DNA of 64,000 nt from an uncultured Gemmatimonadota bacterium. Its GTDB lineage: Bacteria; JAAXHH01. A program made the position numbers and the translations under genes. The stretch is taken from contig OX638340.1 in the NCBI GenBank assembly GCA_951812955.1, positions 448,001 to 512,000 of the forward strand. The letters are read 5' to 3'. Below, piece by piece: positions 1 through 64,000 of this stretch. How positions within the stretch are numbered: the first letter of the stretch is position 1; each line of letters starts with the position of its first letter. The notes under the pieces were generated by a model. It was not told the DNA's origin and searched no databases. It was given only the letters and a program-made list of their open reading frames with translations.

Positions 1-293
1 CTCCGGCAGATTTCGGCCATGAGATCGCTGAAAATGTACGGACGCAGGCTGGGGTTCTCCCGGTGCCGATTGGAAACGAAGTACCTCTTGCCCTTGTGAT
101 TGATTCCCCGTGTGGTCTCGTCTGCCTCGGCCATCTGGGCTTCCATTTCCTCGGTCAGCCGATCGCACTCGCCGCGTATGTACGCCAGCATCGCGTCGTC
201 CATGGCCGACTCGAGGATGAAGTACCCTTCCTCTTGGTACTGCTCTTTCTGTTCTACCGTTATTTCGACAGGTTGCGCCTTGGTTTCCGTCAT
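1..293 (-). CDS. Phytanoyl-CoA dioxygenase (PhyH) family Fe(II)/2OG oxygenase, N-terminal part only (gene runs off the window edge)
   Basis: The minus-strand ATG overlaps the SDR stop (TAATG). The translation [46 protein letters not shown]... matches the typical PhyH N-terminus (EQ..Q..EDGY..L). Not listed in the ORF track because it is truncated. Confidence 0.55.
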   Translation of the reverse strand, partial: MTETKAQPVEITVEQKEQYQEEGYFILESAMDDAMLAYIRGECDRLTEEMEAQMAEADETTRGINHKGKRYFVSNRHRENPSLRPYIFSDLMAEICR

Positions 294-1051
294 TATCCCC
301 GTCCTATGTAGGGCATGGTCGTCGCCATGACTGTTATGAACTGTACGTTGGCGTCAAGGGACAAACCGGCCATGAAGACGATGGCGTCGGCCACGTTCTT
401 CACGTGCATCCGCGCCTCGGCCACCAGGTCGCCGCTCGGCTGCAGGATGCCCTCTTTCATCCGCTCCGTCATTTCCGTGGCCGCGTTGCCGATGTCGATC
501 TGGCCGCAGGCGATGTTGTATTTCCGGCCATCGAGGGAAGTCGAACGCGTCAAACCGGTTACGGCGTGTTTCGTAGCCGTGTACGGCGCCGAATTCGGCC
601 GCGGCACCTGGGCGGAAACCGACCCGTTGTTGATGATCCGGCCGCCTTGCGGGTCCTGGTCCTTCATGATCTTGAAGGCTTCCCTGGTACAAAGGAAGGA
701 ACCGGTCAGGTTGACGTCCACCACGGTCTGCCACTGTTCGGCCGTCAGTTCCTCTAGGAGTACCGCGGGCGCGCCGGTTCCCGCATTGTTGAACAGCAAG
801 TCCAGCCGTCCGTAGGCCGCCTTTGTTTCGGCGAAGAGACGTTCGACCTGCGAAGCATCGCCCACGTCCGTTGGGACGACGACCAGTCGATCCGCGGCGT
901 CGCCGGCTTCGGTCACGGTCGACTCCAAAGCTTCCCTTCTCCTTCCAGCAAGTACCACGCTGAAGCCCGCGTCAAGCAGGGCGAGGGAACAGGCCTTGCC
1001 TATCCCGGAACCCGCCCCGGTCACTACGGCGACTTTCTTACCTGCGCTCAT
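293..1051 (-). CDS. SDR family NAD(P)-dependent oxidoreductase
   Basis: 252 aa with an N-terminal [10 protein letters not shown] Rossmann motif, an NNAG motif and a Y..xK catalytic region (YTATK). Confidence 0.9.
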
Positions 1052-1278
1052 GCTGTGCTCCTATCTCAGGTGTAGATACAATGTTTATACGTCCCTCAGT
1101 TAATTTTACATCCATTTGGTTCTCGGTTATTCGTCCATCAGTTTACCGGGTATATACGTCGATCATCGCTATGGTCATGCTGTTTGTCGATTCGTCTCTG
1201 CAACTAACAAATCCGGGATGGCTCCTGCAATCTTTTTTCACGAATACGGGTCCGCTGCGTCATGCTCGGCATCATACA

Positions 1279-2352
1279 TCACGAATACGGATCCGCTGCG
1301 TCGCGCAAGGCGTCTCCCAGGAAGTTGAAGGCTATGACGACGACCAGGACGGGGGCTGCGGGAAACAGCAGCCATGGATGGTTGAGCAGCACGGTCACCC
1401 GCTGCGCTTCCTCGAGCAGGACGCCCCAGCTGGTCATGGGAGGCCGGATGCCCAGTCCGAGAAAACTCAGGGCGGTTTCGCCCAGGATCATGCCGGGGAT
1501 GGCCAGTGTGGCCACGACGATGATGTGGCTGTAGCACCCGGGCATCAGGTGGCGCGAGATGATGTACCAGTGTCCCGCGCCAGCAGACCGCGCTGCCGTG
1601 GTGTAATCCTGTTCCCGGAAAACGAGGACCTTGCCCCGGACTTCGCGCGCCAGGCCGCCCCAGCTGATGATGGACAGGATGATGGTGATGCCCAGGTAGG
1701 TTTCGATACTCGTCCACCCGGCCGGTAGCGCAGCCCCGAGGGCCATCCAGAGCGGAATTGGCGGAAAAGACGCCAGGATTTCGACGACACGCTGCAGGGC
1801 GTGGTCTATCCAGCCACCGAAGTACCCTGACAGCGTGCCCAGGACGGAGCCCAGGATCAGGCTGAGGAAAACGCCGATGATTCCTACCGTGAGGGAGACC
1901 CGGGCGCCGTGGAAGATGCGCGAGAGCAGGTCGCGCCCCATGCGGTCCGTACCGAGCAGGTACATGGGACCCGCTGAATGGACCAGCCGGAAGTCTCCGC
2001 CCCCGTCACGCGACAGAAACCGGACCGGGAACCGTTGAGAACGGTCCGTCTCGTACTCCAGTTCCAGCGTTTCCGGGTTCTGCGTGGAAGTCAGTCCGTT
2101 GACGTAGAACCCGGCGGACCAGTCGAAATGCAAATCCTGGGGTGGAAGATATCGGACCTGGATCCGGATGTCGTTGTGGTCGTACGGGGAGAAAAAACCG
2201 GCGAATAACGCCACCAGGTAGAACAGTCCCAGGATCGCCCCCGCCGCGATCCCCATGCGGTTCTTCCGGAACCGACGCCAAATCAGCGTGCGGTAGCTCA
2301 GATAGCCCGCATCCCGGACCGTTTCTGCCTGATCGACCGTGGTCGTAGTCAT
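1279..2352 (-). CDS. Peptide/nickel ABC transporter permease (DppC/OppC-like) with a long N-terminal periplasmic extension
   Basis: 357 aa. Multi-TM core with the BPD_transp_1 signature region (SIIAWGGLAREVRG...) and a C-terminal ...NFLGDALRDAADPY typical of DppC/OppC. Confidence 0.9.
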   Translation of the reverse strand: MTTTTVDQAETVRDAGYLSYRTLIWRRFRKNRMGIAAGAILGLFYLVALFAGFFSPYDHNDIRIQVRYLPPQDLHFDWSAGFYVNGLTSTQNPETLELEYETDRSQRFPVRFLSRDGGGDFRLVHSAGPMYLLGTDRMGRDLLSRIFHGARVSLTVGIIGVFLSLILGSVLGTLSGYFGGWIDHALQRVVEILASFPPIPLWMALGAALPAGWTSIETYLGITIILSIISWGGLAREVRGKVLVFREQDYTTAARSAGAGHWYIISRHLMPGCYSHIIVVATLAIPGMILGETALSFLGLGIRPPMTSWGVLLEEAQRVTVLLNHPWLLFPAAPVLVVVIAFNFLGDALRDAADPYS

Positions 2353-2355
2353 GGG

Positions 2356-2443
2356 TTTGCTCCGCTTGCGCCGCTTACTCCGAGAACGCTTGCTCCGCTT
2401 GTTCCGCTTAGTCCGCTTGCTCCGCTTTGTCCGCGAACGCTGC
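2356..2443. repeat. Imperfect tandem decamer repeat (TTGCTCCGCT-like, about 8 copies) in the intergenic spacer between two permease genes of one operon
   Basis: The plus strand reads tttgctccgcttgcgccgcttactccgagaacgcttgctccgcttgttccgcttagtccgcttgctccgctttgtccgcgaacgc. On the mRNA (minus) strand this gives AAGCGGA(G/A/C)CA repeats ending in a GGAG 7 nt upstream of the downstream ATG. Confidence 0.6.
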
Positions 2444-2466
2444 CATTCATTAAAAGGCCAACTGCA

Positions 2467-3453
2467 CTAGTCATATCGTATCCTCGGATCCGCCCAGGCC
2501 AGCGCGATGTCGGCCAGGATATTGCCGATGATCAGAAGCAGGCTGAACATCATCAGCAGGGTACCCGCCAGGTAAATGTCCTCGGCGACCAGGGCCCGTA
2601 GCAGCAGCGGCCCCACGGTAGGCAATCCCAGGACGATCGCCACGATCGTGGCCCCGGAGAGGATGTTGGGCAGGCTCATGCCCAGGATCGTGATCAGCGG
2701 ATTGATGGCGATGCGCGCCGCGTGCTTTATGACGACGACGGATTCCTTAAGGCCCTTGGCGCGGGCTGTCTGCACGAAAGGCTGGCCCAGGACGTCCAGC
2801 AGGTTGCCGCGCATGATACGCATGAGCCCGGCCGTGCCGTTGATGCCCACCACGATGACCGGGATCCAGAGGTGCTTCAGGAAATCGACAAGCTTGTCCC
2901 ATGTCCATGGCGCTCCTTCGTACTCGCTCGAGAAAAGCCCGAACAAGGGTATCCTGTAGATCTCGAACACGAAGACCAGGAGGGCCAGGGCCAGCAGGAA
3001 ACCCGGCATGGACATGCCGATGAAGCTGATGAAGGACAGCACGTTGTCGGATAGACGGTACTGGTGGGTGGCCGAGTAGATACCGATGGGTATCGCCACG
3101 GCGTAGGTGAACATCAGGGCGCCCAGGGCGATGAGCACGGTAAAGGCAAGCCGGTCCCAGATCAGCTGGTTGACTTCCTGCTCGTATTCGAAGGACTCGC
3201 CGAAATCGCCCACGACGAACCCTGATATCCAGTCCACGTACTGCCGCCACATGGGCTGGTCCAGGCCGTAACGTTCGCGAAGTTCATCGATGCGCGCGAT
3301 GGAGCTGCTGTCACCGTACATTTCTTCCAGCTCCTGGATCTTGCGGTCCAGGAAATCACCCTCCGGCAACTGGATGATGACGAACCCTATCATCGATATG
3401 GCCAGGAGGGTCGGGATGGCGAGGAGACAGCGCTGTATGACGTAATGGATCAT
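2467..3453 (-). CDS. Peptide/nickel ABC transporter permease (DppB/OppB-like)
   Basis: 328 aa. N-terminal MIHYVIQRCLLAIPTLLAISMIGFVII, a conserved ARAKGL motif, and the ...WADPRIRYD C-terminus typical of DppB. Confidence 0.9.
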   Translation of the reverse strand: MIHYVIQRCLLAIPTLLAISMIGFVIIQLPEGDFLDRKIQELEEMYGDSSSIARIDELRERYGLDQPMWRQYVDWISGFVVGDFGESFEYEQEVNQLIWDRLAFTVLIALGALMFTYAVAIPIGIYSATHQYRLSDNVLSFISFIGMSMPGFLLALALLVFVFEIYRIPLFGLFSSEYEGAPWTWDKLVDFLKHLWIPVIVVGINGTAGLMRIMRGNLLDVLGQPFVQTARAKGLKESVVVIKHAARIAINPLITILGMSLPNILSGATIVAIVLGLPTVGPLLLRALVAEDIYLAGTLLMMFSLLLIIGNILADIALAWADPRIRYD

Positions 3454-3518
3454 GGGTTAACCAGGGGACAGGCCGCGGTCCATGGACTGCCCGGCATGCG
3501 GTATGTGTGATCATCCCT

Positions 3519-5477
3519 TCAGTCGATGTAAAACTGCTCGGGGAAACTCGTCGCGGGACCCGCGATGGCCCACGGGCCGAGTATTCCGCTGTCGGGTACG
3601 TTATGGAAGTTGTTCTTCACGATGACGGGCTTGGGCGTACGAGCTACCGTGCCCAGATGAAAGGGTCCATGTTCGATGTGGATCCGCACGGCGTCCTGTA
3701 CCAGCCGATGACGGGCGTCCAGGTCCTTCTCCCGCTTGATCCGGTCGTAGATATCGAGCAGTGCGACCATGACGCCCGTGGGCGCCTCGCCCTTTTCGCC
3801 GCCCGTTTCGTACCACTTGCCCACCTTGGGATGCCAGTATTTCCCAGACGTTGGAAACACCCAGTCGGGGTAGGTGAACAGGTCCATTTCCGCCTCGCCG
3901 TGGAGATGGGCGGTGAACTCGCCGAGGTCGCGACGCAGTTTCAATTCGGCGCCGGGTGGCGTATAGACTAGGACGTCCAGTCCCAGTTCCCGCCAACCCT
4001 CGGCCACGATCAGGGCGACGTCATTCTCGTGGGCGATGTGCGCCGCCGCCGGCGCGTCCAGCACGAGGGTCAGCCGCTGGCCATCGGGACGAACCCGGTA
4101 CCCTTCGGCGTCACGGCGGGTAAGCCCCATCTCGTCGAGCAGCCTGTTCGCCATTTCCAAGTCGAATTCCGCGTCGGTAGCCTTCCACAGGTCGAAGAGC
4201 CGTGCGCCCTCCGTGTCCAGGAAATGCCAGCCTTCCTCGCTCACGGTGGCGCCCTGGGGCTCCACCAGGCCCTTGAAGGCGACGGCGTTGCATTTCTCGC
4301 GGTCGATGGCCGCGGCGAGGGCCTTCCGGAATCGCTGGTCTCGTATCAGGCCGCGGAGGACCGGGTCGTTGTCCGACCAGTTGAGGTTGATCGCGGGATC
4401 CGCGCCGGATGCACTCTCCCACAATTTGACCCGGTATCCGCCCTTTTCCCGGCTTTCCATGAAGAGCGAGAAGTCCCGCAGGTCGAGATCACGGAACTGG
4501 CAGTCCACTTCTCCGGCCAGCACCCGCAGGACCCGGATCTGAGACTCAGGGACCAGGGTCGTAACCACCCTGTCGATATAAGGCAACTGGCGCCCGTTGT
4601 CATCCACGACGTAGTAGTAGGGGTTGCGTTCCAGGATCACCCGGAATCCGCCCTTCTCGATGCGGGAGATCGTCCACGGCCACAGGGAAGGCTTTTCCGG
4701 GTTGCGCTGGGGCAGCCTGTGCTTCTCGTATAACACGAAGTCGTCCACCCCGGCGTTGTGGTCCGGATGGAACTGCTTCATGTAGTGTTCCGGCACGTTA
4801 TACTCTTCGCTCCACCAGAAGCCGGTCGCCAGCCACAGGGGCACGAGCCAGTTGGGCCCGGCGAATTTCATGACGATGGTGTAGTCGTCCGGTGTTTCCA
4901 CCTCCATGGGCTTGCCGTCCACGAGACACCACACGGGCGGCGGGTAACGGTGTCGGTCGTCGAGACACAGGTCGTACCACGCGCGGAAGGAAGCCGAAGT
5001 AAAGGGATGGCCATCGGACCACCGCACGCCCTCACGCAGTTTGAGGGTCAGCGCCGTGCCGTCCTCGTTAAACGCCCACGATTCCGCCAGGCCGGGCTCG
5101 AGGCCCGTGGTCATCCGGTTCCAACGGATCAGCGGGGCGTATCCGGCGATCATCTTCCAGGTGCCGAGGTCCGTATTGTTGTGCAATTGACGCCAGGTCC
5201 CGCCGTAGACTCCGGGACCATCGTACCCTTCGTAATCATTTTTGGCCACGAGCGGGTTGGCGGGGATCCGTTCGTGAAGGGGCGGCAGGTTGCCCTCAGC
5301 TACCCGGGCGGCCAGTTGTGGCGCTTCCAGCGACGAGCGGGCCGATGCGTCGGAAACCGGTACGTCCGATGCGGGTCCGCCGCCATTGCCGGTACAGGCC
5401 AGCAGTCCGGTCAGGGCAATAAGAGGCAGGTAATTCAGTATCTCTCTCGTTCTTCGTCTCATCCGTGACTCCAACAA
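3519..5477 (-). CDS. ABC transporter substrate-binding protein, family 5 (peptide/nickel/opine type), lipoprotein
   Basis: 652 aa. Signal peptide with the lipobox LLAC. Size and architecture match SBP_bac_5. It sits between the ATPase and permease genes. Confidence 0.85.
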   Translation of the reverse strand: MLESRMRRRTREILNYLPLIALTGLLACTGNGGGPASDVPVSDASARSSLEAPQLAARVAEGNLPPLHERIPANPLVAKNDYEGYDGPGVYGGTWRQLHNNTDLGTWKMIAGYAPLIRWNRMTTGLEPGLAESWAFNEDGTALTLKLREGVRWSDGHPFTSASFRAWYDLCLDDRHRYPPPVWCLVDGKPMEVETPDDYTIVMKFAGPNWLVPLWLATGFWWSEEYNVPEHYMKQFHPDHNAGVDDFVLYEKHRLPQRNPEKPSLWPWTISRIEKGGFRVILERNPYYYVVDDNGRQLPYIDRVVTTLVPESQIRVLRVLAGEVDCQFRDLDLRDFSLFMESREKGGYRVKLWESASGADPAINLNWSDNDPVLRGLIRDQRFRKALAAAIDREKCNAVAFKGLVEPQGATVSEEGWHFLDTEGARLFDLWKATDAEFDLEMANRLLDEMGLTRRDAEGYRVRPDGQRLTLVLDAPAAAHIAHENDVALIVAEGWRELGLDVLVYTPPGAELKLRRDLGEFTAHLHGEAEMDLFTYPDWVFPTSGKYWHPKVGKWYETGGEKGEAPTGVMVALLDIYDRIKREKDLDARHRLVQDAVRIHIEHGPFHLGTVARTPKPVIVKNNFHNVPDSGILGPWAIAGPATSFPEQFYID

Positions 5478-5493
5478 TCGAATTTTTGGCCGG

Positions 5494-6492
5494 TCAAACG
5501 CCCTGGAGAGACAGCGTGTCGCTGTAATGGCACGCCGCTTCGACGCCTCCGGGGTAGGTCTTCAGCGGGGGATCGGACTCCCGGCACAGGTCGGTTGCGT
5601 ATCGACACCTCGGATGGAAATAGCACCCTTTCGGCGGCGATGCGGGATCGGGCACGTCGCCGGGCAGGGCGATGCGCTTCCGTTTCTTCTGCACCGCGGG
5701 ATCGGCCACCGGCACGGCGGAGATCAGGGCCTCCGTGTATGGGTGGAGCGGGTTGTGGTAGACCTGTTCGGAGGGACCCGTTTCCACGATCCGGCCCAGG
5801 TACATGATCGCCACCCGGTCGCTGATGTGCTGCAGCACGCTCAGGTCGTGCGTGATGAAGATATAGGACAGGTCCAGGCGGTCCTTGAGCGAGACAAGCA
5901 GGTTCAGAATCTGTGACTGGACCGATACGTCCAGCGCCGATACGGGTTCGTCCGCTATGACCAGTTCCGGCCTCAGGGAAAGAGCCCGGGCGATGCCGAT
6001 GCGCTGGCGCTGGCCACCGCTGAAGGCGTGAGGATAGCGTCGCATGTCCGCTGCGTTCAGTCCCACGTCCGCCAGCAAGCCGGCTACTTGGTCTTCCAGC
6101 TCCGACCCCCGGGCCAGCCCGTTCACACGAAGGGGTTCCCCCACGATATCACCCACCGTCATCCGTGGATTGAGGGAGGAATTCGGATCCTGGAACACCA
6201 TCTGCATCCGGCGCCGGTAGGGCTTCATTCCACGCCGGTCAAGGGAGCTCAGATTCGCCTTCTCCGCACCGAAGTAAATATCGCCCTCCGTGGACGGGAT
6301 CGTCTTCAGCACGCAGCGTCCCAGGGTGGTCTTGCCGCAACCGCTTTCGCCCGCCAGTCCCAGGGTCTCCCCTGCGTCGCAGTGGAGATCCACGCCGTCC
6401 ACTGCCCGGACGTCGCCCCGCTTGCGGCGCCATAGCCCCTTGCGGACAGGGTAGTATTTCTTCAGGTTCCGCACCTCGAGAATGGTGGACAT
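5494..6492 (-). CDS. ABC transporter ATP-binding protein (DppF/OppF-like)
   Basis: Walker [13 protein letters not shown] signature LSGGQRQR, Walker B LVIADEP, and the C-terminal oligopeptide-ABC extension. I trimmed the start from the ORF-track start (6648) to the ATG at 6492, which is preceded by GGAG; the N-terminal 52 aa of the longer ORF have no ABC character. Confidence 0.9.
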
Positions 6493-6657
6493 GACGGGTG
6501 CTCCGTGGACATCTGCGTCTGGATGGATGAGGGCGCCGGTTGCTTCGAGGCCTGGTGGCGCTGCATGCTGGCGAACAAAACGGCAATCGCCGAAACACAG
6601 GTGGCCGGTCCTGCAAGCGGCCTGCCCACAAGCGGCCCGGGCCCGCAAACGGTCGGC

Positions 6658-7662
6658 CTATCGATCCAGAGCTACGCGTTCAACGTGCCAGCACCGTGCG
6701 CGGTGCCCTTCTGTAATTTCCTCTAACATTGGTTCCGTGGTGCACTGCTCCGTGGCGTACCGGCAACGAGGCGCGAATGCGCAGCCCTTCGGCAAGTTGA
6801 GCGGCGAGGGAACCGTACCCGGTATCGTAGACAGCATGGATGCCCTTTCTCGATTTATCCGCGGCGCCGAATCGAGCAGTCCCCTGGTATACGGATGGGC
6901 AGGATGGTAGAAGATCCTTTCGGGCGAGCCGGTTTCGACCACCTGCCCAGCGTACATGATCATGATTTCGTCGGCCATGTCGGCGATCACCCCCAGGTCG
7001 TGTGTGATCATCAGGATGGCCATATTATGGCTTTTCTGGAGTTCTCTCAGCAGGTCGAGGATCTGGGCCTGGATCGTCACGTCCAGCGCCGTGGTGGGCT
7101 CGTCGGCGATCAGCAGTTCGGGACCGCACGACAGGGCCATGGCGATCATGGCGCGCTGCCGCATGCCGCCGGACAATTCGTGGGGGTACTCATCCACCCG
7201 CTGCCGCGCACCGGGTATGCCGACCTCGGAAAGGGCCTGCACCGCGCGGGAACGGGCATGCTCCCGGTCCATGCCGTGGTGCAGGCGGAGGGCTTCGCCT
7301 ATCTGGTTCCCCACGGTGTATACCGGGTTGAGGGCGGTCATGGGTTCCTGGAAGATCATGGCGATTTTTCGGCCCCGGATTCTCCGCATTTCATCGCCAT
7401 TCTGCTCGAGATCGTGAATCCCGATGCCTGAACCGCCTTCCCGATCGTGAAGAACGATCTCTCCTTCCACGTAACCCGGTCTGGGAACCAGGCGCATCAG
7501 GGACAGCCCCATCATGCTCTTGCCGCAGCCGCTTTCACCGACCACACCGAGTGTTCTGCCTCGCCTGATCTGAAACGAAACGTCGCGCACGGCCCGGACG
7601 GGACCGTCGTCTGTGGGGATTATGGCGGACAGGTGCGATATATCGAGAAGGAGGTCGTGCAT
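6658..7662 (-). CDS. ABC transporter ATP-binding protein (DppD/OppD-like)
   Basis: Walker [10 protein letters not shown], signature LSGGMRQR, Walker B LLIADEPTTALD, and the C-terminal Cys-containing OppD-type extension. Confidence 0.9.
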   Translation of the reverse strand: MHDLLLDISHLSAIIPTDDGPVRAVRDVSFQIRRGRTLGVVGESGCGKSMMGLSLMRLVPRPGYVEGEIVLHDREGGSGIGIHDLEQNGDEMRRIRGRKIAMIFQEPMTALNPVYTVGNQIGEALRLHHGMDREHARSRAVQALSEVGIPGARQRVDEYPHELSGGMRQRAMIAMALSCGPELLIADEPTTALDVTIQAQILDLLRELQKSHNMAILMITHDLGVIADMADEIMIMYAGQVVETGSPERIFYHPAHPYTRGLLDSAPRINRERASMLSTIPGTVPSPLNLPKGCAFAPRCRYATEQCTTEPMLEEITEGHRARCWHVERVALDR

Positions 7663-7828
7663 ACAAGTTCATTGTAACGCCCTGTTCGAAGGGATGTCAA
7701 GGTGTACGGACGGTGGAGGCAGTGTAATTTTGAAGAAACCGGGGCGCTGGTTTGTAAGACTTAAAACTGTATTCTCTCATTCAACCCAAACGGATCTACC
7801 AGGTCTGGATTTATTCAAGGAGTCGAAT

Positions 7829-9079
7829 ATGCATGTGTCAGAAACAGCCCGGAATGCCTGGACACGTCGAGGATTCATGAAGGGCGCGCTCGCCGCCGGA
7901 ACGGCCGGTGTCGCACTGTCCATGTCAGACAGGATTGCGATGGCCACGCAGTTGATCACGGGCGGAAAGCCCACAATCGAAGCCATCCGGGGCGTAGGCG
8001 TCCAGCCTGGTCTCGTTCGCATGAGCCTGAATGAGAATCCGCTGGGACCGTCGCCGCGGGCCATCGAAGCCATGGCGAACCGGTTGTTCGGCGTCAACCG
8101 CTATGGTACGGACCTGAGCGATCTGATGCAGGCCCTGTCGACCTTCGACGGGGTGGAACTGCCCGAGCCGGACAATTCAAGGCGGCGCTCGTTTTTCCGT
8201 CCGCCTCCCGGCCCATTCATGCTGACCCCGGGATCCAGTCTTATCCTCGACCTGCTGTGCCTGGCCTATCTCAGCCGCGACGGCGGCGAAGTCATCGAAG
8301 CGGAGTATGGCTACGGGTCCGTTTCCCGATCCGCCAGTGGTTTCAATGATATGTTCGGCGTCGACGTCAACATCATCCGGGCGCCGATGACACAGGAATA
8401 CAAGCACGACCTGGACGGGATGGCTTCCCTGGCATCCGAAAAGACCTCTCTGGTGGTCATCACCAATCCGAACAATCCCACGGGCACGTTGCTGCAGCCC
8501 GATGAAATCGAAGCTTTCGTCAAAAAGGTCCCTTCTTCGGCCATCGTGGTCATCGACGAGGCCTATCTGCACTTCGCGGAGCAGGACCCGATTCCCTCGG
8601 CCATCCCGCTCGCCGTCAAGTACGACAACGTGGTCGTGGTGAGAACCTTCTCCAAGGCCTACGCGCTCGCCGCTGTGAGACTGGGTTACTGTGTTGCCTC
8701 GCAAAAGGTCCAGGACGAATTGCGGAAGTACTACCAGGAATCTCCGAATGCCCTGGCCAGCGTGGCCGGCGCCGCAGCTGTGCGCGATCTCGAGCATCTT
8801 CAGAAGTCCAGAGAAGCCGTATGGGACTTCAAAAAGCGCTGTTACGCAGCCTTCGACGAGATGGGGATCGAGTACCTGCCGTCCCAGGGTACCTTCGTGA
8901 TGGCCGACCTGAAGCGGTCGGCGATGCAGGTAGTCAGGGAAATGCGGACACGTAACGTCTGGATAAGTTCCCGACGCCAGCAGGAATTTAGAAACTGGAT
9001 CAGGGTTTCCGCCGGTACCGAAGCGGAAACCGAGGTATTCATCCAGACCCTCAAGGACGTGCTGGCCAAGTCCAGCTAA
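7829..9079 (+). CDS. Class I/II pyridoxal-phosphate-dependent aminotransferase (HisC-like) with an N-terminal twin-arginine (Tat) signal peptide
   Basis: The start is set at the ATG at 7829 (AAGGAG 7 nt upstream). The longer track ORF (from 7613) overlaps the divergent ATPase gene. The N-terminus carries TRRGFMKGALAAGTAGVALS, a Tat motif of the S/T-R-R-x-F-L-K type. Also present: NENPLGPSP, ITNPNNPTG, and the PLP-lysine region TFSKAYALAAVRLGY. Confidence 0.8.
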   Translation: MHVSETARNAWTRRGFMKGALAAGTAGVALSMSDRIAMATQLITGGKPTIEAIRGVGVQPGLVRMSLNENPLGPSPRAIEAMANRLFGVNRYGTDLSDLMQALSTFDGVELPEPDNSRRRSFFRPPPGPFMLTPGSSLILDLLCLAYLSRDGGEVIEAEYGYGSVSRSASGFNDMFGVDVNIIRAPMTQEYKHDLDGMASLASEKTSLVVITNPNNPTGTLLQPDEIEAFVKKVPSSAIVVIDEAYLHFAEQDPIPSAIPLAVKYDNVVVVRTFSKAYALAAVRLGYCVASQKVQDELRKYYQESPNALASVAGAAAVRDLEHLQKSREAVWDFKKRCYAAFDEMGIEYLPSQGTFVMADLKRSAMQVVREMRTRNVWISSRRQQEFRNWIRVSAGTEAETEVFIQTLKDVLAKSS

Positions 9080-9153
9080 GGCCTTTTCGGAATAGGCCTT
9101 GTTTTATTTGATGAGAAAGCCCAGCGGTGTGGTCGCCGCTGGGCTTTAGTTTT
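9078..9153. terminator. Two tandem GC-rich hairpins with T-runs, likely a bidirectional terminator between convergent genes
   Basis: aaggcc-ttttcggaat-aggcctt followed by gttttattt, then aagcccagcgg-tgtggtcg-ccgctgggctt followed by tagttttcg. Confidence 0.5.
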
Positions 9154-9180
9154 CGATGTAAGTGCAAGCCGTTCGGAATG

Positions 9181-9953
9181 CTATTTCATAAGGTTCCTGG
9201 ACTCCACCCTCAACCAGTCTCTCTCGCGCTTGATGGTCTCCAGGTCACCTCTTCTGTAAAAGAAGCTCCACGGTTCGATTCCTCTCCTTCCAAACGTGGA
9301 TATCCTCTCTATCTCCGATTCCTGGAGATCAAGAAGCACCTGGATGATGCGACTTGGAAAGAAACCTCCGTAGGCTTCGCAAAGCACATTTAGTCTATCT
9401 CTCAATACAGGCGGTTCTTCGTAGCCGACCTTCCGCCAGGATTCGCTGCCGCGCGCAGGGGTACAAGATACCAGGCGATCTGTGCCAAATCTGTCACAGC
9501 CTCACCCGGTTCGGCGAAATCCCAGTCTATTACGCCCTGCAGCACGCCATCATGCCAAATTGTGTTCCAGGGGCCGAGATCGCCATGACGTATAATCAGA
9601 CCAGGCTGCCACTTCACATCCGGCGCACACCATTCGGTTTCTTCGGGAGGGACGTAATCTTTCACCGCGAGATGGTAGGATTTGAGAAACCCGGCCAACT
9701 GGCTCAGGCCGCTATCGGTCTTGAGTACTTCGGGCCAGGGTCTTAAGCCGGCTTTACCTTCGATGTAGGACAGTTCTTCGTACCCGTCTTTTAAGTCTGC
9801 AACACGTGGAACGCGTCCAAGACCGGCATCTTCAAGAAATCTGAGCAAGCCGTGCACCGCCGATGTCCATCGGTTCACCGGGCGTCGTACCAGACTCCCA
9901 ATGTGTTCGACGGTGTTCAAGGCACCGCGATTCATGTCGCGACCAGAAGTCAT
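9181..9953 (-). pseudogene. Phosphotransferase (APH/CHK kinase-like) gene apparently disrupted by a frameshift near 9402-9440, with low GC content
   Basis: ORF 9402..9953 carries the kinase catalytic motifs IIRHGDLGPWNTIW and GVIDWDFAEPG but stops early. The adjacent ORF 9181..9405, in a different frame, continues with APH C-terminal-like sequence (RLNVLCEAYGG...). GC is visibly lower (about 48-55%) than the flanking DNA. There is an intact paralog at 53253..54209. Confidence 0.5.
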
Positions 9954-9965
9954 ATACGACCCAAA

Positions 9966-10000
9966 GTAAAACGGGAGCGTGAGATACGACTCCCGCCCCC
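9966..10000 (-). terminator. Putative intrinsic terminator downstream of ftsH
   Basis: On the minus strand: cgggag-tcgtatctcacg-ctcccg followed by ttttactttgg. Confidence 0.4.
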
Positions 10001-10039
10001 GTTATCGCCGATCTTGTATTACCCGTTGTTTGCTTAGTC

Positions 10040-12286
10040 TCAACTCCCCTTCGACTCTACTGTTTTATCGATCTCGGGGGCCGTTCCTACCGGCTCCTCG
10101 TCCGATCCGTCCTCCGATGGGACTCCGTTACCATCCACTGAAGGCGCATCAGATGTCGATGCTTCAGTGTTCGACGCAGTGTTCGACGCTTCCGGCTTTT
10201 CCGTGCCAGGTTCCGGGGATTGCACTGATTCTGCAGCCTGCCCAGACTCCGAGGCCTTGGCAGACTCTTCGGTCTCGGCGGTCTGCCCAGACTCCGCGGC
10301 CTGCTCAGCCTCAGCGGCCTTCGCAGTCTCCGCGGCCTTCGCAGCCTCCTCAGCCTCGGCGGCAAGTCTTTCGCGCTCCTGTTCCATCGCCTCGAATTTG
10401 TCCTTCCCATATATGAGCTTTGCTACTTCATCCCTTATGAGCGTATCGTGCTCCAGCAGGGCCTTGGCCACGAGATGAAGCTGGGGTTCGTAGTCCCTGA
10501 GCAGTTTCTCCACCCGGTCTCCGGCTTCGGACACGAACCGCTGGATCTCCTGGTCGATCCGGTGGGCGGTTGTTTCGCTGTAGTTCGGCTGGTGGGCGAT
10601 ATCCCGGCCCAGGAAGACCTCGTGCTCCTTCTCGCCCAGGGCCGTGGCCCCAATTTCCTCGCTCATCCCCCAGTCGCATACCATGTGGCGGCTGATCCGG
10701 GTGACCTGTTCGATATCGCTTTGCGCGCCGGAGGTGACTTCCCCGAAGACGATCTGCTCGGCCGCGCGGCCTCCCAGTGCCGCGGCCATCGTGCCCAGGC
10801 AGTACGAGCGGGACTGCAGGTAGCGCTCCTCCGGCAGGGAAATAGTCACGCCCAAACCGCGGCCCTGCGGCAGGATCGTCACCTTGTGCAGTGGGTCGAT
10901 TTCTTCGATGAGTTCGAAGGCGAGGGCATGGCCGGCCTCGTGGTAGGCCACGACTTTCCGCTCCTTGTCGCTGATCACGAGATGCCGCTTCGCGCCCATC
11001 ATCATCTTCTCTTTCGCCTCTTCGAAATCCTCGTTCGTCACGGAGGTGTGGTCGTACCGCGCGGCAATCAGGGCGGCTTCGTTCACCATGTTAGCCAGGT
11101 CCGCCCCGACCATCCCAGGCACGCCCTTGGCCAGCACGTCGAGCTTGACCGAGTCGTCGAGCGGGATTTTGCGGCTCTTCACATGTATCTCAAGGATCTT
11201 TTCCCGACCCACCACATCGGGCCGGTCGACGACGATATGGCGGTCGAAGCGGCCGGGACGGAGCAGGGCGGGGTCGAGCACGTCCGGCCGGTTGGTTGCG
11301 CCGATCACGATGATGGAATCCGTCTTTTCGAAGCCGTCCAGCCCCACCAGCAACTGGTTCAGGGTTTGTTCCCGCTCGTCGTGCCCGCCGCCGAGGCCGG
11401 CGCCGCGGTGACGGCCGATGGCGTCGATTTCATCGATGAAGATGATACACGGGGCGTTCTGGCGGGCCTGGTCGAAGAGATCGCGCACGCGGGAGGCGCC
11501 GACCCCGACAAACATCTCGACGAAGTCTGATCCGCTCATGCTGAAGAAGGGCACGCCCGCCTCGCCTGCCACGGCCTTGGCCAGCAGGGTCTTGCCGGTA
11601 CCCGGGGGGCCCAGCAGCAGTGCGCCTTTCGGTATGCGGCCGCCCAGGGCGTGGAACTTGTCCGGATTCTTCAGAAATTCCACGATTTCCTGCAGGTCGC
11701 GCTTGGCTTCGAGCACCCCCGCCACGTCGGCGAAGGTGATGGAGGGCCGATCTTCGACGATCATCTTGGCCCGGCTCTTGCCAAAGGAGAACATGCCGCG
11801 CTGTCCCGACTGCATCTGTCGCAGAATGAAAATCCAGAACCCGATCAACAACAGCCAGGGCAGGGCGGCGATGAGGTAGCCGACCCAGTTGGTGGCCTCC
11901 GGCTCGGCCGTCACCATGACGTTCCTGGCCATGAGATCGGCTACGAGATCCGGATCGTCAAAGGGGATGTATACCTTGAAGTCACGCAGGCTCTGGTTCG
12001 TGCCCTCGATCATCGTCGATGAATCCTGACGGAGCCGGCCGGTTATCAATTTCTCGGTGATGGTGACCTGCTCGATATTGTCGGCTTCGAGAAACTGCTG
12101 GAACTGCGTGTAGGAAACCGTAATCGAGCTATCGCCCCGCTGGGGAAGGAACTGCGCGGCCATCAGGAAGAAAAGGAAGAGCACGAGCCAGATAAGGATT
12201 GAGCGGTTCTTCTTCGACTTGTCCGGCTGTGGCTGTCGTTCGTTTCGGGGCGGGGGCTGTTGCCGTTCGTTGTGCGGTTGGGACAT
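10040..12286 (-). CDS. ftsH: ATP-dependent zinc metalloprotease FtsH, with a Pro/Gln-rich N-terminal extension and a ~150-aa acidic Ala/Glu-rich C-terminal tail
   Basis: AAA+ Walker [23 protein letters not shown], second region of homology, zinc-binding HEAGHAL, two N-terminal TM segments flanking a periplasmic domain. The tail contains [45 protein letters not shown]... Confidence 0.95.
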
Positions 12287-12323
12287 TCGTCTGGAAGACC
12301 TCGGTTCGTTCGACGGGTTGGAT

Positions 12324-12929
12324 TCAGAACCCGGAGCAGATCGGCGCGGCTACGATAAGGTGGCGAAGGTCCAGGCTACCCTCGAAAGGATTACGGGACC
12401 AGTTCCTGAACATGTTGCGAAGCTTGCTTCGCGCTTCCGACAGCCTCCGTTTGACGGTGCCCACGGGGACGTCCATTCTCATGCTGACCTCGTCACAGGA
12501 ATAGCCGGTAAAATAGTACATGGCCACCGTACGCCTGAGCGCTTGCGAAAGGGCATTCACCCCATGCTTCAACTTGCGGCTGTTCGCCCGTTTCAGGTGT
12601 TCGTCTCCCGGCCAGGCGTCCTGCCCGGGTTCGAGCTCCGGCCACTCCTCGCCCCGGTTCCTCAGGTCGCCCACGTGAGCGAGGCACCGATTGCGCGCAA
12701 TGACACGCAGCCACTGGGGAAATCGGTCGCGGTCGCGGAGGGACGACAGTCGCTGGTAGGCGGAGATCCAGACGTCTTGAACGATGTCCTGGGCATCCTG
12801 GCGGTTTCTCACCATGGAACCGACTACGCGCCGGATCTCACGGTCGTACCGCTTGACCAGCGTCTCGAAGTCGTCAGTGCAGCCGTTCAGCACGCTATCT
12901 ATGATGATTCCGTCCGCTGTATGCGCCAT
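12324..12929 (-). CDS. RNA polymerase ECF-type sigma-70 factor
   Basis: 201 aa. Region 2 (DAQDIVQDVWISAYQRL) and region 4 HTH (VAMYYFTGYSCDEVSMRMDVPVGTVKRRLSEARSKLR). It ends 37 nt upstream of the ftsH start on the same strand. Confidence 0.9.
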   Translation of the reverse strand: MAHTADGIIIDSVLNGCTDDFETLVKRYDREIRRVVGSMVRNRQDAQDIVQDVWISAYQRLSSLRDRDRFPQWLRVIARNRCLAHVGDLRNRGEEWPELEPGQDAWPGDEHLKRANSRKLKHGVNALSQALRRTVAMYYFTGYSCDEVSMRMDVPVGTVKRRLSEARSKLRNMFRNWSRNPFEGSLDLRHLIVAAPICSGF

Positions 12930-13093
12930 GCCTTAAGCACCTGCCATTGGGGTTCATTCACTCCTGAAGCGCGGAAGCGAACGCTCCGCTTCACGCATTC
13001 TACTATATTCAGAGGACCGGGGGAGGAAAAAGGTTCGGTTTTTTTTCACACCCATCCGATCCGCCGGTAATATACCCTTAAATCGGGACTCCG

Positions 13094-14437
13094 TCAAGCA
13101 GCCCCGGCGGCCCGTTCGTTGGCGGATACTACGCGAATCTCCCGGGTCAGACCGATCAATCCCACCAGGTTGGGAAACATCATGCAGGCGACCATGATGT
13201 CGCCCAGGTCCCAGATAACCCGTGCTTCGTAAACGGCCCCGAAAAATGCGGCCGCGCACCAGGCGATGCGGATGCCCCACACCACGCCCCGGGAATCCGT
13301 CACGAACCGGAGGCCCTGTTCGGCATAGTAGGACCACGTGACCATGGTGGTGAAACCGAACATGAGCGAGCAGAGCGCGACGATGACGCCGCCGAAGGGG
13401 ATCGAGGTGTTGAGCGCGGAAGCCACGAGCGCAGTACTGATTTCGCCGTTGTGCCACACGCCGGCGATGACTACGGTGACCGCGGTCATGGAGCAGACGA
13501 TTATCGTGTCGATGAAGACCCCGATCATGGAAATGTAGCCCTGCCGCATTGGTTTGGTCGTCCGGGCGGCGCTGTGGGCGATTCCCGCGCTGCCGAGCCC
13601 GGCCTCGCTGGATATGACGCCCCTGCGGATGCCGTACTGAACCGTACGTGCGATCGTGGCTCCTGCGAATCCTCCGATCGCCGCCACCGGGGTGAAGGCG
13701 CTCTCCACGATCAGCCACAGGGCCGCCGGCAGGGCTTCGATGTGTGTGAATACAACGTAACACACGCTGACGGCGTAAACGACCACCATGGTGGGTACGA
13801 GCCTTTCGGCGACGAGGCCAATACGCTTTATCCCGCCGATGATGACCACGGCCAGGATGACGGTCAGCAGGAGACCGGTGATCCACTTGGCCACGTCGAA
13901 CTGGGTGCTCATCACGAGGGCGATGGAATTCGCCTGGCCGATGTTGCCCCCACCCAGGCCACCCAACGTGGCGCAAAGGGCGAAGATGGCGCCAATGGTG
14001 GGCAGGTTCAGGCCCTCCTTCAGGTAGGACATGGGACCGCCGAGCATGAGGCCGTCCCGGGTCTTCCCCCGGTACCTCAGCGCCAGCACGGTCTCGGCAT
14101 ACTTCGTCGCCATGCCCAGGGGCGCCATGGCCGCCATCCAGAAGGCCGCGCCCGGGCCTCCGACTGCGATGGCCGTGGCCACGCCGGCGATGTTGCCGTT
14201 GCCGATGGTCGCCGCCATGGCGGTAGTCAGCGCCTGGAACGGCGATATGTCGCCTGAATCCTGCTCGCCCTTGTCCCGCCGCAGGGCGCCCCGCATGACC
14301 AGGCCGATGGCCGTGCCGAACTTCCGGAACTGGACTCCCCTGCTGGCCACGGTGAGCATGAGACCCAGGATGGCGAGCACACCGATCGTCCAGGGACCCC
14401 ACATGAAATCGGAAATCGCGCGCAGGACGGCATCCAT
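13094..14437 (-). CDS. Alanine/glycine:cation symporter (AGCS) family transporter
   Basis: Start set at MDAVLRAISDFMWGPW (ATG at 14437, GGAGAAAGAGG upstream). Multi-TM with AGCS conserved regions (FQALTTAMAATIGNGNIAGVATAI; GLGSAGIAHSAA). Confidence 0.9.
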   Translation of the reverse strand: MDAVLRAISDFMWGPWTIGVLAILGLMLTVASRGVQFRKFGTAIGLVMRGALRRDKGEQDSGDISPFQALTTAMAATIGNGNIAGVATAIAVGGPGAAFWMAAMAPLGMATKYAETVLALRYRGKTRDGLMLGGPMSYLKEGLNLPTIGAIFALCATLGGLGGGNIGQANSIALVMSTQFDVAKWITGLLLTVILAVVIIGGIKRIGLVAERLVPTMVVVYAVSVCYVVFTHIEALPAALWLIVESAFTPVAAIGGFAGATIARTVQYGIRRGVISSEAGLGSAGIAHSAARTTKPMRQGYISMIGVFIDTIIVCSMTAVTVVIAGVWHNGEISTALVASALNTSIPFGGVIVALCSLMFGFTTMVTWSYYAEQGLRFVTDSRGVVWGIRIAWCAAAFFGAVYEARVIWDLGDIMVACMMFPNLVGLIGLTREIRVVSANERAAGAA

Positions 14438-14648
14438 GGCGTACCTCTTTCTCCGAAGTCGAGTTGACGTTGAATGTAAACGGCTTAAACCGGGAGACAG
14501 GTTCAATCTACTGAGCCGTGGCGGTGATACAAGGGAAAGTAGGGAAAGTAAGCAGCGGCCGGTCCCTTAAGTCCTGTTTTCATTGTCACCGCCATTGACG
14601 GCTTTTATTTTGGGAGTTCACATCTTTTCCGCTTCATCCGGAGTTCCC

Positions 14649-15791
14649 ATGGCTTACCGGACATATGGGGTGCTGCTGGTGAGTTTCAGCAGGCACAGCC
14701 ACCAGCGCAGCTTCGTTCCCGCCTTCGTGGATCATCCCCGAGTCCGGATCGTCGGGGTTGCGGACGATAAGGACATCGACCCATATCTCGAACCGCTGAA
14801 CCGGTCCTGGGCCGACCGGCTGGGCGTACCCTATCACCAGGGCATCGAAGCGGCCGTGCGGCGGTCCGAAGTGGACATCGTGAGCATCGGTCACGAGATA
14901 GAACGGCGCGCCGAGATCGCTATGATGGCCGCGGACGCGGGGAAGCACCTGTGGATCGACAAATTCATCGGCGCCGACATGGACGAGTGCAACGCCGTCG
15001 TCGACGCCGTGGATGGATCAGGTGTCTCAACCATCCTTCCCAGTTACGTTTACAACGATCTTGTCAACCAGTTCCGAAGGATGATTAGTACGGGTTTTCT
15101 CGGCGAGTTGACGGCGATGCACGTCGATATCCTCTTCGCGAAAGGGATTCCCCGGTCCATCTCGAAGGCCCGGTGGAAAACGGATTTCCTGCCGCCGGGG
15201 AGATGGAAGTTCCCGGACATCAAGCGGGAGATTCTGACCGTCGGCGCCTACGCCGTGGCTCTGGTACAGCAGTGTTTCGAACCCATCGCGGAAGTGTACG
15301 GCCAGGGCGGAGCCTATTTCTTTCCGGAGCACGCCGCCCATGGCGCGGACGACTTCGGAACGCTGACGCTCGTCGATCGATCGGGCCGGGTGGCCTCCAT
15401 ATCGGCAGGCCGCAGCGGTATCGCGTCTCACGGAGCGGGCGGACCGAACCAGGCCTACCTCTTCGGCACGAAAGGCACGGGTCGGATCGACGGGAAGCGT
15501 CCGGGTGTCGACACCCACTTGAGAAACCGCATCGTTCATGGTGATTTCAGCGTTGGCGACGACGATCCCATGCAGTGGCACAGCGGTCCGCCCACGCTCC
15601 TGGCCTCAACCGGCCCCGACTTCTCGACCGAAGCGCTGAAGGACCTGGTAAACGCGCTGGACACCGGTGGCAGTCCCCGCTACACCGTCCACGACGCGCG
15701 GGATCTCATGGAAGTCCTGCTGGCCGGATACGATTCCATAGTCCGGCATGGATCCGTGCAACTGCCGGTACGGGGCAAGGAGGCCTCGTGA
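14649..15791 (+). CDS. Gfo/Idh/MocA family oxidoreductase
   Basis: Start at MAYRTYGVLLVSF (ATG at 14649, GGAG 5 nt upstream). The N-terminal Rossmann-like region is followed by a GFO_IDH_MocA C-terminal domain. Confidence 0.8.
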   Translation: MAYRTYGVLLVSFSRHSHQRSFVPAFVDHPRVRIVGVADDKDIDPYLEPLNRSWADRLGVPYHQGIEAAVRRSEVDIVSIGHEIERRAEIAMMAADAGKHLWIDKFIGADMDECNAVVDAVDGSGVSTILPSYVYNDLVNQFRRMISTGFLGELTAMHVDILFAKGIPRSISKARWKTDFLPPGRWKFPDIKREILTVGAYAVALVQQCFEPIAEVYGQGGAYFFPEHAAHGADDFGTLTLVDRSGRVASISAGRSGIASHGAGGPNQAYLFGTKGTGRIDGKRPGVDTHLRNRIVHGDFSVGDDDPMQWHSGPPTLLASTGPDFSTEALKDLVNALDTGGSPRYTVHDARDLMEVLLAGYDSIVRHGSVQLPVRGKEAS

Positions 15792-16663
15792 TTCCCATCG
15801 ACGGGCTGGTGATCGGCGGTAAGCAGGATTACGACCTGTTTCGGGAGGACACCGAAGGGCAGGCCGGCATGGCCTTCGCCGGGGTACCCGGAAGCATGCG
15901 CGACGGCGGGGGCGCTGGATCCGACGGAGAGACTACGGTTGCCTCTGCACCGGGTGTGTTCGAAGCATACCGGCCCCGCAGGGTCCTGTTCCTCTCCCCC
16001 TACCGGGGCATGGCCGCGGACGTTGAACGTCTAACGGCAAGCGGCGTCGAAGTGCGGACTGCCGGGCCGCTTCCCAGGTTTTCGCCTCGACGGATCCACC
16101 CGCCCATCGTCGATATGCAACATGCCGACCGAGGTTTCACGGCGATGCTGGAAATGAGCCGGGACGCCGATTTCGGAGAGCCGGTATATCTGAGGGTGAT
16201 TTCCTCCCCGGATGGCGGACGGTGGAGCAAGTGGTGGTGCGCTTTCCGGCAGTGCCGCATGGCCGGTGCCCTGCTTGGTGCTCGGCTGCGCAGGATATAC
16301 GTTGCATCCACGGGCAGCGCGGACCGGGGGCATGTGTCCATCACGCTGAAAACGGAACGTGATTCCACCGGTCATCTACTGGTCGCGTCACGTGGATCCG
16401 GACTGCGGGACGATGTGTTCTTTCTGGGTACCGGCGGCACACTCGCCGGAGATGCCCTGCTCAATCGACCGGGCGTGTACGACGGATCGAACTACAGGTT
16501 GCTACCGGACCCGGCCTTGAGACGCCTGGCCGATCTGTGGAATGCAGATGCGGTCGCCGAATTGAACGGCGCCGAATACCGGTTCTATTACGGCCTTCTT
16601 CGCGCGATCGGAAGGGCGTCCCGATCGGGGATTGGAATATGCCTGGATTACCCCGGTGTATGA
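15788..16663 (+). CDS. Hypothetical protein translationally coupled to the upstream oxidoreductase
   Basis: GTG start overlapping the upstream TGA (GTGA), preceded by AAGGAGG. 292 aa with no recognisable motifs. Several shadow ORFs on the opposite strand make it lower confidence. Confidence 0.45.
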   Translation: MIPIDGLVIGGKQDYDLFREDTEGQAGMAFAGVPGSMRDGGGAGSDGETTVASAPGVFEAYRPRRVLFLSPYRGMAADVERLTASGVEVRTAGPLPRFSPRRIHPPIVDMQHADRGFTAMLEMSRDADFGEPVYLRVISSPDGGRWSKWWCAFRQCRMAGALLGARLRRIYVASTGSADRGHVSITLKTERDSTGHLLVASRGSGLRDDVFFLGTGGTLAGDALLNRPGVYDGSNYRLLPDPALRRLADLWNADAVAELNGAEYRFYYGLLRAIGRASRSGIGICLDYPGV

Positions 16664-16711
16664 TGTTTTTGACTTCTGACAGGTCGCACACTGTAAGGGA
16701 TTCGTGATACC

Positions 16712-17701
16712 ATGACCGTGATTGCTTCTACCGCGGCCAACGTGGATTCGGACGAGACCGTTCGCGCGCCCGTCGCCTTCCACCAACGCATGCTGAAAAA
16801 TCCCATGGTCTGCGCGGGTGGCGGCATGGTCCTTTTCCTGGTGGTCATGGCACTGGCCGCGCCGGTCCTAACCGGACTGGGTTTCCTCGAGGATCCCATG
16901 CGCCAACTCTCTGACGGGCTGGACGCCGACGGACTGCCCATCCCGCCAGGGGACCGGTTCCTGATCGGGACGGACCACCTGGGCCGGGATATGCTGGCCC
17001 GGTTGGTTCACGGCACCCGTATCTCCCTGTTCGTGGGTATCGTGGCCATGCTGATCGCAGTCTGCGTCGGAGTGACCGTGGGCATGCTCGCGGGGTACCA
17101 CGGCGGCTGGGTGAACACTGTGCTTATGCGCGGGACCGACGTGATGCTGACGATCCCGGGCCTGCTTCTGGCTATCGCCTTAGCGGGGCTGATGGACGGA
17201 CGGGTGATTCACCTGCATCCCGATGCGCTGGACTGGCACGGGCTGGACATTACGCTCAAACGCGGACTCGTCAGCGTGTTCCTCGTCATCGGCCTGATCA
17301 GTTGGACCTGGATCGCCCGGACCATAAGGGGACAGGTCCTGGTCCTGAAGACCCGGGAGTTCGTCGCTTCATCGCAGGCCATCGGCTGTTCGGACGTACG
17401 TATCATGTTCCGGCACCTGTTGCCGAACGTCATGCCCCTGGTCATTGTGCTCGGTTCCCTGGCTACGGCGAATACCGTCCTGCTCGATGCCGGGTTGAGC
17501 TACCTGGGCGTCGGCGTGCCGCCGCCCACACCGTCTTGGGGAACCATGATCGCGGAAGGGCAGCCCTACTTCATCGTTTCTCCGCACCTTACCATCGCAC
17601 CGGGTGTGTCCATTATCGTGGCCGTGGTGGGATTCAACCTGCTGGGACAGGGCCTGCAAGAGGTGCTGGATCCTTATGTGAAGGATGGACAGGGGAAGTG
17701 A
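16712..17701 (+). CDS. ABC transporter permease (DppC/OppC-like)
   Basis: 329 aa. BPD_transp_1 signature region (LISWTWIARTIRGQVLVLKTREFVASSQAIG) and the ...NLLGQGLQEVLDPYV C-terminus. Confidence 0.9.
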   Translation: MTVIASTAANVDSDETVRAPVAFHQRMLKNPMVCAGGGMVLFLVVMALAAPVLTGLGFLEDPMRQLSDGLDADGLPIPPGDRFLIGTDHLGRDMLARLVHGTRISLFVGIVAMLIAVCVGVTVGMLAGYHGGWVNTVLMRGTDVMLTIPGLLLAIALAGLMDGRVIHLHPDALDWHGLDITLKRGLVSVFLVIGLISWTWIARTIRGQVLVLKTREFVASSQAIGCSDVRIMFRHLLPNVMPLVIVLGSLATANTVLLDAGLSYLGVGVPPPTPSWGTMIAEGQPYFIVSPHLTIAPGVSIIVAVVGFNLLGQGLQEVLDPYVKDGQGK

Positions 17702-17709
17702 ACGGGATC

Positions 17710-19389
17710 ATGGTTGCCTGCGGATCTTACCTGCGTAAGCGTATATACCGGTGGCGTATATACAATGTGTCTACAAACCCTCGATGCGGGATCCTGGTTC
17801 CCCTCTGGCTCGCGATCCTCTTCTTATCCGCGTCCTGTGGAGGAGACGGCCGGCTCGAGCGGCTGCATCCCGAGGAGAACGTGCTGCGGATCGCCGTACC
17901 GTCGGATCCACGATCGCTCGATCCGGCCATCGCCTACGACGTGGTGACCTGGCCGCTCGTGCGCACCCTGTTTCACGGTCTGGTCGACTATGACGACGAC
18001 CTGAATCTGGTACCCTGGCATGCGCGATCATGGACGATCTCCGAGGATGGACGGACGATCACTTTCAAACTGCGACAGGACATACGATTCTCGAACGGCC
18101 GGCCGATAACTTCCGAAGATTTCGCCTATTCCCTCCAACGGATTCTGAATCCAGCCGTCAAGTCCCCCGGACAGGGATTCTATCGGAATATAGCCGGTGC
18201 AAGAGCGTTTCAGGACGGTTCGGCGGACCGGGTCTCCGGCCTGCGCACCCCCGATCTGGAGACCCTCGAGATCGAGCTGGTCCAACCCGATCTGCCTTTT
18301 CTCTACTGTATCGCCATGCCCTTTGCCTATGCCGTTCCCCGCGAAGAAGTGGAGCGGCACGGGGACGAGTTCGGCCGGTATCCCGTGGGATCCGGCCCCT
18401 TCACGCTGGCGCGGTGGCAACGGGGCACGGGACTGAGGCTGGAGAAGAACCCGGGCTACTACCGGGCGGACGATATCCGGCTTGAAGCCATCGATCTGAT
18501 GGTCGGAGGGGATGAAACCCTGCATATGATGATGTTCGAGCGCGGCGAGCTGGATATCGCGAGTGTCACGTCAACGGGTATTCCTGACGCGGACTTTATC
18601 CGGGTTATGAACGATCCCGTGCTCAGCAAGCGCGTCGCCCACCAGCCGTTGAACGCCATTCAGTACCTTTCGATGAACACCGAACTGCCGCCTTTCGACA
18701 ACGTAAACGTGCGCAGGGCGGTAAACCACGCCATCGACCGCAAGCGTATCGTAGGCCTGATCAGCGACCGGGGGATTCCCGCCCGGGGCGTGCTGCCGCC
18801 CGGCATGCCGGGATTCAACGAAGCGCTCACAGGATATGACCACGACCCGGAAAAGGCCAGGACACTGCTCGAGGAGGCCGGATTTTCGGAAGGATTTACC
18901 ACCGAGCTCATGGTCACGGCCCAGAGCGGTATTGATTCCAAGATCGGACAGGCGGTGCAGCAGGACCTTGCAGAGGTCGGTATAACCGTGGAGATCAGGC
19001 CGGTGACCGGTCCAACGCGAATCGAAGCGACGGGCCGGCGCGGCGCGGTGCCCTTCGCCACCTTCGGCTGGTACCAGGACTATCCTGACCCGAGCAACTT
19101 CCTCGACGTGCTGCTGAATGGCAACCGGATCACAGAGGTACACAGCACCAACGTGGCGTTCTATGACAATGAGCGGGTCAATGCTTTACTGAACGAAGCG
19201 TCCTCCAGTACCGATCAGGGCCATCGACTGGCCCTGTACCAGGAAGCGGAACGGCTGATCGTGGATGACGCACCCTGGGTGTTTCTGTACTACCCGCAGA
19301 TGTACCTGCTTCGTCAGCCGTGGCTGAAGGGACTGAAGCTCAATCCGGTCTGGCCCATCCGCTACGAACTGATGTGGGTCGAACCATGA
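17710..19389 (+). CDS. ABC transporter substrate-binding protein, family 5 lipoprotein
   Basis: Start at the ATG at 17710, just after the permease stop. Signal peptide plus lipobox-like ...LFLSASCGG. Family-5 SBP length. The longer track ORF (from 17302) is the overlapping alternative frame of the permease. Confidence 0.85.
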   Translation: MVACGSYLRKRIYRWRIYNVSTNPRCGILVPLWLAILFLSASCGGDGRLERLHPEENVLRIAVPSDPRSLDPAIAYDVVTWPLVRTLFHGLVDYDDDLNLVPWHARSWTISEDGRTITFKLRQDIRFSNGRPITSEDFAYSLQRILNPAVKSPGQGFYRNIAGARAFQDGSADRVSGLRTPDLETLEIELVQPDLPFLYCIAMPFAYAVPREEVERHGDEFGRYPVGSGPFTLARWQRGTGLRLEKNPGYYRADDIRLEAIDLMVGGDETLHMMMFERGELDIASVTSTGIPDADFIRVMNDPVLSKRVAHQPLNAIQYLSMNTELPPFDNVNVRRAVNHAIDRKRIVGLISDRGIPARGVLPPGMPGFNEALTGYDHDPEKARTLLEEAGFSEGFTTELMVTAQSGIDSKIGQAVQQDLAEVGITVEIRPVTGPTRIEATGRRGAVPFATFGWYQDYPDPSNFLDVLLNGNRITEVHSTNVAFYDNERVNALLNEASSSTDQGHRLALYQEAERLIVDDAPWVFLYYPQMYLLRQPWLKGLKLNPVWPIRYELMWVEP

Positions 19390-19420
19390 AAAACAAGACG
19401 GACCATCGCGGAAGACCAAC

Positions 19421-20341
19421 ATGCTGAATCGAATCCTGCGGCGCCTTGGCTGGGCAGTCGTGATACTGTGGGGAACGACGGTGATTACGTTTCTCATCGT
19501 CCACGCGGTTCCGGCCGATCCGGTCAGAGTATACGCGGGGGCGAACGCGGACGCGGAGACGATCGAGCGGATCCGATCGGAAATGGGTTTCGACGATCCC
19601 CTTGTCGTACAGTACGGACGCTACATCGGCAACCTGTTGCAGGGCGACCTCGGCACGTCCCTGGTGACGGGAGAACGGGTGCTTGACGCCATTCTGGTGC
19701 GGTTTCCCGTCACTTTCTCCCTGGCCCTGACAGCGGTTTTCCTTTGGATGCTGATGAGTGTGCCCCTGGGTGTCCTTACGGCGAAGTACAGGGGCCGAGC
19801 CATCGACCGGACCGTGCTCATCGTATCCCTGGTCGCCATATCCCTGCCCGTCTTCTGGCTGGCGCGCATGTTGCAATACTACCTGGCCTACCGGACCGGC
19901 TTGTTTCCCGTGGGCGGGCTGGCGGGCTGGACCCACATCATTCTGCCCGCGGTGACTCTTGCCCTGGTCATTACGGGTTACTACGCCCGATTGGTCCACA
20001 CGAACATGGTGGAGGTGCTGAACGCCGATTACGTGCGCGTGGCCCGTGCCAAGGGGATCCCCGAGTATGTCGTGTTGTTCAAGCATGGACTGCGGAACGC
20101 GGTAATCCCCGTCATCACCATCCTAGGCCTCGACATGGCTGCGCTCATGGGCGGCGTGGTGTTCACCGAGAACGTATTCGCCCTGCCCGGACTGGGCGTC
20201 CTGGCCCTGCAATCGGTCTTCAATCTCGACGTTCCCATGATCATGGGCGTCGTACTCTTCTCGGCCGCGATGGTAGTCTGTGCCAATATCGTGGTCGATT
20301 TCGTGTACATGTGGATCGATCCGAGAGTCGAAGGAACTTAG
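19421..20341 (+). CDS. ABC transporter permease (DppB/OppB-like)
   Basis: 306 aa. N-terminal MLNRILRRLGWAVVILWGTTVITFLIVHAVPADP, an ARAKGIPEY motif, and the ...WIDPRVEGT C-terminus. Confidence 0.9.
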   Translation: MLNRILRRLGWAVVILWGTTVITFLIVHAVPADPVRVYAGANADAETIERIRSEMGFDDPLVVQYGRYIGNLLQGDLGTSLVTGERVLDAILVRFPVTFSLALTAVFLWMLMSVPLGVLTAKYRGRAIDRTVLIVSLVAISLPVFWLARMLQYYLAYRTGLFPVGGLAGWTHIILPAVTLALVITGYYARLVHTNMVEVLNADYVRVARAKGIPEYVVLFKHGLRNAVIPVITILGLDMAALMGGVVFTENVFALPGLGVLALQSVFNLDVPMIMGVVLFSAAMVVCANIVVDFVYMWIDPRVEGT

Positions 20342-20464
20342 CGATTTGCGGATCGGGGTCCTGCAAAGCGCTGCAGGTTGCTACGGCAACTGCCGCAACT
20401 GCTGCGACCCGCCGCACGCACGCGGACGCTAGCCGTAATCAGGAAATCAGCGCGGTGGCGCTGG

Positions 20465-21088
20465 TCAGGAAAGCAGGGCAGACGACAGCAGGTCCACCAC
20501 CAGTTCTTCCTCTTCGTACCCGTAGGCCAGCCAGAACTGGTTCTCGTCGTGATCAAGGATCATGGTGGGGAACTTGTCGGCGTGGAGGGACCGGCGCAAT
20601 TCGAAATCCTTGTGGAGCAATTCGTCGGTGTGGTTTGAAACGAGGTCCTCGCAGAAGCGGTCGACATCCAGTCCCGCTTCCCCGGCGAGTTGCGCGAGCG
20701 TCTCCGCGTTCGACGGATTCCGCGCTTCGAGGTAATAGGCCCGCTGAATGGCGTTAAACATCGCCTCCGTCCCTTCCGGCCGTTGCATCCCGGCGGCGAT
20801 GACCGCCCGGCAGGCAGGGTAGGTCGATCTTCGCGGCTCGCAGTCCTTCCAGAAATCCCAGTTGAATTCCGCACCCGTCCGTTCTGCGACCAGCCGCCAC
20901 TGGGACTGCACGTAGGACCGGGTTTCACCGGACATGGGTTCTTCAGCATCGCGGGCCAGGCCGCCCATGACGTAGCGAATGGGGATTTCGACCGGTAGCA
21001 CGCCGGAGACCGACTCCAGCACGGGGCTGAATCCCCAGCACCAGGAGCACATGGGATCGGCGATGTAGTAGAGCACGTCCCGTTGCAT
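20465..21088 (-). CDS. DsbA family thiol:disulfide oxidoreductase-like protein (thioredoxin fold)
   Basis: 207 aa with CSWC (CxxC) near the N-terminus. Overall it resembles DSBA-like (PF01323-type) proteins. Confidence 0.75.
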   Translation of the reverse strand: MQRDVLYYIADPMCSWCWGFSPVLESVSGVLPVEIPIRYVMGGLARDAEEPMSGETRSYVQSQWRLVAERTGAEFNWDFWKDCEPRRSTYPACRAVIAAGMQRPEGTEAMFNAIQRAYYLEARNPSNAETLAQLAGEAGLDVDRFCEDLVSNHTDELLHKDFELRRSLHADKFPTMILDHDENQFWLAYGYEEEELVVDLLSSALLS

Positions 21089-21211
21089 GGCACGCCTTCC
21101 GCGAGTCGCCTGAAACCAACCAAAAAGACCTGTGCGAGTGTATTCCCGGAACGTATTATAATGAAGCCGAGATCACTTTTCCAAGAGTATATATCAGGAG
21201 GAGATGCACAT

Positions 21212-22300
21212 ATGTTCAACGGACTGGGCATGGACATGGGAAACCTGCCGCGGTTGTCGCGCGCCCGCACGCGATCCATCTCGCCGGAAAACACGGATGG
21301 CGGCAAGGGCCGGGGCGGCATGGCCACGGAGGGCACCGGAGCCCACAACGCGCGGCATCTCGGGCAGGGTTGGAAGGTTTCCCCATCCTTCGACATCGAA
21401 GCCGGCGAAACACTGACGATGGCCGATATAGAAGGATCCGGGGCCATACAGCATATCTGGCTGACACCCACCGGCCACTGGCGCTTCGCCATACTCCGCA
21501 TATTCTGGGACGACGAGGAACATCCTTCCGTGGAATGTCCCGTAGGTGATTTTTTCGCCTGCGGCTGGAGTGAATACGCGCACGTGTCGTCGTTAGCCGT
21601 GTGCGTGAACCCGGCCAGCTCTTTCAACTGCTACTGGGAAATGCCATTCCGCAAACGTTGCCGCATCACGCTGGAGAACATCGCCGACGAGAAGATGCGC
21701 GTGTACTACCAGATCGACTACACCCTGACCGAAGTGCCCGACGACATCGGCTACTTCCACGCAAACTTCAGGCGCGTGAACCCCCTTCCGTACAAAAAAG
21801 TATTCACCATTGTCGACGGTGTGAAGGGGCACGGCCATTACGTCGGCACCTACATGGCGTGGGGATCCAACAGCAACGGATGGTGGGGCGAGGGCGAGAT
21901 CAAGTTTTACATCGACGGGGACGACGAGTTTCCGACGATCTGCGGGACGGGCGTCGAGGACTACTTCTGCGGATCATACAACTTCGATATCGATGGCCGG
22001 TACGTGGAATACACCACCCCGTACGCGGGCATGCCCCAGGTCATCCGCCCGGACGGCCTGTATAAGTCCCAGCAGCGCTTCGGCATGTACCGGTGGCACG
22101 TGTCGGATCCCGTACGGTTCGAAGAAGATCTCAGGGTGACGATCCAGGCGCTGGGCTGGCGTCAGCTGCTCGGTTTTGCCGAAGGCGGCCCCTTTCAACC
22201 GCTCCAGGACGATATCGCTTCGGTGGCATTCTGGTACCAGACCCTGCCGAGTGAACCCTTCCCCGCGTTGCCGGACCGGGATCGACTGGAAGTCATCTGA
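21212..22300 (+). CDS. DUF2961 family protein (glycoside hydrolase family 172-like)
   Basis: Start at MFNGLGMDMGN (ATG at 21212, CAGGAGGAG upstream). The N-terminal region LSRARTRSISPENTDGGKGRGGMA resembles the conserved DUF2961 N-terminus. Assigned from memory of the family, not a search. Confidence 0.65.
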   Translation: MFNGLGMDMGNLPRLSRARTRSISPENTDGGKGRGGMATEGTGAHNARHLGQGWKVSPSFDIEAGETLTMADIEGSGAIQHIWLTPTGHWRFAILRIFWDDEEHPSVECPVGDFFACGWSEYAHVSSLAVCVNPASSFNCYWEMPFRKRCRITLENIADEKMRVYYQIDYTLTEVPDDIGYFHANFRRVNPLPYKKVFTIVDGVKGHGHYVGTYMAWGSNSNGWWGEGEIKFYIDGDDEFPTICGTGVEDYFCGSYNFDIDGRYVEYTTPYAGMPQVIRPDGLYKSQQRFGMYRWHVSDPVRFEEDLRVTIQALGWRQLLGFAEGGPFQPLQDDIASVAFWYQTLPSEPFPALPDRDRLEVI

Positions 22301-22356
22301 GTGGGAGGAATGTTACACGCGGCGGTACGGCACGTGCACCGGTCCGCGGGAGCATA

Positions 22357-23610
22357 ATGGAACCGGAACAGCTTCAGTCGGTCCGCAGCCGGATCACGCA
22401 CACCCTGTTCGTTACCCAGGCCCTCTTCGGCGCTACTCAGGTCGCGGCCTTCACCGTGGTGCCCATCCTGGCGGCGCAGCTAGCCGACAGCGAGCGCATG
22501 ACGGGCGTGCCCATGACCATCGCTTTTCTCGCCCGCTCGATCAGCGCTTTCCCCTTCGGCTGGATCATGGACCGCCTGGGTCGCCGGGCCGGGCTTACGG
22601 CCGGGTACGTGTCGTCCCTGATCGCCGCGGCAACGAGTTTCCTCAGCGTGGCCGTCCATTCCTTCGCCGGGTTCTGCATCGCGTCCTTTTTCGCAGGCAT
22701 GGCGCGCAGTTCCAGCGAGCAGGCCCGGTTTGTCGGCGCCGAAATCTACCCCGAGTCCGAACGGGCGCGCATCATCGGCCGAATCGTTTCCGCCGGCACG
22801 ATCAGCGCCATCGCCGGCGCCATGATGGTGGCGCCAGCGGGGATCTGGATCGCCCAATACGGCTACCCGCCCATGTCCGGCCCCTTCGTCGTCGGCGTGG
22901 GCCTGAGCCTTGCCGCAGTCCTGCTTACCGTATTTCTCGTCCGCCCCGATCCGCTGGACATCGCCCGGCGGATCAGACCTTCAGCTGAATCGGATATCGA
23001 CGAGTCGACCGCACGTCCCGTGCGGGAAATCCTCCGTAACGTGCACGTCAGATACGGGATCACGGCCATGGCCATCGGCCAGTTCGTCATGACGCTGCTC
23101 ATGGTGATTACCCCGCTGCACATGAGTCACCACGACCATGGTACGTGGCTGATCTCCTGGGTCATCATGGCCCACGCTATCGGCATGTTCGGGGTTTCCG
23201 GCATAACCGGCCGCCTGATCATGCGGTGGGGGCAGCACAATGTGATCATATGGGGCATGATCATCCTCCTCGTCTCCTGCGTGATCGCACCTGTTTCACC
23301 ACGGTTCATTCCGCTCGCGATCGCCCTCTTCCTCCTGGGGCTGGGGTGGAACTTCTGTTTCATCGCTGGCTCGTCTCTGCTTTCCAATGCGCTCGCCCCC
23401 CTCGAACGTGGACGCGTCCAGGGCGTCAACGAGATGTTCATCGCGCTGGCAGCGAGCTCCGCCAGCCTGGTGACGGGGTTTCTATTCGAAATGGGCGGTA
23501 TGCTGCTGCTGGCCGCGATCGGGACGGCCTTTTCCGTCGTGCTGGGATGCTACAGCCTGCTCTACGCTCGGAAAACGGGTCGGGAAACGCAAGCGGAAGC
23601 AGCGGGTTGA
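22357..23610 (+). CDS. MFS transporter
   Basis: 417 aa, 12 predicted TM helices, with an MFS-like GWIMDRLGRRAGL motif in loop 2-3. Confidence 0.85.
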   Translation: MEPEQLQSVRSRITHTLFVTQALFGATQVAAFTVVPILAAQLADSERMTGVPMTIAFLARSISAFPFGWIMDRLGRRAGLTAGYVSSLIAAATSFLSVAVHSFAGFCIASFFAGMARSSSEQARFVGAEIYPESERARIIGRIVSAGTISAIAGAMMVAPAGIWIAQYGYPPMSGPFVVGVGLSLAAVLLTVFLVRPDPLDIARRIRPSAESDIDESTARPVREILRNVHVRYGITAMAIGQFVMTLLMVITPLHMSHHDHGTWLISWVIMAHAIGMFGVSGITGRLIMRWGQHNVIIWGMIILLVSCVIAPVSPRFIPLAIALFLLGLGWNFCFIAGSSLLSNALAPLERGRVQGVNEMFIALAASSASLVTGFLFEMGGMLLLAAIGTAFSVVLGCYSLLYARKTGRETQAEAAG

Positions 23611-23645
23611 GCGCGGTTTGATTACTTGTACATTTATTGTGTGGT

Positions 23646-24803
23646 TTACGGCCGAACCGGTTCGGGGATCTCGTCCACCGAGGCACATCCCAGGTTGGCC
23701 ATGTTGACTTCGAGATCGGCCTTGAGGATCTCGAAGGCATGATCGCCCCCCGTTTTACCGAATGCGCCCACGCCGTACATGAAGGCCCTTCCCAGCAGCA
23801 CGAAATCTGCGCCCAGCGACAGGGCCCGGATGATGTCCAGTCCGGTGCGCACCCCGCTGTCGAACAGGACACGGGCCCGTCCATTGACCTGGCGGACGAT
23901 GGGTGCAAGCGCGTCGATGGCGGCGAGCGTGCCGTCAAACTGCCGCGCGCCGTGGTTCGAGACCTGGATGCCGTCCACGCCGGTCTCTATCGCCCGTTCC
24001 GCGTCGTCGGGATGAAGGATGCCCTTCACGATCACCGGTCCGTCCCAGATATCGCGCGCCTCACGGATATAGTCCCAGTCCAGCGTACCGCCCAGTTCCT
24101 GGCCGACGTAACTCGCCACCTCGCCCATCTGCTTCGAATCGGCGTATTTTTCGATGGCCCTGAGCCTGGGCAGGCCGGCGAGCAGGGTCTGAATCGTCCA
24201 GGTGGGATGCATCAGCGCTTCGTAAACGAACCCGGCCGTGATCCGCGGCGGCGTCTCCAGGCCCGCCCGGCTGGTCCGTTCCCTGCGGCTGCCCACGGGC
24301 ACGTCCGCCGTGACCACGAGCGTATGGAAGCCGGCGTCCATGGCGCGCTTCAACAGATCGTCCCGTATTTCCCGCCGCCTGGGAGGATATAGTTGAAACC
24401 AGCCCATGTCACCTACCAGGGGGCCGACCGACTCGGGCGACTGCGTGGCTACCGTACTCAGGCAGTAGGGAAAGCGGTATTTCGCGGCTGTGGCGGCCAG
24501 GATAAACTCCGCCCTGGGCCACATGAGCCCAGTCAGTCCCACCGGCGAAACGCCAAAAGGCACGCTGTACGTCCGGCCGAACAGTTTCGTGGTCAGATCG
24601 GGCTTCAGTTCGCCCCGCATGAACACCGGCGCGAGCATGACTTCCGCCATGCGTTCCAGGTTCCTCGCCACCGCACGTTCGTCCCCTGTCCCGCAGTCCA
24701 GGTATTCCCACGCAATGTGCGGCAGTCTCTTGCGGGTCAGTCTGCGCAGGTCGCTCACTGCCGGATATCGCTGCAACCGTCGTTTGAATCGTTTTTCCGT
24801 CAT
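23646..24803 (-). CDS. FMN-dependent alpha-hydroxy acid dehydrogenase (L-lactate dehydrogenase/glycolate oxidase family)
   Basis: Start at MTEKRFKRRLQRYP. TIM-barrel FMN family motifs, including VSNHGARQFDG and GADFVLLGRAFMYG. Confidence 0.85.
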   Translation of the reverse strand: MTEKRFKRRLQRYPAVSDLRRLTRKRLPHIAWEYLDCGTGDERAVARNLERMAEVMLAPVFMRGELKPDLTTKLFGRTYSVPFGVSPVGLTGLMWPRAEFILAATAAKYRFPYCLSTVATQSPESVGPLVGDMGWFQLYPPRRREIRDDLLKRAMDAGFHTLVVTADVPVGSRRERTSRAGLETPPRITAGFVYEALMHPTWTIQTLLAGLPRLRAIEKYADSKQMGEVASYVGQELGGTLDWDYIREARDIWDGPVIVKGILHPDDAERAIETGVDGIQVSNHGARQFDGTLAAIDALAPIVRQVNGRARVLFDSGVRTGLDIIRALSLGADFVLLGRAFMYGVGAFGKTGGDHAFEILKADLEVNMANLGCASVDEIPEPVRP

Positions 24804-24945
24804 GTTGTTCGTTCCGCTCGGGCGGTAAATGATGGTTGATTTCAGCCGTGGTACCGCGTAATTTGCTATGGGCCTCGCGCCGCGAGTCCGGCGGCGAGCG
24901 TACCCCAAGATATAGGTATGCACTCAAAAAAAGCAAGGCGATCAA

Positions 24946-27036
24946 ATGGAAAGCAATCCACTGCTGAACTGGAACGACCTGCCCTCCTTCGACCAGATCG
25001 AAATCGGTCATATCGAACCGGGCATCCATGCGGTGCTTGAACGATGCGAACGGTCCGTAGTCCGTCTCGAGGAAACAGCGCCGTGCACCTGGCACGCGCT
25101 CATGGACCCGCTCGAGAAAATAGAAGACGACCTGGGACGCACATGGGGCATCGTGTCCCACCTCCACGGGGTGAAGAACTCACCTGAACTGCGGGAGGTC
25201 TACGACCCCCTGCTTGCTGAAGTGGTCAAGTTCAGCAACCGGCTCGGCCAAAGCGGACCCCTGTACCAGGCGTTCTGCGCCTTGCGGGACAGTGACGAAG
25301 CAAAGCAATTCGAACCCGCGCAGGAGCGTATACTGGCGTCGGCTATCCACGAAGCCGAGTTGAACGGCGTGGGGCTCGACGACGCGGGACGCGAACGCTA
25401 CAACGAGATCAGCGAACGGCTCGCGGAACTGAGCACGAAGTTTTCGAACAATGTCCTCGACGCCACCAAGGCCTACAGAATCACGCTGACAGAATCTGAA
25501 GAAGTCGACGGGCTTCCGGCTACCCTGCTCGAACTGGCAGCGGACACGGCCCGGCAGGAGGGACACGAACAGGCCACTTCGTCGGACGGTCCGTGGGTGC
25601 TCACGCTGGACTATCCCAGTTTCATGCCGTTCATGCAGCACAGCAAGCGACGGGACCTGCGGGAGCAAATGTACCGCGCCTTCGTTTCCAAGGCGTCGGA
25701 CGGACAGTGGGACAACCGGGATGTAGCCAGGGAGATCGTCGCCCTGAGGAACGACAAGTGCAGACTGCTCGGGTTTAATACCTTCGCGGAGTTGAGTCTC
25801 AGTCGGAAAATGGCGCCTGATGCGGGATCTGTGCGGGGCCTGCTCAACGAACTGAGCTCGGCGAGCCGCGGCGCCGCCAAACACGACATGGAGGCGCTCA
25901 AGGCGCTGGCAGGCGTCGAGAAAGACGGCGAACTGAGGCACTGGGACGTCCCCTACTGGTCGGAACGGCTTCGCGAGACGCGCTACGACCTGAAGGACGA
26001 AGAACTCAGACCCTATTTTCCGTTGCCCCGCGTGTTGAACGGATTGTTCGAACTCACGGAGCGGCTGTTCGAGGTGCGCCTGGAGGAGACGACCGGCGAA
26101 GCACCGGTATGGCATGAAGACGTACAGTACTTCCGGGTATACGACGATCGGAACGAACCCGTGGCGGGGTTCTACCTGGACCCGTACAGCCGTCCCGCGG
26201 AGAAGCAGGGCGGCGCGTGGATGGATACGCTGGTGGGCAGAAGCGCGGTCATGGCTTCCTCCGGACAGGCTGCCCGGCTGCCCGTGGCCTATATGATCTG
26301 CAACCAGGGTAAGCCCGTCGGCGGCAAACCCTCCCTCATGACGTTCCGGGAAGTGGAAACCCTTTTTCACGAGTTCGGCCACGCCCTCCAGCACATGTTG
26401 ACGAACATCGATTACGGCATGGCGTCCGGTATTTCCAACGTGGAATGGGACGCGGTGGAGATCGCCAGTCAGTTCATGGAAAACTGGTGTTACGACCGGG
26501 CGACGTTGAAAGGCCTGGCACGCCATTACGAGACGGACGAACCGCTGCCGGATGAAATCATCGATCGCCTGCTTGGCGCCAGGACGTTCCGGGAGGGCAG
26601 CAATACCCTCAGGCAGGTGAACTTCGGCCTGCTCGACATGGAGCTGCACGAAGGTTTCGATCCGGAGGGATCGGAGACCATCCTAGACGTGCAGCGCCGG
26701 ATCGATGCGCAGACGCTGATCCTGCCGTCGCTGGCGGAGGATCGGTTCTTCTGTTCGTTCTCCCACATTTTCGCGGGAGGTTACGCGGCAGGATACTATA
26801 GTTACAAGTGGTCGGAAGTGCTCAGTGCGGACGCCTTCTCCGCGTTCCAGGAAGCGGGTCTGGATAACGACGGGGAGATGCGTCGCCTGGGCCGCAGGTT
26901 CCGCGATACCATCCTCGCCCTCGGCGGCAGCCGGCATCCCATGGACGTCTTCAGAGATTTCCGCGGGCGGGAACCTACCACGGAAGCGCTGCTTCGCCAG
27001 GGCGGCCTTCTGGAGGCGGGCGGTGAAAGTCGCTGA
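24946..27036 (+). CDS. prlC: Oligopeptidase A (M3 family zinc metallopeptidase)
   Basis: 696 aa. HEFGHALQH zinc-binding motif. Length and overall architecture match PrlC/Dcp. Confidence 0.9.
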   Translation: MESNPLLNWNDLPSFDQIEIGHIEPGIHAVLERCERSVVRLEETAPCTWHALMDPLEKIEDDLGRTWGIVSHLHGVKNSPELREVYDPLLAEVVKFSNRLGQSGPLYQAFCALRDSDEAKQFEPAQERILASAIHEAELNGVGLDDAGRERYNEISERLAELSTKFSNNVLDATKAYRITLTESEEVDGLPATLLELAADTARQEGHEQATSSDGPWVLTLDYPSFMPFMQHSKRRDLREQMYRAFVSKASDGQWDNRDVAREIVALRNDKCRLLGFNTFAELSLSRKMAPDAGSVRGLLNELSSASRGAAKHDMEALKALAGVEKDGELRHWDVPYWSERLRETRYDLKDEELRPYFPLPRVLNGLFELTERLFEVRLEETTGEAPVWHEDVQYFRVYDDRNEPVAGFYLDPYSRPAEKQGGAWMDTLVGRSAVMASSGQAARLPVAYMICNQGKPVGGKPSLMTFREVETLFHEFGHALQHMLTNIDYGMASGISNVEWDAVEIASQFMENWCYDRATLKGLARHYETDEPLPDEIIDRLLGARTFREGSNTLRQVNFGLLDMELHEGFDPEGSETILDVQRRIDAQTLILPSLAEDRFFCSFSHIFAGGYAAGYYSYKWSEVLSADAFSAFQEAGLDNDGEMRRLGRRFRDTILALGGSRHPMDVFRDFRGREPTTEALLRQGGLLEAGGESR

Positions 27037-27081
27037 GCGGCAGATTCAGCGTCTTCCTGGCCTACACCGGCGGGTTGCTCC

Positions 27082-28161
27082 ATGAAAGACTCCGTTCGCA
27101 TCGGCATGATCGGCGCCGGGCACATTGCGCATTCCCATGCGGAGGCCTGGCGGAAGGAAGCCTCGCTGACCGCGGTCGCCAGCCGCCGTATCGAAAGCGC
27201 CCGATCTCTGGCGGACCGGTATGGCATTCCCCACGTGTGCCGGGATGTCGACGAGTTGCTCAATCGCAGCGACGTCGACGCCGTCGGCATTACCACGCCC
27301 CATCACCTGCATCATCCAATCGCCCTGGCGGCCCTGAATGCCGGTAAGTCCGTATTCTCCGAGAAACCTCTCGCGATGAACGGGTCACAGGCACGGGAGA
27401 TGTGGCTCGCAGCCCGTCGCTACGGGGCAAAAACCGGTATCCAGTCGGGCCTTCGACTCTTTTCCGCGCTCCGGCTCCTGTCCCGATTGTTGCGGGACGG
27501 AACAGCCGGGAGAGTCCATACATTCGACGCCCACTGGTCCTTCGACTGGGCAAGGCAGCCCGATTTTCCGCTCACCTGGCGGTTCCGTCGGGCCGAAGCG
27601 GGCACCGGGGCCCTGGGCGATCTCGGGGTATACATGATCGACGCGGCCCGGTGGCTCGTCGGCGAGATATCGCAGGTGAATGCGGAACTGGCCTTGTACG
27701 TGACGCACCGTCCATTGCTCACCGCGGAAGATCATTTCGGTGAACTGCGTAGGAAGCACCGGGAAGGGGAACTGGATATCCCGCGCGAGACCGGGCAGGT
27801 GGAAAACGATGACGTCTGCCAGTTAATGCTGCGGTTCGAGAACGGAGCCCGTGGGTCGATCCGAGCCAGCAGGCTGCACCAGGAACATACCCTGCGCGTG
27901 GATTGCGAGCGGACTTCCTATTTCTGGCAGATGGAGGGCGGCGGAGACCTGATGGAACGGGCTTCGGACGACAAATACATGCCCGTATGGGTTCCTGCAA
28001 CGTCCCACGATGACAGCATCGTCACGACTTTTCTGGACAATATCCGACAGGACCGGGACGAGGCGCCCACCTTCCGTGATGGCCTGGCGGCCCAGCTTGT
28101 GATTGACGCGGCGGTAGAGTCGAACGACACAGGCAGGTGGGTTGAAGTTGAGCGAATCTAG
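27082..28161 (+). CDS. Gfo/Idh/MocA family oxidoreductase
   Basis: 359 aa. N-terminal VRIGMIGAGHIAHSHAEAW Rossmann motif, an EKPLA motif, and the C-terminal GFO_IDH_MocA domain. Confidence 0.9.
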   Translation: MKDSVRIGMIGAGHIAHSHAEAWRKEASLTAVASRRIESARSLADRYGIPHVCRDVDELLNRSDVDAVGITTPHHLHHPIALAALNAGKSVFSEKPLAMNGSQAREMWLAARRYGAKTGIQSGLRLFSALRLLSRLLRDGTAGRVHTFDAHWSFDWARQPDFPLTWRFRRAEAGTGALGDLGVYMIDAARWLVGEISQVNAELALYVTHRPLLTAEDHFGELRRKHREGELDIPRETGQVENDDVCQLMLRFENGARGSIRASRLHQEHTLRVDCERTSYFWQMEGGGDLMERASDDKYMPVWVPATSHDDSIVTTFLDNIRQDRDEAPTFRDGLAAQLVIDAAVESNDTGRWVEVERI

Positions 28162-28206
28162 GGACCTGGGGATGCTCCCGAAGTACGAAAAGCCGGTGAG
28201 TCGCCA

Positions 28207-28974
28207 ATGAATCTCGATTTCCTGCTTGTATCCGCTACGAATATTGAACAGGAGTCGATCCGTGCATCGATGAAAGTCGACGGAACGGATCGGCCCCAGG
28301 GGCGACCGTGGCACCTAGGCTCGTTGTCCGGAAAGTCGGTGCTCCTGATCGAGGGCGGCGTGGGACAGGTCAATACGGCCTCGGCCCTGACCCTGGCGCT
28401 GACACGCCATGAACCCGCTGTCATCCTGCAATTCGGTGTGGGCGGCGCATACTTGCGGTCAGGTCTCCGCGTCGGCGACCTCGCCGTCGCCACAGAGGAA
28501 TGGTACGGTGACACCGGCATCGTGACACCGGAGGGCTGGATGGATATGGAGCAGATGGGGTTTCCCATGCTCGCCGGCCGTACGGCCGTCCACGGAAAGA
28601 CGCCAGAGGAGCCCCTGTACAACAGGATACCGCTCGACGCAGCGCGAACGGAGAACATCCGGCAATGCCTCGCATCCGGATTGGAAGCCGAATCAGCACA
28701 CCAGACCGTGGCCGGTTCCTTCGTCACCGTGCAGCAATGCAGCGGCGTCCAGTCGGTCGGCGATACGCTGGCCGCCCGTTATGACGGAATATGTGAGAAC
28801 ATGGAAGGCGCGGCGGCAGCTCATGTAGCCGTGGCGAACGGCATTCCCTTTGTGGAAATCCGCGGCATCAGCAACCGGGTGGTCGACCGAGACCTGTCCG
28901 GCTGGGATCTGCCCCTGGCAATCCGCCGCTGCCAGCAGGCGGTGAAACTGATCATGGAACAGGGAGTCCAATGA
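28207..28974 (+). CDS. mqnB: Futalosine hydrolase (MTA/SAH-nucleosidase family), menaquinone biosynthesis via the futalosine pathway
   Basis: PNP_UDP_1 family motifs (the GVGGAY region; ENMEGAAAAHVAVANGIPFVEIRGISNRV resembles the MTAN EMEGAA block). Called MqnB because it sits immediately next to mqnD. Confidence 0.7.
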   Translation: MNLDFLLVSATNIEQESIRASMKVDGTDRPQGRPWHLGSLSGKSVLLIEGGVGQVNTASALTLALTRHEPAVILQFGVGGAYLRSGLRVGDLAVATEEWYGDTGIVTPEGWMDMEQMGFPMLAGRTAVHGKTPEEPLYNRIPLDAARTENIRQCLASGLEAESAHQTVAGSFVTVQQCSGVQSVGDTLAARYDGICENMEGAAAAHVAVANGIPFVEIRGISNRVVDRDLSGWDLPLAIRRCQQAVKLIMEQGVQ

Positions 28975-29048
28975 CTGGGCGCGCGCTTAGCGGCTCTTTT
29001 CCAGGATATGTACTGCGTCTTCGATCCCGCATGTAAACAGGTAGCATC

Positions 29049-29876
29049 ATGACACCCCTTTCACTCGGGTACTCTCCCTGTCCGAACGATACGTTCATCT
29101 TCTGTGCCTTGACCCAGGGCAGGATTCCCGATGCGCCTCCTTGCCGTGAGGTATTGGAAGATATCGAGTCCCTGAATACCCTCGCTCTTGAGCGGAAACT
29201 GGACCTGACGAAAATTTCCTTTCACGCCCTGGCCCACCTCAGGGACCATTACGTCCTGCTCCGGTCCGGTGGGGCGCTGGGCCGGGGATGCGGCCCCCTG
29301 GTGGTTTCGAGAGAACCGTTGTCGCCGGAACGGTTGAAGGGAAAGAAAATCGCGCTGCCCGGACGCCTGACCACGGCGGCACTGCTAATGAGGCTTTTCG
29401 ATCCTGCCCTGGATCGACTGGTCTACCTTCCATTCGACGAGATCATGCCGGCCTGCGAACGCGGTGACGTCGACGCCGGGGTGATCATCCACGAAAGCCG
29501 GTTTACTTTCGCAGCATACGGCCTCTCGCAAGTGATCGACCTCGGAGCCTGGTGGGAGGAAGAGACCGGTCACCCGATACCCCTGGGAGGGATTCTCGCG
29601 CGGAGGGACCTGGGACGTTCGATGCACGAACGGCTCGACCGGTCGATACGATCGAGCATCGAATTCGCCTATGCCCATCCCTGTGAAGTCAGGCCCTATA
29701 TCAGGCGCTACGCCCAGGAAATGGATGAAACGGTCATGCAGCAACACATCGATCTCTACGTGAATGAGTACTCCCTGCAGTATGGAGAGGACGGGGAAGC
29801 TGCTATTCACGACCTGTACGCACGCGCCGAGGAAGCCGGTATCGTGCCTGCGTCGGGTCATTCACTGTACGAGTGA
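29049..29876 (+). CDS. mqnD: 1,4-dihydroxy-6-naphthoate synthase (MqnD)
   Basis: The N-terminus LSLGYSPCPNDTFIFCAL is the characteristic MqnD (PF02621) start. 275 aa. Confidence 0.8.
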   Translation: MTPLSLGYSPCPNDTFIFCALTQGRIPDAPPCREVLEDIESLNTLALERKLDLTKISFHALAHLRDHYVLLRSGGALGRGCGPLVVSREPLSPERLKGKKIALPGRLTTAALLMRLFDPALDRLVYLPFDEIMPACERGDVDAGVIIHESRFTFAAYGLSQVIDLGAWWEEETGHPIPLGGILARRDLGRSMHERLDRSIRSSIEFAYAHPCEVRPYIRRYAQEMDETVMQQHIDLYVNEYSLQYGEDGEAAIHDLYARAEEAGIVPASGHSLYE

Positions 29877-29953
29877 CGGCGCTTGCGCCAAGGGAAACCC
29901 GAGACGGTAATCCAGGTCTTGCGGGTGATCCGATATTATCGAAAGGAAGCAAC

Positions 29954-30766
29954 ATGCGAATACTGATCATGACGGACATGGAAGGGGTCAGCGGCATCGT
30001 GGCCTGGGACCAGGTAAACGGCGGCAAGCCCATGTACGAGGAGGGCAGGCGGCTGTATACAGAGGAGATCAACGCCGCCGTTCGGGGCGCACGGGCTGCG
30101 GGGGCAACGGAGATCGTGGTGGTCGACTGTCACGGCGCCGGGGGAGACTGGACCTTCAATTCGCTGGTGCCCGAGTTACTCGATCCCGGATGTGAATGGG
30201 TCGCGAAGCATCCCTGGTCGCGTTACACGGAGATGTTTGAAACGGGATGCGACGCCGCGCTTTTCGTCGGCATGCACGCCCGGGCGAACACCCCCGACGG
30301 CGTGATGTGTCACACGATCTCCACCACGGGCTGGCGCAGTTTGCATTTCAATGACGACGAGGTGGGTGAAGTCGGTATCAACGCCGCCCTGTGCGGTCAC
30401 TACGGGGTTCCCGTGCTGCTGGTCACCGGCGACGAGGCCGTTTGCCGGGAATCCCGGGAACTCCTGGGCGAGAATCTGCCGGTCGTGGCCGTGAAACGGG
30501 GTCTTTCAAGGTACTCGGCCAGGCAGATTCCCCCGGTGCGGGCTCGACAGATGATCGAGGACGGAACGCGGCAGGCGCTTCAGGACATGCCGAATATCAA
30601 TCCATACGTCCCAACGGCGCCCACGAAGATCACCATCGAATTGGACACCGTGGACAACGCATCACATCACAGGGGCAGGCAAGGAGTGTCGTTTCCCGAC
30701 CCCCTGACCGTCGTCAGCGAGGGCCGGGACTGGATGGAAGCCTGGAATCAGATCTGGGGCTGGTAG
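29954..30766 (+). CDS. Peptidase M55 family D-aminopeptidase (DppA-like)
   Basis: Start at MRILIMTDMEGVSGI (AAGGAAG upstream), the hallmark M55 N-terminus. Confidence 0.8.
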   Translation: MRILIMTDMEGVSGIVAWDQVNGGKPMYEEGRRLYTEEINAAVRGARAAGATEIVVVDCHGAGGDWTFNSLVPELLDPGCEWVAKHPWSRYTEMFETGCDAALFVGMHARANTPDGVMCHTISTTGWRSLHFNDDEVGEVGINAALCGHYGVPVLLVTGDEAVCRESRELLGENLPVVAVKRGLSRYSARQIPPVRARQMIEDGTRQALQDMPNINPYVPTAPTKITIELDTVDNASHHRGRQGVSFPDPLTVVSEGRDWMEAWNQIWGW

Positions 30767-30834
30767 TTGCTGGCCAGCCAGGTTTTTTCAAACTGATCTT
30801 CGAAAACGCCCGTTAGCGCGACTATCCGAGATGC

Positions 30835-31653
30835 CTACAGCTGTTCCATCAGGTTACGGACGAACCGCAGGTCCGAACGGGCGAGATCGACGACCGTGTC
30901 CACGGGTTCTCCCCCATATTCACTATGCATGGTGACGGGCCCGTCGAATCCCTGGGCCTTCAGCGTGGCAAGGGTCGTTTTCCAGTCTCCGAATCCCGTA
31001 CCAAGACGGACCACGTCGACCTCCCACCGCCTCTCGCCGTCCCGGATCCGCTGCACACGTGCGAGGTCCTTGAAGGACATGACGGAAAGGTATTCCCTGA
31101 CGATGTTGAGCGCCATGTCGATCGGCTCCCCGCAGATGGACAGGTGTCCCACGTCCGCGAATACGCCGACGTGTGCGGGATCGAATCCCTGTACCACGTG
31201 CATGACTGCGGACGAATTCAGGCCCATGGAGTGCCCCGAATGGTTGTGTACGACCGTCTTTACACCCGTTTTCTCCGATAGGCGTTGAAATCCGTCCAGT
31301 TCCTTCCGCGCACGGTCCAGTTCCGTCCAGTAATCCGACCCCGGCGACCAGTGCCAGTACCCCAGCTTGATGTGCTTTACTCCGTTCTCGCCGCAGGCCT
31401 GGTAGTATTTCTCCGCGTAATCCAGCGTGGCCGTGGTGAAATCCCCCGGCGCGGTCACCAGTGGAATGGAAAGTCCAGCGTCTGAAAGCACCCGCGCGGC
31501 TTTCGGAAGGGCCCGGTCTATGTTGCCGGGATTCACCGGATAGCCGTCGCGCACGCACAGATCGGCGCCGGAAACGCCCACGCTCTGGACTTTCTCCGCT
31601 ATTTCCGATATAGTCAGGCCCTCGAGATGCTTTGTGAACATGATGAACTGCAT
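30835..31653 (-). CDS. Sugar phosphate isomerase/epimerase (xylose isomerase-like TIM barrel)
   Basis: 272 aa. AP-endonuclease-2/xylose-isomerase-like TIM-barrel pattern (HNHSGHSMG..., E/D metal ligands). Confidence 0.85.
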   Translation of the reverse strand: MQFIMFTKHLEGLTISEIAEKVQSVGVSGADLCVRDGYPVNPGNIDRALPKAARVLSDAGLSIPLVTAPGDFTTATLDYAEKYYQACGENGVKHIKLGYWHWSPGSDYWTELDRARKELDGFQRLSEKTGVKTVVHNHSGHSMGLNSSAVMHVVQGFDPAHVGVFADVGHLSICGEPIDMALNIVREYLSVMSFKDLARVQRIRDGERRWEVDVVRLGTGFGDWKTTLATLKAQGFDGPVTMHSEYGGEPVDTVVDLARSDLRFVRNLMEQL

Positions 31654-31784
31654 TAGTTAATTCCTCCATGAGTTTAGATGCGGGCAAAGTGAGGGACCCC
31701 CGGAAGGTGTCACGCCGCATGGATGAATCGGTACTCGAATGAAAGACGCTGATCGACTCCAATGTTCATTAACCTGCCGTGTAC

Positions 31785-33770
31785 TCAATACGATTCCCAT
31801 CGATGGGGTTGGTCCGGGAACCAGGCCAGGTCGACCCCCATGGCGACAAGTTGCCAGAACAGATAAGCGAGCAGGACGCCAATAAACATCCGTCGGACCT
31901 TCTGGTAAAGTGCCGGACCTCCAATGCGGAATACGATGGTCTGGACCAGCCACGCCAGGAAAATCGGCAAAAACGCGCTTCGCACCGGGGCGGACATGAC
32001 GACCACCATGCCTATGGGATGGAGCGGCCACCACGGCAGGAGAATCCTTCCGGCCAGGAGCACGAACATCATTACAACGCCGCTCCCGAAAAACAGTACT
32101 TCGAGTTCATTGATCCGGGTCGCGTTGTTGACCCAGGTCACGATCAGATCGTAAAACTGGTTGCCCCGCGAGGTGCCCAGGTCGGTCCGCAGGCTCTGGG
32201 CACCGTAAGTGTTTCCGGCGTAGATCAGATATCCGATGGAAGCCGTGGCACTCAGGCAGAACGCCGCGGCCACGCTGGCGAAGAGGTGCTTTGCGGAGGG
32301 CTGCCGGCGGGAAACTCCATTCTCTGTTTTGTTAATGTACTGTGCCTGCATGCGCTGCCGCCACTGTGATTTGAGCCAGGCCACGTGGGATGTGCCAATC
32401 ATGGTGAAGGTGCGCCAGTTGCGCGCGAACCCGTTGGCCATGCCCAGTGTCGTCAAATCGCCGTGGCTGATCTGGGACGAACCGACGATGGCGATGGAGA
32501 ACTGGTGGCTGTTGATGGGCAGATCGAGCGTCACCACGCCCGTTTCGGCCACCACGCGCGCCATGGCGATATAGAAGATGAAGAGGAGCGTGATGAACAG
32601 GGCCATGATCGGCAGGGACAGACCGGCGGCGTACAGCCAGCACACGATGAAGGACATGCCAAGCAGGAATCCGAAGACGGCGGTCCGATAGGAGAACAGC
32701 TCTTCGGCGTCATCCAGCCGGCTGTTTCGGCCCAGCGCGTGCCGCCAGACTTCTTTCAGATGCCTACGGGCCATCCAGAGACCGAAGAGGACGAAGGTCA
32801 CCAGCCCGGCGATCGACTGGATACCTGCCAGGCCCCCGTGGATGATGGTTCCGGAGGTGGAACCGATGCCGACCATGTTGAGCGTACCCTCCTGGAGCAC
32901 GTAAAAGACCAGGAAGAACCACATGCTGAACAGGACGTCCCGGTTTACGAAGATCAGCAGGCAGAAGACGAAAACGTTCATCTGAAAGTTGAGCCCGGGA
33001 AAAGCGGGATCGAGGGTAAGAACCTGGGAATTCTCCGCCATGATTGGGAACGGGGGCCACGCACCCCAGAATGAGATGATGTTACAGATCATGAAAAGCG
33101 ACATGACCACCGCACCGGACAGGGTCCAGCGGCTGATGCCGTCTGACTTTCCTTCGCCCAGTGAGATCAGGTGCAGGCCCACTTCTCCCAGGGGAAACTG
33201 GAGGCGTTCGTGTTCGACCCACTGTTTCCTGAGCATTACTACAATGCACGCGCCGACAAAAAGCAGGACTAGAATGAAGGAACCCCACCAGAACAGAGGG
33301 GACAGCCAGGCGCCCCAGGGGATGGACTGGCCGGACTGAAGTCCTTCGTAGAACACCCTTACCGCTGCCCGGTCACTGAGGACCAGCCATTCTGGCAGAT
33401 AAGGAAAGAAGATGGATTCCCAGGCATTTTCCGGTGAAGCGAAGTAGAACGGCGCGGTGATCACGACGAGCAGGTACTTGGTCATGGCCTGGTCGGGCAC
33501 CGTGGAGGCGATCCAGCCCATGGCGAAGATGACGATCATTTCATAGAAAGAAAGGGCCCAGGCGGGACGTATCCGACCGATTAAAACGTTGGGCAGCAGT
33601 ACGCAGAACAGGAACGGGACGAGGAACACCGGTGGGAGATGGGTCGCTGCCGGTTCGATTCCGATCTGGTTGGCGGCGTATTCTCCCGTGAAACCGATGA
33701 ATATCGAAAGCGCGGCCCCGATGAGGACCGCGCGGAAGGATCGGATATACTGAAGTATAATCGTTGTCAT
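31785..33770 (-). CDS. Large polytopic membrane protein of an unrecognised family (paralog of 60949..62931)
   Basis: 661 aa with at least 14 hydrophobic segments. It shares FYFASPENAWE, LRKQWVEHERLQFPL, FGLWMARRH, ELFSYRTAV, RVVAETG, LDLPINS, TRNWRT, WPLHPIG and LYQKVRRMFIGVLLAYL with the second copy. Confidence 0.8.
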   Translation of the reverse strand: MTTIILQYIRSFRAVLIGAALSIFIGFTGEYAANQIGIEPAATHLPPVFLVPFLFCVLLPNVLIGRIRPAWALSFYEMIVIFAMGWIASTVPDQAMTKYLLVVITAPFYFASPENAWESIFFPYLPEWLVLSDRAAVRVFYEGLQSGQSIPWGAWLSPLFWWGSFILVLLFVGACIVVMLRKQWVEHERLQFPLGEVGLHLISLGEGKSDGISRWTLSGAVVMSLFMICNIISFWGAWPPFPIMAENSQVLTLDPAFPGLNFQMNVFVFCLLIFVNRDVLFSMWFFLVFYVLQEGTLNMVGIGSTSGTIIHGGLAGIQSIAGLVTFVLFGLWMARRHLKEVWRHALGRNSRLDDAEELFSYRTAVFGFLLGMSFIVCWLYAAGLSLPIMALFITLLFIFYIAMARVVAETGVVTLDLPINSHQFSIAIVGSSQISHGDLTTLGMANGFARNWRTFTMIGTSHVAWLKSQWRQRMQAQYINKTENGVSRRQPSAKHLFASVAAAFCLSATASIGYLIYAGNTYGAQSLRTDLGTSRGNQFYDLIVTWVNNATRINELEVLFFGSGVVMMFVLLAGRILLPWWPLHPIGMVVVMSAPVRSAFLPIFLAWLVQTIVFRIGGPALYQKVRRMFIGVLLAYLFWQLVAMGVDLAWFPDQPHRWESY

Positions 33771-33889
33771 TGGACGGCTAAGGGAACCGGATCATGTCCA
33801 TAGTACCTGGGCTGCGCGATCAGGACCACGCGGTCAGGTCCACGTGGTCAGATCCACACGGTCAATCGCAATCGGTCAGTTGCAGACAA

Positions 33890-35296
33890 TCAGGACCACA
33901 CGGTCAGCCCCATGACGAGATATACGACACCTGTGAGCACGGCGGCGATCATCGCATAAGGGATCTGCGTTCTGACGTGATCGATATGGTCGGATGCGGC
34001 GCCTGTCGAGGCGAGGATGGAGGTGTCAGAGAGCGGAGAGCAGTGATCGCCGAAGACCCCGCCGCCGGCCACGGCCGCTATGGTCGCGTATACGATGTCG
34101 GTCAATACGTCCCCCGAATATACCAGGGCCACGGGCACCGCGATCGGCAGCATGATGGCAAAGGTACCCCAGGAAGTTCCGGTGGAAAAGGCCATCACGG
34201 CCGCCAGCACGTAGGCGCACAAGGGGAGCATGGACGGGGTGAGGAAATCCCTCGAAATCGATACCATGTAGTCGGCCGTGCCCATGTCTTTGCTCAGCTG
34301 GTTGATGGTATAGGCGAAAGCCAGGATCATAATGGCCGGCATGATCCCCTTGATACCCGTCATCGCCGTGTCCATGATGTCGTTTAGCTGAATGCCCTGT
34401 ATACGAATCGAAATACCCAGGAAAATCACGACGGCGAGATAGGCTTCGAGCGTCTTCGCGGACCCGGTTAGAATGAACGAGCCCAGGACGATGACGATAA
34501 TCAGGATGACCGGCAGGATGAAGTTCAGGAACAGGCGCGGCTTGATTTCCGGGAACATCGGGGTCTCGGTCAGTTCCCGTCCGATGAGCGGTACCGCCCC
34601 GTCTCTGAGCACCTTGCCTTCCTTCAAAGCCCTGCGTTCCGCTTTCTTCATGGGACCGAATTCGGGGACCAGCCCGGCGGAGAACAGACCGACCAGAATT
34701 ACCGCCGCGAAGGCATAGATATTGTAGGGAATGGAATGTATGAAGGCGTTCAACGCATCGCCGGGATTGGCTATGGGGCCCATGCCGATGGTGAGTCCCG
34801 ATATGTAGATCGCCCATCCCGTGAAGGGCATGAGCACGATGACCGGGGCCGAGGTGGAGTCTGCGATATAGGCCAGCTTCTCCCTGGAAATCCGCGCCTT
34901 GTCGGCCAGGCTCCGCATCGTGGTCCCGACGAACAACGGGCTGAAGTAATCGCTGAAGAAGACGAACATGCCCAGCACCCACGTCCAGAGCTGCACGCCC
35001 TTGCGCGACAGCTGTCGGTACGCCACCCACTGGGTAAACGTCTGGATGGCGCCGGTTCGGATGAAAAAGGCGATCATGATCCCGATGCAGATCTCGAGAA
35101 GGAATACCCAGGAGAAACTGGTGTTTCCGATCGCGTTGATCATCAACTCGGAAAACCCCAGGGGACCCTGACCCGATATCAGGACGCCGACCAGGCAGGC
35201 CACCGCCAGGGAATACACGGCGTTCCGGGTCGTGAAGGCCAGCACGATGGCAAGGGCCGGTGGCACGATGGAGAGGATGCCGAGGTTTGTTTCCAT
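33890..35296 (-). CDS. Na+/H+ antiporter NhaC family transporter
   Basis: 468 aa, multi-TM, with NhaC-family conserved regions (YIADSTSAPVIVLMPFTGWAIY; FSTGTSWGTFAIMLPIAVP). Confidence 0.85.
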   Translation of the reverse strand: METNLGILSIVPPALAIVLAFTTRNAVYSLAVACLVGVLISGQGPLGFSELMINAIGNTSFSWVFLLEICIGIMIAFFIRTGAIQTFTQWVAYRQLSRKGVQLWTWVLGMFVFFSDYFSPLFVGTTMRSLADKARISREKLAYIADSTSAPVIVLMPFTGWAIYISGLTIGMGPIANPGDALNAFIHSIPYNIYAFAAVILVGLFSAGLVPEFGPMKKAERRALKEGKVLRDGAVPLIGRELTETPMFPEIKPRLFLNFILPVILIIVIVLGSFILTGSAKTLEAYLAVVIFLGISIRIQGIQLNDIMDTAMTGIKGIMPAIMILAFAYTINQLSKDMGTADYMVSISRDFLTPSMLPLCAYVLAAVMAFSTGTSWGTFAIMLPIAVPVALVYSGDVLTDIVYATIAAVAGGGVFGDHCSPLSDTSILASTGAASDHIDHVRTQIPYAMIAAVLTGVVYLVMGLTVWS

Positions 35297-35467
35297 GCTG
35301 GTTCCGGGAATCAGGTACTGGACAGGATTTCAACTAAGAAACATCTATCGGGTTCCTCAGGCAACAACCTATATTGTCGGGGACAATGAGAATCTGGCAC
35401 ACTGAGTTGAGATTTCTGCCATCTACCACGTTTTGATCGGCGAGAGCACCCCCGAGGCCCTGAATCC

Positions 35468-36265
35468 ATGGAACACCTCAGCTACATGCTGATCGATCCC
35501 CCAGCTCGATGGGGCGGGAGTATCGACGATACCTTCGGTTTCATAAGAAACAGCGGATATACCGGCGTGGAACTTAACCTCACACCGGAACTGGTGAGCC
35601 GGCTGGATGAAATCGAACGCGCTGCCCGCGGAAATCAACTGCGCGTTGTTTCCCTGCTCACGGGTGTGGCATACGAGGACGGGCTCTGTCTCAGCTCCCC
35701 AGATGAATCAATCCGCGAAATGACCGTCGCCCGTCTGGTGGAGAACCTGGAGACCGCGGAACGGTTCAACGCCATACTCGTGGTCGGATTGCTTCAGGGA
35801 CTGCGGTCCGATGAACCGGACCCGGATGTCGCCAACGAACGGATCGTCTCCTGCCTGCAGCTTGTTGGAAGGGAAGCGGAATCGAAAAGTATAGACATTG
35901 TGATCGAGCCGGTAAACCACCTTCAAGTGGGGTTCAATCACAGCGTGGGCGAGGTCCGTAAACTGATCCGCACCATCGGGTCGAGCGCTTTTCATCCCAT
36001 GGTCGATACGATTCACATGAATATCGAAGAGACCTCTCTCGTCAAGCCGATCCAAGACTGCGGCGCCAGTCTCAGGCACGTGCATCTCTGTGAAAGCCAC
36101 GGCGGCCTGCCGGGAACCGGCCGAATCGACTTCGCGGAAGTACTCCATGCCCTGAAAGGCATAAACTATCCGCATTTTGCATCGGTGAAGGTCTACCGAA
36201 AGGCCGGGTTGCGGGAAGCGGTGGAGCGGAGTATGGCTTACTTCAGGGGCTTGCGGTCGGGATAG
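35468..36265 (+). CDS. Sugar phosphate isomerase/epimerase (xylose isomerase-like TIM barrel)
   Basis: 265 aa with a xylose-isomerase-like TIM-barrel pattern (IVIEPVNH, HVHLCESHGG). Confidence 0.85.
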   Translation: MEHLSYMLIDPPARWGGSIDDTFGFIRNSGYTGVELNLTPELVSRLDEIERAARGNQLRVVSLLTGVAYEDGLCLSSPDESIREMTVARLVENLETAERFNAILVVGLLQGLRSDEPDPDVANERIVSCLQLVGREAESKSIDIVIEPVNHLQVGFNHSVGEVRKLIRTIGSSAFHPMVDTIHMNIEETSLVKPIQDCGASLRHVHLCESHGGLPGTGRIDFAEVLHALKGINYPHFASVKVYRKAGLREAVERSMAYFRGLRSG

Positions 36266-36393
36266 GCTTGCTGCCAGTGGCTTGCGGTCGGGATAGGCTT
36301 GCTGCCGGTGAATCGGGATAGGTGGGCCTCTCCGTAAGGGCCATTTCGGCTTTTGTGGATGACACGTCTTCAGGGCCATTCCGGCTTTTGCGG
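36248..36393. repeat. Two short tandem direct-repeat blocks at the junction of convergent genes
   Basis: A 31-nt unit ggcttgcggtcgggataggcttgctgcc(a/g)gtg in about 2.4 copies (36248..36322), overlapping the stop of the upstream gene. Then gggccatt(t/c)cggcttttg(t/c)gg twice, 35 nt apart (36338..36393). Confidence 0.6.
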
Positions 36394-37386
36394 GTGGCCG
36401 GTGCGGATGGATGCCAACCCCGCTTCGCATACCGCCACGACGCGCGCGCCGATTCGTGCCGGGATCGGGTTTTCCATTTTTCCGTCGAGCGTGTCCAGGA
36501 AGTCCACGACGGACCGGCCCCAGCCATGGCCGCCCACGGCGGCATCGTCCGAGGCATTGGGTAGTACGATCGGTTCCTTCCCGCGGCGGTACAGCTTGCC
36601 ATTCCATAGCGTCCCCTCGGTGCCATAGACGGCCAGCATGCCGCCTCCCATGCCTTCCCCCGAGCAGCCGCTGGTGACGAAAACCTTTCCGAGCACCCCG
36701 TTCTCGAATTTCAGCATGACGATATAGCAGTCGTCCGAGGGAAACTCGGGCACGCTCAGTTTGCTGCTGTAGGCGAAGACCTCGCCGACGGGCGAATCGA
36801 CTGTGGACAGGATGTTGTCTATGGGATGGCAGCCGCCGCCCAGGAGTATGTTCTGCGGGTTATCCCGGTCGATCCGCCACGGCGTGTGGCCCCGCCCGCC
36901 CGGATGGTAGATAGACCACATGTCGTGGATATAGTCGCCCTGGACAAAAAACACGTCGCCGATCTCACCCGATCGGGCTGCCATGGACATTTCCCGCCAG
37001 GGGTACATGTACCGGATAGTATGATCCGTCATCACCGTCCGGCCCGTCCGGTCGGCGGCGTCGATGATGCGGTGTGCGTCGGCGACGGTCGTGGCCAACG
37101 GCTTCTCCACGAGGGCGTGGGCGCCGAGTTCCAGCGCCATGACGGTCTGATCGGCGTGCAGGTGGTCCGGTCCGGCCACGGCGACGATGTCCGGCCGTGT
37201 TCTAGAGATCAATGTCCGAAGGTCGTCACCGGTAGCGGCATCGCGATAGAGCGACCTGGCCGCTGCAAGTTTCGCCTCGATGGGGTCGAAGAGGGCGGTA
37301 ACTCGGGCGCGGCCGCTTTGCTCGGCCACGTGCGCCACGTATTTGCCGGCGCTGCCGCAACCGCTCAGAAGTAAGGAATAGGACAT
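36370..37386 (-). CDS. Gfo/Idh/MocA family oxidoreductase
   Basis: 338 aa. N-terminal Rossmann region, an EKPLA motif, and the C-terminal GFO_IDH_MocA domain. Confidence 0.9.
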   Translation of the reverse strand: MSYSLLLSGCGSAGKYVAHVAEQSGRARVTALFDPIEAKLAAARSLYRDAATGDDLRTLISRTRPDIVAVAGPDHLHADQTVMALELGAHALVEKPLATTVADAHRIIDAADRTGRTVMTDHTIRYMYPWREMSMAARSGEIGDVFFVQGDYIHDMWSIYHPGGRGHTPWRIDRDNPQNILLGGGCHPIDNILSTVDSPVGEVFAYSSKLSVPEFPSDDCYIVMLKFENGVLGKVFVTSGCSGEGMGGGMLAVYGTEGTLWNGKLYRRGKEPIVLPNASDDAAVGGHGWGRSVVDFLDTLDGKMENPIPARIGARVVAVCEAGLASIRTGHPQKPEWP

Positions 37387-37413
37387 GTCAGTTATGGCCT
37401 CAACGAGCCGCGG

Positions 37414-38748
37414 TCACTTCATCTGCTCCAGCCTGGTCCGGTACTTGTCATACAGGTCGGTGTGCTTGCTGCTGATATCGACCGGCCGGCCCTGGATGAA
37501 GGCCCGTTCCACCTGGGTCATGATCTCGAGGGGGTCCCCGTCGGTCACGATCAGGGTGGCGTCCTTGCCCGTCTCCAGGGAACCGAGCCTGTCTTCCACC
37601 CCGAGGATACGCGCCGGATAGAGGGTGACGGATTTCAACGCCTCTTCCCTGGGCAGGCCGTAGGCCGCCGCGGTCGCGGCGTGGTAGGGCAGGTTCCGTA
37701 CGTTCGAACCGCCGCCGCCTTCGAGCCATACCCTGCGCTCGCCGATGCAGAAATCCAGGCCGGCTTCATAGAGTTTCAGGGCATTGGTGAACGGCGCGTC
37801 ATAGGCTTCCCAACGGCGAGCGGGCAGGTAATGCACGGCGCCGATGATCACAGGGATCGCGTTTTCCTTCAAGCGGTCCGCCACCCGCCATACGTCCGCC
37901 CCGCCGACCAGGACGATCTTGAGATCTTCGGCGAGGGCCCAGTCGATGGCGGCGTGGATCTGTTTTACTTCAGATGCGTGTACGAGAACGGGAAGTTCTT
38001 TCTTAAGCACCGGGATCATCGACTCCCAGCCGAGGTCGGAGGGATGAAACGGCCCGCCGGTGCGTTCGGCCTCCTTGGCGATCATGTATGCCCTGGCTTC
38101 GCGAAAGGCGTCGCGAAGTCTGGTAAGGGCTTCCCTGCGCGCTTCGACCTGCTTCTCCCGGCTGTCCGCACCGGGAAAATCGAATATGCGGTAGGATGGC
38201 CAGCGTACGTGAAGTCCCACCGTCGATTGCAGCGTCATTTCCTCAGTGGTCCAGCCATCCAGCGCGATAAGGCCGGAAAGCCCAGAGATCAGGCCGCCAC
38301 TGGGCATGGTCAGGGCGGTCAGTATCCCGTTCGCACGGGCAACAGGGAAGTACTCGCTGTCGGGATTCACGGCGGTAACCGCGCGGACGCTCGGGGTAAC
38401 GTCCCCGATTTCCACGTTGTCCTGGGTCGCCCGCACCGAGCTGATCTCGGTCAGTCCCAGGGTCGTCGGCGCGGCGATCAGCCCGGGATACACATGTTTC
38501 CCCGTAACGTCGATGACCAGCGTGTTTTCGGGCAGGGCCAGATCGGTCCCGATACCTGTTATAACGCCGGCATCAAAGAGCACCGTGGCGCCTTCGAGGA
38601 CAGCGCCGCTCACCGTATGCACGGTTCCGCCAGTCAGGGCGATGGGACGAGCCTGCGGCCCGGACGGTTTCTGCTTGGAAGCAGCCGCCTCGTGGACCAT
38701 GGGACCGGATGCGAGACCAGCAATCAACAATACAGCCATCGTTCGCAT
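37414..38748 (-). CDS. Amidohydrolase family protein (secreted metal-dependent hydrolase)
   Basis: Amidohydrolase fold motifs (GKHVYPGLIAAPTTLGL; the C-terminal D-loop region GKDATLIVTDGDPLE). The true start is uncertain because the 5' end holds a 36-bp tandem triplication with three in-frame ATGs (38748, 38784, 38820). The track ORF extends to 38892. Confidence 0.75.
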   Translation of the reverse strand: MRTMAVLLIAGLASGPMVHEAAASKQKPSGPQARPIALTGGTVHTVSGAVLEGATVLFDAGVITGIGTDLALPENTLVIDVTGKHVYPGLIAAPTTLGLTEISSVRATQDNVEIGDVTPSVRAVTAVNPDSEYFPVARANGILTALTMPSGGLISGLSGLIALDGWTTEEMTLQSTVGLHVRWPSYRIFDFPGADSREKQVEARREALTRLRDAFREARAYMIAKEAERTGGPFHPSDLGWESMIPVLKKELPVLVHASEVKQIHAAIDWALAEDLKIVLVGGADVWRVADRLKENAIPVIIGAVHYLPARRWEAYDAPFTNALKLYEAGLDFCIGERRVWLEGGGGSNVRNLPYHAATAAAYGLPREEALKSVTLYPARILGVEDRLGSLETGKDATLIVTDGDPLEIMTQVERAFIQGRPVDISSKHTDLYDKYRTRLEQMK

Positions 38749-38838
38749 CCAACAAGCGCCTGCGAGTACAGCCATTGTCCGCCTCCAACAAGCGCCTGCG
38801 AGTACAGCCATCGTTCGATTCCAACAGGCGCTGGAAGA
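38731..38838. repeat. 36-bp tandem triplication within the 5' coding end of the amidohydrolase gene
   Basis: Three 36-nt units (tacagccatcgttcgcatccaacaagcgcctgcgag and two near-identical copies). They encode RTMAVLAGACW(R/M) three times, each with an in-frame ATG. Confidence 0.8.
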
Positions 38839-38900
38839 CTTCGCCGAACGCCGCGTCCCCTGGATTGTCCGGGGCAATATCACCATCTCCAACCTCCATT

Positions 38901-38940
38901 CGCCGGGAAACCGGCCTGTCCGCCGGGAAACCGGCCTGTC
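38901..38940. repeat. Perfect 20-nt tandem duplication, each copy forming a 5-bp stem with a GAAA/UUUC tetraloop, between two amidohydrolase genes
   Basis: cgccgggaaaccggcctgtc appears twice. GCCGG-GAAA-CCGGC is a perfect hairpin. It lies immediately downstream of the stop at 38946. Confidence 0.7.
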
Positions 38941-38945
38941 CGGTC

Positions 38946-41936
38946 CTACGCCTCCGGCGACGCTTCCCCGGTCTCGGACGAACCTTCGTCCGCATCGGGC
39001 GACTTGAGCAGTTTCTGAATCAGTCTCGTTCTTTCTTCTTCCACTTCTTTCCTCATCTGCCTGTCTTCATCGATATCGAAGTATCTTCTTCCGTCGATCC
39101 AGGTCTGTTCGCATTTCGTATACGTGGACAGGGGATGGCCGTTCCAGATCACAAAATCGGCGTCCTTGCCCGGCTCGAGCGATCCGACCCAGGGATCGAT
39201 GGCCAGTTGCTTCGCCGCGTTGAGCGTGACGAACTTCAGGGCTTCTACCTCGTCGACCCCGCCGTATTTCACCGCCTTTGCCGCCTCGGTGTTCAGTCGC
39301 CGGGCGAGTTCATCGCTGTCGGAGTTGAAGGTGACCAGTACGCCCGCGTCGTGCATCAAGGCCCCGTTGTAGGGAATGGCGTCGTAGGCTTCCACCTTGA
39401 ACGCCCACCAGTCGCTGAAGGCAGAAGCACCCGCGCCGTGGGCGGCCAGTTCGGGTGCGACCTTGTACCCCTCCAGCACGTGTTGAAAGGTGCCGATCGT
39501 AAAACCGAAATCTTCGGCCACCCGAAGGAGCATCAGGATCTCGTCCTGCCGATAGGAATGACAGTGGACGAGACGTTCGCCGGCCAGGATCTCCTGCAGT
39601 GTTTCCAGTTCGAGGTCGCGCCGGGGAGGGACGACGCCGGATTTATCTTCCAGAGCGTTGTACCGGTCCCACGACTGTTGATATTCCCGGGCCGCGCGGA
39701 AACGGTCGCGGATGATCTGTTCGACCCCCATGCGGGTCTGTGGATAGCGGTCGCTGAGAATGCGCCAGTTGCTGCGCTTGACGTTCTCGCCCAGGGCGAA
39801 CTTGATCCCCGCCTTGGCTTCGGAGAATTTGAGTTCCTCGGGGCCTGTACCCCATCTCAGCTTGATGACCTGGTTCTTGCCGCCAATCGGATTGGCCGAC
39901 CCGTGCAATACATTGGCCACGGTGAGACCGCCGGCCAGCTCTCGGTACATGGCGATATCGTAGCTGTCGATGACGTCTCCGATACCCACCTCGGCGGTCA
40001 CGGCCTGCGTGCCCTCGTTGATGCCCTCCATGATGGCCGTGTGCGAATGGGCGTCGATGATGCCGGGCGTGACGTGCTTGCCGGTACCGTCGATTTCTAC
40101 GGCATCCTCTGGCGCTTCGAGGTTCGTACCCACCTCGTCGATTTTCCCCGCGCGGATCAGCACGTCCGCGTTTTCCAGTTTGCCCCGCTCGTCCAGCGTC
40201 CACACCGTGGCGTTCCGCACGACGAAGTATTCCGGCTGCGCTGGCGCGCTTTCTCTACCGAAGGCTCCGGGTGGATACAGCGCCGGCGGTTCGTCTGCCG
40301 CGGCGGACTTCGGAATCTCCAGCGTTACCGCTTCATGCTCCGCGATGCGTTCCGCTGACCAGCTCACGCTTTCGCCGCCGGGGCGGACCCCCCGGCCCGA
40401 GATCCGGTCTCCCTGGACAGAACCCGAAAAACGCCAAACACCGGCTTCACCCAGCGCTTCATGCTCAATGCTGAATGCGATTCGGGTATCGTCCAGGTCC
40501 ATGCGGACCGTCTTGATCGTGGTACCGTCTTTGTCGATGGTGCCCTTCGGCGAACCCGCCGATCCTTCAATGGCCAGCGACAGGCTGTCTCCCTGCAGGA
40601 CGATCAGCCACGTCCCCCGTGGATCGACTACCGGGCGTGGGGTGACCACGTGACGGTTACCCGCGACCCACACATCCTGCACGCGCACGCCCTCAGCGAA
40701 CAGGGGGCCGTCGGTAATCGTCATGTTGGCCAGTTTCCCGGACTCCAGCGTACCGAGCTGGCGGCTAATGCCAAGCATGGATGCAGGGGTCGTAGTCAAC
40801 GAGGCCAGCGCGGCTTCATAATCCAGCCCGTGCTCGATCGCTTCCCGCACCCTTTCGTGAAAGTCGGCGCTTTTACCCAGCCTTGTACTGCTCAGCGCAA
40901 TGGGGATCCCGGCCCGGTGCAATTGGCCCGGATTCCCGGGCGCCAGGTCCCAGTGCCGCAGTTCTTCCAACGTGACGTCCACGGCGTCTTCCGGCGTGGA
41001 TACGGAGAGATCTTCCGACCGTGGAAAATCGAGCGGCAGGATGACCGGCGCGCCCACTTCGCGCACCGCGTCCAGCATGCGGTATTCATGGCCGCTGCCC
41101 CGGACGAGGAATCGAAGTCCGAATTCATCCGCCAGACTGGCGGCACGCAGAAAGGCGTGGTCGTCATCGACACTCATGAGAACGGCCTGGCCGCGGGCGA
41201 TCACCCCGTCCAGCGCCGCCAGCGCGTCATTGTCCTCCGGGCGTTCCTGCTGGGGATTCTCTGCGAAAGCCGCATGGGCGTCCCGGTACCATTGCGCGTC
41301 CAGGATCGTCTGCCGTATGAGGGCCGCGACGCCCATCATGGAGGCCGGATAGGTGCGGTTCCGGTTTCTCTTCATGCGCAGATGCTGGAACACATCGCGC
41401 TTCAGTATGTTCTCGTTGGGCGATCCGGAACCCAGGTTCACCACCGCGCTGCTGCCAGAGAAAACTCCCCGATCGGCTACGACCATGGCCGCCGCGAAAC
41501 CGGATTTACGCAGCCGGGCGAGTTCCTGCTCACTGACGCGGTATGCTTCGCCGGCGGCGCGTTCAGGACGGACACCGGGATTCCAGTGGGTCGATCCCGT
41601 GGACTTCTCCGCTTCCTCTTCCGGCAGGCCGGCCTGTGTGAACATCTCGATCAATCCGGGATAAATGGTCTTGCCGGAATAGTCCCACCGCTGGGCGTCC
41701 GGTGGAATGTCGACGGACGCTCCGGCTTCCACGATCAGCCCGTCCCGGACGATCACGACGCCCCTGTTGATCACGAGATCGGGCCGGACGTAAATCCGGG
41801 CGTCCTCCAGGGCGTGGACGCGTGAAGGATTCTCCCGCAGTCCCGTCTGCGGCGCCGTCTGCTGGGCTTCCGCGGCAAGGGTGACCGCCCCGGACAGCAG
41901 CATGGCCTGGATCATGATCCAACAGGTTTTCAGCAT
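38946..41936 (-). CDS. Large two-domain amidohydrolase family protein with signal peptide
   Basis: Start at MLKTCWIMIQAMLLSGAVTLAAEA (ATG at 41936, with a perfect AGGAGG 6 nt upstream). Two amidohydrolase modules (GKTIYPGLIEMFTQAGL...; ...GIIDAHSHTAIMEG...). About 996 aa. Confidence 0.85.
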   Translation of the reverse strand: MLKTCWIMIQAMLLSGAVTLAAEAQQTAPQTGLRENPSRVHALEDARIYVRPDLVINRGVVIVRDGLIVEAGASVDIPPDAQRWDYSGKTIYPGLIEMFTQAGLPEEEAEKSTGSTHWNPGVRPERAAGEAYRVSEQELARLRKSGFAAAMVVADRGVFSGSSAVVNLGSGSPNENILKRDVFQHLRMKRNRNRTYPASMMGVAALIRQTILDAQWYRDAHAAFAENPQQERPEDNDALAALDGVIARGQAVLMSVDDDHAFLRAASLADEFGLRFLVRGSGHEYRMLDAVREVGAPVILPLDFPRSEDLSVSTPEDAVDVTLEELRHWDLAPGNPGQLHRAGIPIALSSTRLGKSADFHERVREAIEHGLDYEAALASLTTTPASMLGISRQLGTLESGKLANMTITDGPLFAEGVRVQDVWVAGNRHVVTPRPVVDPRGTWLIVLQGDSLSLAIEGSAGSPKGTIDKDGTTIKTVRMDLDDTRIAFSIEHEALGEAGVWRFSGSVQGDRISGRGVRPGGESVSWSAERIAEHEAVTLEIPKSAAADEPPALYPPGAFGRESAPAQPEYFVVRNATVWTLDERGKLENADVLIRAGKIDEVGTNLEAPEDAVEIDGTGKHVTPGIIDAHSHTAIMEGINEGTQAVTAEVGIGDVIDSYDIAMYRELAGGLTVANVLHGSANPIGGKNQVIKLRWGTGPEELKFSEAKAGIKFALGENVKRSNWRILSDRYPQTRMGVEQIIRDRFRAAREYQQSWDRYNALEDKSGVVPPRRDLELETLQEILAGERLVHCHSYRQDEILMLLRVAEDFGFTIGTFQHVLEGYKVAPELAAHGAGASAFSDWWAFKVEAYDAIPYNGALMHDAGVLVTFNSDSDELARRLNTEAAKAVKYGGVDEVEALKFVTLNAAKQLAIDPWVGSLEPGKDADFVIWNGHPLSTYTKCEQTWIDGRRYFDIDEDRQMRKEVEEERTRLIQKLLKSPDADEGSSETGEASPEA

Positions 41937-42008
41937 GATTCTCCTCCTGCAGAAAAGATTCAGATACTGATTAAAACCCAAAGCAGCACAATAACTTACT
42001 AACATTCA

Positions 42009-42548
42009 CTACATTAATTGTTCAATGACTTTGTCCAGTGCCTGGTCGATCTGGGCAGCGAGTGCTTTCCCGTCCAACCGGCCGATGGGATGATCGATCT
42101 CGACGATGGGATAGCCACCGTTTCCCAGTTGTTCGGCCATCACCCGTGCGGTGTGTGTGAAGTTGGACGTACAAAGCAGTGCGGCCGGTAGTCCAAGGTG
42201 CTCGAGCATGAGGACATCGTGCATGCTGCACGCGCTGCAGGACCCTCAGTCTCCGACTCCCACGAGTGCGAAATTGCAGCGCCTTACGATAAGATCGGTC
42301 ATCTCTTCTGACAGCACGCGACTTGCGCTTTCCTTGGTGTATTCAACCGAATCCACAGGATGGGCCAGGCGAATCGTTAACTGCTCGAAGAGGCCGCGCA
42401 GGATCACGTCGGAATTGGGCTTGCCGTTTCCCACCAGCGCGGCTGTGACATGCTGAACACCCAGGGGCCGCAGCGCCATGCGAAGGGTCGATGTGTCGGC
42501 CGAGGCCGTGGGATCAACGAGGGTTACCGACATTTTCACACGCTCCAT
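42009..42548 (-). CDS. UGSC-family selenoprotein, with the in-frame UGA at 42246..42248 read as selenocysteine
   Basis: Track ORFs 42246..42548 and 42009..42224 are in the same frame, separated only by TGA plus 7 codons. The minus strand reads ...GTC GGA GAC TGA GGG TCC TGC AGC..., which is VGD-U-GSC-SACS-MHDVLML..., and U-G-S-C is the eponymous family motif. There is hairpin potential just downstream of the UGA. The likely start is the second ATG (MSVTLV..., GGAG upstream). Confidence 0.7.
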
Positions 42549-42583
42549 GTTTCCGCGGAAGGCGGGTATTCAGTACGTTCCGT

Positions 42584-43603
42584 TCATTGCCTGGTGGTGC
42601 AGGTTGAGATCCAGCGCGTAACCGGCCGCGACCCTACGCCTCTGCCCGAACCCAGCCACGGCGGAATGATGGCGGAATGTCCGCCGGCCGATCCTCCAGC
42701 GAACATGATCCATATGCCATCCCGGTCCGGCGTCAGCGTGACGGGTTCTTCGGGACCCAGGTCGTCGTGCCTGCCCGTTGCCTGGATTTCACGTCCCGTG
42801 GCCGCCGTGCGTTCAAAAAGCGCTTCACGGATCATTTCACGAGTCCACCCGGCCCGGCTGAATACCGATCGGTGTTCCGGGCAGATGATGAATACGATGG
42901 CTGCGCCGGCGTAGTTGGTCGTCCGGGCGACGCGCGCAAACGAGTCGATCAGGCCATCGGGCTGGTCGTTAACGTGGTCGGCTACGGAGTGGGGTGCTTC
43001 GGCGGCAAGGACCGTGACGGCGTTTTTGTCCGGGGAAACGCCCAGTTCTTCGCCCTGGGTCGGCCATCCGGCGCAACGGGCTTCCGGCAGACAGTACGCA
43101 ATGCGTCCGGCATGGGCTATCGTCGCCCGGTCCAGGTCACCCGGCACACTGCCGACACCGTTTCGTATGACCAGGTTCAAGGCACGCCCCAGCGTCAGAT
43201 TGGACCGGTTGCCCGCACCGAGCACGGCCGTTTCCGGATTGAAACGCAACGACTCCACAACGGGACCGTGGACGATCGCCAGGGGGGCGGCGCCGCCAGT
43301 GCTGGCCGACGGTCCGACGATATTGAACGCCGGGTCCAGGATGGCCTCGACCGTGGCAAGGACGACAGGGAACAGCGAATCAGTGCATCCCGCCATAACC
43401 GCGTTCGCCGCCACCAGTTCGGCTGAGATGGATCTGTTCCGCTCAGGCACCGTGCCGATTTCACGGTCCGGTTCGATGCCGTGCGCATCGAGCATCCGAT
43501 CAATGCGATCGCGGACGGGCGGCACCACGGGAAGGCCATCCGACCAGCCCCGGTCGAAGGCGTATTCTATGGCATCAATTTCGGATTCGACCTGGTGGGC
43601 CAT
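42584..43603 (-). CDS. Hypothetical protein (unrecognised family) between the cytochrome c and the selenoprotein gene
   Basis: About 340 aa from the ATG at 43603 (the track ORF extends to 43702 but overlaps the upstream gene). No motif recognised. It starts 8 nt after the cytochrome c stop. Confidence 0.55.
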   Translation of the reverse strand: MAHQVESEIDAIEYAFDRGWSDGLPVVPPVRDRIDRMLDAHGIEPDREIGTVPERNRSISAELVAANAVMAGCTDSLFPVVLATVEAILDPAFNIVGPSASTGGAAPLAIVHGPVVESLRFNPETAVLGAGNRSNLTLGRALNLVIRNGVGSVPGDLDRATIAHAGRIAYCLPEARCAGWPTQGEELGVSPDKNAVTVLAAEAPHSVADHVNDQPDGLIDSFARVARTTNYAGAAIVFIICPEHRSVFSRAGWTREMIREALFERTAATGREIQATGRHDDLGPEEPVTLTPDRDGIWIMFAGGSAGGHSAIIPPWLGSGRGVGSRPVTRWISTCTTRQ

Positions 43604-43611
43604 TAGCAGCG

Positions 43612-44004
43612 TTACCTGCCGTAGTAGTTTTCCAGATAGGTAAGAATGGTTTCTTCGGTTTTCGAATCGAATTTCTTCAATCCCTTTTCCGCCTGCATCC
43701 AACGGATAGCATCAAGCCACTCCGCGCGGTTCGCCCGATAGGAACGGATGATCTGGGTAGGATGGCATTGGGCGCATTCCCTTTCCACGACGGGGTAGCC
43801 GTCGCCCATGATCAGCCGGGTCCGGTGGTTCAGTTCCAGGCCCGTTCGCGGGTCGAACATCGTTACGGGCTTGGCCGCCTCGGCCCTGGCATTGGCCTGT
43901 GCGACTTTCGATCGCTCCGCTTCGTAGTAGATCAGACCGACTACCAGGACATCCAGGATGATGACGAAGGCAAACTGGCCAAGTACGCGCAGAAACGAAT
44001 TCAT
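43612..44004 (-). CDS. Putative membrane-anchored mono-heme c-type cytochrome
   Basis: 130 aa. N-terminal TM helix (FAFVIILDVLVVGLIYY) and a single CAQCH heme-binding motif. AGGAG 7 nt upstream of the ATG. Confidence 0.6.
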   Translation of the reverse strand: MNSFLRVLGQFAFVIILDVLVVGLIYYEAERSKVAQANARAEAAKPVTMFDPRTGLELNHRTRLIMGDGYPVVERECAQCHPTQIIRSYRANRAEWLDAIRWMQAEKGLKKFDSKTEETILTYLENYYGR

Positions 44005-44052
44005 GGACCACTCCTGTGATTGTGCAGACAGGGATGTGCGGCTATACGGGTA

Positions 44053-46248
44053 CTAACGCGCTCTCGCGCCGATGGGGAGTCCGAACCCTATGTACCACGT
44101 TCGGCCCGCCGCCGGTTCGAAAAAGCGGTCTCCAAAGGCATTTGGGACGATGGAACCATTGTAACGGGTGTCGAACAGGTTGTTGACGCCCGCGAAGAGG
44201 ACGCCGCCGATCATGTCCCCATTATAGGTAATACCCGCACGTAAATCAAACAGCGCGTATCCCTCGTTGATGAAGTCCGATTTCGGCTTACTGCTTCCCG
44301 GTGCGGGACCGTTGAAGTCGTTGGCAAAGTACTCCGCGGTCCACTGCGCGTTCATTTCCACGAAGGCACCGCTGCAGGGGTGAGTGTATGTGATACCGGC
44401 GAACAGATGATGGGGTGGTACACCGGGCACTTCGTTGTCCGAAAGCTGGTACAGCCTGGTGTCACCTTCGACCTCCCGTTCGAGTTCAAAATCGCTGAAT
44501 TGGAACTGCATCCCCGTGTAGGCCAGCGCCATGTCGAGCGCGGGGAGTGGTGACCAGGTCAGCTTCAGTTCGATGCCCCGGTTCCGCGTCTGGCCGGCGT
44601 TCCTGAAGAAGATCTCGTCCGTCTCAGGATTGTCGATCTGGAAGGGCAAAAGCATGTTGCGGATCCCAAAGGCGAAAACGGCCGCGTCATAGGACAACCC
44701 GGCTTCCGGCAAAAATCCCTTCACACCTGCCTCGAATCCCCGCAGTTGTTCGGGTTCCAGGCCGGGATTGAATCCCCCGGCTTCCGTGGGCCGGTTGCTC
44801 AGTTCCGACGTGGTAGGGGTCTGGAAAGCCGTGGAAAAATTGCCGTAGAACGCCGTGAGGGGAGCCGGCCGGAATGCCACACCCAGCTGGGGACTGAACT
44901 GTGCCATGTTCCGTGTCCCAGAGTCGTCGGTCCGGTCGGAAAGATACCGGTCCGTCGCCTCGAACTTGAACCGGTCATAACGACCGCCGGCGGTTACGAT
45001 GATATCCGGCCACGGCGTCCATTCGAATTCCACGAAGGGTCCGATGCCGTCAACGTTTTCCTCCTGATCCAGCCTGAGATCCCCCAGCGAAAGTTCGTCG
45101 AATACGCGTCCGTCGTCCAGTGCGCCCACAAGGTCGCCGGGTATGCCCTCGTTCCCGTATTCAAGTCGTTCATCCCGCTGTATCTCCACGTCCATTCCCA
45201 AGGTCATTCTCAATCCGCCCGAACCGATTCCGGTCTGATGGCTGTAAACGCCCCGGGCTCCGGCGCCACGGCGGTCCAGGTCGATGACCCGTCCCGGGAT
45301 AGGGTTGAACAGCGAGCGCCCCATGCCGAACACCGTAATCTCTCCCTGCCTTCCTTCTGTTTCGTACCGCAAGGAAACGCCACCCTGGGCCTGCCTGACC
45401 CGCTTCGAAGCGCCCTGGCTCCGGACGAAGAACCTCGCGCCGGCGGGGTCCGTCTCGGCCGTGGCCTTGTCCAGCGAACTCGGATTGAACTGGTAAGGCG
45501 CGTTGAAGTAGTTGATGACGGTAGTCAGATGCCAGGTCTCGTTGATCGCACGTTTACCCACCACGTTGATCCCGGTCGACCGTGCGAAGGCGTGGTCGCG
45601 GTACCCATCGATCCATAACGTGTTGTAATTGACGAGAAACTGGTTGTCGCCGGCGCTGCCGGTTGCCTTGCCCTGTATACGCCGAAAACCGTGAGAGCCG
45701 GTGATGAAGCGCGGCGTGACTTGAAAAGGCCGGTCCGAAGCCTCCTCCGAGCGAATCTGGATGACCCCACCCGCCGCATTGCCGTAAAGCGATGAACTGG
45801 GTCCGCGAAGAACCTCGATCTGCCCTGCTGAAGTGAGGTCGAGGTTATTCAGCTGTGACTGGCCGTCGGCCATGGTCAGGGGAATGCCGTCCAGCACCAG
45901 TTTCACGCCACGGACGCCGAATGAAGCCCGGCTTCCCAGGCCCCGGATGCTGATCCGGTCGCCCTGGGACACGTTGTTGCGATTGTGCACGATAATGCCG
46001 GGCAGGCTGCGCACGCTCTCCTCCAGCGACAGCCCCGGTTCGGCAAGCTGAATCGCGTCCCGGTCCACCACGTCCACTGCGTAGGGTACGTCGAGCACGG
46101 GGCGGACGTACCTCGTGGCCCTCACCTCGACGGGCTGGAGGATGTAATCGACGGAAGCGTCGGTGGTATCCGGGTCGGACTGCTGCCAGGCGTTGGCGGG
46201 AAGCAGGTAGGACAGAATTACAAAACAAAAAGGAAGGAATGGTCTCAT
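44053..46248 (-). CDS. TonB-dependent receptor
   Basis: 731 aa. Signal peptide, plug-domain motifs (VVDRDAIQL..., IEVLRGPSSSLYGNAAGGVIQI), a beta-barrel, and a C-terminal aromatic residue. Confidence 0.9.
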   Translation of the reverse strand: MRPFLPFCFVILSYLLPANAWQQSDPDTTDASVDYILQPVEVRATRYVRPVLDVPYAVDVVDRDAIQLAEPGLSLEESVRSLPGIIVHNRNNVSQGDRISIRGLGSRASFGVRGVKLVLDGIPLTMADGQSQLNNLDLTSAGQIEVLRGPSSSLYGNAAGGVIQIRSEEASDRPFQVTPRFITGSHGFRRIQGKATGSAGDNQFLVNYNTLWIDGYRDHAFARSTGINVVGKRAINETWHLTTVINYFNAPYQFNPSSLDKATAETDPAGARFFVRSQGASKRVRQAQGGVSLRYETEGRQGEITVFGMGRSLFNPIPGRVIDLDRRGAGARGVYSHQTGIGSGGLRMTLGMDVEIQRDERLEYGNEGIPGDLVGALDDGRVFDELSLGDLRLDQEENVDGIGPFVEFEWTPWPDIIVTAGGRYDRFKFEATDRYLSDRTDDSGTRNMAQFSPQLGVAFRPAPLTAFYGNFSTAFQTPTTSELSNRPTEAGGFNPGLEPEQLRGFEAGVKGFLPEAGLSYDAAVFAFGIRNMLLPFQIDNPETDEIFFRNAGQTRNRGIELKLTWSPLPALDMALAYTGMQFQFSDFELEREVEGDTRLYQLSDNEVPGVPPHHLFAGITYTHPCSGAFVEMNAQWTAEYFANDFNGPAPGSSKPKSDFINEGYALFDLRAGITYNGDMIGGVLFAGVNNLFDTRYNGSIVPNAFGDRFFEPAAGRTWYIGFGLPIGARAR

Positions 46249-46305
46249 CGTGTACCGAATCTATATGGCGGGGCGGACGCTGGGCCCGCCACGCTTTGTT
46301 CACCA

Positions 46306-46935
46306 CTAATCCAATGCACGAATTTTGACATTCTTGAAACGGATTTTGCCCTGGCCGAAGGCCTGCAGCACGACGACGCCGCTGTAATGGGAGGAATCCT
46401 GGATCTTAACGGCTTCTTCCCCGTTGAGCGTGACCGTGATGTCGCGTCCGTCGGCGGTGATGACCATGGTGTTCCACTGGCCTTCGGTTTTCGGTGGCGG
46501 TTCGTATATGGCCAGCGCCACGATGCTGCCCGTGGTATATCCCGAGCTATGGGTGTCTGCGATATTGATCTCGTAGAAAGAATACTGATTCACCCTCGCC
46601 CCGGTATCGCGCGGTCCCCGGACGAATACGCCGCTGTTATGTCCGGCGTCCTGGTTGAACTGCACACTCAGCTCGAAATCGGTGAATTCGTCGTAGGTAC
46701 CGATGTATCCGGGACCCCGGCCCGTTACTTCACCGGTGAGCATGCCGTCCTCCACCGTCCAGGTTGCCGTTCCGCCCCGGTGGGTCCATCCCAGGAGGGT
46801 ATTGCCGTCGAAAAGGAGCTTCCAGCCCGCCTCTTTCTCGGCGTCGGTCAGCATGTTGTCCTGCGCGGCGGCCGTGCCGTGTATACCGACAAGGATCATG
46901 ACGGCGGCCGCCACGCTCCACATGTAGCGTTTCAT
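46306..46935 (-). CDS. DUF1080 domain protein (3-keto-disaccharide hydrolase-like), secreted
   Basis: 209 aa. Signal peptide. GWKLLFDGNTLLGW near the N-terminus and a C-terminal IRFKNVKIR region, typical of DUF1080/PF06439. Confidence 0.8.
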   Translation of the reverse strand: MKRYMWSVAAAVMILVGIHGTAAAQDNMLTDAEKEAGWKLLFDGNTLLGWTHRGGTATWTVEDGMLTGEVTGRGPGYIGTYDEFTDFELSVQFNQDAGHNSGVFVRGPRDTGARVNQYSFYEINIADTHSSGYTTGSIVALAIYEPPPKTEGQWNTMVITADGRDITVTLNGEEAVKIQDSSHYSGVVVLQAFGQGKIRFKNVKIRALD

Positions 46936-46983
46936 TGCGTATCTCCTCTGTTTTTCGTTTGCTCAGGCTCTCAGTCTTTCCGA

Positions 46984-48990
46984 CTATTCGCCTTCTTCTG
47001 CTTCGGGTTCTTCACCCAGTTTCAACGCGACCAGTTCGGCGGGATGGCCGCTGGCGCCTACGGTCATGATGATGTACTGCACGTCGTTATGCATATAGGT
47101 CATGGGCATGCCGCTCTGGGAGGCGGGCAGTTCGATTGAGGCAACGACCTCGCCCGTCGCCTTGTCGTAGGCATGGAAATACGGATCACCGCCGTAACCT
47201 TCACCGGCGAAGAGCAGCGTGCTCGTCACCAGGGAACCGATCCGGGTGGCCTTGCCGGTCTTCGGAAGATCGACACCGGCGAGCTCGGGCAGATCCTTGA
47301 TGGCCTGCGGCGTATCTCCGTTCGGCGCCATCCATACGTGGTCGCCCGAATTCATGTCGACCGCGGTGATGCGGCCCCAGGGCGGCTTGACCAGCGGAAT
47401 CTCTCCGAATACTCTCGGCGCACGCAGACCGGCCGAGAAGTAGTCCATGTCCGATTCTTCAGGATCCGGCGCACGTAACGCCAGTTTGGAAATGCTGGTG
47501 TTGGAGGGGATGAAGTTCACGCCGGAAACCGGATCCAGGCAGGTCATGTTCCAGTTGACCCCGCCATTGGCGCCCGGGATCTGAATCGTCCCGATCGTTC
47601 CATCCGGCGCCTCGGCAAGGGATGGAGGCTGGAAAAGCGGACCATACCGGTGATTCCCCATCAGGTTGATCGCTTCCTGGCGGACCGCAGGCGTGAAGTC
47701 GACCAGATCGTCCTGACTGATGCCCTGGTGTTCCCAGGGAGCCGGCTTGACAGGGATCGGCTGCGTGGGTGACGCCCGGTCGCCGGGCACGTCGCTCGCA
47801 GGAACGTCCGTCTCGGGCATATCCCAGATCGGTTCGCCGGTCACCCGGTCGAAGACATAGGAATACCCCTGCTTGGTGTTCTGGATAACGATCTTCCGAG
47901 CCTCGCCGTCGATCATTACGTCGGCCAGGATCGGCGCGGCGGGGTTGTCGTAATCCCAGATGTCATGGTGGACGATCTGGAAGTGCCAGATCTTCTCGCC
48001 GGTGTTGTAATCGACGGCCACCAGGCTGTTAGCGAACAGGTTGTCACCCAGGCGGTGTCCACCGTAATAGTCGTTCGTCGGCGCTTCGATGGGCAGATAC
48101 GCATAGCCCAGTTCCTCGTCGACTGAAATGGAGGTCCACACGCCGGCGTTCCCGGTATAGGACTTCGAATTCTGCTCCCAGGTTTCGGATCCTTCCTCGC
48201 CCTCCTCCGGTATGACCTTGAACTTCCAGACGATCGCGCCGGTTCGGGCGTCGTAGGCCACGACGTCACCAGGTGAATTGGTCATCGACCTTGGCCGGAA
48301 TCCCGCGGCGAGCGCGGGCGGAACGAGAACGAGATCCCCCACGACCGTCGCGGGAGACGTATTCGCCAGGTTGCCCACCGGGCTGACGTTTTCCGAATTT
48401 CGCCAGCCTTCCATCATGTCGACGACGCCGTTATTGCCGAAACCGGACACGGGGATCCCCGTATCAGCGTCTAGGGCTACCAGGTAGAATCCCCGGGTGA
48501 TCAGGATGACGCGGTTGTCGCCCTGGCCGTCGGTCCAGAAGGAGACGCCGCGGCCCGAATTGCGTCGGGGAGCCGAAGCCCAGCGTTCTTCGTCCTCGAC
48601 CGGCCGGTAGGTCCACATCGTCTCGCCCGTTTCAGGCTCGATGGCCATGGCACTGCGCCGCGTGCCCGCCGTGGAATACAGCATGCCGTCGACATAGATC
48701 GGCACAGGCTGCGCATAGAACTCGGGCCGGGGGCCGAAGTTGTCTTGTTTCCACGTCCAGGCGACCTCGAGACGGCCCACATTATCCGCGTTGACCTGAT
48801 CCAGCGGAGAATACCGCGTGTAGGCCAGGTCGCGACCGAGCATGCGCCATTCGCTGTCGGACTGCTCAACGGATATAATCCTGCCCGGCTGTCTCTCGAC
48901 CGCGGGTTCGCACGCTGAAACTACCAGGAACGCCAGAACCAGGCCAATCGCCGGGGGCGTCCATCGACACATACGGAAATATCGGATCAT
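46984..48990 (-). CDS. PQQ-dependent dehydrogenase (quinoprotein alcohol/sugar dehydrogenase family), lipoprotein
   Basis: Start at MIRYFRMCRWTPPAIGLVLAFLVVSAC (GGGAGG upstream). Eight-bladed PQQ propeller family features (the LEVAWTW/W-motif repeats, the ...DADTG... region). Confidence 0.8.
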   Translation of the reverse strand: MIRYFRMCRWTPPAIGLVLAFLVVSACEPAVERQPGRIISVEQSDSEWRMLGRDLAYTRYSPLDQVNADNVGRLEVAWTWKQDNFGPRPEFYAQPVPIYVDGMLYSTAGTRRSAMAIEPETGETMWTYRPVEDEERWASAPRRNSGRGVSFWTDGQGDNRVILITRGFYLVALDADTGIPVSGFGNNGVVDMMEGWRNSENVSPVGNLANTSPATVVGDLVLVPPALAAGFRPRSMTNSPGDVVAYDARTGAIVWKFKVIPEEGEEGSETWEQNSKSYTGNAGVWTSISVDEELGYAYLPIEAPTNDYYGGHRLGDNLFANSLVAVDYNTGEKIWHFQIVHHDIWDYDNPAAPILADVMIDGEARKIVIQNTKQGYSYVFDRVTGEPIWDMPETDVPASDVPGDRASPTQPIPVKPAPWEHQGISQDDLVDFTPAVRQEAINLMGNHRYGPLFQPPSLAEAPDGTIGTIQIPGANGGVNWNMTCLDPVSGVNFIPSNTSISKLALRAPDPEESDMDYFSAGLRAPRVFGEIPLVKPPWGRITAVDMNSGDHVWMAPNGDTPQAIKDLPELAGVDLPKTGKATRIGSLVTSTLLFAGEGYGGDPYFHAYDKATGEVVASIELPASQSGMPMTYMHNDVQYIIMTVGASGHPAELVALKLGEEPEAEEGE

Positions 48991-49246
48991 TACGCACTGC
49001 CTCCCATGATACAAATTAAATGATGCCGCGAATCGCATGGAAACCTGTCCGGATACGGGGATACCGGATCACACAGCAACAGGTCTGGCCTGCATGCCTT
49101 GGATTCCACGAATGCTCTGCAATTCAAACGCGATTTAACGCAAGTATCTCACCAATGTATTTGTCCGGATTACTGATGTAAAGCCCTTTGTGTCTGGTAC
49201 CGCCCGACGGCGCCGGTCTCGAAGGTGGTTTCACCGCGCAGGCGTC

Positions 49247-49855
49247 TCATCCCGGCAAAATGTAACTTTCCAATTCGTACTTGAGTCCATCGAGCGTCGC
49301 GTAATGATAACCGTGGATTCCGATTCCGGTTGCGGCGTCGACGTTTTCGATTTTGTCGTCGATGAACAGCGCCTCGCCCGGTTTGACACTTAAAAGATCT
49401 AACGCCGCATTGAATATCCCGGGATGAGGTTTGGCATGGCCGATCGAAGAGGAGTTGACTATGTGGTCGAATGTCCGGCTGATTCCCAGCCGCTTGAGAT
49501 CGGTTTCAAGCCGGGTCGTGGCATTCGTGACGAGCACCAGGCTCGCGCATTCGCGGCATTCCTGCAGAAGTTCCAGCACGTCGGTATCGATCTCGCCCGG
49601 CGAAAGAGACCACAATCGCACCGCTTCCGCCGCGTCTGCATCCGGAAAACGAAGCTGAAGACGTTCGGCAACCTCCGTCCTCCAGCTGGAATCCGAAATC
49701 CGGCCGGTGATGGCGCGTACCAGCAAGTCGGGTTCGAATGCAGTATTGGGAAGCGCGTCACGGGGAAGACCCGCGGCAGCTTCGGCCTGTTGAATGATCT
49801 CGGGGTCCCACTTGCGAACAACGCCGTCCAGATCTGTCAGAACCGCCTTGATCAT
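49247..49855 (-). CDS. HAD family hydrolase
   Basis: 202 aa with motif I DLDGV, a motif II Thr and the motif IV FIDD region. Confidence 0.85.
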   Translation of the reverse strand: MIKAVLTDLDGVVRKWDPEIIQQAEAAAGLPRDALPNTAFEPDLLVRAITGRISDSSWRTEVAERLQLRFPDADAAEAVRLWSLSPGEIDTDVLELLQECRECASLVLVTNATTRLETDLKRLGISRTFDHIVNSSSIGHAKPHPGIFNAALDLLSVKPGEALFIDDKIENVDAATGIGIHGYHYATLDGLKYELESYILPG

Positions 49856-49858
49856 GGA

Positions 49859-51640
49859 TCAATATCTTCTCGGCCAGGGCATCTTGGGCGGACCGAAATC
49901 CGGCTCGCCCAGCAAGGGGGTCGACAGGCAGTAGAATCCGTGGTTGGCGAACAGCCAGACCAGGTTGCGGTCGTATTCCACATAGATGCCATGGGTCAGA
50001 TTGCCCAGTGCGTAGTCCGGGGTCCGGGATGGATCGAATTTCGGCACGAAGAAAGCGGTGATTTTCGGGTCGGAAAGGTCGGAGACATCGAAAACCTGAA
50101 CGCCGGCGTTGTAAAAGGCATAGAGAAGGATGTCTTCCTTGGGTGTACCGGGCTGGGTATAATAGCCGCTTCGTTTCGGACCGAAACTCCCGCGCCGCTG
50201 CACGAAATCCGTGAAGGGGGCGTCCGCGGGCGGTACCGGTCGGGGCAACGTGCCAAGCAGCCTGGGATTGGCGGGATCATTCACGTCGATCATGAAGATG
50301 TCTTTATACGGCTCCCAACCGTCCTCGTTCAGGGGATATCCGGAAAAATAGACCACACCGGTCTTTTCCATCTGCGTTACGTTGATGTAATCTCCCTCCG
50401 TGCCTGCTACGCTCGGGGGAAAGTTCAGGTGCCCCAGCGCCTTGATATCTGCCGGGTCCGATAGGTCCAGCGCGTAGAACCCGAGGCCGCCCATGGCGGC
50501 GTATCCGTACCTGCCGCCTTCTTCAACCGGTTTGGGCATGAAAATCGACATGCGGGCGCCGAACCAGGATGTCCGGTTGCCGGCGCGGGGATTGGCCCGG
50601 TAGGCGGCTTCATCTTCTGGATTCCCAAGTCTCTGGCCAGGTACGTTGAACTGGCTGATAAACACCGGATTGGCCGGGTCGGACATGTCCCAGGCCTGGT
50701 AGCCGGCCGAGTACAGGTCGCTCGGGTATTCGGTAAGCGCGTATTCCGCACTGGGCGCCGCGGCAACGAACATGTACTCGCCGCCGTGATAGGCGGGAAT
50801 ATCCCGAACGCCGGATCCCTGTTGCTGCCCGACAGGCGCATCGGGGTTTTCGTAGTCGGTGGTTCGCTCCGCCAGCAGCGTCCAGTCCGCCGGCAGGGGG
50901 CCGTTCATTTCATATACCTTGAATCCCTTGAGGTGATTGGCGTTTCGAATGGCTTCCACCTTGTCGGGTTCCGTGCGCTTGTCGTTGAGGACGCCGAAGC
51001 GGCGGATCTCGAAGGCCTGGACCATGACGTACTTGTCCAGGTCCTCGTTCCACTGGATGGACGCGGCGCCGAACATGTCGCCTTCGTCATAGGGGTTGAC
51101 CTCTTCGCCCGGTCCTTCCCCGGTCCAGGTGCTTCCCTTCTCGTGTACGACCTTCAAATCCTTCGGATCGGTGATATCATAGATTTTCAGGGCGCGGCGG
51201 ACGTACTGGTACATGTATCGTCGGCCGTCGAAATCGACGATGTTCTGCCAGGTATGGAACGGTTCGACCGTGATCGGGTAGTAGGCCTCGACGGTCATGT
51301 CCTTCGCGTACTCGTTCGTATCCCAGTAGTCTAGCTGGCCTTCAAATGGTTTGGATTCATGCTGATGGGGCGTGGCCGCCGGGTAGATGAATCGGCCGGT
51401 TTCCGGATCCATGCCGTAACCGGCGGGATCGGGTTCGGGTGGCGTACGGTCCTCCGCCAGCGCGTCGGCCCGGATGACGTATTCGTCGGTAACGGGCGGC
51501 GGTGCAGGCGTCTCACTGTCTGGGGAAGTACCGCAGGCCAGGGCCGCACTCAGGCAAATAACAATTCCAATGAGTGTAGTCTTGTCGCGTAAATGGCGAT
51601 GGTTCGATACATCAGCGTGGCGTTTTGGATTCATTAGCAT
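49859..51640 (-). CDS. LVIVD-repeat beta-propeller lipoprotein (function unknown)
   Basis: 593 aa. Signal peptide with lipobox (LSAALAC). Repeated LVIVD-like blocks (KIYDITDPKDL; GFYALDLSDPADI; FMIDVNDPANP; VQVFDVSDLSDPKI). Confidence 0.6.
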   Translation of the reverse strand: MLMNPKRHADVSNHRHLRDKTTLIGIVICLSAALACGTSPDSETPAPPPVTDEYVIRADALAEDRTPPEPDPAGYGMDPETGRFIYPAATPHQHESKPFEGQLDYWDTNEYAKDMTVEAYYPITVEPFHTWQNIVDFDGRRYMYQYVRRALKIYDITDPKDLKVVHEKGSTWTGEGPGEEVNPYDEGDMFGAASIQWNEDLDKYVMVQAFEIRRFGVLNDKRTEPDKVEAIRNANHLKGFKVYEMNGPLPADWTLLAERTTDYENPDAPVGQQQGSGVRDIPAYHGGEYMFVAAAPSAEYALTEYPSDLYSAGYQAWDMSDPANPVFISQFNVPGQRLGNPEDEAAYRANPRAGNRTSWFGARMSIFMPKPVEEGGRYGYAAMGGLGFYALDLSDPADIKALGHLNFPPSVAGTEGDYINVTQMEKTGVVYFSGYPLNEDGWEPYKDIFMIDVNDPANPRLLGTLPRPVPPADAPFTDFVQRRGSFGPKRSGYYTQPGTPKEDILLYAFYNAGVQVFDVSDLSDPKITAFFVPKFDPSRTPDYALGNLTHGIYVEYDRNLVWLFANHGFYCLSTPLLGEPDFGPPKMPWPRRY

Positions 51641-51662
51641 GGCTATCCTTCGATCACCCGGC

Positions 51663-52781
51663 TTAAGGTTTGGCTAACATGGGGGTAACAAGCTTTCCGA
51701 TGCCTTCGATCTCCATTTCTACCACGTCCCCCGGCTTGAGATACTCGGGCGGATTGCGGGCCCTTCCCACGCCGTCCGGCGTGCCCGTGGCAATCACGTC
51801 GCCCGGATAGAGGGTTTGCACAGAGGTCAGGTACCGGATCATGTGCGCCTCGTCGTAGATCATGTAGCTGGTATTGCTGTCCTGCTTGATCACGCCATTG
51901 ATCCAGGTCCTGATCTCGAGGTCATCATGCTGGATGAACTCTTTGGGCACGATGTACGGACCGAAAGGCGCGGCGCGGTCGCTGCTCTTGCTATTGAACC
52001 AGTTCGGCCCGGGGAACATCCGGTTTATCGGTTTCAGTCCGGAACCGCCCCGGCGGCTGACGTCGAACACGATGCTGTAGCCGAAGACGTAATCGTGGGC
52101 GTTCTCCAGGGTAAGGTCTAGGGCCGGCCTGCCGATGATAATGGCCAGTTCGGCTTCCCAGTCGATGTTGACGTCACTGGGGACGTAGTACGGTTCGCCC
52201 GGATCGATAATGGTTGAGCGGGGCGACTTGGCGAAGAAGTATGGTTCTTCCGCGTCCACGTCCACTTCCACGGCGGCGAATCCCGCGCCACCGATGGCCG
52301 AATCCTCCATCTCGTCCGCATGGGCCCGGTAGTTGGCCGCCGCCGCAAGCAGGTTGTAGGGGTACTTGATCGGGGCCTTGATGGACACGTCGTCCGGGTC
52401 GAAGACGAAGGGCAGGTTCCCGCCCGCCAACCGGTTCTCCGTTCCCATGTAGTTTGCGATCATGTACATACGGTTGGATACGCCGTCGTACTGCTCGATC
52501 AACGCCCGCATTTCCTTTGGAATGGAGACGATGGAAAGCCCGAGCTGCCGGGTGACATAGGCATTCGCCTCGTGCAGGTCCATCAGCTTTTCCTGGTCCG
52601 CCTGGTCCGCCTGGACGAGCATGCCGATACGGATGGCCCCCGTGGCCTCGAAGGTGGCGAGCTTGAAGGGCGTGTCTGGCTGGTCGGATACCTGGGACCG
52701 GGCTGTGCCAGGGAAAGACAGCAGGAGCATGCTGACTAAGTATACGGTAACGACCGCCAGTAGCCTCATCTGCTTCGACAT
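51663..52781 (-). CDS. Fumarylacetoacetate hydrolase (FAH) family protein with signal peptide
   Basis: 372 aa. The FAH-fold C-terminal region (the PGDVIATGTP metal-binding motif, GIGKLV). Confidence 0.85.
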   Translation of the reverse strand: MSKQMRLLAVVTVYLVSMLLLSFPGTARSQVSDQPDTPFKLATFEATGAIRIGMLVQADQADQEKLMDLHEANAYVTRQLGLSIVSIPKEMRALIEQYDGVSNRMYMIANYMGTENRLAGGNLPFVFDPDDVSIKAPIKYPYNLLAAAANYRAHADEMEDSAIGGAGFAAVEVDVDAEEPYFFAKSPRSTIIDPGEPYYVPSDVNIDWEAELAIIIGRPALDLTLENAHDYVFGYSIVFDVSRRGGSGLKPINRMFPGPNWFNSKSSDRAAPFGPYIVPKEFIQHDDLEIRTWINGVIKQDSNTSYMIYDEAHMIRYLTSVQTLYPGDVIATGTPDGVGRARNPPEYLKPGDVVEMEIEGIGKLVTPMLAKP

Positions 52782-52976
52782 ATGTAGCTTCTCCTGGATA
52801 ATGGGTCCAACCGGCGCGCATGTATTCAGCCGCAGGGCGGATCAGTACACCGGTTGGCCGTGTTGCGTTTTTGGCGGTATGCCGGACTTCCAGGCCAGGA
52901 TTTTGCGGAGAACAACCGGGCTCAGAAGCAGTGAGGAAGGATGAAAAACAAGTCGTAAGAATCTGGAAATATCGGA

Positions 52977-53050
52977 TCGGGGCGGGGAGATTTGAACTCC
53001 CGACCTCCTGCTCCCGAAGCAGGCGCGCTGACCGGGCTGCGCTACGCCCC
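52977..53050 (-). tRNA. tRNA-Pro (anticodon CGG)
   Basis: The minus strand reads GGGGCGTAGCGCAGCCCGGTCAGCGCGCCTGCTTCGGGAGCAGGAGGTCGGGAGTTCAAATCTCCCCGCCCCGA. It has a cloverleaf with T-loop GGTTCAAATCC-like and anticodon loop UUCGGGA. Confidence 0.85.
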
Positions 53051-53099
53051 GATATGTGTACAAACAGGAGCAAGGACCCGGCGGGCTGCCTTGCCGAAA

Positions 53100-53173
53100 T
53101 CGGGGCGACTGGATTTGAACCAGCGACCACCAGCCCCCCATGCTGGTGCGCTACCTGACTGCGCTACGCCCCG
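53100..53173 (-). tRNA. tRNA-Pro (anticodon GGG)
   Basis: The minus strand reads CGGGGCGTAGCGCAGTCAGGTAGCGCACCAGCATGGGGGGCTGGTGGTCGCTGGTTCAAATCCAGTCGCCCCGA, with anticodon loop AUGGGGG. Confidence 0.85.
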
Positions 53174-53252
53174 AAACTTCGGCGTGTAATTTACGGAGGC
53201 AGGGGGTTTCAGGCAAGGGAATTTTTCGGTGTCAGATCGTGGTCCGGCGTGG

Positions 53253-54209
53253 TCACATACGGCCGCGTGCCTGTTCGACAAACCATAGGTGGTCGGCGCG
53301 GATCAGGGATTCGTCCCGTTCGGCAGTGGCGAGAAAACCGAGTTTGTTCACGACGCGCAGAGCGGTGTACAGGTCCCACCACGGCAGGCAGCCGAAGTCC
53401 ACCCGATTCACGGATTCGTAGTACCGGGTGAAGGCGTCCATTATGTCTGGTCCGTAGAGCATCAGGATCTCGAACCGGGCATTCGACACGTCGTAGAGGG
53501 GATCCCCCAGGCGCGTGTCTTCCCAGTCGATGACCGCAGTGAGCCGGCCATCCCGCCAGAGCGTATTCCCCGGCCAGTAGTCTCCGTGCAGGACGACCGG
53601 AGTGTTATTCAAGGACAACGGCCAGCGTGGATTAAGCAGATCCAGCAAAGTACGTTCATCGGCCGAGACCAGGGCAGGATCACTTTTTCTACAAAACGCT
53701 TCGGTACAGTCATCCTCCAGCTTCAGCAGGAAATCGAGATCCCGTCCGGCCAGATCCATCTGGTGGACCTTGGCCAGTTCGCCCGCCATCTGCATCACGT
53801 AGTCCGTGGGATCATCGGGTTTCAGGTCGGTAACGCCTTCCATGTATTCCACGACGAGGGACGGCGTAGAGAACAATGGGTCGTTCGAGTCCAGGTAAAC
53901 CGGATTGGGCGTGGCCAGGCCTGCCGCGTGCGTTAACTGAAGGACCCGGAACTCGTCCGCGGCCACGTTCGGGTTCTGCTGAAGGTCGACCTCGCCGTGC
54001 AGACGGTGAATGAGTTTCCTCATCGTACCATCCGATAACTCGATTTCCAGGACGGTCACGTCGGCCGAATAACCACCGGGCAGGCTGAGATGGCGCTTCA
54101 GCCTGGCGTGCGGATTGAATCTGTGGACCAGTTTCTCGAACCGACTGGATTCGTCTACAGTTGCCATGTGTCTCAAGTACAGTTGGTTTCCCGACCAAGC
54201 CCGGACCAT
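53253..54209 (-). CDS. Phosphotransferase enzyme family protein (APH/CHK kinase-like)
   Basis: Kinase-like motifs VVLHGDYWPGNTLW (catalytic HGD) and AVIDWEDTRLGDP (DWE/DFG-like). The start may be the internal MATVDESSRF (54167). Confidence 0.8.
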   Translation of the reverse strand: MVRAWSGNQLYLRHMATVDESSRFEKLVHRFNPHARLKRHLSLPGGYSADVTVLEIELSDGTMRKLIHRLHGEVDLQQNPNVAADEFRVLQLTHAAGLATPNPVYLDSNDPLFSTPSLVVEYMEGVTDLKPDDPTDYVMQMAGELAKVHQMDLAGRDLDFLLKLEDDCTEAFCRKSDPALVSADERTLLDLLNPRWPLSLNNTPVVLHGDYWPGNTLWRDGRLTAVIDWEDTRLGDPLYDVSNARFEILMLYGPDIMDAFTRYYESVNRVDFGCLPWWDLYTALRVVNKLGFLATAERDESLIRADHLWFVEQARGRM

Positions 54210-54214
54210 ACCGG

Positions 54215-54300
54215 ACTAAACCGACCGATCCGGCCCAAACCGACCGATCCGGCCCAAACCGACCTATTCTGACCCAACCAGACCGATCTGGACCGGACAT
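54215..54300. repeat. Intergenic degenerate tandem repeat of a ~19-20 nt unit
   Basis: aaaccgaccgatccggccc appears twice exactly, flanked by degenerate copies (ccggactaaaccgacc...; aaaccgacctattctgaccc; aaccagaccgatctggaccgg). Confidence 0.65.
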
Positions 54301-54320
54301 TCCAGTTCGCCGAAGGATGC

Positions 54321-55769
54321 CTATTCACCCGGGTAGTCGATCGCCCACCTACCCTCGAGATTTCCGCTGCCGCTCGTTCTGCTCCAGAGGGAAACCACGT
54401 CGGCCGGTGCGTTGTTTTCCGCAAGATGAGCAAGAAACAGTGCGTGCAGGTCATCCAGTGTGTCCACGTTGTCGTCGGCGATATTGTTTTGGGTCAGGCG
54501 GTCATTCGAAAGGTCGTAGAGCTCAGGCCTGCCGTCGGCTCCGACCGGTGCGTAACCCCAACGATCCGTAACGAGGAATGGCGTCGTGGCCCGTCGGGGC
54601 AGGCCGTCACCCGGCATCGCGATGTGGCATCCGCTGACTGCGTAGTCGCGATGGGTCGGCCGGCCATCCAGCACGGCGGGGGCGAAGGAGGCTCCATCGA
54701 AAGGCTTCGGTGGTTCGACCGTGACGGCGGCCAGGTCGCAGAGACTCGGGAACAGGTCGATTGTCTGTGCGATCAGGGGCAGCCGCGTACCTCGGGGTAC
54801 CGCGCCTCCGGCCAGCATCAGCATGACGTGGCCGATCTCCGGGTAGATGGGCCAGTACCTGCCGTCGTCCTCCTGAATGTTTGATTTCCCGGTCCGATCG
54901 TGTTCTCCGATGGACATGCCGTGGTCCGACATGACGGCCACGATGGTGTCATCCCACAGTTCGAGGTCGTCGATCTTCCGCAGGACCTGGCCGATGTGAC
55001 GGTCCACGAGTTCCGCTTCTGCCGCATAATGGGCCCACAGGTTGTGAAGTTCCTCCGGCGTATAGGCGGACGATGGGCCGTAGTTCGGATGCAGCATGGG
55101 CGGACCCGAATAGTCGGGATCGTAGCGTCGCACCAGGTATTCCGGCGGATCCCAGGGTTCGTGGGGATCGAAGAAATCCACCCACAGGAAAAACGGGTTG
55201 GATTCGGCGTTCTCCTCGAGCCAGCGGATTGCGGTCTGCGCCGTCCCGGCCGAGAAGACTTCGGATTCATATCGGTAGTACCGGTTGAGCCAGCGGTGCT
55301 GGTTGACGAGCGTATGCCCGCGAAACCTGGGGTTTATACGGGTTTTTTCGTCCCGGACGACGACATCGACGGGGTCGTTGAGGTGGAGCAGCGGTTTGTC
55401 GCCTTCCTGTCCACGATGCTGGTACGCCGCGTCGAAACCATCGGGGAAACGGGCCTTGAACAGGTGGGGACAGTCACAGATCAACTGCGTGGCGTATCCC
55501 TGTTCGCCAAGCATCCTGCCAGCGTGGTTGGGACCGCTCCGGTCGATGGCCTGCCATCCGTAGTGGGGCCATCCCGTAACGCCCGTCGCAAAATCGGTCC
55601 GGTGCGGGATTGTGGGGAAGCTGCCCATGTGGCACCGCGTGATCTCCGTGGCCCGTTCCGCTCCGAAGCGATCCAGCTCGGGCGTGCGAACGGGACGCTC
55701 CGCACGGCTTCCCAGGTTGTCGTGGCGAAAGGTATCCGTAATGAGTACGACGATGTTCTTCGGCATCAT
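54321..55769 (-). CDS. Sulfatase-like hydrolase/transferase (alkaline phosphatase superfamily) with Thr in place of the catalytic Cys/Ser
   Basis: The N-terminus NIVVLITDTFRHDNLG is followed by T-I-P-H-R-T-D-F-A-T-G, which aligns to the sulfatase C/S-x-P-x-R-x4-T-G signature with Thr at the nucleophile position. A downstream VAVMSDHGMSIGEH block is also present. Confidence 0.75.
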   Translation of the reverse strand: MMPKNIVVLITDTFRHDNLGSRAERPVRTPELDRFGAERATEITRCHMGSFPTIPHRTDFATGVTGWPHYGWQAIDRSGPNHAGRMLGEQGYATQLICDCPHLFKARFPDGFDAAYQHRGQEGDKPLLHLNDPVDVVVRDEKTRINPRFRGHTLVNQHRWLNRYYRYESEVFSAGTAQTAIRWLEENAESNPFFLWVDFFDPHEPWDPPEYLVRRYDPDYSGPPMLHPNYGPSSAYTPEELHNLWAHYAAEAELVDRHIGQVLRKIDDLELWDDTIVAVMSDHGMSIGEHDRTGKSNIQEDDGRYWPIYPEIGHVMLMLAGGAVPRGTRLPLIAQTIDLFPSLCDLAAVTVEPPKPFDGASFAPAVLDGRPTHRDYAVSGCHIAMPGDGLPRRATTPFLVTDRWGYAPVGADGRPELYDLSNDRLTQNNIADDNVDTLDDLHALFLAHLAENNAPADVVSLWSRTSGSGNLEGRWAIDYPGE

Positions 55770-55864
55770 AGCCCTTTCGAGTCCTGAAGTTGTGGGACAT
55801 TATGGACGCGCAAATCTGTATACATTGAATCAGGCCACCGGGAAACCGCGGTGTTTCCCCGTGC

Positions 55865-56710
55865 TCAACCGGCGATTCGGCAGGCATCCAGGTATAGGTC
55901 CACCGACGCTTTCAGGGTCATCTCCCCGCGCATCACCTGATCTTCATAGGCTCGGTACCAGCCTGGAATCAGCGACCGGGCTTCGCGGAATTCGGCGAGG
56001 ATGAGCCGGGCGAAGTCACCGCTCTCCTCCAGGTACCCGGAATCGTCGAAACACGCGATCGCCCGGGCCCGGTCATAGTCGAGCCGTATGATCTCAGCCT
56101 TCCACGCTCCATCCTCTAATGTCATCTGGGCATAGGCCGCGCGGGGATCGCCGTCGAAAGGCGCGCCTACCGCGCCCACGTTGACGACCAGGGTGCCGTC
56201 CACGTAACGGATCAGGGGCCGGTGCGTGTGTCCCACCAACAGGACCTTCGGCGCGGGAGCGATTTTCTCGCGCAGCGATTCTTCTGTATCATCGGGGAAG
56301 ATGCCCTTGCGGTCTCCCAGCATGGACGCGTGTACCATCCGGATCTCGTTTCCCGATTCGTCTATCATGTCCCACTGGACGGGTAAGTCCTCGAGCGGTT
56401 CGACGAGGCCGTTCAACTGGTCGAATGTCCATTTCGCGTGGCGGGTTATCTCGTATTCCGGGCCGTGTTCGGCCAGGGTCCCCTCAACGTATTTCAGGAC
56501 GTATCTTTCGTGGTTGCCCCGTATGACCGCCCAGTTTTCGGCCCTGGCGCGTCCGAGTACGCTTTCGGTGCAGGCGCGCGGATTCGGGCCCCGGTTGATT
56601 ATGTCGCCCGCGACGAGTACGCGATCGGGGCGCCAGCGATCAATATGGGCGAGGACGGTTTCCAGCGCGTCCAGGTTGCTGTGCACGTCGGCGAATACGG
56701 CGATCTTCAT
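55865..56710 (-). CDS. Metallophosphoesterase (calcineurin-like phosphoesterase family)
   Basis: DVHSN, GDIINRGP and GNHE motifs. Its start ATG overlaps the stop of the upstream gene (ATGA). Confidence 0.85.
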   Translation of the reverse strand: MKIAVFADVHSNLDALETVLAHIDRWRPDRVLVAGDIINRGPNPRACTESVLGRARAENWAVIRGNHERYVLKYVEGTLAEHGPEYEITRHAKWTFDQLNGLVEPLEDLPVQWDMIDESGNEIRMVHASMLGDRKGIFPDDTEESLREKIAPAPKVLLVGHTHRPLIRYVDGTLVVNVGAVGAPFDGDPRAAYAQMTLEDGAWKAEIIRLDYDRARAIACFDDSGYLEESGDFARLILAEFREARSLIPGWYRAYEDQVMRGEMTLKASVDLYLDACRIAG

Positions 56711-58938
56711 GGTGATTTGGGTTTGATTATTTGTTCAGTCGACAGGAATCGACGCAACACGTTGGCTACGATCCTGGATATGTCGTTGCCGCCCTCGTTG
56801 TAAAGCAGGCTGCCGCAGAAGGTAATGGATCCCGTAGAAAAGAGCTGGCTGCCTGTATCCGACTGCTGGTAAACCATGTCCGCCCGAACCAGTCTATCGA
56901 TCGGTTCTCCGGACCAGGTGGTGATGTGGGTAAGCAGTTCCTCCGGAACGGGAATGAAGGACTCGTGATGGTTTTCGGAACTTGCGATGACGCGCGTATT
57001 TTCGGGCGTTCCCAGCCGATGGTCGGCCCGGTCGAGTTCAAATCCGGCCGCCCCGTTGCCGCTGAAACCATAATCACCCACGGTTTCGCCCGTCACGCCC
57101 TCGAAGATCCACGCGGTCTCGGGGTTGGTGCGTGCGTCCGGGCTGATACGGTAGTACGATCCGTGAAAGTTGCCCTGTGCGGAAAACCCCACGGCCGCAA
57201 GCTGCTGCGGGGGACGGCCGTTCCTGCGCCAGAGTCCCCCGTAGCCGCCGTCGAAGGCGTGGTAGTACTCGCCAGGTTCCGCCGCCCAGGCCCGGATGCC
57301 GCCTTCATTGCGCCGGATTTCCAGCGTTCCATTGTCTTCCGGGTGGACGGCGATACGCCAGTAGAATCCGTTGCCGCCCAGGTACATGAAGTGGCCGCCC
57401 CGTTCCCGGTACTGTCGCAATGCGTCGAGCGTGCGGGGCGTATGGTATTCCGGATGTGAACCCGTGGTCACGGCGCTATATTCTTTGATCGCCTCGTAAC
57501 CGTCGTCGTGCAGTTCCTGGTCGGTGACGATGTCGAAGGGGATCCCCATCTTTTCGAGCCACGCGTACAGGTGGGTGTCCGCCTGCAGATGCCGCAGCCC
57601 CGAGCAGTCCCCTTCTGTGGCGCCGAAGGTGATGTAGCCCGGCCGTAGGGAGAAGAGAGGGCGCCTGTGACTGGCATGGCAGATGCCACTCCCGTCGGTG
57701 TGGAAATTGTAGGTTGAAAGCCCGTATTTCCGGTACACCGCGGGATTCCAGGGATAGGCGTTCCATGCGCTGATCCGGTCCAGCCAGGACGGCTCGAAGT
57801 TGGGGCGGGCGTGGTTGCCATAGATGGTATAGGTGAAAGTGGACGCCAGTACGCAGAGATCCGCTGTCGGTCTGCCTCTGGGCGGACAGACATAGAACGG
57901 CATCATGTCCTCGTGCTCACCGCAACGGATACGGGCCGCGTATAGTCCCGACTTCATGCCACTTGGAATCGTGAACGTGAAGTCGGTTTCCCAGCCGAAG
58001 TCGTAGATGTCGTCTTCGTGGAAGTGTATGGCGCCGTACTGGTCCGGCGCGTGCTTCCAGGACATCTCCTCACCGGTCCACGTCGAACCGGTCATGGCAC
58101 GGACAGGCATGTTGACCAGGCGGCCTTGCAGTGACAGGGGGCCGACGTCCACCACCCGGGTCGAACTCGTGTCCCGGGCGAAGTCCCACAGAGCCCAGGC
58201 GCCTCGATGGTCTTTGATGTCGTATTCGTGGTCGTCAGTCTCTTCCACCGGAACGTCTACGAGGGCCGGCGCTTCGATCTTTCCATTGAAATGGCCGCTA
58301 ACGGGATCGCCGTCTACGCCGCCGAATATGATCCGTGCCACGTCGTCGATAGAAACGGACCCGATGGCCGCGACCGTGAAATTGGCCGGTCCAGGCAGCG
58401 CGTCCAGCGCGCGGAATCCCACGCTCACCGTGCCGTTTCCGGCATCGTAACTGGCCCACACCCGGTACCATCGCCTGGCCTTGATCGGCTCGCTTCGGCA
58501 GGTGATGAGGCGCTCCTGGTTTGCCGATAATTGGACTGCAACGGTTAAAGCGGCGCGGTCCAGGCAAAGACTCAGCACCGGCTTCCGTTCGCTGTTGCCG
58601 CAACTTACGATGCCCTGGCGTACTTTTTGAGGGGTCGTCGGCCAGATGGTGGCGGAGATGGAAATGCCATAGTCAGATTGGAAGCGGCCGTCTAGCGGGA
58701 TGACGGCGTGGGAGCCCGGATCGAACGGTTGAGACCTGGAAGGGAATTCGCCGCCGAAGGAAAGGTCCACGTCCTTGATTTGCAGGCCAGGACCAGCCGG
58801 ATTGGGATCGGCGCAGATCACGCGGACGAGACTGGCGTGAAAGGGCTCCCGGGCTTCGCTGCTTACCTTGAAGGCGATTTCGTCGCCGGGCCGGCCGGAC
58901 AACCGGTCGGAGTAGCCCAGTAAAGGAATTTCGTTCAT
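56707..58938 (-). CDS. Large hypothetical protein, possibly N,N-dimethylformamidase beta-subunit-like
   Basis: 743 aa, no TM segment. My tentative recollection is that it resembles the DmfA2-like large-subunit family. Its start overlaps the PhyH stop (TAATG) and its stop overlaps the next start (ATGA). Confidence 0.45.
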   Translation of the reverse strand: MNEIPLLGYSDRLSGRPGDEIAFKVSSEAREPFHASLVRVICADPNPAGPGLQIKDVDLSFGGEFPSRSQPFDPGSHAVIPLDGRFQSDYGISISATIWPTTPQKVRQGIVSCGNSERKPVLSLCLDRAALTVAVQLSANQERLITCRSEPIKARRWYRVWASYDAGNGTVSVGFRALDALPGPANFTVAAIGSVSIDDVARIIFGGVDGDPVSGHFNGKIEAPALVDVPVEETDDHEYDIKDHRGAWALWDFARDTSSTRVVDVGPLSLQGRLVNMPVRAMTGSTWTGEEMSWKHAPDQYGAIHFHEDDIYDFGWETDFTFTIPSGMKSGLYAARIRCGEHEDMMPFYVCPPRGRPTADLCVLASTFTYTIYGNHARPNFEPSWLDRISAWNAYPWNPAVYRKYGLSTYNFHTDGSGICHASHRRPLFSLRPGYITFGATEGDCSGLRHLQADTHLYAWLEKMGIPFDIVTDQELHDDGYEAIKEYSAVTTGSHPEYHTPRTLDALRQYRERGGHFMYLGGNGFYWRIAVHPEDNGTLEIRRNEGGIRAWAAEPGEYYHAFDGGYGGLWRRNGRPPQQLAAVGFSAQGNFHGSYYRISPDARTNPETAWIFEGVTGETVGDYGFSGNGAAGFELDRADHRLGTPENTRVIASSENHHESFIPVPEELLTHITTWSGEPIDRLVRADMVYQQSDTGSQLFSTGSITFCGSLLYNEGGNDISRIVANVLRRFLSTEQIIKPKSP

Positions 58939-59750
58939 TAGCTACCCGGAAGTAGTTCGTCGTCCGGCCGCCGCTCGCGGTAGCCGCAGACCATCAGACC
59001 GGGCCGACCGAAGCTTTGGCCGTATTCCTGCCTGTTATCGGGATTCCGGTAGCCCATGCGAACGAGTCTCCGCGGCCGTTTCGTCTGGTTAATGTAGGAA
59101 CCGTGCACGGTATCGATGCAGAACAGGACCACGTCGCCTGCCCTGGCCGGAACGGGCACCGTGTCTGCCAGATTGTACTCGTTCGTGGGCAGGTGCGGCG
59201 CACAGGGTCCCTCTTCCGTTTCCGTGATGTGCTGGAGATGGCCGGATTTATGAGATCCCGCCAGGAAGCGGATTTCGCCGTTTTCGTGACAGGTATCGTC
59301 CAGGTGCACGAGGACGTCGATGTACCGGCCGTCGTGATGGCCGTAAAAAGGGTTGTCCTGGTGCAGGGGAAATGGATGGCCTGTCTGGGGCGGCTTGATA
59401 TGCAGCGTGGTGTGGTGCAGCTCCACGTTCGGACCCAGCAGCTGCGACAGGGCCTCGACCAGCCGGGGATTGGCTACCGCACGAGACCAGGCCTGGGAAT
59501 AGAAATGGAGGTCGTGCATGGCCGTAAGCTTAGACCTGGCCTCCGTTTCCGGATCCATATACGCCAGGCGCCAGGGACCGTTCCACCCCGGGCTCGTGAA
59601 AGCCCAATCCTCGACGAGCCGGTCCATTTGTGCTGAAAGTTCGGCCGTTTCTTCCGGCGTGAAGATCTCCGGGATGTGGAGAAACCCATTTTCATGGTAG
59701 AACGCGATCCGCTCGTCGCTCAGCACGGTTTGTTCCATGACCATGGTCAT
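58938..59750 (-). CDS. Phytanoyl-CoA dioxygenase (PhyH) family Fe(II)/2-oxoglutarate-dependent oxygenase
   Basis: 270 aa. N-terminal FYHENGFLHIPEIFTPEE. HxD...H facial-triad context (PLHQDNPFY ... FLAGSHK). Typical PhyH length. Confidence 0.85.
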   Translation of the reverse strand: MTMVMEQTVLSDERIAFYHENGFLHIPEIFTPEETAELSAQMDRLVEDWAFTSPGWNGPWRLAYMDPETEARSKLTAMHDLHFYSQAWSRAVANPRLVEALSQLLGPNVELHHTTLHIKPPQTGHPFPLHQDNPFYGHHDGRYIDVLVHLDDTCHENGEIRFLAGSHKSGHLQHITETEEGPCAPHLPTNEYNLADTVPVPARAGDVVLFCIDTVHGSYINQTKRPRRLVRMGYRNPDNRQEYGQSFGRPGLMVCGYRERRPDDELLPGS

Positions 59751-59907
59751 TGCTGATTCTCCTTGTTGGGTTTGCGTGCGGGGAGTTTAAGGCGTTTCCT
59801 TCCCTTCGAATTTAGCAAGTCGGGCACCGGCAGGCAACACCATTTCAACGCGATGCGCAATCGGCTGGTTGGAATTCCTCACGTAGGCTGATCGCCTCAT
59901 CCAAAGA

Positions 59908-60888
59908 TCACGAACGGTACACTTCAGCCAGAAGTTCGTATGACCGCAACCGGGCTTTGAAATCATGGGTGATGGTGACGGCCATGATCTCTTCAGCGCC
60001 GAACTGGTCCGCAAGCCGGTCGATGGTGTCCCGGACCTGCTCCGGACTGCCCACGGCCGCGAGCCGGAACTTGTCGTCGAGGAATGCGCGTTCGGCTTCA
60101 CTGAACTGGTGCTTCTCGGCCTCCTCCACCGTGGGCACGACGTTGCTAGGCTTGCCCGATGCGAAACGGGCGAAGAGCAGATCGCGGCTCAGGGCGAGAC
60201 GTCGGGCTTCCGCCTCGGTGTCGGCGCAGATGACGTTGATCGCAATACAGGTCTTGGCCTGGGGCGACTGGGTGGACGGCTCGAAATATTGGCGATAGAA
60301 TTCCAGGATGCGCGGGTCGATGTTGCTGTTGATGAACAGGGCAAAATTGTAGGGGAGTCCCAGACGGGCCGCCAGCATGGCGCTATCGGGACTGGAACCG
60401 AGCATCCAGACCGGAGGCGGAGACAAGATGGGCGGTGTGACCCGCGGCTCGAAATCCTTGTCTTGCAGGATCTCCACGAGTTCAGCAACCAGATCGGGAA
60501 ACTGATCGAACCGGGGTCCGGCGCCGGGCGACAGCATCCGGGCGGTCTTCATGTCGCCGCCGGGCGCACGGCCGACCCCCAGGTCGACGCGGTCCGGGTA
60601 GAGATTCGTGAGCACGGAGAAGCTTTCGGCGACCTTGAAGGGACTGTAATAGGGCAGCATGACGCCGCCGGACCCGATCCGCATGCCTCCCGTGGCGGCT
60701 CCGATGGCCGCGAGCAACACTTCGGGCGAACTTCCGGCCAGGCAGTGGGCGTTGTGGTGCTCGGACACCCAGAAGCGCTTGTAACCCAGGCGTTCAGCCG
60801 TTCTGGCCAGGGTCAGGGTCTCCTGGAAGGCCTGCACCGCCGTGACGCCTTCCCGCACGGGGGACTGATCGAGTATGGACAGGTTCAT
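59908..60888 (-). CDS. LLM class flavin-dependent oxidoreductase (luciferase-like monooxygenase)
   Basis: 326 aa. N-terminal LARTAERLGYKRFWVSEHH, typical of bacterial luciferase-like proteins. Confidence 0.9.
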   Translation of the reverse strand: MNLSILDQSPVREGVTAVQAFQETLTLARTAERLGYKRFWVSEHHNAHCLAGSSPEVLLAAIGAATGGMRIGSGGVMLPYYSPFKVAESFSVLTNLYPDRVDLGVGRAPGGDMKTARMLSPGAGPRFDQFPDLVAELVEILQDKDFEPRVTPPILSPPPVWMLGSSPDSAMLAARLGLPYNFALFINSNIDPRILEFYRQYFEPSTQSPQAKTCIAINVICADTEAEARRLALSRDLLFARFASGKPSNVVPTVEEAEKHQFSEAERAFLDDKFRLAAVGSPEQVRDTIDRLADQFGAEEIMAVTITHDFKARLRSYELLAEVYRS

Positions 60889-60948
60889 TAATCAGGATTC
60901 CTATTCGTTACCAGGTTCAATTTAAACGGTTAGGTCGGGATCGCCCGA

Positions 60949-62931
60949 CTACCAGCCGTCCACGATATGGCCCGCGCCCGGAAACCAGGCCGCGTCCACC
61001 AGAAAGGTCAGAAAGACGCCGAGGACATAGCCCGCGAGAATGCCAATAAACAGGGGTTGTGCCTTGCGGTACAGCGATACGCCGCCGAGACGCAGGATCA
61101 CCGTCTTGATCAGCCAGACGATCAGAATGGAAAAGAAAGCCATGTCGGCCGCGTAGGTGGTCACGATCCCGAATCCCACGGGATGGAGGGGCCAGAAATG
61201 CAGCCGGTGATGGGCCCAGATCAGGAATCCCGAGATCAAAATCCCGTTCAACACCATGGTCAGCTGAGGTTGTGTCATGGCCTGAGGATTGGTCAGGAAG
61301 GTCTCCAACTGGGCCCAGTATCCGCTCGCGCCGGACTGAAAACCGCCGGCCTGGAGCTGGGACGCGCCCATGTCATACCCCAGGTACAGCGTGTACACGA
61401 TGGCCGTCATGAATCCGATGAAGAGTGAAAGGGCAATGGCGCCGAAAACGCCCCGGCCCACGCCGCCCATGACGTCCCCCACCTTGGCGGCGTGCGCCAT
61501 CGAACACATCCCGAGCGTCCGCCAGTTGCGCGTAAAGGTCTGGCAGAGCCACATCCCCGTGATCGTGCGGGCATTGATGTGCTCCGACCCGACGAACCGG
61601 AACGTGATCTCGTTGGCGCTGTTGTACGGCAGGTCCAGGGACGCCAGGCCGGTCTCGGCCACTACGCGGGTCACGCCGATGTACAGAACCAGCAGCACGA
61701 ACATCATGAGCATCACGACCCAGAGCGTCATGCCCGCGCTCCACAGGAGGAAAACCATGTAAAGCGAACCGCCGGCGAAAGATAGGACGGCCGTGCGATA
61801 GGAAAAGAACTCCCGTGTATCATCGATTTCCGGCGCTTTGCCGAATGCCTTCCGAAACACGTCACGGATATGCCTGCGTGCCATCCACAGACCGAACAGC
61901 ACGAAAATGAAAAAGCCGGACAGATGTTGAAAGTGCATCATCTCGAGAGGACCGGGGACGCCGACCCGCGTCATCACGCCCTGTTGAACGATGCGGATGA
62001 GATAGAACAACCAGACGCTGAGCAGCACCTCCACCCTCGTGAAGTACGCCACCCCGATCAGCAGGAAATTCAGGCGGACCTGGATCGGGTGGAAGGCTTC
62101 ATACAGGGTCAGGGGAAAGGCGTGCCCCGCGCCGAAAGGGATGGCGGGGAACAGATCGAAGAAGCTGAACATATTCCAGGTCATGATAAACAGCGTGATG
62201 CCGAACCCCCACCAGAACAGGCGCACGCGGGCAATCCTCGGGAACAGGGCCGTTTCTTCGGCCCCGTCGACCAGCGTCAATGGCACCTGGGCTAGCGGGA
62301 AGGTCAGCCGTTCGTGTTCCACCCACTGCTTCCGCAGGATGACCATGATAGACGCGCCGACCAGGAAGAGGGCGATGTAGAATGTTATCCACCAGAACAT
62401 GGGCACCCACCAGATTTGCCATCGGATGGTTGTTCCCGAATACACGCCTTCATAGAATTGGTTCAGACCGCCCAGGTTGTCCCGCACGACCAGCCAGGAA
62501 GGAAGGTAGTCGAGGAAAAGTTCCGCCCAGCGGTTTTCGGGGTTGGCGTAGTAGAAAGGACCGCTGATGATCGAGACCGCGTAATTGCTGAAGGCCCATC
62601 CGGGGATGGCGGACGCCGTGAAGACCAGGAAGAAGATCACGATCAGCTCCTGCCGGCTGAATGGACGGCCGTAACCCGCCTTTTTCAATACCGGGTTGAC
62701 CAGGAGTACCATCAGCAGGAAGGGCAGCAGCGCGGCGACGGGCAGGTGGGTGACCGTGATGAAGGATCCGCGCGTGACGAATTCGGAGGAGAGCGACCAG
62801 AGCGTCAGTAGGACGGTGAAGACGCATCCTATGGCCACGGCCCGTAGGGTAAGGCCGGCGGAAACGGGTTGCTTTACAGGCGGAGGCACGGTGGCCTGTC
62901 GGCCGGTCTGGGGCGATGAGACAGTGGGCAT
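60949..62931 (-). CDS. Large polytopic membrane protein of an unrecognised family (paralog of 31785..33770)
   Basis: 660 aa with many TM helices. It shares FYYANPENRWAE, LRKQWVEHERLTFPL, FGLWMARRH, EFFSYRTAV, RVVAETG, LDLPYNS, TRNWRT and WPLHPVG with the first copy. Confidence 0.8.
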   Translation of the reverse strand: MPTVSSPQTGRQATVPPPVKQPVSAGLTLRAVAIGCVFTVLLTLWSLSSEFVTRGSFITVTHLPVAALLPFLLMVLLVNPVLKKAGYGRPFSRQELIVIFFLVFTASAIPGWAFSNYAVSIISGPFYYANPENRWAELFLDYLPSWLVVRDNLGGLNQFYEGVYSGTTIRWQIWWVPMFWWITFYIALFLVGASIMVILRKQWVEHERLTFPLAQVPLTLVDGAEETALFPRIARVRLFWWGFGITLFIMTWNMFSFFDLFPAIPFGAGHAFPLTLYEAFHPIQVRLNFLLIGVAYFTRVEVLLSVWLFYLIRIVQQGVMTRVGVPGPLEMMHFQHLSGFFIFVLFGLWMARRHIRDVFRKAFGKAPEIDDTREFFSYRTAVLSFAGGSLYMVFLLWSAGMTLWVVMLMMFVLLVLYIGVTRVVAETGLASLDLPYNSANEITFRFVGSEHINARTITGMWLCQTFTRNWRTLGMCSMAHAAKVGDVMGGVGRGVFGAIALSLFIGFMTAIVYTLYLGYDMGASQLQAGGFQSGASGYWAQLETFLTNPQAMTQPQLTMVLNGILISGFLIWAHHRLHFWPLHPVGFGIVTTYAADMAFFSILIVWLIKTVILRLGGVSLYRKAQPLFIGILAGYVLGVFLTFLVDAAWFPGAGHIVDGW

Positions 62932-63050
62932 GATGTCAGTGGATTCCAGGAGAGGAGGGGGCTGGACTGCGTCCTACGTTACGCGTCAACTCTAGGCGTA
63001 CGTAAATCAACTGTACTATGTGTTCCCGGGCAGCTCAAGGACATAGGGAA

Positions 63051-63881
63051 TCAACGGTTCTCAACACAGTTCCTGAGCTTTTCCAGACCCTTTTGAGCCG
63101 TGGTTACCGGTCCTTCGGCCCAGTACGCCGGATTGAACAGTTCCAGTGAAAGCATGCCCCGGTAATCCTGCTGTTCCAGGCTGGCCACGATCTCGTCCCA
63201 GGGCGCTTCGCCGTCGCCCGGATAGACCCTGTGCTCGTCCTCGATATCCACGTGGGCGGGTACCGCTGGATAGTCGTTCACGTGGACCAGACCCAGCCGG
63301 CCGGGACCGAGGTAATCCATCCCCCGCTGGTGTCCGCTTCCCTTGTACATGTGGAAGATGTCGGTCAGTAGCCTGGCATCTCGCACGCCGCTTTCCGCGG
63401 CGACGAGAAGGGCTTCGCCGACCGTGCCCAGCGTGCGGGCTATTCCCCAGAATTCCAGCAGGGGTTTCGGGGAGAAATCCGAAACGGCATCCGAAAGTTC
63501 GGCAAATCTCCTGGCGACAGAAAACAGGTCGACCTCCCGGTCGTGGATCCCCTTCGGGGCCGTGGCTACATAGGGGCATTCCAGGTCCTGGGCCATCTTG
63601 AAGCACCGTCTCGCTTCTTCAAGCCCTCTGGCATGGCGGTCGGTTTCGGGAACCGCCCATTCGAAAAATGCGATCAGGTTCACGATACGGATCCCGCGGC
63701 TGTCCGCGCGTTCGCGAATCTGTTCCACCGTTCCGCCTTCTTCGACCCAGGCATCGATTTCCTCTGCCCAGGGTTCAATGCCGTCATACCCGGCATCGGC
63801 CGCGATATCCACGTATTCCAGTACGGAAACTCCGGGCGACCGGATCGTGCTGGTATTGAGGCAGTAGTCAAAACGTCCCAT
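63051..63881 (-). CDS. Sugar phosphate isomerase/epimerase (xylose isomerase-like TIM barrel)
   Basis: 276 aa with a xylose-isomerase-like TIM-barrel pattern (GYDGIEPW, LVHVNDY, SLELFN). Confidence 0.85.
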   Translation of the reverse strand: MGRFDYCLNTSTIRSPGVSVLEYVDIAADAGYDGIEPWAEEIDAWVEEGGTVEQIRERADSRGIRIVNLIAFFEWAVPETDRHARGLEEARRCFKMAQDLECPYVATAPKGIHDREVDLFSVARRFAELSDAVSDFSPKPLLEFWGIARTLGTVGEALLVAAESGVRDARLLTDIFHMYKGSGHQRGMDYLGPGRLGLVHVNDYPAVPAHVDIEDEHRVYPGDGEAPWDEIVASLEQQDYRGMLSLELFNPAYWAEGPVTTAQKGLEKLRNCVENR

Positions 63882-64000
63882 TTGTCACATCCCTTCTGCT
63901 GGGCCGCCGTACCGCCCGTACAGGATCCGGACGGCGCGGTTGTATGGCCATTTTTAAGGCATGCTTCAAGAGTAATAACCAATCATAGATGGCTTTACAA

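Follow-up and report, generated by a model that had tools for sequence, protein, structure and literature searches.

Is the HisC-like aminotransferase encoded at this locus exported from the cytoplasm and, if it is, on what kind of compound does it act there? We approached this question from the gene, its product, its neighbours and its relatives in a 64-kb window, that is, the whole stretch of 64,000 nucleotides that was analysed. The sequence-only reading of the locus had proposed a PLP-dependent enzyme behind a Tat signal, transaminating amino acids or peptides in connection with the uptake system encoded next to it. Our results uphold the signal and the pairing with the importer, and lead to a different view of the substrate.

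The enzyme and its twin-arginine signal

The open reading frame occupies 7829..9079 on the plus strand, with its ATG at 7829-7831 and its TAA at 9077-9079, and encodes 416 amino acids. The assignment as a HisC-like PLP-dependent aminotransferase is confirmed. The product matches Pfam PF00155 (Aminotran_1_2) at 6.8e-44, with 150.9 bits against a cut-off of 19.7, as expected for a class I/II enzyme of fold-type I, and a Foldseek search with its AlphaFold model (mean pLDDT 88.9) returns the HisC structures 3ffh and 3ly1 as top matches (E 5e-30). The parts of the product are as follows.

7829..7945, plus strand: predicted Tat signal peptide, residues 1-39, from the TIGR01409 match and conservation in homologs
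7862-7882, plus strand: n-region motif TRRGFMK (T12-R13-R14-G15-F16-M17-K18), read from the sequence
7883-7927, plus strand: h-region, G19-S33, 15 uncharged residues with a mean Kyte-Doolittle value of 1.28
7928-7945, plus strand: c-region DRIAMA (D34-R35-I-A37-M-A39), with the predicted cut before T40
7946..9076, plus strand: predicted mature enzyme, residues 40-416, a fold-type I HisC-like PLP domain
8150..8215, plus strand: subfamily-specific insertion, about residues 108-129, ELPEPDNSRRRSFFRPPPGPF, at alignment columns about 130-178
8654-8656, plus strand: codon of the Schiff-base Lys276, aligned with K214 of E. coli HisC

All PLP-binding and catalytic residues are kept in the alignment with HisC: Y92, Y162, N216, D243 and Y246 correspond to Y55, Y110, N157, D184 and Y187 of the E. 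coli enzyme, and T273, S275, K276, R284 and R392 to T211, S213, K214, R222 and R335. The insertion at residues 108-129 occurs in neither the canonical HisC nor the PRK09105-like sequences of the alignment, and the model is less confident there (pLDDT 73-75 for residues 111-130). Judged by its residues and fold, the exported protein would carry out transaminase chemistry.

The N terminus was described as a textbook Tat signal, and it proves to be one. Residues 1-45 alone match the TIGR01409 TAT_signal_seq model with 24.4 bits (E 2.6e-5, cut-off 16.7), and the n-region follows the S/T-R-R-x-F-L-K consensus. G19-S33 provides an uncharged, moderately hydrophobic h-region of at least 12-13 residues, and the c-region combines a basic 'Sec-avoidance' residue with an AxA signal-peptidase site ahead of T40. 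When a TATFIND-like rule was applied to every ORF of 150 aa or more in the six frames of the window, from every possible start, the aminotransferase ORF was the only one to pass. About 100 of the 120 closest homologs carry the RR motif, the most distant of them at 37% identity, and all true orthologs (60-99% identity), the comparison that had been proposed as a check, retain it. In an 80-sequence alignment the individual positions are kept in 76 (R13), 78 (R14), 77 (F16), 59 (A37) and 79 (A39) sequences.

A start at a downstream Met, which would remove the RR motif, had been named as one threat to this interpretation, and related genomes speak against it. The GGAG core and the ATG are conserved in 21/21 related loci while 56 of the 60 upstream positions vary, indicating that the start codon is no artefact. 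The variable sites of the signal region are distributed 21/9/34 over the three codon positions, which shows that the region is translated. A mis-called start or a chance motif is strongly disfavoured by the conservation of the Shine-Dalgarno sequence and ATG, by coding-type substitutions and by the family-wide presence of the motif.

With a signal that is genuine and conserved, the aminotransferase most likely works outside the cytoplasm. Since a real Tat signal here precedes a class I/II PLP enzyme, export of a folded, cofactor-loaded protein, as had been suggested, is the natural reading, and Tat export itself would follow from the features of the sequence. Among the annotated ORFs of the window we identified no tat genes; a second Tat-type protein, a Gluconate_2-dh3 subunit with the motif SRRSFL, is encoded on the 4.2-Mb contig that carries a 91% ortholog.

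The divergent importer operon and the substrate

The aminotransferase gene shares a gap of exactly 166 nt (7663-7828), as originally stated, with a divergent ABC operon whose first ATPase gene starts at 7662 on the minus strand. The signals around the gene and the Pfam assignments of the operon are listed below.

7817..7822, plus strand: Shine-Dalgarno AAGGAG, 6 nt 5' of the ATG, read from the sequence
7730..7758, plus strand: candidate aminotransferase promoter in invariant blocks, TTGAAG (7730-7735), 17-nt spacer, TGTAAG (7753-7758)
7671..7700, minus strand: promoter-like site of the ABC operon, TTGACA-18-TACAAT, found by scan with 11/12 matches
9080..9147, plus strand: terminator region with two hairpins
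9080-9098, plus strand: first hairpin, GGCCT-9nt-AGGCC, then TTGTTTTATTT, read from the sequence
9116-9147, plus strand: second hairpin of 14 bp, then a T-run, called by scan
293..7662, minus strand: divergent operon
6658-7662 and 5494-about 6492, minus strand: ABC ATPases
3519-5477, minus strand: lipoprotein SBP_bac_5 (binding protein)
2467-3453 and 1279-2352, minus strand: permeases
293-1051, minus strand: SDR

In a 13-genome alignment, TTGAAGA and (T)TTGTA stand out as invariant blocks of an otherwise variable intergenic region, suggesting that 7730..7758 may function as a promoter; a consensus scan does not call this site because each hexamer matches at just 4/6 positions. Both minus-strand hexamers also fall within invariant or near-invariant blocks, and since the minus-strand -35 is 30 nt from the plus-strand -35, the two promoters would stand back to back. 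The two terminator hairpins together indicate a monocistronic aminotransferase gene. An Rfam search of 7400-9500 gave just one sub-threshold chance match, which argues against a riboswitch or leader in this interval.

We then asked how firmly gene and operon belong together. Both are syntenic in the 20 closest genomes, but these genomes share the entire region, ftsH and an ECF sigma factor gene included, and because these flanks are equally conserved the adjacency says little. The complete MAG chromosome OY762445.1 carries a locus 99% identical to ours, and some of the close MAGs bear sponge-style bin names. Beyond the close genomes, the pairing rests on three more distant orthologs (L004, 63%; L036, 61%; the P0025 contig, 60%), all of which retain the divergent arrangement with a different other flank. 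The binding protein has kept pace with the aminotransferase in its divergence (65-73% vs 61-63%), and homologs at 40-53% identity are found in other gene contexts. The conserved pairing suggests a functional link between the ABC operon and the aminotransferase.

The nature of the imported compound is a separate matter. The label of a peptide importer came from the Opp-type Pfam domains only (oligo_HPY, OppC_N and SBP_bac_5), and it does not stand as the pairing does. The binding protein scores 278 bits with its best solved relative, 5ipw, an unnamed putative oligopeptide binder, 223 bits with SPH1118, a binder of pectin oligosaccharides (PMC9314435), and 89 bits with an alpha-galactoside binder, so that two of these three, the nearest with solved structures, have pectin oligosaccharides or alpha-galactosides as ligands. 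Against DppA it reaches about 27 bits, and characterised peptide binders in general give about 27-30 bits.

The enzymes of the operon tell a similar story. In relatives (L001) the operon continues, beyond the window's edge, with PhyH and a ManD-like dehydratase. The MR_MLE neighbours reach 315-367 bits with ManD/galactonate dehydratase models, and the dehydratase that adjoins the aminotransferase in L036 scores 314.6 bits against a galactonate-dehydratase cut-off of 311. We considered these MR_MLE proteins as dipeptide epimerases, a reading that would have spoken for peptides, and dropped the idea, because they match the dehydratase models far better than the L-Ala-D/L-Glu epimerase model (29-54 bits, cut-off 500). 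The same genomes encode a paralog, which shares its operon with a Gluconate_2-dh3/GMC dehydrogenase of the Tat-exported type. The neighbours of the aminotransferase thus point to sugar acids over peptides.

That the enzyme transaminates amino acids or peptides in the periplasm and is tied to a peptide (Opp/Dpp) importer is, on these data, unlikely. It would be in keeping with the Opp-type domains, with the annotation of 5ipw, with the pairing conserved in the 60-63% orthologs, and with a Na:alanine symporter, an M3 oligopeptidase and an M55 D-aminopeptidase encoded elsewhere in the window. However, it has to face the low scores of characterised peptide binders beside the 223 bits of SPH1118, the weak likeness of the MR_MLE proteins to dipeptide epimerases, and an operon that contains no peptidases. 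The uptake-linked transamination first proposed is partly supported, through the conserved pairing with an importer; a peptide or amino acid is not the best-supported guess for the substrate, because the operon carries an SDR, a PhyH dioxygenase and enzymes of the ManD/galactonate-dehydratase family. We infer that the substrate is probably carbohydrate-derived rather than a peptide.

Proposed role and remaining alternatives

Taken as a whole, we find it probable that the gene encodes a Tat-exported periplasmic aminotransferase of the HisC fold, with a sugar-derived substrate and a link to the importer. The enzyme would be made and loaded with PLP in the cytoplasm, exported in folded form via Tat by means of a cleavable 39-residue signal (TRRGFMK ... 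AMA|T), and active in the periplasm. In this lineage, which consists of uncultured MAGs under the labels Gemmatimonadetes or Latescibacterota, the gene has a candidate promoter and a terminator of its own and stands, in a conserved divergent arrangement, next to the Opp-type importer operon with its sugar-acid dehydratases, PhyH dioxygenase and SDR. The reaction would be an amine/carbonyl interconversion on a carbohydrate-derived compound (amino sugar, amino sugar acid, keto acid or keto sugar), taking place before or alongside uptake by the divergent importer. Both the substrate class and the coupling to uptake are suggested by the genes nearby.

A bolder form of this proposal, which we put forward tentatively and regard as rather unlikely, assigns the exported HisC-like subfamily to a so far unrecognised stage of carbohydrate catabolism, in which sugar-derived compounds are transaminated in the periplasm before an Opp-type oligosaccharide importer takes them up, with a sugar-derived keto compound as periplasmic amino acceptor. 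The substrates would be keto sugars or keto acids, either made by periplasmic enzymes of the GMC/gluconate-2-dehydrogenase type or derived from uronate oligosaccharides, or else amino sugars and amino sugar acids. If true, such an acceptor would address the return of PMP to PLP in the periplasm. The chemistry of PLP in that compartment has hardly been explored, and the HisC-like enzymes with a Tat signal are a large group that extends over many lineages (48 of 139 representatives); one of its subfamilies recurs beside sugar-acid dehydratases, dehydrogenases of the periplasm and an importer of the oligosaccharide type. Should the link to carbohydrates be genuine, this would be a new type of extracytoplasmic step in the catabolism of sugars or amino sugars by uncultured marine and host-associated bacteria; if it is not, the protein is one more member of a known enzyme class.

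Less likely again than a peptide transaminase is an exported enzyme with other chemistry, namely a PLP decarboxylase, lyase or cyclodehydratase on the HisC scaffold, or one that an uncleaved signal anchors in the membrane. The HisC-like superfamily does include the CobD decarboxylase (127.5 bits), GntC and VioD, and the subfamily differs by a new arm at the N terminus and by an insertion of 20 residues, but its best family matches are all aminotransferases and Arg392, equivalent to the carboxylate/phosphate-binding Arg335 of HisC, is invariant. A membrane anchor would agree with the AlphaFold model, in which residues 13-44 form a single long helix (pLDDT <50 for residues 1-32), whereas the conservation of A39, at -1 of the AxA site, in 79/80 sequences argues for cleavage.

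We consider it quite improbable that the enzyme tailors a secreted metabolite, a siderophore or other natural product, by changing an amino or keto group in the periplasm as PtaA does for pyoverdine. This is the sole experimentally characterised role in the clade, PtaA homologs are also present in species without pyoverdine production (PMC6206403), and the gene studied here is monocistronic with its own candidate promoter. Nevertheless, it scores 169.6 bits with the PtaA model, whose cut-off is 500, no NRPS, PKS or siderophore genes lie nearby in the window, L001, L004 or L036, and the only TonB-dependent receptor is 35 kb off.

Finally, it is barely credible that the protein is simply a cytoplasmic histidinol-phosphate aminotransferase whose start was mis-called and whose RR arose by chance: the hisC model TIGR01141 is matched, in-frame Met codons follow downstream (M17, M32, M38, M65) and a few clade members have no signal (P0102, P0104, P0114, and L118 with a stop 12 codons upstream), but the score is under the hisC cut-off, his-operon context and the HisC arm PYxPGKP with its Tyr20 are absent, the motif is conserved at the protein level across about 100 homologs, the Shine-Dalgarno sequence and ATG are conserved and the substitutions of coding type in the 21 related loci, and the signal-less relatives are just 43-44% identical and no orthologs. 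The preferred reading remains the Tat-exported aminotransferase with a sugar-derived substrate.

Family placement and comparison with known systems

We built a neighbour-joining tree, without support values, on the mature domain alone; it includes the 139 nearest representatives of clusters at 50% identity. Its 48 Tat-bearing sequences cluster together, with 5 parsimony changes. Exported HisC-like enzymes are a large, nearly monophyletic group, of which PtaA of Pseudomonas is the sole characterised member. PRK09105 is the best match for all sampled Tat-bearing representatives, the PtaA profile matches to them start at profile positions 1-32 (mostly 1-17), and both NCBIfam models extend into the signal region. 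This is not a new kind of enzyme, and the curated models cover part of the exported group. A metagenome scan with the family alignment, through its conserved patterns NPNNPTGT, RTFSK and NENP, mostly recovered canonical cytoplasmic HisC, and 5 of the 17 loci checked for a Tat motif were positive. We read the aminotransferase as belonging to an uncharacterised subfamily, orthologous neither to PtaA nor to biosynthetic HisC.

With HisC (TIGR01141; E. coli 1FG3/1GEX) it has in common the fold and the complete set of PLP-binding and catalytic residues, while its 211.7 bits stay under the equivalog cut-off of 276.55. Tyr20, Asp85, Arg322 and Arg335 of E. coli HisC, which we take to be the residues recognising histidinol phosphate, correspond here to Leu42, Ser137, Ser380 and Arg392, so that Arg335 alone is kept, and the N-terminal arm that holds Tyr20 is replaced in the alignment. 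HisC is cytoplasmic and has no signal, unlike the protein studied here, and histidinol phosphate is not a periplasmic metabolite. Neither the window ORFs nor the related locus L001 show his-operon context around the gene.

PDB 3LY1, a putative histidinol-phosphate aminotransferase of Pectobacterium atrosepticum, is both the best PDB sequence match (2.7e-32) and a top structural match (TM 0.73/0.88), at about 25% identity. The best NCBIfam match is PRK09105 (NF006580), whose profile position 4 aligns to query residue 10 and thus covers the signal; the score of 220.9 bits lies under the cut-off of 444, and sequences of this type differ from ours by their missing insertion.

The closest functional precedent is PtaA (NF051461). 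In Pseudomonas fluorescens it is exported by Tat, folded with PLP bound, and acts as a periplasmic transaminase (PMC6206403, reviewing Ringel, Draeger and Brueser 2017), so that the unusualness first attached to an exported class I/II aminotransferase was overstated. Like our protein, PtaA is a HisC-like PLP aminotransferase of class I/II that begins with a twin-arginine signal, but a score so far from the 500-bit equivalog cut-off indicates that ours is no ortholog. Ours also exceeds PtaA by about 40-55 residues, differs from it in the N-terminal arm and by the insertion, and comes from another phylum, with catabolic and transport genes as neighbours. PtaA acts on the glutamate side chain of pyoverdine, whereas no pvd or NRPS genes occur in the 64-kb window or related loci.

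Among periplasmic PLP enzymes, the literature that could be searched covers studies of PtaA and PvdN only, and it contains nothing on other Tat-exported aminotransferases outside the pyoverdine system. PvdN of Pseudomonas, like PtaA, is a Tat-exported PLP enzyme of pyoverdine tailoring that is periplasmic with its cofactor bound (PMC6206403). It differs in forming a succinamide from glutamate, and is an enzyme separate from the transaminase PtaA. We use PvdN as an analogy for how the aminotransferase may work.

The twin-arginine signal and the start codon

The open reading frame at 7829..9079 (+) is real and its coordinates are exact. It encodes a HisC-like aminotransferase of 416 aa, the N-terminus of which reads MHVSETARNAWTRRGFMKGALAAGTAGVALSMSDRIAMA/TQ (slash, predicted cut). 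Its translation start and signal comprise the following elements, the last three read in the protein sequence:

7817-7822 (+), Shine-Dalgarno sequence AAGGAG, 6 nt 5' of the ATG
T12-R-R-G-F-M-K18 (+), n-region motif of a twin-arginine (Tat) signal
G19-S33 (+), h-region of 15 uncharged residues, mean hydropathy 1.28
R35 plus A-M-A site (+), basic residue and site of the c-region

Residues 1-45 by themselves reach 24.4 bits with the TAT_signal_seq model TIGR01409, above its curated cut-off of 16.7. Together with TRRGFMK, the uncharged h-region and A-M-A, this bears out the Tat signal proposed by the sequence-only reading and confirms the observation of a HisC-like aminotransferase carrying it. 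When all six-frame ORFs of 150 aa or longer in the 64-kb window were tried from each possible start, no further ORF passed a TATFIND-like rule.

We compared the start codon across 21 related genomes, comprising orthologs at 82-99% identity (L014-L033) and one at 63% (L004). All 21 keep the ATG and the GGAG core yet differ at 56 of 60 upstream positions. Counted by codon position, the variable sites in the first 45 codons split 21/9/34, the pattern of a coding sequence. About 100 of the 120 nearest homologs in the database share the RR motif, with identities as low as 37%, and an alignment of 80 sequences retains R13 (76/80), R14 (78/80), F16 (77/80) and A39 (79/80). Based on this conservation, neither objection raised beforehand, that orthologs lack the extension or that translation starts downstream, holds for true orthologs, and the start codon at 7829 is correct.

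Three relatives at 43-44% identity (P0102, P0104, P0114) carry no signal; in the L118 homolog (6001-7119) an in-frame stop lies 12 codons upstream. Some clade members (P0093-P0097, P0100) have Sec-type signals in place of Tat. We read the signal-less and Sec-type members as secondary changes within an exported clade. The Sec-type members pose the question of how PLP is acquired.

Transcription unit and surrounding genes

The gene is flanked by candidate regulatory elements:

9080-9098 (+), first hairpin with T-run, 3' of the stop codon, read directly in the sequence
9116-9147 (+), second hairpin with T-run, from a terminator scan
166-nt intergenic region (-), ABC-operon promoter TTGACA/TACAAT, 11/12 matches, a conserved block
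7730-7758 (+), candidate aminotransferase promoter TTGAAG-17 nt-TGTAAG, a conserved block in 13 genomes

The aminotransferase gene is predicted to be monocistronic. Across 13 genomes the intergenic region holds only a few conserved blocks, the Shine-Dalgarno sequence likewise being one, and the arrangement looks like two back-to-back promoters without an obvious shared operator. Rfam matched no RNA family around the gene.

An APH-family phosphotransferase ORF 3' of the aminotransferase (9402-9953, -) has 183 aa versus 255 aa in the related locus L001. It goes undetected in roughly half of the genomes that are otherwise syntenic, and seems to be variable or in decay. The window contains two large DUF6785/DUF6784 proteins (31785-33770, -; 60949-62931, -), and another lies directly downstream of the signal-less homolog in L118 (7153-9228), a recurrence that may be coincidence. 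The stretch 13094-28161 holds many uptake genes and genes of sugar type, and the set at 38946-58938 is a typical scavenging heterotroph repertoire:

13094-14506, Na:alanine symporter
14583-15791, Gfo/Idh/MocA, weak match
16712-20341, second SBP_bac_5 ABC system
21083-22300, DUF2961
within 13094-28161, MFS transporter
24946-27036, M3 oligopeptidase
27082-28161, further Gfo/Idh/MocA gene
within 38946-58938, 1019-aa double amidohydrolase
44053-46248, TonB-dependent receptor
46984-49038, PQQ dehydrogenase
54321-55769, sulfatase
56707-58938, dimethylformamidase-like protein

The divergent importer and the substrate

The divergent operon on the minus strand codes for two ATPases, a lipoprotein of the SBP_bac_5 family, two permeases and an SDR; in relatives, genes for a PhyH dioxygenase and a ManD-like dehydratase extend it. 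All 20 close genomes show exactly this arrangement, but synteny among them is uninformative because ftsH and the gene for an ECF sigma factor are conserved as well. Stronger evidence comes from L004, L036 and the P0025 contig: there the three orthologs, at 60-63% identity, retain the divergent pairing, and the other flank differs (a methyltransferase with ABC genes, an RND efflux system, or genes of unknown kind). In L004 and L036 a dehydratase directly adjoins the aminotransferase, the L036 enzyme scoring 314.6 against a galactonate-dehydratase cut-off of 311, and the binding protein diverges in step with the aminotransferase. We consider this moderate evidence for a functional link between aminotransferase and importer. 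As for the second ATPase (5494-6648, -), its mechanical TTG start at 6648 (384 aa) probably lies too far 5'; the ortholog in L001 has 332 aa, a length consistent with an internal ATG near 6492.

The binding protein (3519-5477, -; lipobox LLAC) has as best solved relatives 5ipw (278 bits), by name only a "putative oligopeptide binder", SPH1118, which binds pectin oligosaccharides (223 bits; PMC9314435), and a protein that binds alpha-galactosides (89 bits), whereas characterised peptide binders, DppA included, score no more than about 27-30 bits (OppA about 27). It lies so much nearer the sugar binders that the transporter may import oligosaccharides, and the operon's enzymes are of a sugar-acid catabolism type. 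Thus, while the link to the importer holds to a moderate degree, its designation as a peptide importer is doubtful, and the initial interpretation of a periplasmic step tied to peptide uptake is partly supported.

More distant Tat-bearing homologs lie amid carbohydrate-type genes: NAD-dependent epimerases, an aldehyde dehydrogenase, xylose-isomerase-like TIM barrels, Gfo/Idh/MocA oxidoreductases and more galactonate-dehydratase-family genes. A Tat-bearing paralog at 40% identity (L011 5586-9272; L012 5588-9272), on a 4.2-Mb contig that also bears a 91% ortholog, directly follows a GMC flavoprotein, itself signal-less, and a Gluconate_2-dh3 small subunit that has a Tat motif of its own (SRRSFL). 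This pair looks like a Tat-exported periplasmic dehydrogenase and, with the paralog, like a dehydrogenase-plus-aminotransferase operon. We tentatively suggest that the substrate is a carbohydrate-derived amine or carbonyl compound, in preference to a free amino acid or a peptide, and that it is connected with uptake by the neighbouring importer. Peptide or amino-acid transamination, with the name of 5ipw in its favour and the low scores of peptide binders against it, is rather unlikely.

The enzyme and known transaminases

The protein matches Pfam Aminotran_1_2 (6.8e-44), and its AlphaFold model has a mean pLDDT of 88.9 with disorder confined to the signal. The top Foldseek structures are HisC (3ffh, 3ly1; E 5e-30; TM up to 0.73/0.88). 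All PLP contacts align (E. coli HisC/this protein): Y55/Y92, Y110/Y162, N157/N216, D184/D243, Y187/Y246, T211/T273, S213/S275, K214/K276, R222/R284 and R335/R392. On the other hand, Tyr20, Asp85 and Arg322 of E. coli HisC, which we take from the HisC structure papers to be the histidinol-phosphate contacts, align with Leu42, Ser137 and Ser380; the N-terminal arm PYxPGKP is replaced by another conserved arm, TG..p.iE.IrG.GV.PG, and an insertion of about 20 residues (108-129) is specific to the subfamily. The hisC equivalog score (TIGR01141) is 211.7 bits, below the cut-off of 276.55. The protein is an intact HisC-type PLP enzyme other than histidinol-phosphate aminotransferase.

Probably, the enzyme would fold and bind PLP at Lys276 in the cytoplasm, be exported folded and loaded via Tat, be cleaved after Ala39 and perform transamination in the periplasm. 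Other PLP chemistry or an uncleaved membrane anchor is unlikely.

The best NCBIfam match is PRK09105 (220.9 bits, below its cut-off of 444), aligned from profile position 4 and query residue 10 onward so that the signal is included. The model of PtaA, the characterised Tat-exported transaminase of Pseudomonas fluorescens, scores 169.6 bits, below its cut-off of 500. In 10 of 10 sampled Tat-bearing relatives PRK09105 is the first or second match and the PtaA model aligns from near its N-terminus, and none of the 10 reaches either cut-off. PtaA-like tailoring of a secreted metabolite is quite improbable, and a mis-annotated cytoplasmic HisC, contradicted by the conserved signal, is barely credible.

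Searched exhaustively, 1.84 billion cluster representatives yielded 26,672 relatives with E values up to 0.001. A Tat motif occurs in 48 of the 139 closest sequences, a set to which a few reference sequences were added before length filtering. In a neighbour-joining tree of the mature domain only, Tat-bearing sequences group together with 5 parsimony state changes, some apparent exceptions being Tat or Sec signals overlooked by the motif rule. By this clustering and the sub-cut-off family matches, exported HisC-like enzymes make up an old, large group, and only a small portion of it falls within curated families. The locus itself matches MAG chromosome OY762445.1 and a Gemmatimonadetes bin at 99% identity, and 20 species-level MAGs labelled Gemmatimonadetes or Latescibacterota carry orthologs.

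According to a review (PMC6206403), PtaA is a PLP transaminase that Tat carries together with its cofactor; bacteria without pyoverdine synthesis also have homologs of it, and periplasmic PLP regeneration is unexplained. The Tat-exported HisC-like transaminase is thus a known kind of enzyme, and the subfamily described here is uncharacterised. Its interest is moderate, since the class is nearly unstudied apart from PtaA and the carbohydrate association provides a testable lead.

Follow-up and report, generated by a model that had tools for sequence, protein, structure and literature searches.

Paralogous DUF6785/DUF6784 membrane proteins of an uncultured Gemmatimonadota bacterium with a predicted fold of the OPT/Yellow-Stripe type

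Transporters of the OPT/YSL superfamily are important in the iron nutrition of plants and in the uptake of peptides and glutathione by fungi. To our knowledge, only one structure represents them, and we know of no well-characterised bacterial member. The OPT family proper is taken here to be that of PF03169 and of NCBIfam/TIGRFAM models such as TIGR00728, with Yellow Stripe 1 (YS1) presumably a PF03169 member. The structure is that of HvYS1, a proton-coupled symporter built of a core and a scaffold domain, for which an elevator mechanism was proposed by its authors on the basis of analogy (PMC9691689).

Paralogs A and B and their Pfam family

Two genes in the window (the whole stretch of 64,000 nucleotides that was analysed) were compared with these transporters.

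31785..33770, minus strand: paralog A, 661 aa, DUF6785 at residues 11-468 and DUF6784 at residues 559-647; predicted OPT/YSL-fold transporter.
60949..62931, minus strand: paralog B, 660 aa, DUF6785 at residues 28-522 and DUF6784 at residues 559-646; predicted OPT/YSL-fold transporter.

Both ORFs were exactly as given in an earlier interpretation of the DNA (the sequence-only reading), and its claims that the products are polytopic membrane proteins and homologous over their full length were borne out. The BLASTP alignment of A and B covers 655 residues (35% identical, 54% positive), and at E 2e-119 chance similarity is out of the question. The alignment contained the blocks PFY[FY]A[SN]PEN.W, LRKQWVEHERL.FPL, FGLWMARRH, E[LF]FSYRTAV, RVVAETG..LDLP.NS, RNWRT, WPLHP[IV]G and LY[QR]K..FIG[VI]L. 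All motifs quoted earlier as shared were present in it, except that A has ARNWRT and not TRNWRT. A phmmer search with A and B as queries, covering every window ORF of 100 aa or longer, detected no third copy. A 652-aa ORF at 3519..5477 was considered as a third paralog and rejected, since it encodes an SBP_bac_5 solute-binding protein.

The family had been described as unrecognised, which did not stand: A and B are full-length members of the catalogued, uncharacterised Pfam family DUF6785+DUF6784. HMM scores for DUF6785 (PF20581) were 335 bits for A and 387 bits for B (gathering threshold 25 bits), and those for the C-terminal DUF6784 (PF20580; residues ~559-647) were 61 and 72 bits (gathering threshold 26.4 bits). 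Both domains were matched in all 55 diverse relatives, and the family comprises 7,294 clusters at 50% identity (E <= 1e-3). Pfam gives no function for either domain and divides between two entries a protein that forms one fold in the models. Literature searches on DUF6785, DUF6784, PF20581 and PF20580 found no mention of them in the library searched, and the titles and abstracts of the sponge and Latescibacterota papers retrieved contained nothing on these proteins. Genomes of Latescibacterota, among them sponge symbionts that carry the label Gemmatimonadota, contain many DUF6785 paralogs each. A second family copy was located within 10 kb in 25 of 76 loci, several pairs being in direct tandem.

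Predicted fold and comparison with Yellow Stripe 1

The two AF2 models were confident (pLDDT 89.9 and 87.8; pTM 0.88 for both). A Foldseek search of the B model against the PDB gave significant matches to HvYS1 alone (7wst/7wsr; E 2e-9, probability 1.0, TM 0.65-0.71). The predicted models of both proteins matched this OPT/YSL transporter and nothing else, aligned with it end to end and have its three-dimensional fold, which is unique among solved structures. The result is a confident match to a known kind of transporter, at the level of the fold only. The sequence-only reading had proposed a transporter or a membrane enzyme, and the fold match makes the transporter the better reading. Family members are large and polytopic, many of their invariant residues are polar or aromatic, and some paralogs have a PMT_2-like TPR protein as a neighbour; on these grounds they could be taken for membrane-embedded enzymes such as GT-C-type glycosyltransferases, acyltransferases or polymerases. 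However, the enzyme and GT-C readings were rejected on the fold, as the models match HvYS1, and we regard them as highly improbable.

The resemblance was not seen by sequence methods. Searches of A and B against Pfam and NCBIfam models (E <= 1) retrieved no OPT model, neither PF03169 nor a TIGR OPT model; PF03169 was matched by none of 55 family members at E <= 10, and the family profile did not recover HvYS1 from the PDB sequences at E <= 10. Common ancestry with OPT transporters is thus argued from predicted structure and not from sequence. OPT surveys defined by PF03169 (e.g. bioRxiv 10.64898/2026.08.27.747422) would therefore miss DUF6785+DUF6784 proteins. In OPT/YSL transporters the core and the scaffold are each built from inverted repeats. 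An internal inverted repeat was not significant when the N- and C-terminal halves were compared by hhalign (probability 0.35%), the alignment of the halves pairing T.RAV/PENRW with SYRTAV/RNWRT.

In several respects the proteins differ from barley/maize YS1 and the YSL proteins (OPT superfamily; 7wsr/7wst; PMC9691689). Identity to A and B is only 10-11%, HMM-level similarity is absent, and YS1/YSL proteins are from plants whereas the DUF6785+DUF6784 proteins are bacterial. YS1-type substrates are metal-nicotianamine or phytosiderophore complexes, and nothing near A or B suggests them. In HvYS1 the scaffold is pinned by a conserved disulfide, Cys250-Cys671. Nothing conserved corresponds to this pair in the DUF6785 family: the invariant and near-invariant columns in alignments of 47 and 55 sequences contain no cysteine. 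YS1 has a C-terminal beta-strand dimer interface, whereas the C-terminal tail of B is conserved (D646, W649, F650, H655) but modelled as coil. The proton-coupling site of HvYS1 consists of Asp446/490/494; candidate acidic residues in B, chosen by conservation, would be E95, E132, E374 and E426.

The OPT oligopeptide/glutathione transporters (PF03169) presumably share their fold with A and B, but the sequence models that define the OPT family proper were matched by neither A nor B nor any of the 55 relatives. Several DUF6785 paralogs directly adjoin peptidases (M32, gamma-glutamyltranspeptidase, M28/PA), and an M55 peptidase is located near A, as expected of OPT-like peptide importers; others, unlike that expectation, adjoin glycosidases and oxygenases and not peptidases. 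What A and B would share with other elevator transporters (GltPh, NapA, CitS) is confined to the mechanism proposed, in which a mobile core moves against a fixed scaffold.

Among the near-invariant positions are polar or charged ones located within predicted membrane helices or next to them, for example E95, E132/N133, R200/Q202, R352/H354, E374, R422/E426 and D646 (B numbering), which may be hints of transport chemistry. Thirty-eight residues distinguish the A and B orthogroups, each being conserved inside its own group; nine of them fall at B 103-124, a variable patch that directly precedes the invariant ASPENRW motif. A cluster of this kind would be expected if the two had diverged in substrate specificity.

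TIM-barrel genes and other neighbours

As had been claimed, a PF01261 TIM-barrel gene adjoins each paralog on the same strand.

30835..31653, minus strand: TIM barrel A, PF01261 (61 bits, E 1.9e-16), with weak IolE/epimerase-like NCBIfam matches.
63051..63881, minus strand: TIM barrel B, PF01261 (105.6 bits, E 4.6e-30), with weak QuiC/hydroxypyruvate-isomerase-like NCBIfam matches.

Both exceeded the PF01261 gathering threshold of 31.1 bits, and neither received an equivalog-level NCBIfam assignment. TIM barrel A is located 131 bp downstream of A and TIM barrel B 119 bp upstream of B, each on the strand of its neighbour; the order is reversed between the copies (A then TIM, TIM then B). No BLASTP similarity was detected between the two TIM barrels (E 0.16), which are related at the superfamily level only. 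The fact that they are unrelated by BLASTP indicates that the membrane-protein/TIM pair was not duplicated as a unit.

The sequence-only reading had seen in these pairs an invariant partnership, an obligate two-gene module duplicated within the genome, in which a transporter or membrane enzyme would work with a dedicated sugar isomerase/epimerase. Among orthologs the adjacency is kept: a TIM gene lies downstream in all five A-cluster loci and also at a 58%-identity ortholog (L081), and upstream in all eight B-cluster loci (>=86% identity). TIM genes are also mildly enriched at positions ±1 and ±2 (~5%) against ±3 and beyond (~1%), and both the relative P0034 (52% identity) and cluster 8 have one at +2. 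The adjacency was scored by a coordinate-based HMM search over all ORFs in 33 paralog clusters (family loci clustered at 60% identity), a sample from a family with at least 594 genomic loci. A TIM gene was present within 300 bp in only two of the 33 clusters (the orthogroups of A and B themselves), and within ~2.3 kb in four. An independent Pfam census found PF01261 in 2 of 107 sampled neighbours. For B, relatives with 67% and 56% identity already lack the adjacency. The genome has many PF01261 genes (three within 64 kb), and the two TIM barrels show no BLASTP similarity although the membrane proteins are 35% identical, which speaks against co-duplication.

The results indicate that the family has no family-wide TIM partner. 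The module reading fails and is very unlikely to be correct; the TIM-barrel genes are probably local pathway enzymes of the A and B orthogroups and not obligate partners of the membrane protein. This corrects a tempting but wrong inference of guilt by association.

A is preceded by a permease gene and an island of putative catabolic genes, and a convergent block lies beside TIM barrel A (assignments by Pfam).

33890..35296, minus strand: NhaC-type Na+/H+ antiporter family permease (PF03553, E 7e-50), 119 bp upstream of A and on the same strand.
35468..36265, plus strand: third TIM barrel, in the island upstream of A.
36370..37386, minus strand: GFO/IDH/MocA oxidoreductase, in the island.
37414..38892, minus strand: amidohydrolase, in the island.
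38946..42005, minus strand: amidohydrolase, in the island.
28207..28974, plus strand: PNP_UDP_1 (MqnB-like), convergent block.
29049..29876, plus strand: VitK2_biosynth (MqnA), convergent block.
29873..30766, plus strand: peptidase M55 D-aminopeptidase, convergent block.

The order NhaC then DUF recurs in loci L032, L035 and L041, and the whole string Amidohyd-Amidohyd-GFO-TIM-NhaC-DUF-TIM, of which the island spans 35468..42005, is also found in L032 and L041. The block 28207..30766 (plus strand) is syntenic with the A orthogroup, and L081/L082 keep its arrangement around P0100, the ortholog with 58% identity.

Downstream of B the following genes were assigned by Pfam.

59908..60888, minus strand: luciferase-like monooxygenase, 60 bp from B.
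58938..59750, minus strand: PhyH dioxygenase, 157 bp from the luciferase-like monooxygenase gene.
56707..58938, minus strand: DMFA2_C-like protein, overlapping the PhyH gene by 1 nt.
55865..56710, minus strand: metallophosphoesterase, overlapping the DMFA2_C-like gene by 4 nt.
54321..55769, minus strand: sulfatase, 95 bp from the metallophosphoesterase gene.

B had been said to head an oxygenase-rich operon. An oxygenase string does follow B on the same strand, but B does not head it, since the TIM gene lies upstream. The string (54321..60888, minus strand) is kept among close relatives only (L001-L006, L013 and L015). Promoter and terminator counts around both loci were at or below shuffled expectation and are therefore silent on operon boundaries. 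An Rfam scan matched only two tRNAs and no riboswitch that would name a ligand.

Across the family, a peptidase M32 or gamma-glutamyltranspeptidase gene occurs directly upstream of tandem pairs (the pairs of L022 and L057 are among the peptidase-linked ones), and other contexts contain an M28/PA protein, alpha-L-fucosidase, GH4, GH95, MR_MLE or an aminotransferase. Some family members may stand outside any operon with catabolic genes. The 107 neighbours contained 143 Pfam families, TPR proteins being commonest, and this heterogeneity is too great for a single substrate to be inferred.

Proposed function and its meaning for the family

Because the predicted fold matches only Yellow Stripe 1, A and B are most likely nutrient importers. 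We consider it likely, on the modelled structures, that they are paralogous secondary-active solute importers belonging to a sequence-divergent prokaryotic branch of the OPT/Yellow-Stripe fold (DUF6785+DUF6784). The fold match itself is silent on direction, and the same fold might serve export or flipping: a metabolite or chelator could be extruded, or a lipid-linked or envelope precursor translocated. The common TPR neighbours, one with a PMT_2 glycosyltransferase-like domain, and the recurring giant proteins with FtsX domains would suit such a role in the envelope or secretion. However, the characterised OPT/YSL members are H+-coupled importers (general knowledge; PMC9691689), many tight neighbours are cytoplasmic catabolic enzymes or peptidases (M32, aminotransferase, MR_MLE, TIM, GFO, LLM), and no biosynthetic cluster for a chelator or exported product lies beside A or B. 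Export or flipping is therefore considered unlikely.

For the preferred reading, solute import, we infer transport activity and its inward direction, ion coupling, an elevator mechanism and diversity of substrates. By analogy with HvYS1, each protomer would consist of two parts, a mobile core with the substrate and coupling-ion site and a fixed scaffold, and H+ (or Na+) would drive transport by an elevator-type movement. As every paralog is found in a different catabolic neighbourhood, each is proposed to import a different small organic substrate for cytoplasmic enzymes whose genes adjoin it. The NhaC/TIM/GFO/amidohydrolase island would be supplied by A, and the TIM/LLM/PhyH/DMFA2-like/phosphoesterase/sulfatase string by B. 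The contexts with peptidases, glycosidases, MR_MLE and aminotransferase fit uptake that feeds catabolism.

The genomes of Latescibacterota and sponge symbionts are rich in catabolic islands without obvious permeases, and the link to the OPT fold would account for part of their unexplained uptake capacity. By tying a DUF family of ~7,300 clusters to this fold, the analysis gives a functional hypothesis for thousands of hypothetical membrane proteins and provides small homologs from prokaryotes on which structure and mechanism can be studied. We further suggest, tentatively, that DUF6785+DUF6784 may be a large, previously unlinked prokaryotic arm of OPT/Yellow-Stripe transporters (>7,000 clusters at 50% identity). 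It might form the main multi-paralog uptake system for organic solutes in Latescibacterota/PAUC34f, including sponge symbionts, with substrates well beyond peptides and metal chelates (e.g. sugar derivatives, sulfated-glycan fragments and amides processed by adjacent TIM, GFO, PhyH, sulfatase and amidase genes). If this broad role in uptake is true, the OPT fold would be known to carry a wider range of substrates than at present, and compact bacterial models would become available for its poorly understood elevator mechanism.

Two DUF6785 proteins and their family

Two homologous membrane proteins, A and B, are encoded in the window, each beside a gene matching PF01261 (xylose-isomerase-like TIM barrel):

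31785..33770 (-): A, ORF of 661 aa
30835..31653 (-): TIM barrel A, PF01261, downstream of A
60949..62931 (-): B, ORF of 660 aa
63051..63881 (-): TIM barrel B, PF01261, upstream of B

Both ORFs lie where the sequence-only reading had placed them, all the motif blocks it quoted were found, and the whole-length homology it described was confirmed by BLASTP (35% identity over 655 residues, E 2e-119). The opposite position of the TIM gene in the two copies was absent from that reading. With phmmer, run on all ORFs of the window from 100 aa upwards, no further copy was detected; a 652-aa ORF at 3519..5477, tried as a third copy, was rejected as an SBP_bac_5 solute-binding protein.

The two proteins had been thought to belong to no known family. 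As shown by Pfam, both are full-length DUF6785 (PF20581; 335 and 387 bits) followed by DUF6784 (PF20580). NCBIfam holds no model for A or B, and neither PF20581 nor PF20580 was mentioned in any paper found by literature search. Homolog searches returned hundreds of proteins, all with DUF6785 and DUF6784 and called, where a name was given, "hypothetical" or "DUF6785 family protein". The named homologs came from Latescibacteria, Zixibacteria and "Gemmatimonadota" MAGs, in many cases sponge-derived. An exhaustive profile search gave 7,294 clusters (50% identity) at E <= 1e-3 and 2,599 at E <= 1e-30.

At least 594 confirmed matches were found in a scan of species-representative genomes, and among the matches listed, the loci kept were nearly all from Latescibacterota-type MAGs. 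A protein at locus L015 (JAPOOT010000161.1, "Gemmatimonadetes bacterium APA_bin_41") was 99% identical to B, so the window probably derives from this symbiont or one very closely related to it. A second DUF6785 copy lay less than 10 kb away in 25 of 76 loci, in several as a direct tandem, and several single assemblies contributed three or four loci each among the best 80 of the at least 594 matches. The family is strongly paralogous. Unusual architectures were seen in homolog P0201 (2,120 aa, DUF6785 region at residues 1473-2109) and in P0174, P0212 and P0217. In several homologs of 820-870 aa the profile match was split into two stretches, which suggests large insertions.

Predicted fold and proposed mechanism

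AlphaFold2 models of both proteins were confident (B: pLDDT 89.9, pTM 0.88, 47-sequence alignment; A: pLDDT 87.8, pTM 0.88, 55-sequence alignment). Foldseek of the B model against PDB gave two significant matches, 7wst and 7wsr, both of the barley OPT/YSL transporter Yellow Stripe 1 (HvYS1; E 2e-9, probability 1.0, TM 0.65/0.71), and outside HvYS1 no match better than E 0.1. A and B did not match PF03169 or the NCBIfam OPT models at E <= 1, none of 55 diverse family members matched PF03169 even at E <= 10, and HvYS1 was absent from the PDB sequences recovered with the family profile at E <= 10. The relation therefore holds only at the fold or superfamily level. The earlier proposal of an undescribed transporter stands as to kind; the proteins are, however, already catalogued as two DUFs and have the predicted fold of a known transporter superfamily. 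Neither structure nor sequence supports a role as membrane enzyme.

In HvYS1, a proton-coupled symporter, substrate is bound by the "YS core" domain, whose inverted repeat contains helical hairpins and a discontinuous helix, and dimerisation is through a scaffold domain. The authors of the structure put forward an elevator mechanism, with protonation at Asp446, Asp490 and Asp494 (PMC9691689). By analogy with HvYS1, A and B would be ion-coupled elevator-type importers. An internal repeat was undetectable at sequence level, and unlike in HvYS1, no conserved counterpart of its disulfide Cys pair was present in the DUF6785 family alignments.

The alignments placed near-invariant polar or charged residues within helices or at helix ends. 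In B numbering, they are E95; A129-x-x-E132-N133-x-W135; R200/Q202/W203/E207; R352/H354; E374/S377/Y378/R379; R422/A425/E426/G428; W580-P581-x-H583-P584; and D646/W649/F650/H655. They are candidate sites of coupling and gating. Orthogroups A and B differ at 38 positions that are at least 90% conserved inside each. Nine of these lie within B 103-124, immediately ahead of the invariant ASPENRW motif, as divergence in substrate specificity would produce.

TIM-barrel genes beside DUF6785 genes

At 60% identity, the 99 full-length DUF6785 genes of 80 genomic loci fell into 33 clusters. To locate PF01261-like ORFs, we ran an HMM, built iteratively from the window's three TIM barrels, against all ORFs. 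A TIM gene lay within 300 bp in only 2/33 clusters, those of A (5/5 loci, always downstream) and B (8/8 loci, always upstream), and within about 2.3 kb in 4/33. In an independent Pfam census of the two neighbours on either side, with one representative per cluster, PF01261 occurred in 2/107 proteins among 143 different families, TPR proteins being the commonest (n = 8). These counts contradict an obligate TIM-transporter module, and the invariant partner proposed earlier, the feature that had set the proteins apart, does not hold at the family level.

TIM barrels A and B showed no BLASTP similarity (E 0.16), and the third window TIM barrel, at 35468..36265(+), resembled neither. Weak NCBIfam affinities also differed between TIM barrels A (IolE/epimerase-like) and B (QuiC/hydroxypyruvate-isomerase-like). 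The dissimilar barrels, their differing affinities and the rarity of the adjacency together indicate that the two genes of a pair were not duplicated jointly.

The adjacency is synteny confined to individual orthogroups. For A, it was kept together with a convergent M55-MqnA-PNP block down to a 58%-identity ortholog and lost at 49-51% identity. For B, it was lost at 67% identity, where the surroundings were GH4, BNR, MR_MLE and, at -2 on the opposite strand, a UxuA-like TIM, and likewise at 56% (esterase, GH95); in the relative P0034, of 52% identity, a TIM gene was again found, at +2.

Gene contexts and the wider family

A is surrounded by genes for an NhaC-family permease, the third TIM barrel, a GFO/IDH/MocA oxidoreductase and two amidohydrolases (Pfam), a string kept in the A cluster. 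B lies in a tightly spaced string, kept in close relatives only, of TIM barrel, B, luciferase-like monooxygenase, PhyH, DMFA2_C-like, metallophosphoesterase and sulfatase (Pfam). An exporter or flippase, which would be compatible with the fold, is less consistent with these catabolic contexts and with known OPT/YSL members than the importer proposed here. Promoter and terminator scans gave nothing informative on either context.

Direct tandem DUF6785 pairs in other Latescibacterota genomes (L022:6423-11962; L057:6337-12001; also L025, L065, L075) had a peptidase M32 (carboxypeptidase Taq) or gamma-glutamyltranspeptidase gene directly upstream; such surroundings, of peptide or glutathione type, match OPT-like function better than do those in the window. 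One protein of roughly 1,570 aa, with PA, peptidase M28 and FtsX-like permease domains, was encoded at L063:11984-16693 between two DUF6785 genes; it recurred at L064, L069, L070 and L074, next to four different paralog clusters, with related giants at L020 and L039. Other tightly linked neighbours were class-III aminotransferase, MR_MLE, alpha-L-fucosidase, FG-GAP/ASPIC and RGL11-like proteins and many TPR proteins. On a Tara Oceans MAG contig (L090:830-8989), two paralogs within 7 kb stood among several PhyH genes and a sulfatase, and genes for FmdA/AmdA amidase, PALP and GGT came next; PhyH was also encoded near many paralogs elsewhere (L017, L021, L037, L040, L042, L068, L085, L091). Linkage to peptidases agrees with peptide uptake, the classical role of OPT proteins, and linkage to glycosidases and oxygenases suggests other substrates for other paralogs. 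For A or B, the neighbours point to no single substrate.

Further features were recorded in the window and at one related locus. Genes for peptide utilisation are plentiful in the window: ABC systems of Opp/Dpp type for peptide uptake, with SBP_bac_5 and BPD_transp_1, occur separately at 1279..7662(-), where oligo_HPY ATPases are also present, and at 16712..20341(+), and there are an M3 oligopeptidase (24946..27036) and an M55 D-aminopeptidase. The DUF2961 protein at 21083..22300(+) (E 2e-97), between ABC permease and MFS transporter genes, represents one more uncharacterised family, in a stretch dense with transport genes. The DMFA2_C protein (56707..58938(-), 743 aa) is N,N-dimethylformamidase beta-subunit-like with a weak Laminin_G-like N-terminal region, and its coding sequence overlaps those of both flanking genes, PhyH and the metallophosphoesterase. 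Three long ORFs, putative genes, at 49859..51640(-) (593 aa), 42584..43702(-) (372 aa) and 12954..14402(-) (482 aa) had no Pfam match at E <= 1e-4. Two tRNA genes, 52977..53051(-) and 53100..53173(-), lie between FAA-hydrolase and APH-family kinase genes, and an Rfam scan of the window gave nothing beyond them. A CBASS-type defence pair of CD-NTase (CD_NTase_C) and Cap15-like effector genes (L089:2295-3868) adjoins genes for a HepT-like toxin and a type I restriction subunit; a DUF6785 gene lies about 3 kb downstream, probably by coincidence.

The massive paralog expansion of DUF6785 in Latescibacterota is new, as is the assignment, at the level of predicted fold, of this large DUF family to the OPT/YSL architecture. 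OPT surveys defined by PF03169 (e.g. bioRxiv 10.64898/2026.08.27.747422) would overlook DUF6785 proteins.

Follow-up and report, generated by a model that had tools for sequence, protein, structure and literature searches.

A nine-gene row with a PqqU-type receptor and a UGSC selenoprotein is probably a lineage-specific juxtaposition of four conserved modules

The nine co-directional genes at positions 36370–49038 (minus strand) of the window, the whole 64,000-nucleotide stretch analyzed, are probably a lineage-specific juxtaposition of four separately conserved modules that share a strand. Module A (48990–43612) would be a periplasmic quinoprotein unit: a lipoprotein PQQ-dependent dehydrogenase (PQQ-DH), a DUF1080 protein that is exported, a PqqU-type transporter, and a cytochrome c anchored in the membrane. 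PQQ would be scavenged from the environment by the transporter, which would therefore supply cofactor rather than substrate, and electrons from PQQ-DH may pass to the cytochrome. Module B (43603–42009) would be a cytoplasmic two-gene unit in which a 339 amino acid protein (Unk) and a UGSC-family selenoprotein act jointly, probably as a complex; Unk would furnish the substrate site, and the U-x-x-C-x-x-C center of UGSC, related to the Sec-bearing C-terminus of GrdB/PrdB, would perform selenol/thiol redox chemistry. Module C (41936–37414) would consist of two exported amidohydrolases that together have one catalytic module and two degenerate ones, and module D (37386–35468) would pair a convergent xylose-isomerase-like TIM-barrel gene with a Gfo/Idh/MocA oxidoreductase of the cytoplasm.

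All nine ORFs are present in the order and on the strand given by an earlier sequence-only reading, and each of its family assignments holds by Pfam/NCBIfam profile matches and motifs, including that of the UGA-encoded UGSC protein. From PQQ-DH to Gfo, the gaps are 48, 57, 48, 8, 35, 72, 59, and 27 nt. The reported spacing of 8–72 nt therefore stands, whereas the additional gap of about 140 nt reported before the smaller amidohydrolase is probably 59 nt, because the start at ATG 38886 and the N-terminus MV(I/V)LPR are conserved in relatives (L001–L003). The same-strand run continues upstream to 63881 (about 20 genes and two tRNA-Pro), so co-directionality is not peculiar to the nine genes; the upstream boundary of the array is a gap of 208–256 nt. 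Promoter-like and terminator-like sites occur at chance level (7 vs. 5.2 expected, and 15 vs. 13.7 expected, respectively), and Rfam detects no element in the array, including no riboswitch. Because the gaps are short and no terminator stands out, the nine genes may be co-transcribed in this genome.

Conservation of the neighborhood was compared across about 170 related loci (numbered with the prefix L). In the genome scan seeded with unk, the whole array was found in L001–L003 only, which are Latescibacterota relatives with 81–83% identity, and the L003 copy lacks Gfo; outside these close relatives, the nine genes were essentially not found together. Relatives of Unk at 60–63% identity retain unk–UGSC alone. 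DUF1080–PqqU–cytochrome c–unk–UGSC is kept, at least partly, in L004, L085, L086, and L099 (62–66% identity), which have a GC content of 42–49% vs. 61% in the window. L086 (62% identity) retains all five of these genes, with PQQ-DH reduced to a 60 amino acid relic and an MFS transporter in place of the amidohydrolases, and PQQ-DH is likewise gone from L085. Neither cytochrome nor PqqU lies beside unk–UGSC in the other ~76 genome loci or in L081–L084, which have the same divergence as the block-keeping loci. Modules A and B may nevertheless be more than neighbors in this lineage, because the five-gene block persists in a second clade of very different GC content and the cytochrome c and unk ORFs, separated by 8 nt in the window, overlap in L086.

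The TonB-dependent receptor (44053–46248, minus strand) has Pfam plug and barrel domains and is a predicted PQQ importer of the PqqU type. Its top NCBIfam match is PqqU (307.7 bits, with 150 for the second family and a curated equivalog cut-off of 1200), and siderophore, heme, B12, and SusC models score two- to seven-fold lower. Among PDB entries, E. coli YncD/PqqU (6V81/9C4O) matches over the full length at E = 1e-70, compared with 1.5e-15 for the second-best TonB-dependent receptor. The published PqqU signature is Y/F/W99–R304–R365 (Munder et al., 2025; PMC12124388). In a 122-sequence alignment, Tyr99, Arg304, Arg365, and Lys274 of E. coli PqqU correspond to Phe110, Arg311, Arg361, and Lys282 of the receptor, and Arg536 is replaced by Glu545; the three-residue signature is retained in 69 of 70 full-length homologs. 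Other quinoprotein genes adjoin PqqU homologs in 13–14 of 80 metagenome loci, and about 66 loci have no such neighbor. These genes are either of the GSDH type (L089, L090, L092, L105, L112, L135, L141, L164) or eight-bladed (L135, L138, L143/L144, L160, L117; a relic in L086), two unrelated classes with the cofactor as their sole common feature. In the published study, colocalization of PqqU was examined only with respect to the PQQ synthesis operon, and quinoprotein neighbors are not mentioned (PMC12124388). The signature and the PDB match thus point to a receptor of the PqqU type that imports cofactor instead of substrate, and its cargo would be PQQ itself.

PQQ-DH (46984–49038, minus strand; PF01011, 585 bits) is a predicted lipoprotein of the eight-bladed class: a hydrophobic segment is present at its N-terminus, and an alternative start at 48990 yields the lipobox V-S-A-C. 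Its best NCBIfam match is TIGR03074 (glucose/quinate/shikimate family; 350.7 bits vs. a cut-off of 832), and because this match is restricted to profile positions 150–767, PQQ-DH lacks the N-terminal membrane domain. The closest PDB chains are quinohemoprotein alcohol dehydrogenases (at most 133 bits); vicinal Cys-Cys is absent from the sequence, and the motif HHDIWDYD resembles E. coli Gcd. The exported DUF1080 protein (46306–46935, minus strand; PF06439, 125.6 bits) belongs to the 3-keto-disaccharide-hydrolase family, has a signal-peptide-like N-terminus, and has uncharacterized "putative glycosyl hydrolases" as PDB relatives. The partners known for DUF1080 proteins are FAD- or NAD-dependent 3-dehydrogenases, with no PQQ enzymes among them. 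The earlier statement that DUF1080 proteins include 3-keto-disaccharide hydrolases agrees with the activity of BT2157 (PMC8121099) and with that proposed for Caulobacter CCNA_01705, which accompanies LacABC (PMC9007349); these enzymes work downstream of sugar 3-dehydrogenases (PMC8121099, PMC9007349).

The candidate mono-heme cytochrome c (43612–44004, minus strand) contains CAQCH once and is anchored by a transmembrane segment at its N-terminus. CxxCH and an RWMQ motif are conserved in six complete orthologs, and a seventh (L085) is cut by a contig end immediately before the motif; Pfam gives no match, and NCBIfam gives a weak SorB match alone (E = 0.0044). The sequence-only reading was right that c-type cytochromes are possible electron acceptors of periplasmic quinoproteins. 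The cytochrome may accept electrons from PQQ-DH, a proposal weakened because the cytochrome stays with unk–UGSC where PQQ-DH has been lost.

In module B, Unk (42584–43603, minus strand) is a predicted cytoplasmic protein of a family without a name and a conserved partner of UGSC; no Pfam or NCBIfam model matches it, and no structural relatives were found among solved structures. The UGSC protein (42009–42548, minus strand; 179 amino acids; PF24696, 143.7 bits; NF041046, 119.8 bits vs. a cut-off of 125) contains the motif GD-U-GSC-SAC, in which Sec is encoded by an in-frame TGA at 42246–42248; TGA occupies this position in 79 of 79 homologs from fetched loci. A SECIS-like hairpin (CGUGCA-GCA-UGCACG; 42218–42232, minus strand) begins 16 nt after the UGA. 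In the family alignment (A3), 89% of its cells are paired and four of eight pairs show compensatory changes; all 500 shuffles fell short of its covariation score, and slid controls were far lower. UGSC lies directly downstream of unk in 68 of 80 loci from many phyla; of 76 informative loci, 74 have it no more than 10 kb away. Fusions of the two also exist, and the fusion proteins terminate in ...GD, at the Sec codon; an AhpC/TSA–unk fusion likewise has UGSC next downstream. The family remained without an assigned function in reviews of 2022 and 2026, and the available text of the original reports records a "UGSC/Unknown_1" fusion from 2008 (Zhang and Gladyshev; PMC1976440, PMC2398784). To this known family is now added the observation that UGSC is nearly always preceded by an unnamed 340 amino acid gene, which in some cases is fused to it. 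By profile comparison, UGSC is a remote homolog of the GrdB/PrdB selenoprotein C-terminus: 15 of 23 UGSC members match the GrdB model TIGR01917 (best E-value, 3.6e-7).

The double amidohydrolase (38946–41936/42005, minus strand; 996–1019 amino acids) has two Amidohydro_1/3 stretches in Pfam and a signal peptide that starts after M24; the HxH metal motif (PGIIDAHSH) survives only in the C-terminal module. In its exported amidohydrolase-fold partner (AH492; 37414–38886, minus strand; Pfam), HxH is lost (PGLIAAPTT), as it is in the partners of L165–L167. Repeats had been placed upstream of this gene: the 20-nt repeat in two copies (38901–38940), a duplicated GCCGG-TTTC-CCGGC hairpin, is indeed intergenic, whereas the 36-nt repeat in 2.8 copies (38731–38831) is coding and triplicates part of the signal peptide in frame. 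Relatives have one copy or none at these sites. Gfo (36370–37386, minus strand; PF01408, PF22725, PF02894) has no N-terminal hydrophobic segment, and all its scores against NCBIfam equivalog models fall far below the cut-offs. The TIM-barrel gene (35468–36265, plus strand; PF01261, 104 bits) still adjoins Gfo in L001, L002, and L086; the two families are a common sugar-oxidation pair.

The sequence-only reading had taken the nine genes for one outer-membrane/periplasmic degradation system. In such a pathway, the substrate would enter via the TonB receptor and be oxidized by PQQ-DH, cytochrome c would take up the electrons, DUF1080 and the amidohydrolases would cleave the product, and the selenoprotein and Gfo would give redox support. 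Co-directionality, short gaps, the intact array in three relatives, and the position of DUF1080 enzymes after sugar 3-dehydrogenases are consistent with it, although the known partner enzymes depend on FAD or NAD and not on PQQ, and the intact relatives are too close (81–83%) for synteny to count. The array falls apart at 60–66% identity. The receptor bears the PqqU signature, unk–UGSC occurs in many phyla without the remaining genes, and the amidohydrolase pair stands alone in several bacterial lineages, including Ignavibacteria and Zixibacteria, and three distant lineages have it between unrelated flanking genes. Moreover, Unk, UGSC, and Gfo are predicted to be cytoplasmic, having no export signals, whereas the other six proteins have them, so the proposed chain would cross compartments. 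Synteny largely refutes the single pathway, which is very improbable.

A six-gene unit (PQQ-DH, DUF1080, PqqU, cytochrome c, unk, and UGSC) in a Latescibacterota-related clade is less remote, though still unlikely; the cytochrome could, for example, couple periplasmic quinoprotein oxidation to a cytoplasmic selenoprotein reductase, with the amidohydrolases and Gfo as later insertions. The block kept at 62–66% identity despite the difference in GC content, and the close or overlapping cytochrome c and unk ORFs, speak for it. However, unk–UGSC has neither cytochrome nor PqqU in most loci, L085 and L086 lost PQQ-DH and retained the rest, it is not obvious how a single-heme periplasmic domain on one transmembrane helix would reach a partner in the cytoplasm, and common ancestry alone suffices for the observed synteny. 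The receptor might, instead of PQQ, import the substrate of PQQ-DH or something that serves the quinoprotein, for example a lanthanide carrier or metal chelate. The PqqU score far under the cut-off, the replacement of Arg536, and the difficulty of inferring TonB-dependent receptor specificity from sequence (PMC12124388) leave room for this, but all three defining residues and Lys274 are present, other transporter models score lower, the array has no riboswitch, and homologs adjoin two PQQ enzyme classes sharing the cofactor alone; such cargo is improbable. The reading as four juxtaposed modules accounts better for these patterns.

Among known systems, the receptor is by far most like E. coli PqqU (6V81, 9C4O) in its plug and barrel and in its Tyr99/Lys274/Arg304/Arg365 equivalents, but is distant in sequence, scores below the NCBIfam cut-off, and has Glu for Arg536. 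Its host phylum has been reported with PqqU in the absence of PQQ synthesis genes (14 Latescibacterota; PMC12124388); its gene lies two genes away from a quinoprotein gene. PQQ-DH shares the eight-bladed PQQ propeller of TIGR03074 dehydrogenases and type II quinohemoprotein alcohol dehydrogenases (PDB 1YIQ, 1KV9), but is a predicted lipoprotein without their five-helix N-terminal membrane domain, fused heme domain, or vicinal disulfide. Both amidohydrolases have exported Caulobacter-type peptidases (NF051886, Xaa-Pro dipeptidase) as best NCBIfam match, at 42–90 bits vs. a cut-off of 500, and differ from them as a double-module protein with a degenerate partner. As in B. thetaiotaomicron BT2156–BT2160 and Caulobacter LacABC (PMC8121099, PMC9007349), the window has DUF1080, Gfo/Idh/MocA, and xylose-isomerase-like TIM-barrel genes. 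However, these are not clustered together: 9 kb separate DUF1080 from Gfo, the two proteins are predicted to occupy different compartments, and Gfo scores 31 bits against the BT_2158 family model (cut-off, 750). This co-occurrence is weak evidence because one more Gfo gene and at least three other TIM-barrel genes are present in the window. UGSC conforms to the known PF24696/NF041046 family (Zhang and Gladyshev; PMC1976440, PMC2398784) in GD-U-GSC, in-frame UGA, and downstream hairpin. It resembles GrdB/GrdF/GrdH/PrdB (TIGR01917/TIGR01918) in recurrent weak homology at about profile positions 316–411 of 431 and in the Sec-Cys redox motif, but has only 179 amino acids and scores far under the family cut-offs. 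Unlike in Grd/Prd reductases, a search for a GrdE/PrdA-like pyruvoyl partner, for GrdA, and for GrdC/D detected none of them, and the hosts of UGSC include many aerobic lineages.

Nine genes form a row on the minus strand of the window between positions 36370 and 49038, and ORF listing together with family scans bears out the order proposed by a sequence-only reading: a PQQ-dependent dehydrogenase (PQQ-DH), a DUF1080 protein, a TonB-dependent receptor, a cytochrome c, an unknown protein of 339 aa (here called the partner; 42584–43603), the UGSC selenoprotein (42009–42548), a large and a small amidohydrolase, and a Gfo/Idh/MocA oxidoreductase. Taking the likeliest start codons, successive genes are separated by 48, 57, 48, 8, 35, 72, 59, and 27 nt. 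The gap upstream of the smaller amidohydrolase, previously put at about 140 nt, is probably 59 nt, as relatives share the ATG at 38886 and the MV(I/V)LPR N-terminus that it opens. The minus-strand run extends upstream of the array to position 63881 and includes about 20 genes and two tRNA-Pro genes, which are all the tRNA genes found in the 64-kb window (ARAGORN). Promoter and terminator consensus scans give no more than chance and an Rfam search finds no element within the array, so the sequence gives no verdict on co-transcription. GC content is uniform (about 0.60) across the window, and thus there is no sign of an island. Just upstream of the array, a 593-aa ORF without a Pfam family (49859–51640) lies between HAD hydrolase and FAA-hydrolase genes; its product has no similarity to the 595-aa protein encoded upstream of the partner gene in one related locus (L083).

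Conservation of the array as one unit is confined to a single clade. A scan seeded with the partner family, taking one genome per species, yielded 80 loci with 10-kb flanks, which were searched by tblastn with all window proteins. The closest partner relatives (81–83% identity) come from three MAGs that share the array (L001–L003), of which one is Candidatus Latescibacterota and the others are unclassified; among the 80 loci the complete array is confined to these three, and the Gfo gene is already missing in L003. A locus with 65–66% identity (L004) keeps the receptor–cytochrome–partner–UGSC segment, and the remaining loci keep just the partner and UGSC genes; in relatives of 60–63% identity on long contigs, these two genes lie amid wholly different surroundings. 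Scanning metagenomes with the receptor family as seed likewise gave 80 loci, of which only L085, L086, and L099 (62%) have neighbors in common with the window. The order in L086 is a PQQ-DH relic, DUF1080, receptor, cytochrome c, partner, UGSC, an MFS sugar transporter, Gfo, PIG-L, and a convergent TIM barrel. The transporter occupies the place of the amidohydrolases, and the relic, at the syntenic position upstream of DUF1080 (8818–8997 of that locus), retains 60 codons from the C-terminal end of PQQ-DH, with 75% identity. This layout indicates that the amidohydrolases are dispensable to the block and that PQQ-DH has been lost from it.

The sequence-only reading took the row for one oxidative degradation system, to be recognized by a conserved neighborhood. 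The neighborhood is conserved in L001–L003 but not beyond their clade, outside which homologs of the nine genes do not co-occur, and a unified degradation pathway is not supported. Instead, three units of known kinds are present: PqqU with a quinoprotein, the UGSC selenoprotein locus, and the two paired amidohydrolases. This is a caution for similar cases: genes neatly lined up on one strand, closely spaced and from a phylum that has received little study, looked like a new pathway, and distant synteny splits them into modules of known kinds. The proposed outer-membrane or periplasmic location of the products likewise applies only in part. On a simple hydropathy reading, N-terminal hydrophobic segments are present in PQQ-DH (with a lipobox), DUF1080, the receptor, the cytochrome c (as a transmembrane anchor), and both amidohydrolases, but not in the partner, UGSC, or Gfo proteins.

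The receptor has the plug (PF07715, 76 bits) and β-barrel (PF00593, 149 bits) of a TonB-dependent transporter and resembles PqqU most closely. PqqU is the top NCBIfam model at 307.7 bits, two-fold above the next family (150 bits), although this score misses the equivalog cut-off of NF041535 (1200 bits). Escherichia coli YncD/PqqU (6V81, 9C4O) is a full-length PDB match (E = 1e-70), with the next TonB-dependent transporter at 1.5e-15. The defining residues of PqqU are Y/F/W99, R304, and R365 (PMC12124388; Munder et al., 2025). In a 122-sequence MAFFT alignment that includes E. coli PqqU, the receptor has F110 for Tyr99, R311 for Arg304, R361 for Arg365, and K282 for Lys274. Arg365 is misplaced by pairwise phmmer alignment (to Ile369) and assigned to R361 by the multiple alignment, in which R361 is conserved in 115 of 120 homologs. 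The signature is also kept in 69 of 70 full-length homologs from metagenome loci. No pqq genes are seen among the ORFs scanned in the 64-kb window, and 14 Latescibacterota are reported to have PqqU without PQQ synthesis genes (PMC12124388). Receptors of the SusC, siderophore, heme, and B12 types were considered as alternatives; their NCBIfam scores are 2- to 7-fold below that of PqqU, and a riboswitch was not found. For a SusC/SusD polysaccharide utilization locus in particular, TIGR04056 gives 44 bits vs. 368, and no SusD-like ORF is present. These sequence data support the prediction that the receptor imports PQQ rather than a substrate, and the imported PQQ would then load the adjacent lipoprotein dehydrogenase.

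Genes for PQQ enzymes lie close to PqqU homologs elsewhere as well, in 13–14 of the 80 receptor loci, with unrelated neighbors in most. A six-bladed dehydrogenase of the GSDH type is encoded directly up- or downstream in eight loci (L089, L090, L092, L105, L112, L135, L141, L164), and eight-bladed PQQ dehydrogenases are close by in L135, L138, L143/L144, and L160 and, at a distance of about 9 kb, in L117; L086 has the relic described above. In L135 (425–5811), the transporter gene is placed between the GSDH and PQQ-DH genes, with ORF ends abutting or overlapping, and in L138, L105, and L090, as in L135, a transporter with the PqqU signature directly adjoins a quinoprotein gene. As the six-bladed and eight-bladed enzymes have just their cofactor in common, this arrangement supports the idea that the receptor feeds its neighbor with PQQ, not with that neighbor's substrate. 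The PqqU study considered colocalization with the PQQ synthesis operon only and mentions no quinoprotein neighbors (PMC12124388). The presence of PqqU beside two unrelated PQQ-enzyme folds lends the recent proposal of a PQQ-scavenging lifestyle independent support from genome data, and PqqU adjacency provides a handle to predict which 'empty' quinoproteins rely on imported cofactor.

The PQQ-DH itself matches all 595 profile positions of PF01011 (585 bits), an eight-bladed propeller. The CxxCH protein sits two genes away and is retained in L086, L099, and L004, where PQQ-DH is lost or not seen. This 130-aa cytochrome may accept electrons from PQQ-DH, but it is retained without that enzyme in L086 and L099. 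DUF1080 is a predicted hydrolase by family match (PF06439, 125.6 bits), and its coupling to PQQ-DH is put forward as a hypothesis; we know of no PQQ-dependent glycoside 3-dehydrogenase as an enzyme type. The DUF1080 proteins described in the literature have other partners. The gene for BT2157, which hydrolyzes 3-keto-trehalose, accompanies those for an IolE-like TIM-barrel protein and two Gfo-type dehydrogenases (PMC8121099), and in Caulobacter, DUF1080 is paired with the FAD enzyme LacABC (PMC9007349). The DUF1080, Gfo, and TIM-barrel families of the BT2156–BT2160 3-keto-glycoside system are all present in the window as well. However, the window DUF1080 protein is exported and its gene is 9 kb from that of the cytoplasmic Gfo protein, so that the families are neither clustered nor in one compartment. 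Scores against the glycoside 3-dehydrogenase families BT_2158 (30.7 bits, from Gfo) and BT_2159 (22.8 bits) are far below the cut-offs of 750 and 650, and the window contains one additional Gfo gene and at least three TIM-barrel genes beyond the one beside the array. The separation by distance and compartment, the low Gfo score, and these extra genes weaken the link to the BT2156–BT2160 route. The Gfo protein and its TIM-barrel neighbor may form a cytoplasmic sugar-oxidation pair.

Several further features of the window concern these families. Paralogous pairs at 30835–33770 and 60949–63881 each consist of a DUF6785/DUF6784 membrane protein of about 660 aa and a xylose-isomerase-like TIM barrel, and the further Gfo/Idh/MocA gene is located at 27082–28161. 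Where the TIM-barrel and Gfo genes converge, ahead of the Gfo stop codon, a 31-nt tandem repeat of 2.2 copies (36244–36310; 94% match) covers the TIM-barrel 3′ end and the sequence just past it.

The amidohydrolase pair recurs independently of the rest of the array. Homologs of the protein of about 1000 aa (50–60% identity) occur in Zixibacteria, KSB1, Gemmatimonadota, Ignavibacteria, Bacteroidota, and Calditrichaeota, and in all three loci looked up (L165–L167), the large gene is followed directly by a gene for an amidohydrolase of 435–474 aa, with flanks that are otherwise unrelated. The canonical PGxIDxHxH metal motif is kept by the C-terminal module of the large protein alone in the window, L165, and L166; a search with this pattern finds no match in the large protein of L167. 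The N-terminal module visibly lacks the HxH motif in the window and L165 (the site was not retrieved in L166 and L167), and the small partner has lost it in all four sequences (window, L165–L167). Motif retention suggests a single catalytic module alongside two degenerate ones. Both proteins have signal peptides (N-terminal hydrophobic segments), and the pair would act as a periplasmic hydrolase. Two repeats accompany these genes. A 36-nt repeat of 2.8 copies (38731–38831), absent from L001–L003, triplicates 12 codons (…CW.RTMAVLAGA…) in frame within the signal peptide of the smaller protein. An exact 20-nt tandem duplication (38901–38940) with a GCCGG-TTTC-CCGGC hairpin is intergenic, just past the stop codon of the large gene; its unit is single-copy in L002 and L003, diverged in L001, and found nowhere else in the window.

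Of the three modules, the partner–UGSC pair is the by-product of this analysis most worth following. In 68 of the 80 partner loci, the UGSC gene comes directly after the partner gene in the same orientation, and in 6 it is elsewhere in the locus; a contig end cuts 4, and UGSC is truly missing in 2. The window protein belongs to PF24696 (143.7 bits vs. a cut-off of 25) and falls just below the cut-off of NF041046 (119.8 vs. 125 bits). An in-frame TGA (42246–42248; …VGVGD-U-GSCSACS…) is followed by 78 further in-frame codons, TGA occupies the U position in all 79 UGSC genes recovered, and a SECIS-like hairpin that begins 14–16 nt past the UGA is 89% paired, with compensatory changes in four of eight pairs and a covariation score unmatched by any shuffle. 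With 7,700 representatives at E ≤ 1e-3 and 5,056 at E ≤ 1e-10, the partner family is large, and none of 87 members matches any Pfam or NCBIfam model. A PDB fold search with the partner gives no match, nor does UGSC match PDB entries by sequence or profile.

The partner also occurs in variant forms. Proteins of 450–460 aa (P0366, P0372, P0394, P0433) are fusions of the partner with the N-terminal half of UGSC that end in …GD because gene calling broke off at the Sec codon, and tandem-duplicated forms reach 710–740 aa (P0361, P0362, P0364). Some members have an N-terminal AhpC/TSA domain, still with UGSC next. In one such case (L168, 1–6964), an AhpC/TSA–partner fusion and UGSC lie near a DAO + GCV_T gene similar to dimethylglycine/sarcosine dehydrogenases, a neighbor of interest only because UGSC resembles the selenoproteins of sarcosine and glycine reductases. 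Neighbor clustering across 83 loci reveals no recurrent third partner: no family exceeds 14 loci, and those ranking highest are SDR (14), MFS (9), NHL (8), and PQQ-DH (7, including the 3 close relatives). A link between PQQ-DH and the pair was considered, as PQQ-DH genes lie near it in Acidobacteria (L047, L069) and Alphaproteobacteria (L034, L050), and was rejected, as 4 of about 77 independent loci is roughly the chance level for paralog-rich genomes by our own, uncomputed estimate.

UGSC has been listed as abundant with function unassigned, and a 'UGSC/Unknown_1' fusion has been mentioned (PMC2398784, PMC1976440, PMC9312934, PMC13188914). For this family, an abundant orphan since 2005–2008, a near-obligatory unannotated partner gene, occasional fusions, and homology to the GrdB/PrdB C-terminus can now be added, which together make its function approachable by co-expression of the pair. 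The partner and UGSC would form a cytoplasmic selenol/thiol redox enzyme. It is tentatively proposed, as a possibility that we consider rather doubtful, that this is a widespread, obligately Sec-dependent two-subunit enzyme of many phyla, including aerobic ones, in which UGSC is a stripped-down catalytic relative of GrdB/PrdB and the partner is the substrate-binding subunit, whose fold has no relative among solved structures. If true, a function would be assigned to an orphan selenoprotein family that ranks among the most abundant in aquatic metagenomes. As a weaker addition, the pair might be functionally tied to PqqU and cytochrome c in the Latescibacterota-related clade.

The comparison with GrdB and PrdB shows both likeness and difference. 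No partner resembling the pyruvoyl proproteins of the GrdE/PrdA type is found, either among the 87 family members (Pfam, NCBIfam) or in PDB folds. GrdB and PrdB are full-length proteins of about 430 aa, whereas the window UGSC aligns only to the C-terminal 100 or so profile positions (16.4 bits vs. 602). Weak matches to this Sec-bearing C-terminal part of GrdB nevertheless recur in 15 of 23 UGSC proteins, with 12 matching GrdF and 10 the general selenoprotein-B model, and the best member reaches an E-value of 3.6e-7 against GrdB.

Follow-up and report, generated by a model that had tools for sequence, protein, structure and literature searches.

The repeat analysed here lies near the 5′ end of a minus-strand gene in the window, the whole 64-kb stretch of DNA that was studied, and a second, larger amidohydrolase gene, with its stop codon at 38946-38948, is located directly upstream of it. 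The spacer between the two amidohydrolase genes ends in GGAGGTTGGAGATG. The gene carrying the repeat had been called an amidohydrolase in the initial annotation, and this identity was confirmed, on the minus strand, by matches to the Pfam domains Amidohydro_1 and Amidohydro_3 (43.6 bits against a cut-off of 25 bits and 37.2 against 29.7). The closest solved relative of the protein is PDB 3ooq (E = 9e-39). Every match to NCBIfam fell far under its cut-off, the best reaching 42.5 bits against a 500-bit cut-off, so none of them assigns a substrate specificity to the amidohydrolase. The features of the locus are as follows.

37414-38886, minus strand: amidohydrolase-superfamily gene, 490 aa from the ATG at 38886 and about 421 aa after predicted cleavage
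38680-38886, minus strand: 69-codon presequence, with a long charged N-terminal region containing the repeat, the hydrophobic core MAVLLIAGLASGPMV, then HEAAA
38731-38766, minus strand: repeat unit 3; in codon register MRTMAVLLIAGL, codons 47-58, 38748-38713
38767-38802, minus strand: repeat unit 2; in codon register RRTMAVLAGACW, codons 35-46, 38784-38749
38803-38838, minus strand: repeat unit 1; in codon register NRTMAVLAGACW, codons 23-34, 38820-38785
38782-38786, minus strand: additional GGAGG within unit 2, 6 nt upstream of the in-frame ATG at 38775-38773; predicted anti-Shine-Dalgarno pairing -9.3 kcal/mol
38884-38886, minus strand: likely start codon ATG; predicted anti-Shine-Dalgarno pairing -10.0 kcal/mol
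38893-38897, minus strand: Shine-Dalgarno sequence GGAGG, 6 nt before the ATG at 38886
38901-38940, minus strand: exact tandem duplication of 20 nt in the intergenic spacer of the two amidohydrolase genes, present in 1-3 copies among relatives

Tandem Repeats Finder reported a period of 36 at 38731-38831, with 2.8 copies, 87% matches and a score of 160, and a repeat search resolved three head-to-tail 36-nt copies, 38731-38766, 38767-38802 and 38803-38838, with 100, 92 and 75% identity to the reference copy. Both methods thereby confirmed the three in-frame tandem units that had been described at 38731-38838. The 28-nt core ATGGCTGTACTCGCAGGCGCTTGTTGGA occurs exactly twice, compared to 0.00 occurrences expected from shuffles. 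Each 36-nt unit amounts to 12 codons in frame with the minus-strand ORF 37414-38892, and, read on the minus strand, the units encode in turn the three peptides listed above. An in-frame ATG is present in each of the three units, as the initial annotation had stated, and its description of the last unit as running into the signal peptide was also borne out, since unit 3 diverges after MAVL and passes into the hydrophobic core. The peptide (R/M)RTMAVLAGACW that had been assigned to every unit held for the ATG in each but not throughout, as unit 1 begins with N rather than R or M and unit 3 departs from it after MAVL. Counted from the ATG at 38886, the array spans codons 23-58, at the junction between the charged and the hydrophobic parts of the signal peptide. 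No further occurrence of the 28-nt core, or of the 16-nt core of the spacer 20-mer, was found within the 64-kb window, where a dispersed REP-like or MIRU-like family would be expected to show copies at other places.

The position of the array relative to the translation start was examined in a set of 26 close loci, including the window, with 78-95% protein identity. The arrangement CCGG-NNTC-CCGGCGAATGGAGG-N5-7-ATG is kept at the position of the ATG at 38886, which is 66 nt upstream of the first unit, in every one of these loci, and the strongest predicted Shine-Dalgarno site is the one that belongs to this ATG. Neighbouring genes within the closest relative likewise use GGAG-type sites. Translation therefore most likely starts at 38886, as far as the sequence can indicate, and the ATGs within the units are most likely internal Met codons, because the GGAGG-ATG at 38886 is conserved and because in several relatives (L004, L005, L012, L013 and L020) Met-1 is followed by no other Met ahead of the hydrophobic core. 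In L002, the extra unit carries ATA in place of ATG, which speaks against the internal ATGs being needed. The claim that the repeat covers the start codon was accordingly not borne out.

An alternative reading places the true start at the last ATG (MAVLLIAG...) or at the Met of MRT, with the units as untranslated copies of an initiation region within the 5′ spacer and the upstream reading frame as incidental. The named NCBI record P0121 (441 aa) and P0123 do begin at the last Met, and the presence of an ATG in each unit fits this reading, as does the pattern of substitution. In a codon-position test on six single-copy species, in which the 24-codon extension was compared with the hydrophobic and cleavage region, substitutions per codon position were 71/75/76 in the extension and 73/52/95 in the hydrophobic and cleavage region. 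The N-terminal extension is almost unconstrained at the amino-acid level, and its even codon positions, with no third-position excess, would equally fit untranslated sequence. Against this, predicted pairing at the ATGs of units 1 and 3 is weak, at -2.6 to -3.3 kcal/mol compared to -10.0 kcal/mol at 38886, where the GGAGG-ATG is kept in all close loci. The frame from the ATG at 38886 is free of stops across the 26 loci, while the other two frames contain 36 and 5, and all length differences among the loci are multiples of 3. A start within the array is also at odds with the relatives that have no Met ahead of the hydrophobic core, and a protein beginning at MAVLL would lose the positively charged N-terminal region. 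We consider a start at the last ATG or the MRT Met unlikely.

A start at 38886 leaves room for a second one. The GGAGG inside unit 2 was created by one T-to-G change, TGGATGCGG to TGGAGGCGG, in the three-copy allele, and the gene call in the relative L047 begins at the equivalent of the ATG at 38775 in the middle unit (P0134, 453 aa). From its predicted pairing, this ATG is a possible second, internal start, and a product initiated there would keep MRT and the hydrophobic core, with no change in the mature protein.

The presequence has the features of a signal peptide cut by signal peptidase I. By inspection and alignment, it contains an R/K-rich N-region, the core MAVLLIAGLASGPMV and A-A-A↓S, with predicted cleavage at AAA↓SKQKP, so that the predicted mature protein begins with SKQKP (38679). 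The signal peptides of homologs sharing about 60-66% identity are short and ordinary, with A-x-A immediately preceding S(K/D)Q(K/I)PA(G)P, and conservation of the junction A-x-A↓S(K/D)Q(K/I)P extends to homologs of about 60% identity. Because the window protein aligns to this junction as HEAAA↓SKQKP, the 69-residue presequence is predicted to be a Sec-type signal peptide with an unusually long N-region, and we infer both the export of the amidohydrolase and its cleavage site on these grounds. When a 74-aa presequence was used alone as a homolog query, no match was obtained at E ≤ 0.01, and a leader shared with other families was thus unsupported.

Two other types of signal were considered and rejected. 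A Tat signal peptide, with S/T-R-R-x-F-L-K before the core, does not fit, as RR is confined to the window, L047 (in the middle unit) and a few others (L010, L018), with most relatives reading WMRT, WIRT, WRKRT or similar at this position; no Tat-signal model was among the best 25 of 28 NCBIfam matches. A lipoprotein signal, with a signal peptidase II lipobox (L-[AS]-[GA]-C) closing the hydrophobic core, was dismissed on inspection, as the units read L-A-G-A-C, with one residue extra, and have R or T at most 6 residues upstream. The Cys of the unit is also missing in outgroup relatives, which have, for example, GTW or GGWW.

Relatives sharing 88-98% nucleotide identity have 1, 2 or 3 copies of the 36-mer. 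Copies of the 20-mer (spacer) and the 36-mer (coding) were counted in the DNA of ten close alleles, as follows.

Window: 20-mer, 2 copies; 36-mer, 3 copies
L047: 20-mer, 2 copies; 36-mer, 3 copies
L046: 20-mer, 2 copies; 36-mer, 2 copies
L048 and L049: 20-mer, 2 copies each; 36-mer, 2 copies each
L002: 20-mer, 2 copies; 36-mer, 2 copies
L001: 20-mer, 1 copy; 36-mer, 2 copies
L044: 20-mer, 3 copies; 36-mer, 1 copy
L050: 20-mer, 1 copy; 36-mer, 1 copy
L045: 20-mer, 1 copy; 36-mer, 3 copies (diverged), plus a 12-nt duplication

Unit 2 is the extra unit of the three-copy allele and is missing from the two-copy alleles of L001, L002, L046 and L048. A scan of metagenomes gained one close locus, L051, which has the L001 allele, its presequence of 57 residues with two units being the same as that of L001. 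The comparison of orthologs that had been put forward with the initial annotation therefore gives a copy number varying from 1 to 3, and the triplication is not fixed. The array thus has copies beyond chance, a unit that is an in-frame multiple of 3 and a copy number that differs among relatives, all of which are properties of a VNTR. Proteins of 441, 453, 466, 478 and 490-495 aa are found in the 90%-identity cluster of the closest homolog, where the 441-aa and 453-aa entries result from calling the same gene at later ATGs. These public lengths matter for annotation, as gene callers choose different ATGs in and around the repeat, and the conserved upstream GGAGG-ATG offers one consistent start.

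Copy-number differences of this kind might be produced by assembly, through a repeat that was collapsed or expanded, and the general risk that repeats carry in metagenome assemblies is the one point in favor of such an artefact. The copies differ from one another, however, and an array of 108 nt should, in our judgement, fit within a typical sequencing read. L047, which comes from another sample and a separate assembly, with a contig name ('ptg000768l') that looks long-read, carries this same three-copy allele; it shares 97.6% identity with the window over 21 kb, and its allele has 4 differences in 352 nt. Two-copy alleles were found in at least five other assemblies. The earlier concern that the locus might have a single copy, and the triplication be an assembly artefact, is excluded by L047, and the probability that we give to an artefact of collapse or expansion is negligible.

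The initial annotation had also suggested that slipped-strand variation in copy number could change the signal peptide. The variation and its in-frame effect on the presequence were found, but fast switching was not, as near-identical genomes match. The window and L047 both have three copies, L048 and L049 both have two, and so do L001 and L051. These pairs bear on the possibility of a contingency locus, in which slipped-strand mispairing would switch the gene or its N-terminus at high frequency in populations. Such a locus would present what is seen here, a tandem repeat close to the 5′ end of its gene and copy numbers that differ between relatives. However, the unit is 36 nt rather than 1-9 nt and is in frame, which makes on/off switching impossible, there are only 1-3 copies and these are diverged, and no copy difference was seen between near-identical genomes, including the window and L047 at 97.6% identity over 21 kb. 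A contingency locus is thus very improbable here.

The history of the array was followed on a neighbour-joining tree of 5,157 flanking columns. L045, with its three diverged units, branches outside a crown clade in which alleles of one, two and three copies occur and whose inner nodes have weak support (17-65%). The first duplication is probably older than about 10% nucleotide divergence, because L045 shares the junction V-L-x-G-A-C with the multi-copy alleles of the crown clade, and by parsimony the one-copy alleles of L044 and L050 are probably secondary contractions. The middle (third) unit of the window and L047 is younger, as it matches unit 1 exactly over the 28-nt core. The alternative offered in the initial annotation, a recent duplication, therefore applies to this third copy and not to the first duplication, which appears to predate a lineage about 10% diverged (L045). 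At the unit junction CTCGCA/GGCGC, one scenario would be a 51-nt duplication that reached into the hydrophobic core and was followed by a 15-nt deletion; the other would be a plain 36-nt duplication of SSSACWxRTMAV with subsequent divergence.

Short tandem duplications are not confined to this gene. Indels of at least 6 nt across 21 kb in seven genomes are mostly intergenic, and tandem duplication accounts for at least four of the indel sites: 38.9 kb (the 20-mer), 33.8 kb (a 14-mer), 35459 (6 nt) and 29077 (29 nt). The 36-mer array is the sole large indel placed within a gene. The window contains many short tandem arrays, which are also mostly intergenic. The same segment of the presequence was independently duplicated in frame in L018 (27 nt, 2.2 copies, 100% identity) and in L084 (39 nt, 1.9 copies, 86%), so that, with the 36-nt unit, the 26 close loci include at least three independent duplications at one site (36, 27 and 39 nt). 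In L016 and L020, single-copy relatives of L018, ACCGC direct repeats lie exactly 27 nt apart and are a ready substrate for slippage. An insertion of 10 residues in L014 (L008/L014) was not counted as a further duplication, since Tandem Repeats Finder found no tandem repeat in it. As a control, the signal peptide of the large upstream amidohydrolase has a constant length in 23 of 24 loci, the exception being L007, with an in-frame array of 18 nt in 5.2 copies in the hydrophobic core.

[quoted passage not shown] Each unit (x-R-T-M-A-V-L-A-G-A-C-W) would add 12 residues to a long and poorly constrained N-region ahead of the hydrophobic core. The array would have arisen, grown and shrunk by replication slippage or unequal recombination, drawing on the high mutational supply that frequent short tandem duplications would provide in these genomes, and in-frame variants would persist where the presequence tolerates a change in length. 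In effect, the presequence would behave as intergenic DNA to which a rule of keeping the frame has been added. The mature enzyme would be the same at any copy number because the predicted signal peptidase I site is AAA↓SKQKP. Slippage as the mechanism, and near-neutrality of the variants, are what we infer from these patterns.

A competing explanation is that copy number is adaptive, with the units tuning export through charge and length, or translation through added starts such as the GGAGG-ATG of the middle unit. Three lineages duplicated this segment independently and in frame, which is consistent with tuning, and repeated duplication at one site could reflect positive selection. In addition, all units, those of the diverged L045 allele among them, retain R-T-M-A-V, with synonymous changes (CGG/CGC/CGA, GCT/GCC), a pattern that hints at selection or gene conversion acting on the extra units rather than pure neutrality. 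The three-copy allele has also gained its new, strong predicted internal Shine-Dalgarno sequence and ATG, and the middle-unit GGAGG-ATG may be non-neutral. On the other hand, extra copies of the adjoining 20-mer decay, one-copy alleles persist in the same clade, copy number does not track the tree cleanly, and the extra unit of L002 is without its ATG and its W, and we consider an adaptive copy number improbable. A broader form of this idea, in which the presequences of both amidohydrolases are tuning knobs and the recurrent duplications (36, 27, 39 and 18 nt, in four lineages) were selected through export kinetics or an added start, is doubtful in our view. If it were true, copy number would set the amount of enzyme reaching the periplasm.

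Taken as an in-frame VNTR of a signal peptide, the array can be set beside several known systems. In bacteria, in-frame intragenic VNTRs serve in MLVA strain typing and usually lie in the mature, surface-exposed part of a protein. The 36-mer array resembles them in its head-to-tail units, a unit length that is a multiple of 3, copy numbers that vary between strains, slippage or unequal recombination, and a reading frame that is kept. It differs in lying in a cleaved signal peptide rather than in the mature protein, and in having 1-3 partly diverged copies, which change slowly and keep their number in genomes that are about 98% identical. A shallow search of the full-text literature turned up no direct bacterial precedent for a VNTR located in a signal peptide. 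Two papers retrieved as candidate precedents proved irrelevant, one concerning a point mutation (PMC8546353) and the other tandem gene copies (PMC12860257).

Contingency loci, known from Haemophilus and Neisseria, have units of 1-9 nt in long tracts that shift the frame or the promoter spacing at high frequency. They share with the 36-mer array a length-variable repeat near the 5′ end of a gene, whereas the 36-mer unit is longer, in frame, evolutionarily stable and unable to act as an on/off switch. A recent example of simple-sequence contingency loci in phase variation is PMC12721329.

With its extension before a classical signal peptide, the presequence also resembles in architecture the ESPR of type V autotransporters, in which some 25 additional N-terminal residues precede an otherwise classical signal peptide. 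An ESPR was rejected for the present gene, as it exports an amidohydrolase rather than an autotransporter in this reading, the full ORF matched Amidohydro_1 and Amidohydro_3 alone in the Pfam scan, and the extension evolves almost without constraint. In human APOB, an in-frame insertion/deletion polymorphism of the signal peptide involves a 9-bp indel of Leu-Ala-Leu in the hydrophobic core. That system is alike in being a natural in-frame length polymorphism of a signal peptide that leaves the mature protein unchanged, but it is eukaryotic and a core indel, not a multi-copy 36-nt unit. The host gene itself fits the amidohydrolase superfamily, sharing both Pfam domains and the match to 3ooq, with NCBIfam family matches that remain below cut-offs.

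The 36-mer array is real yet ordinary, another example of an in-frame intragenic VNTR, and it leaves established knowledge of signal peptides and tandem repeats unchanged. Its one-, two- and three-copy presequences on an unchanged mature enzyme form, together with the duplications of sister lineages, a natural series of alleles that could test how far Sec signal peptides tolerate changes in the length and charge of the N-region. The 36-mer and the adjoining 20-nt repeat may also serve as a strain marker for these uncultured bacteria.

Scans of the region around the start gave little beyond the repeats. A promoter and terminator scan of 38300-39400 found none, and Rfam, run on the whole window at gathering thresholds, returned two tRNA-Pro genes and nothing else. 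A permissive Rfam scan of 38600-39100 gave a chance-level match to Xoo5 alone (17.5 bits against a 50-bit cut-off, E = 0.4). RNA folding gave z = -1.6 for the start region and z of about 0 for the 20-mer hairpin with the Shine-Dalgarno sequence, and a structured element was thus unsupported; the stem GCCGG/CCGGC is invariant and so offers no covariation to score. The 20-mer copy that adjoins the Shine-Dalgarno site holds the conserved palindrome GCCGG-NNTC-CCGGC and keeps it in all relatives, while extra copies decay in the 3′ arm, a decay that fits a reading of high mutational supply and tolerance. The records of the relatives are labeled Gemmatimonadetes, Candidatus Latescibacterota or plain 'bacterium', and the hosts of the gene are presumably sponge- and coral-associated bacteria, going by isolate names.

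The spacer between the two amidohydrolase genes, which runs from the end of the large upstream gene (stop codon 38946-38948) to the downstream gene (37414-38886, minus strand), carries a repeat of its own:

38901-38940, minus strand: exact 20-nt tandem duplication, GGACAGGCCGGTTTCCCGGC, immediately upstream of the Shine-Dalgarno site

Related genomes carry one to three copies of this unit. In the copy adjacent to the Shine-Dalgarno site, the palindrome GCCGG-NNTC-CCGGC is retained across relatives as distant as 78% protein identity and varies only in its loop, while the extra copies decay. A UUUCC could pair with the GGAGG of the Shine-Dalgarno site, but folding z-scores for the repeat and Shine-Dalgarno region were not significant.

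Further observations concern the large amidohydrolase. In the related locus L002 (OY762445.1, ~3920-4005), CAG replaces TAG as its stop codon and, as we read the sequence, the frame would run on across the spacer to a TGA overlapping the downstream start (TGATG). At the other end, the longest open-reading frame in the window encodes 1019 aa from a start at 42005, and is probably over-extended between 41936 and 42005. The gene call in relatives is 996 aa, beginning at the ATG equivalent to window position 41936 (MLKTCW...), which in the related locus L047 is preceded by AGGAGG. A third related locus, L007, contains a further signal-peptide repeat within the amidohydrolase operon, in a different gene from the 36-nt repeat and found in one lineage:

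L007 822-915: in-frame tandem array of 18 nt x 5.2 (or 36 nt x 2.6) in the signal-peptide hydrophobic core of the large amidohydrolase, reading ...AVLVAGAVTRARAIRLTGAVILAGAVIFAGAVTLAA...

Tandem repeats of short units between genes seem to be characteristic of this genome as a whole. Further intergenic arrays, and one coding repeat, lie elsewhere in the window:

2357-2434: intergenic array, 9 nt x 8, flanked by two same-strand ORFs, read as putative ABC-transporter permease genes
10274-10357: 18/36-nt repeat within a 748-aa ORF (10040-12286, minus strand), read as putative FtsH-like, encoding its low-complexity Ala/Glu/Gln-rich C-terminal tail
33815-33907: intergenic array, 14 nt x 6.3
36244-36310: intergenic array, 31 nt x 2.2
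54201-54294: intergenic array, 19 nt x 4.4, flanked by same-strand ORFs 53253-54209 and 54321-55769

In the seven-genome comparison, the 14-nt and 31-nt arrays are of variable length as well.

Two further features were recorded, the first upstream of the amidohydrolase pair in two relatives, with no gene call in L044, L046, L047, or L048:

L045 6682-6897 and L050 6684-6899: a second small gene of the UGSC family (PF24696), encoding 71 aa
Window 52974-53174, minus strand: a pair of neighbouring tRNA-Pro genes with CGG and GGG anticodons
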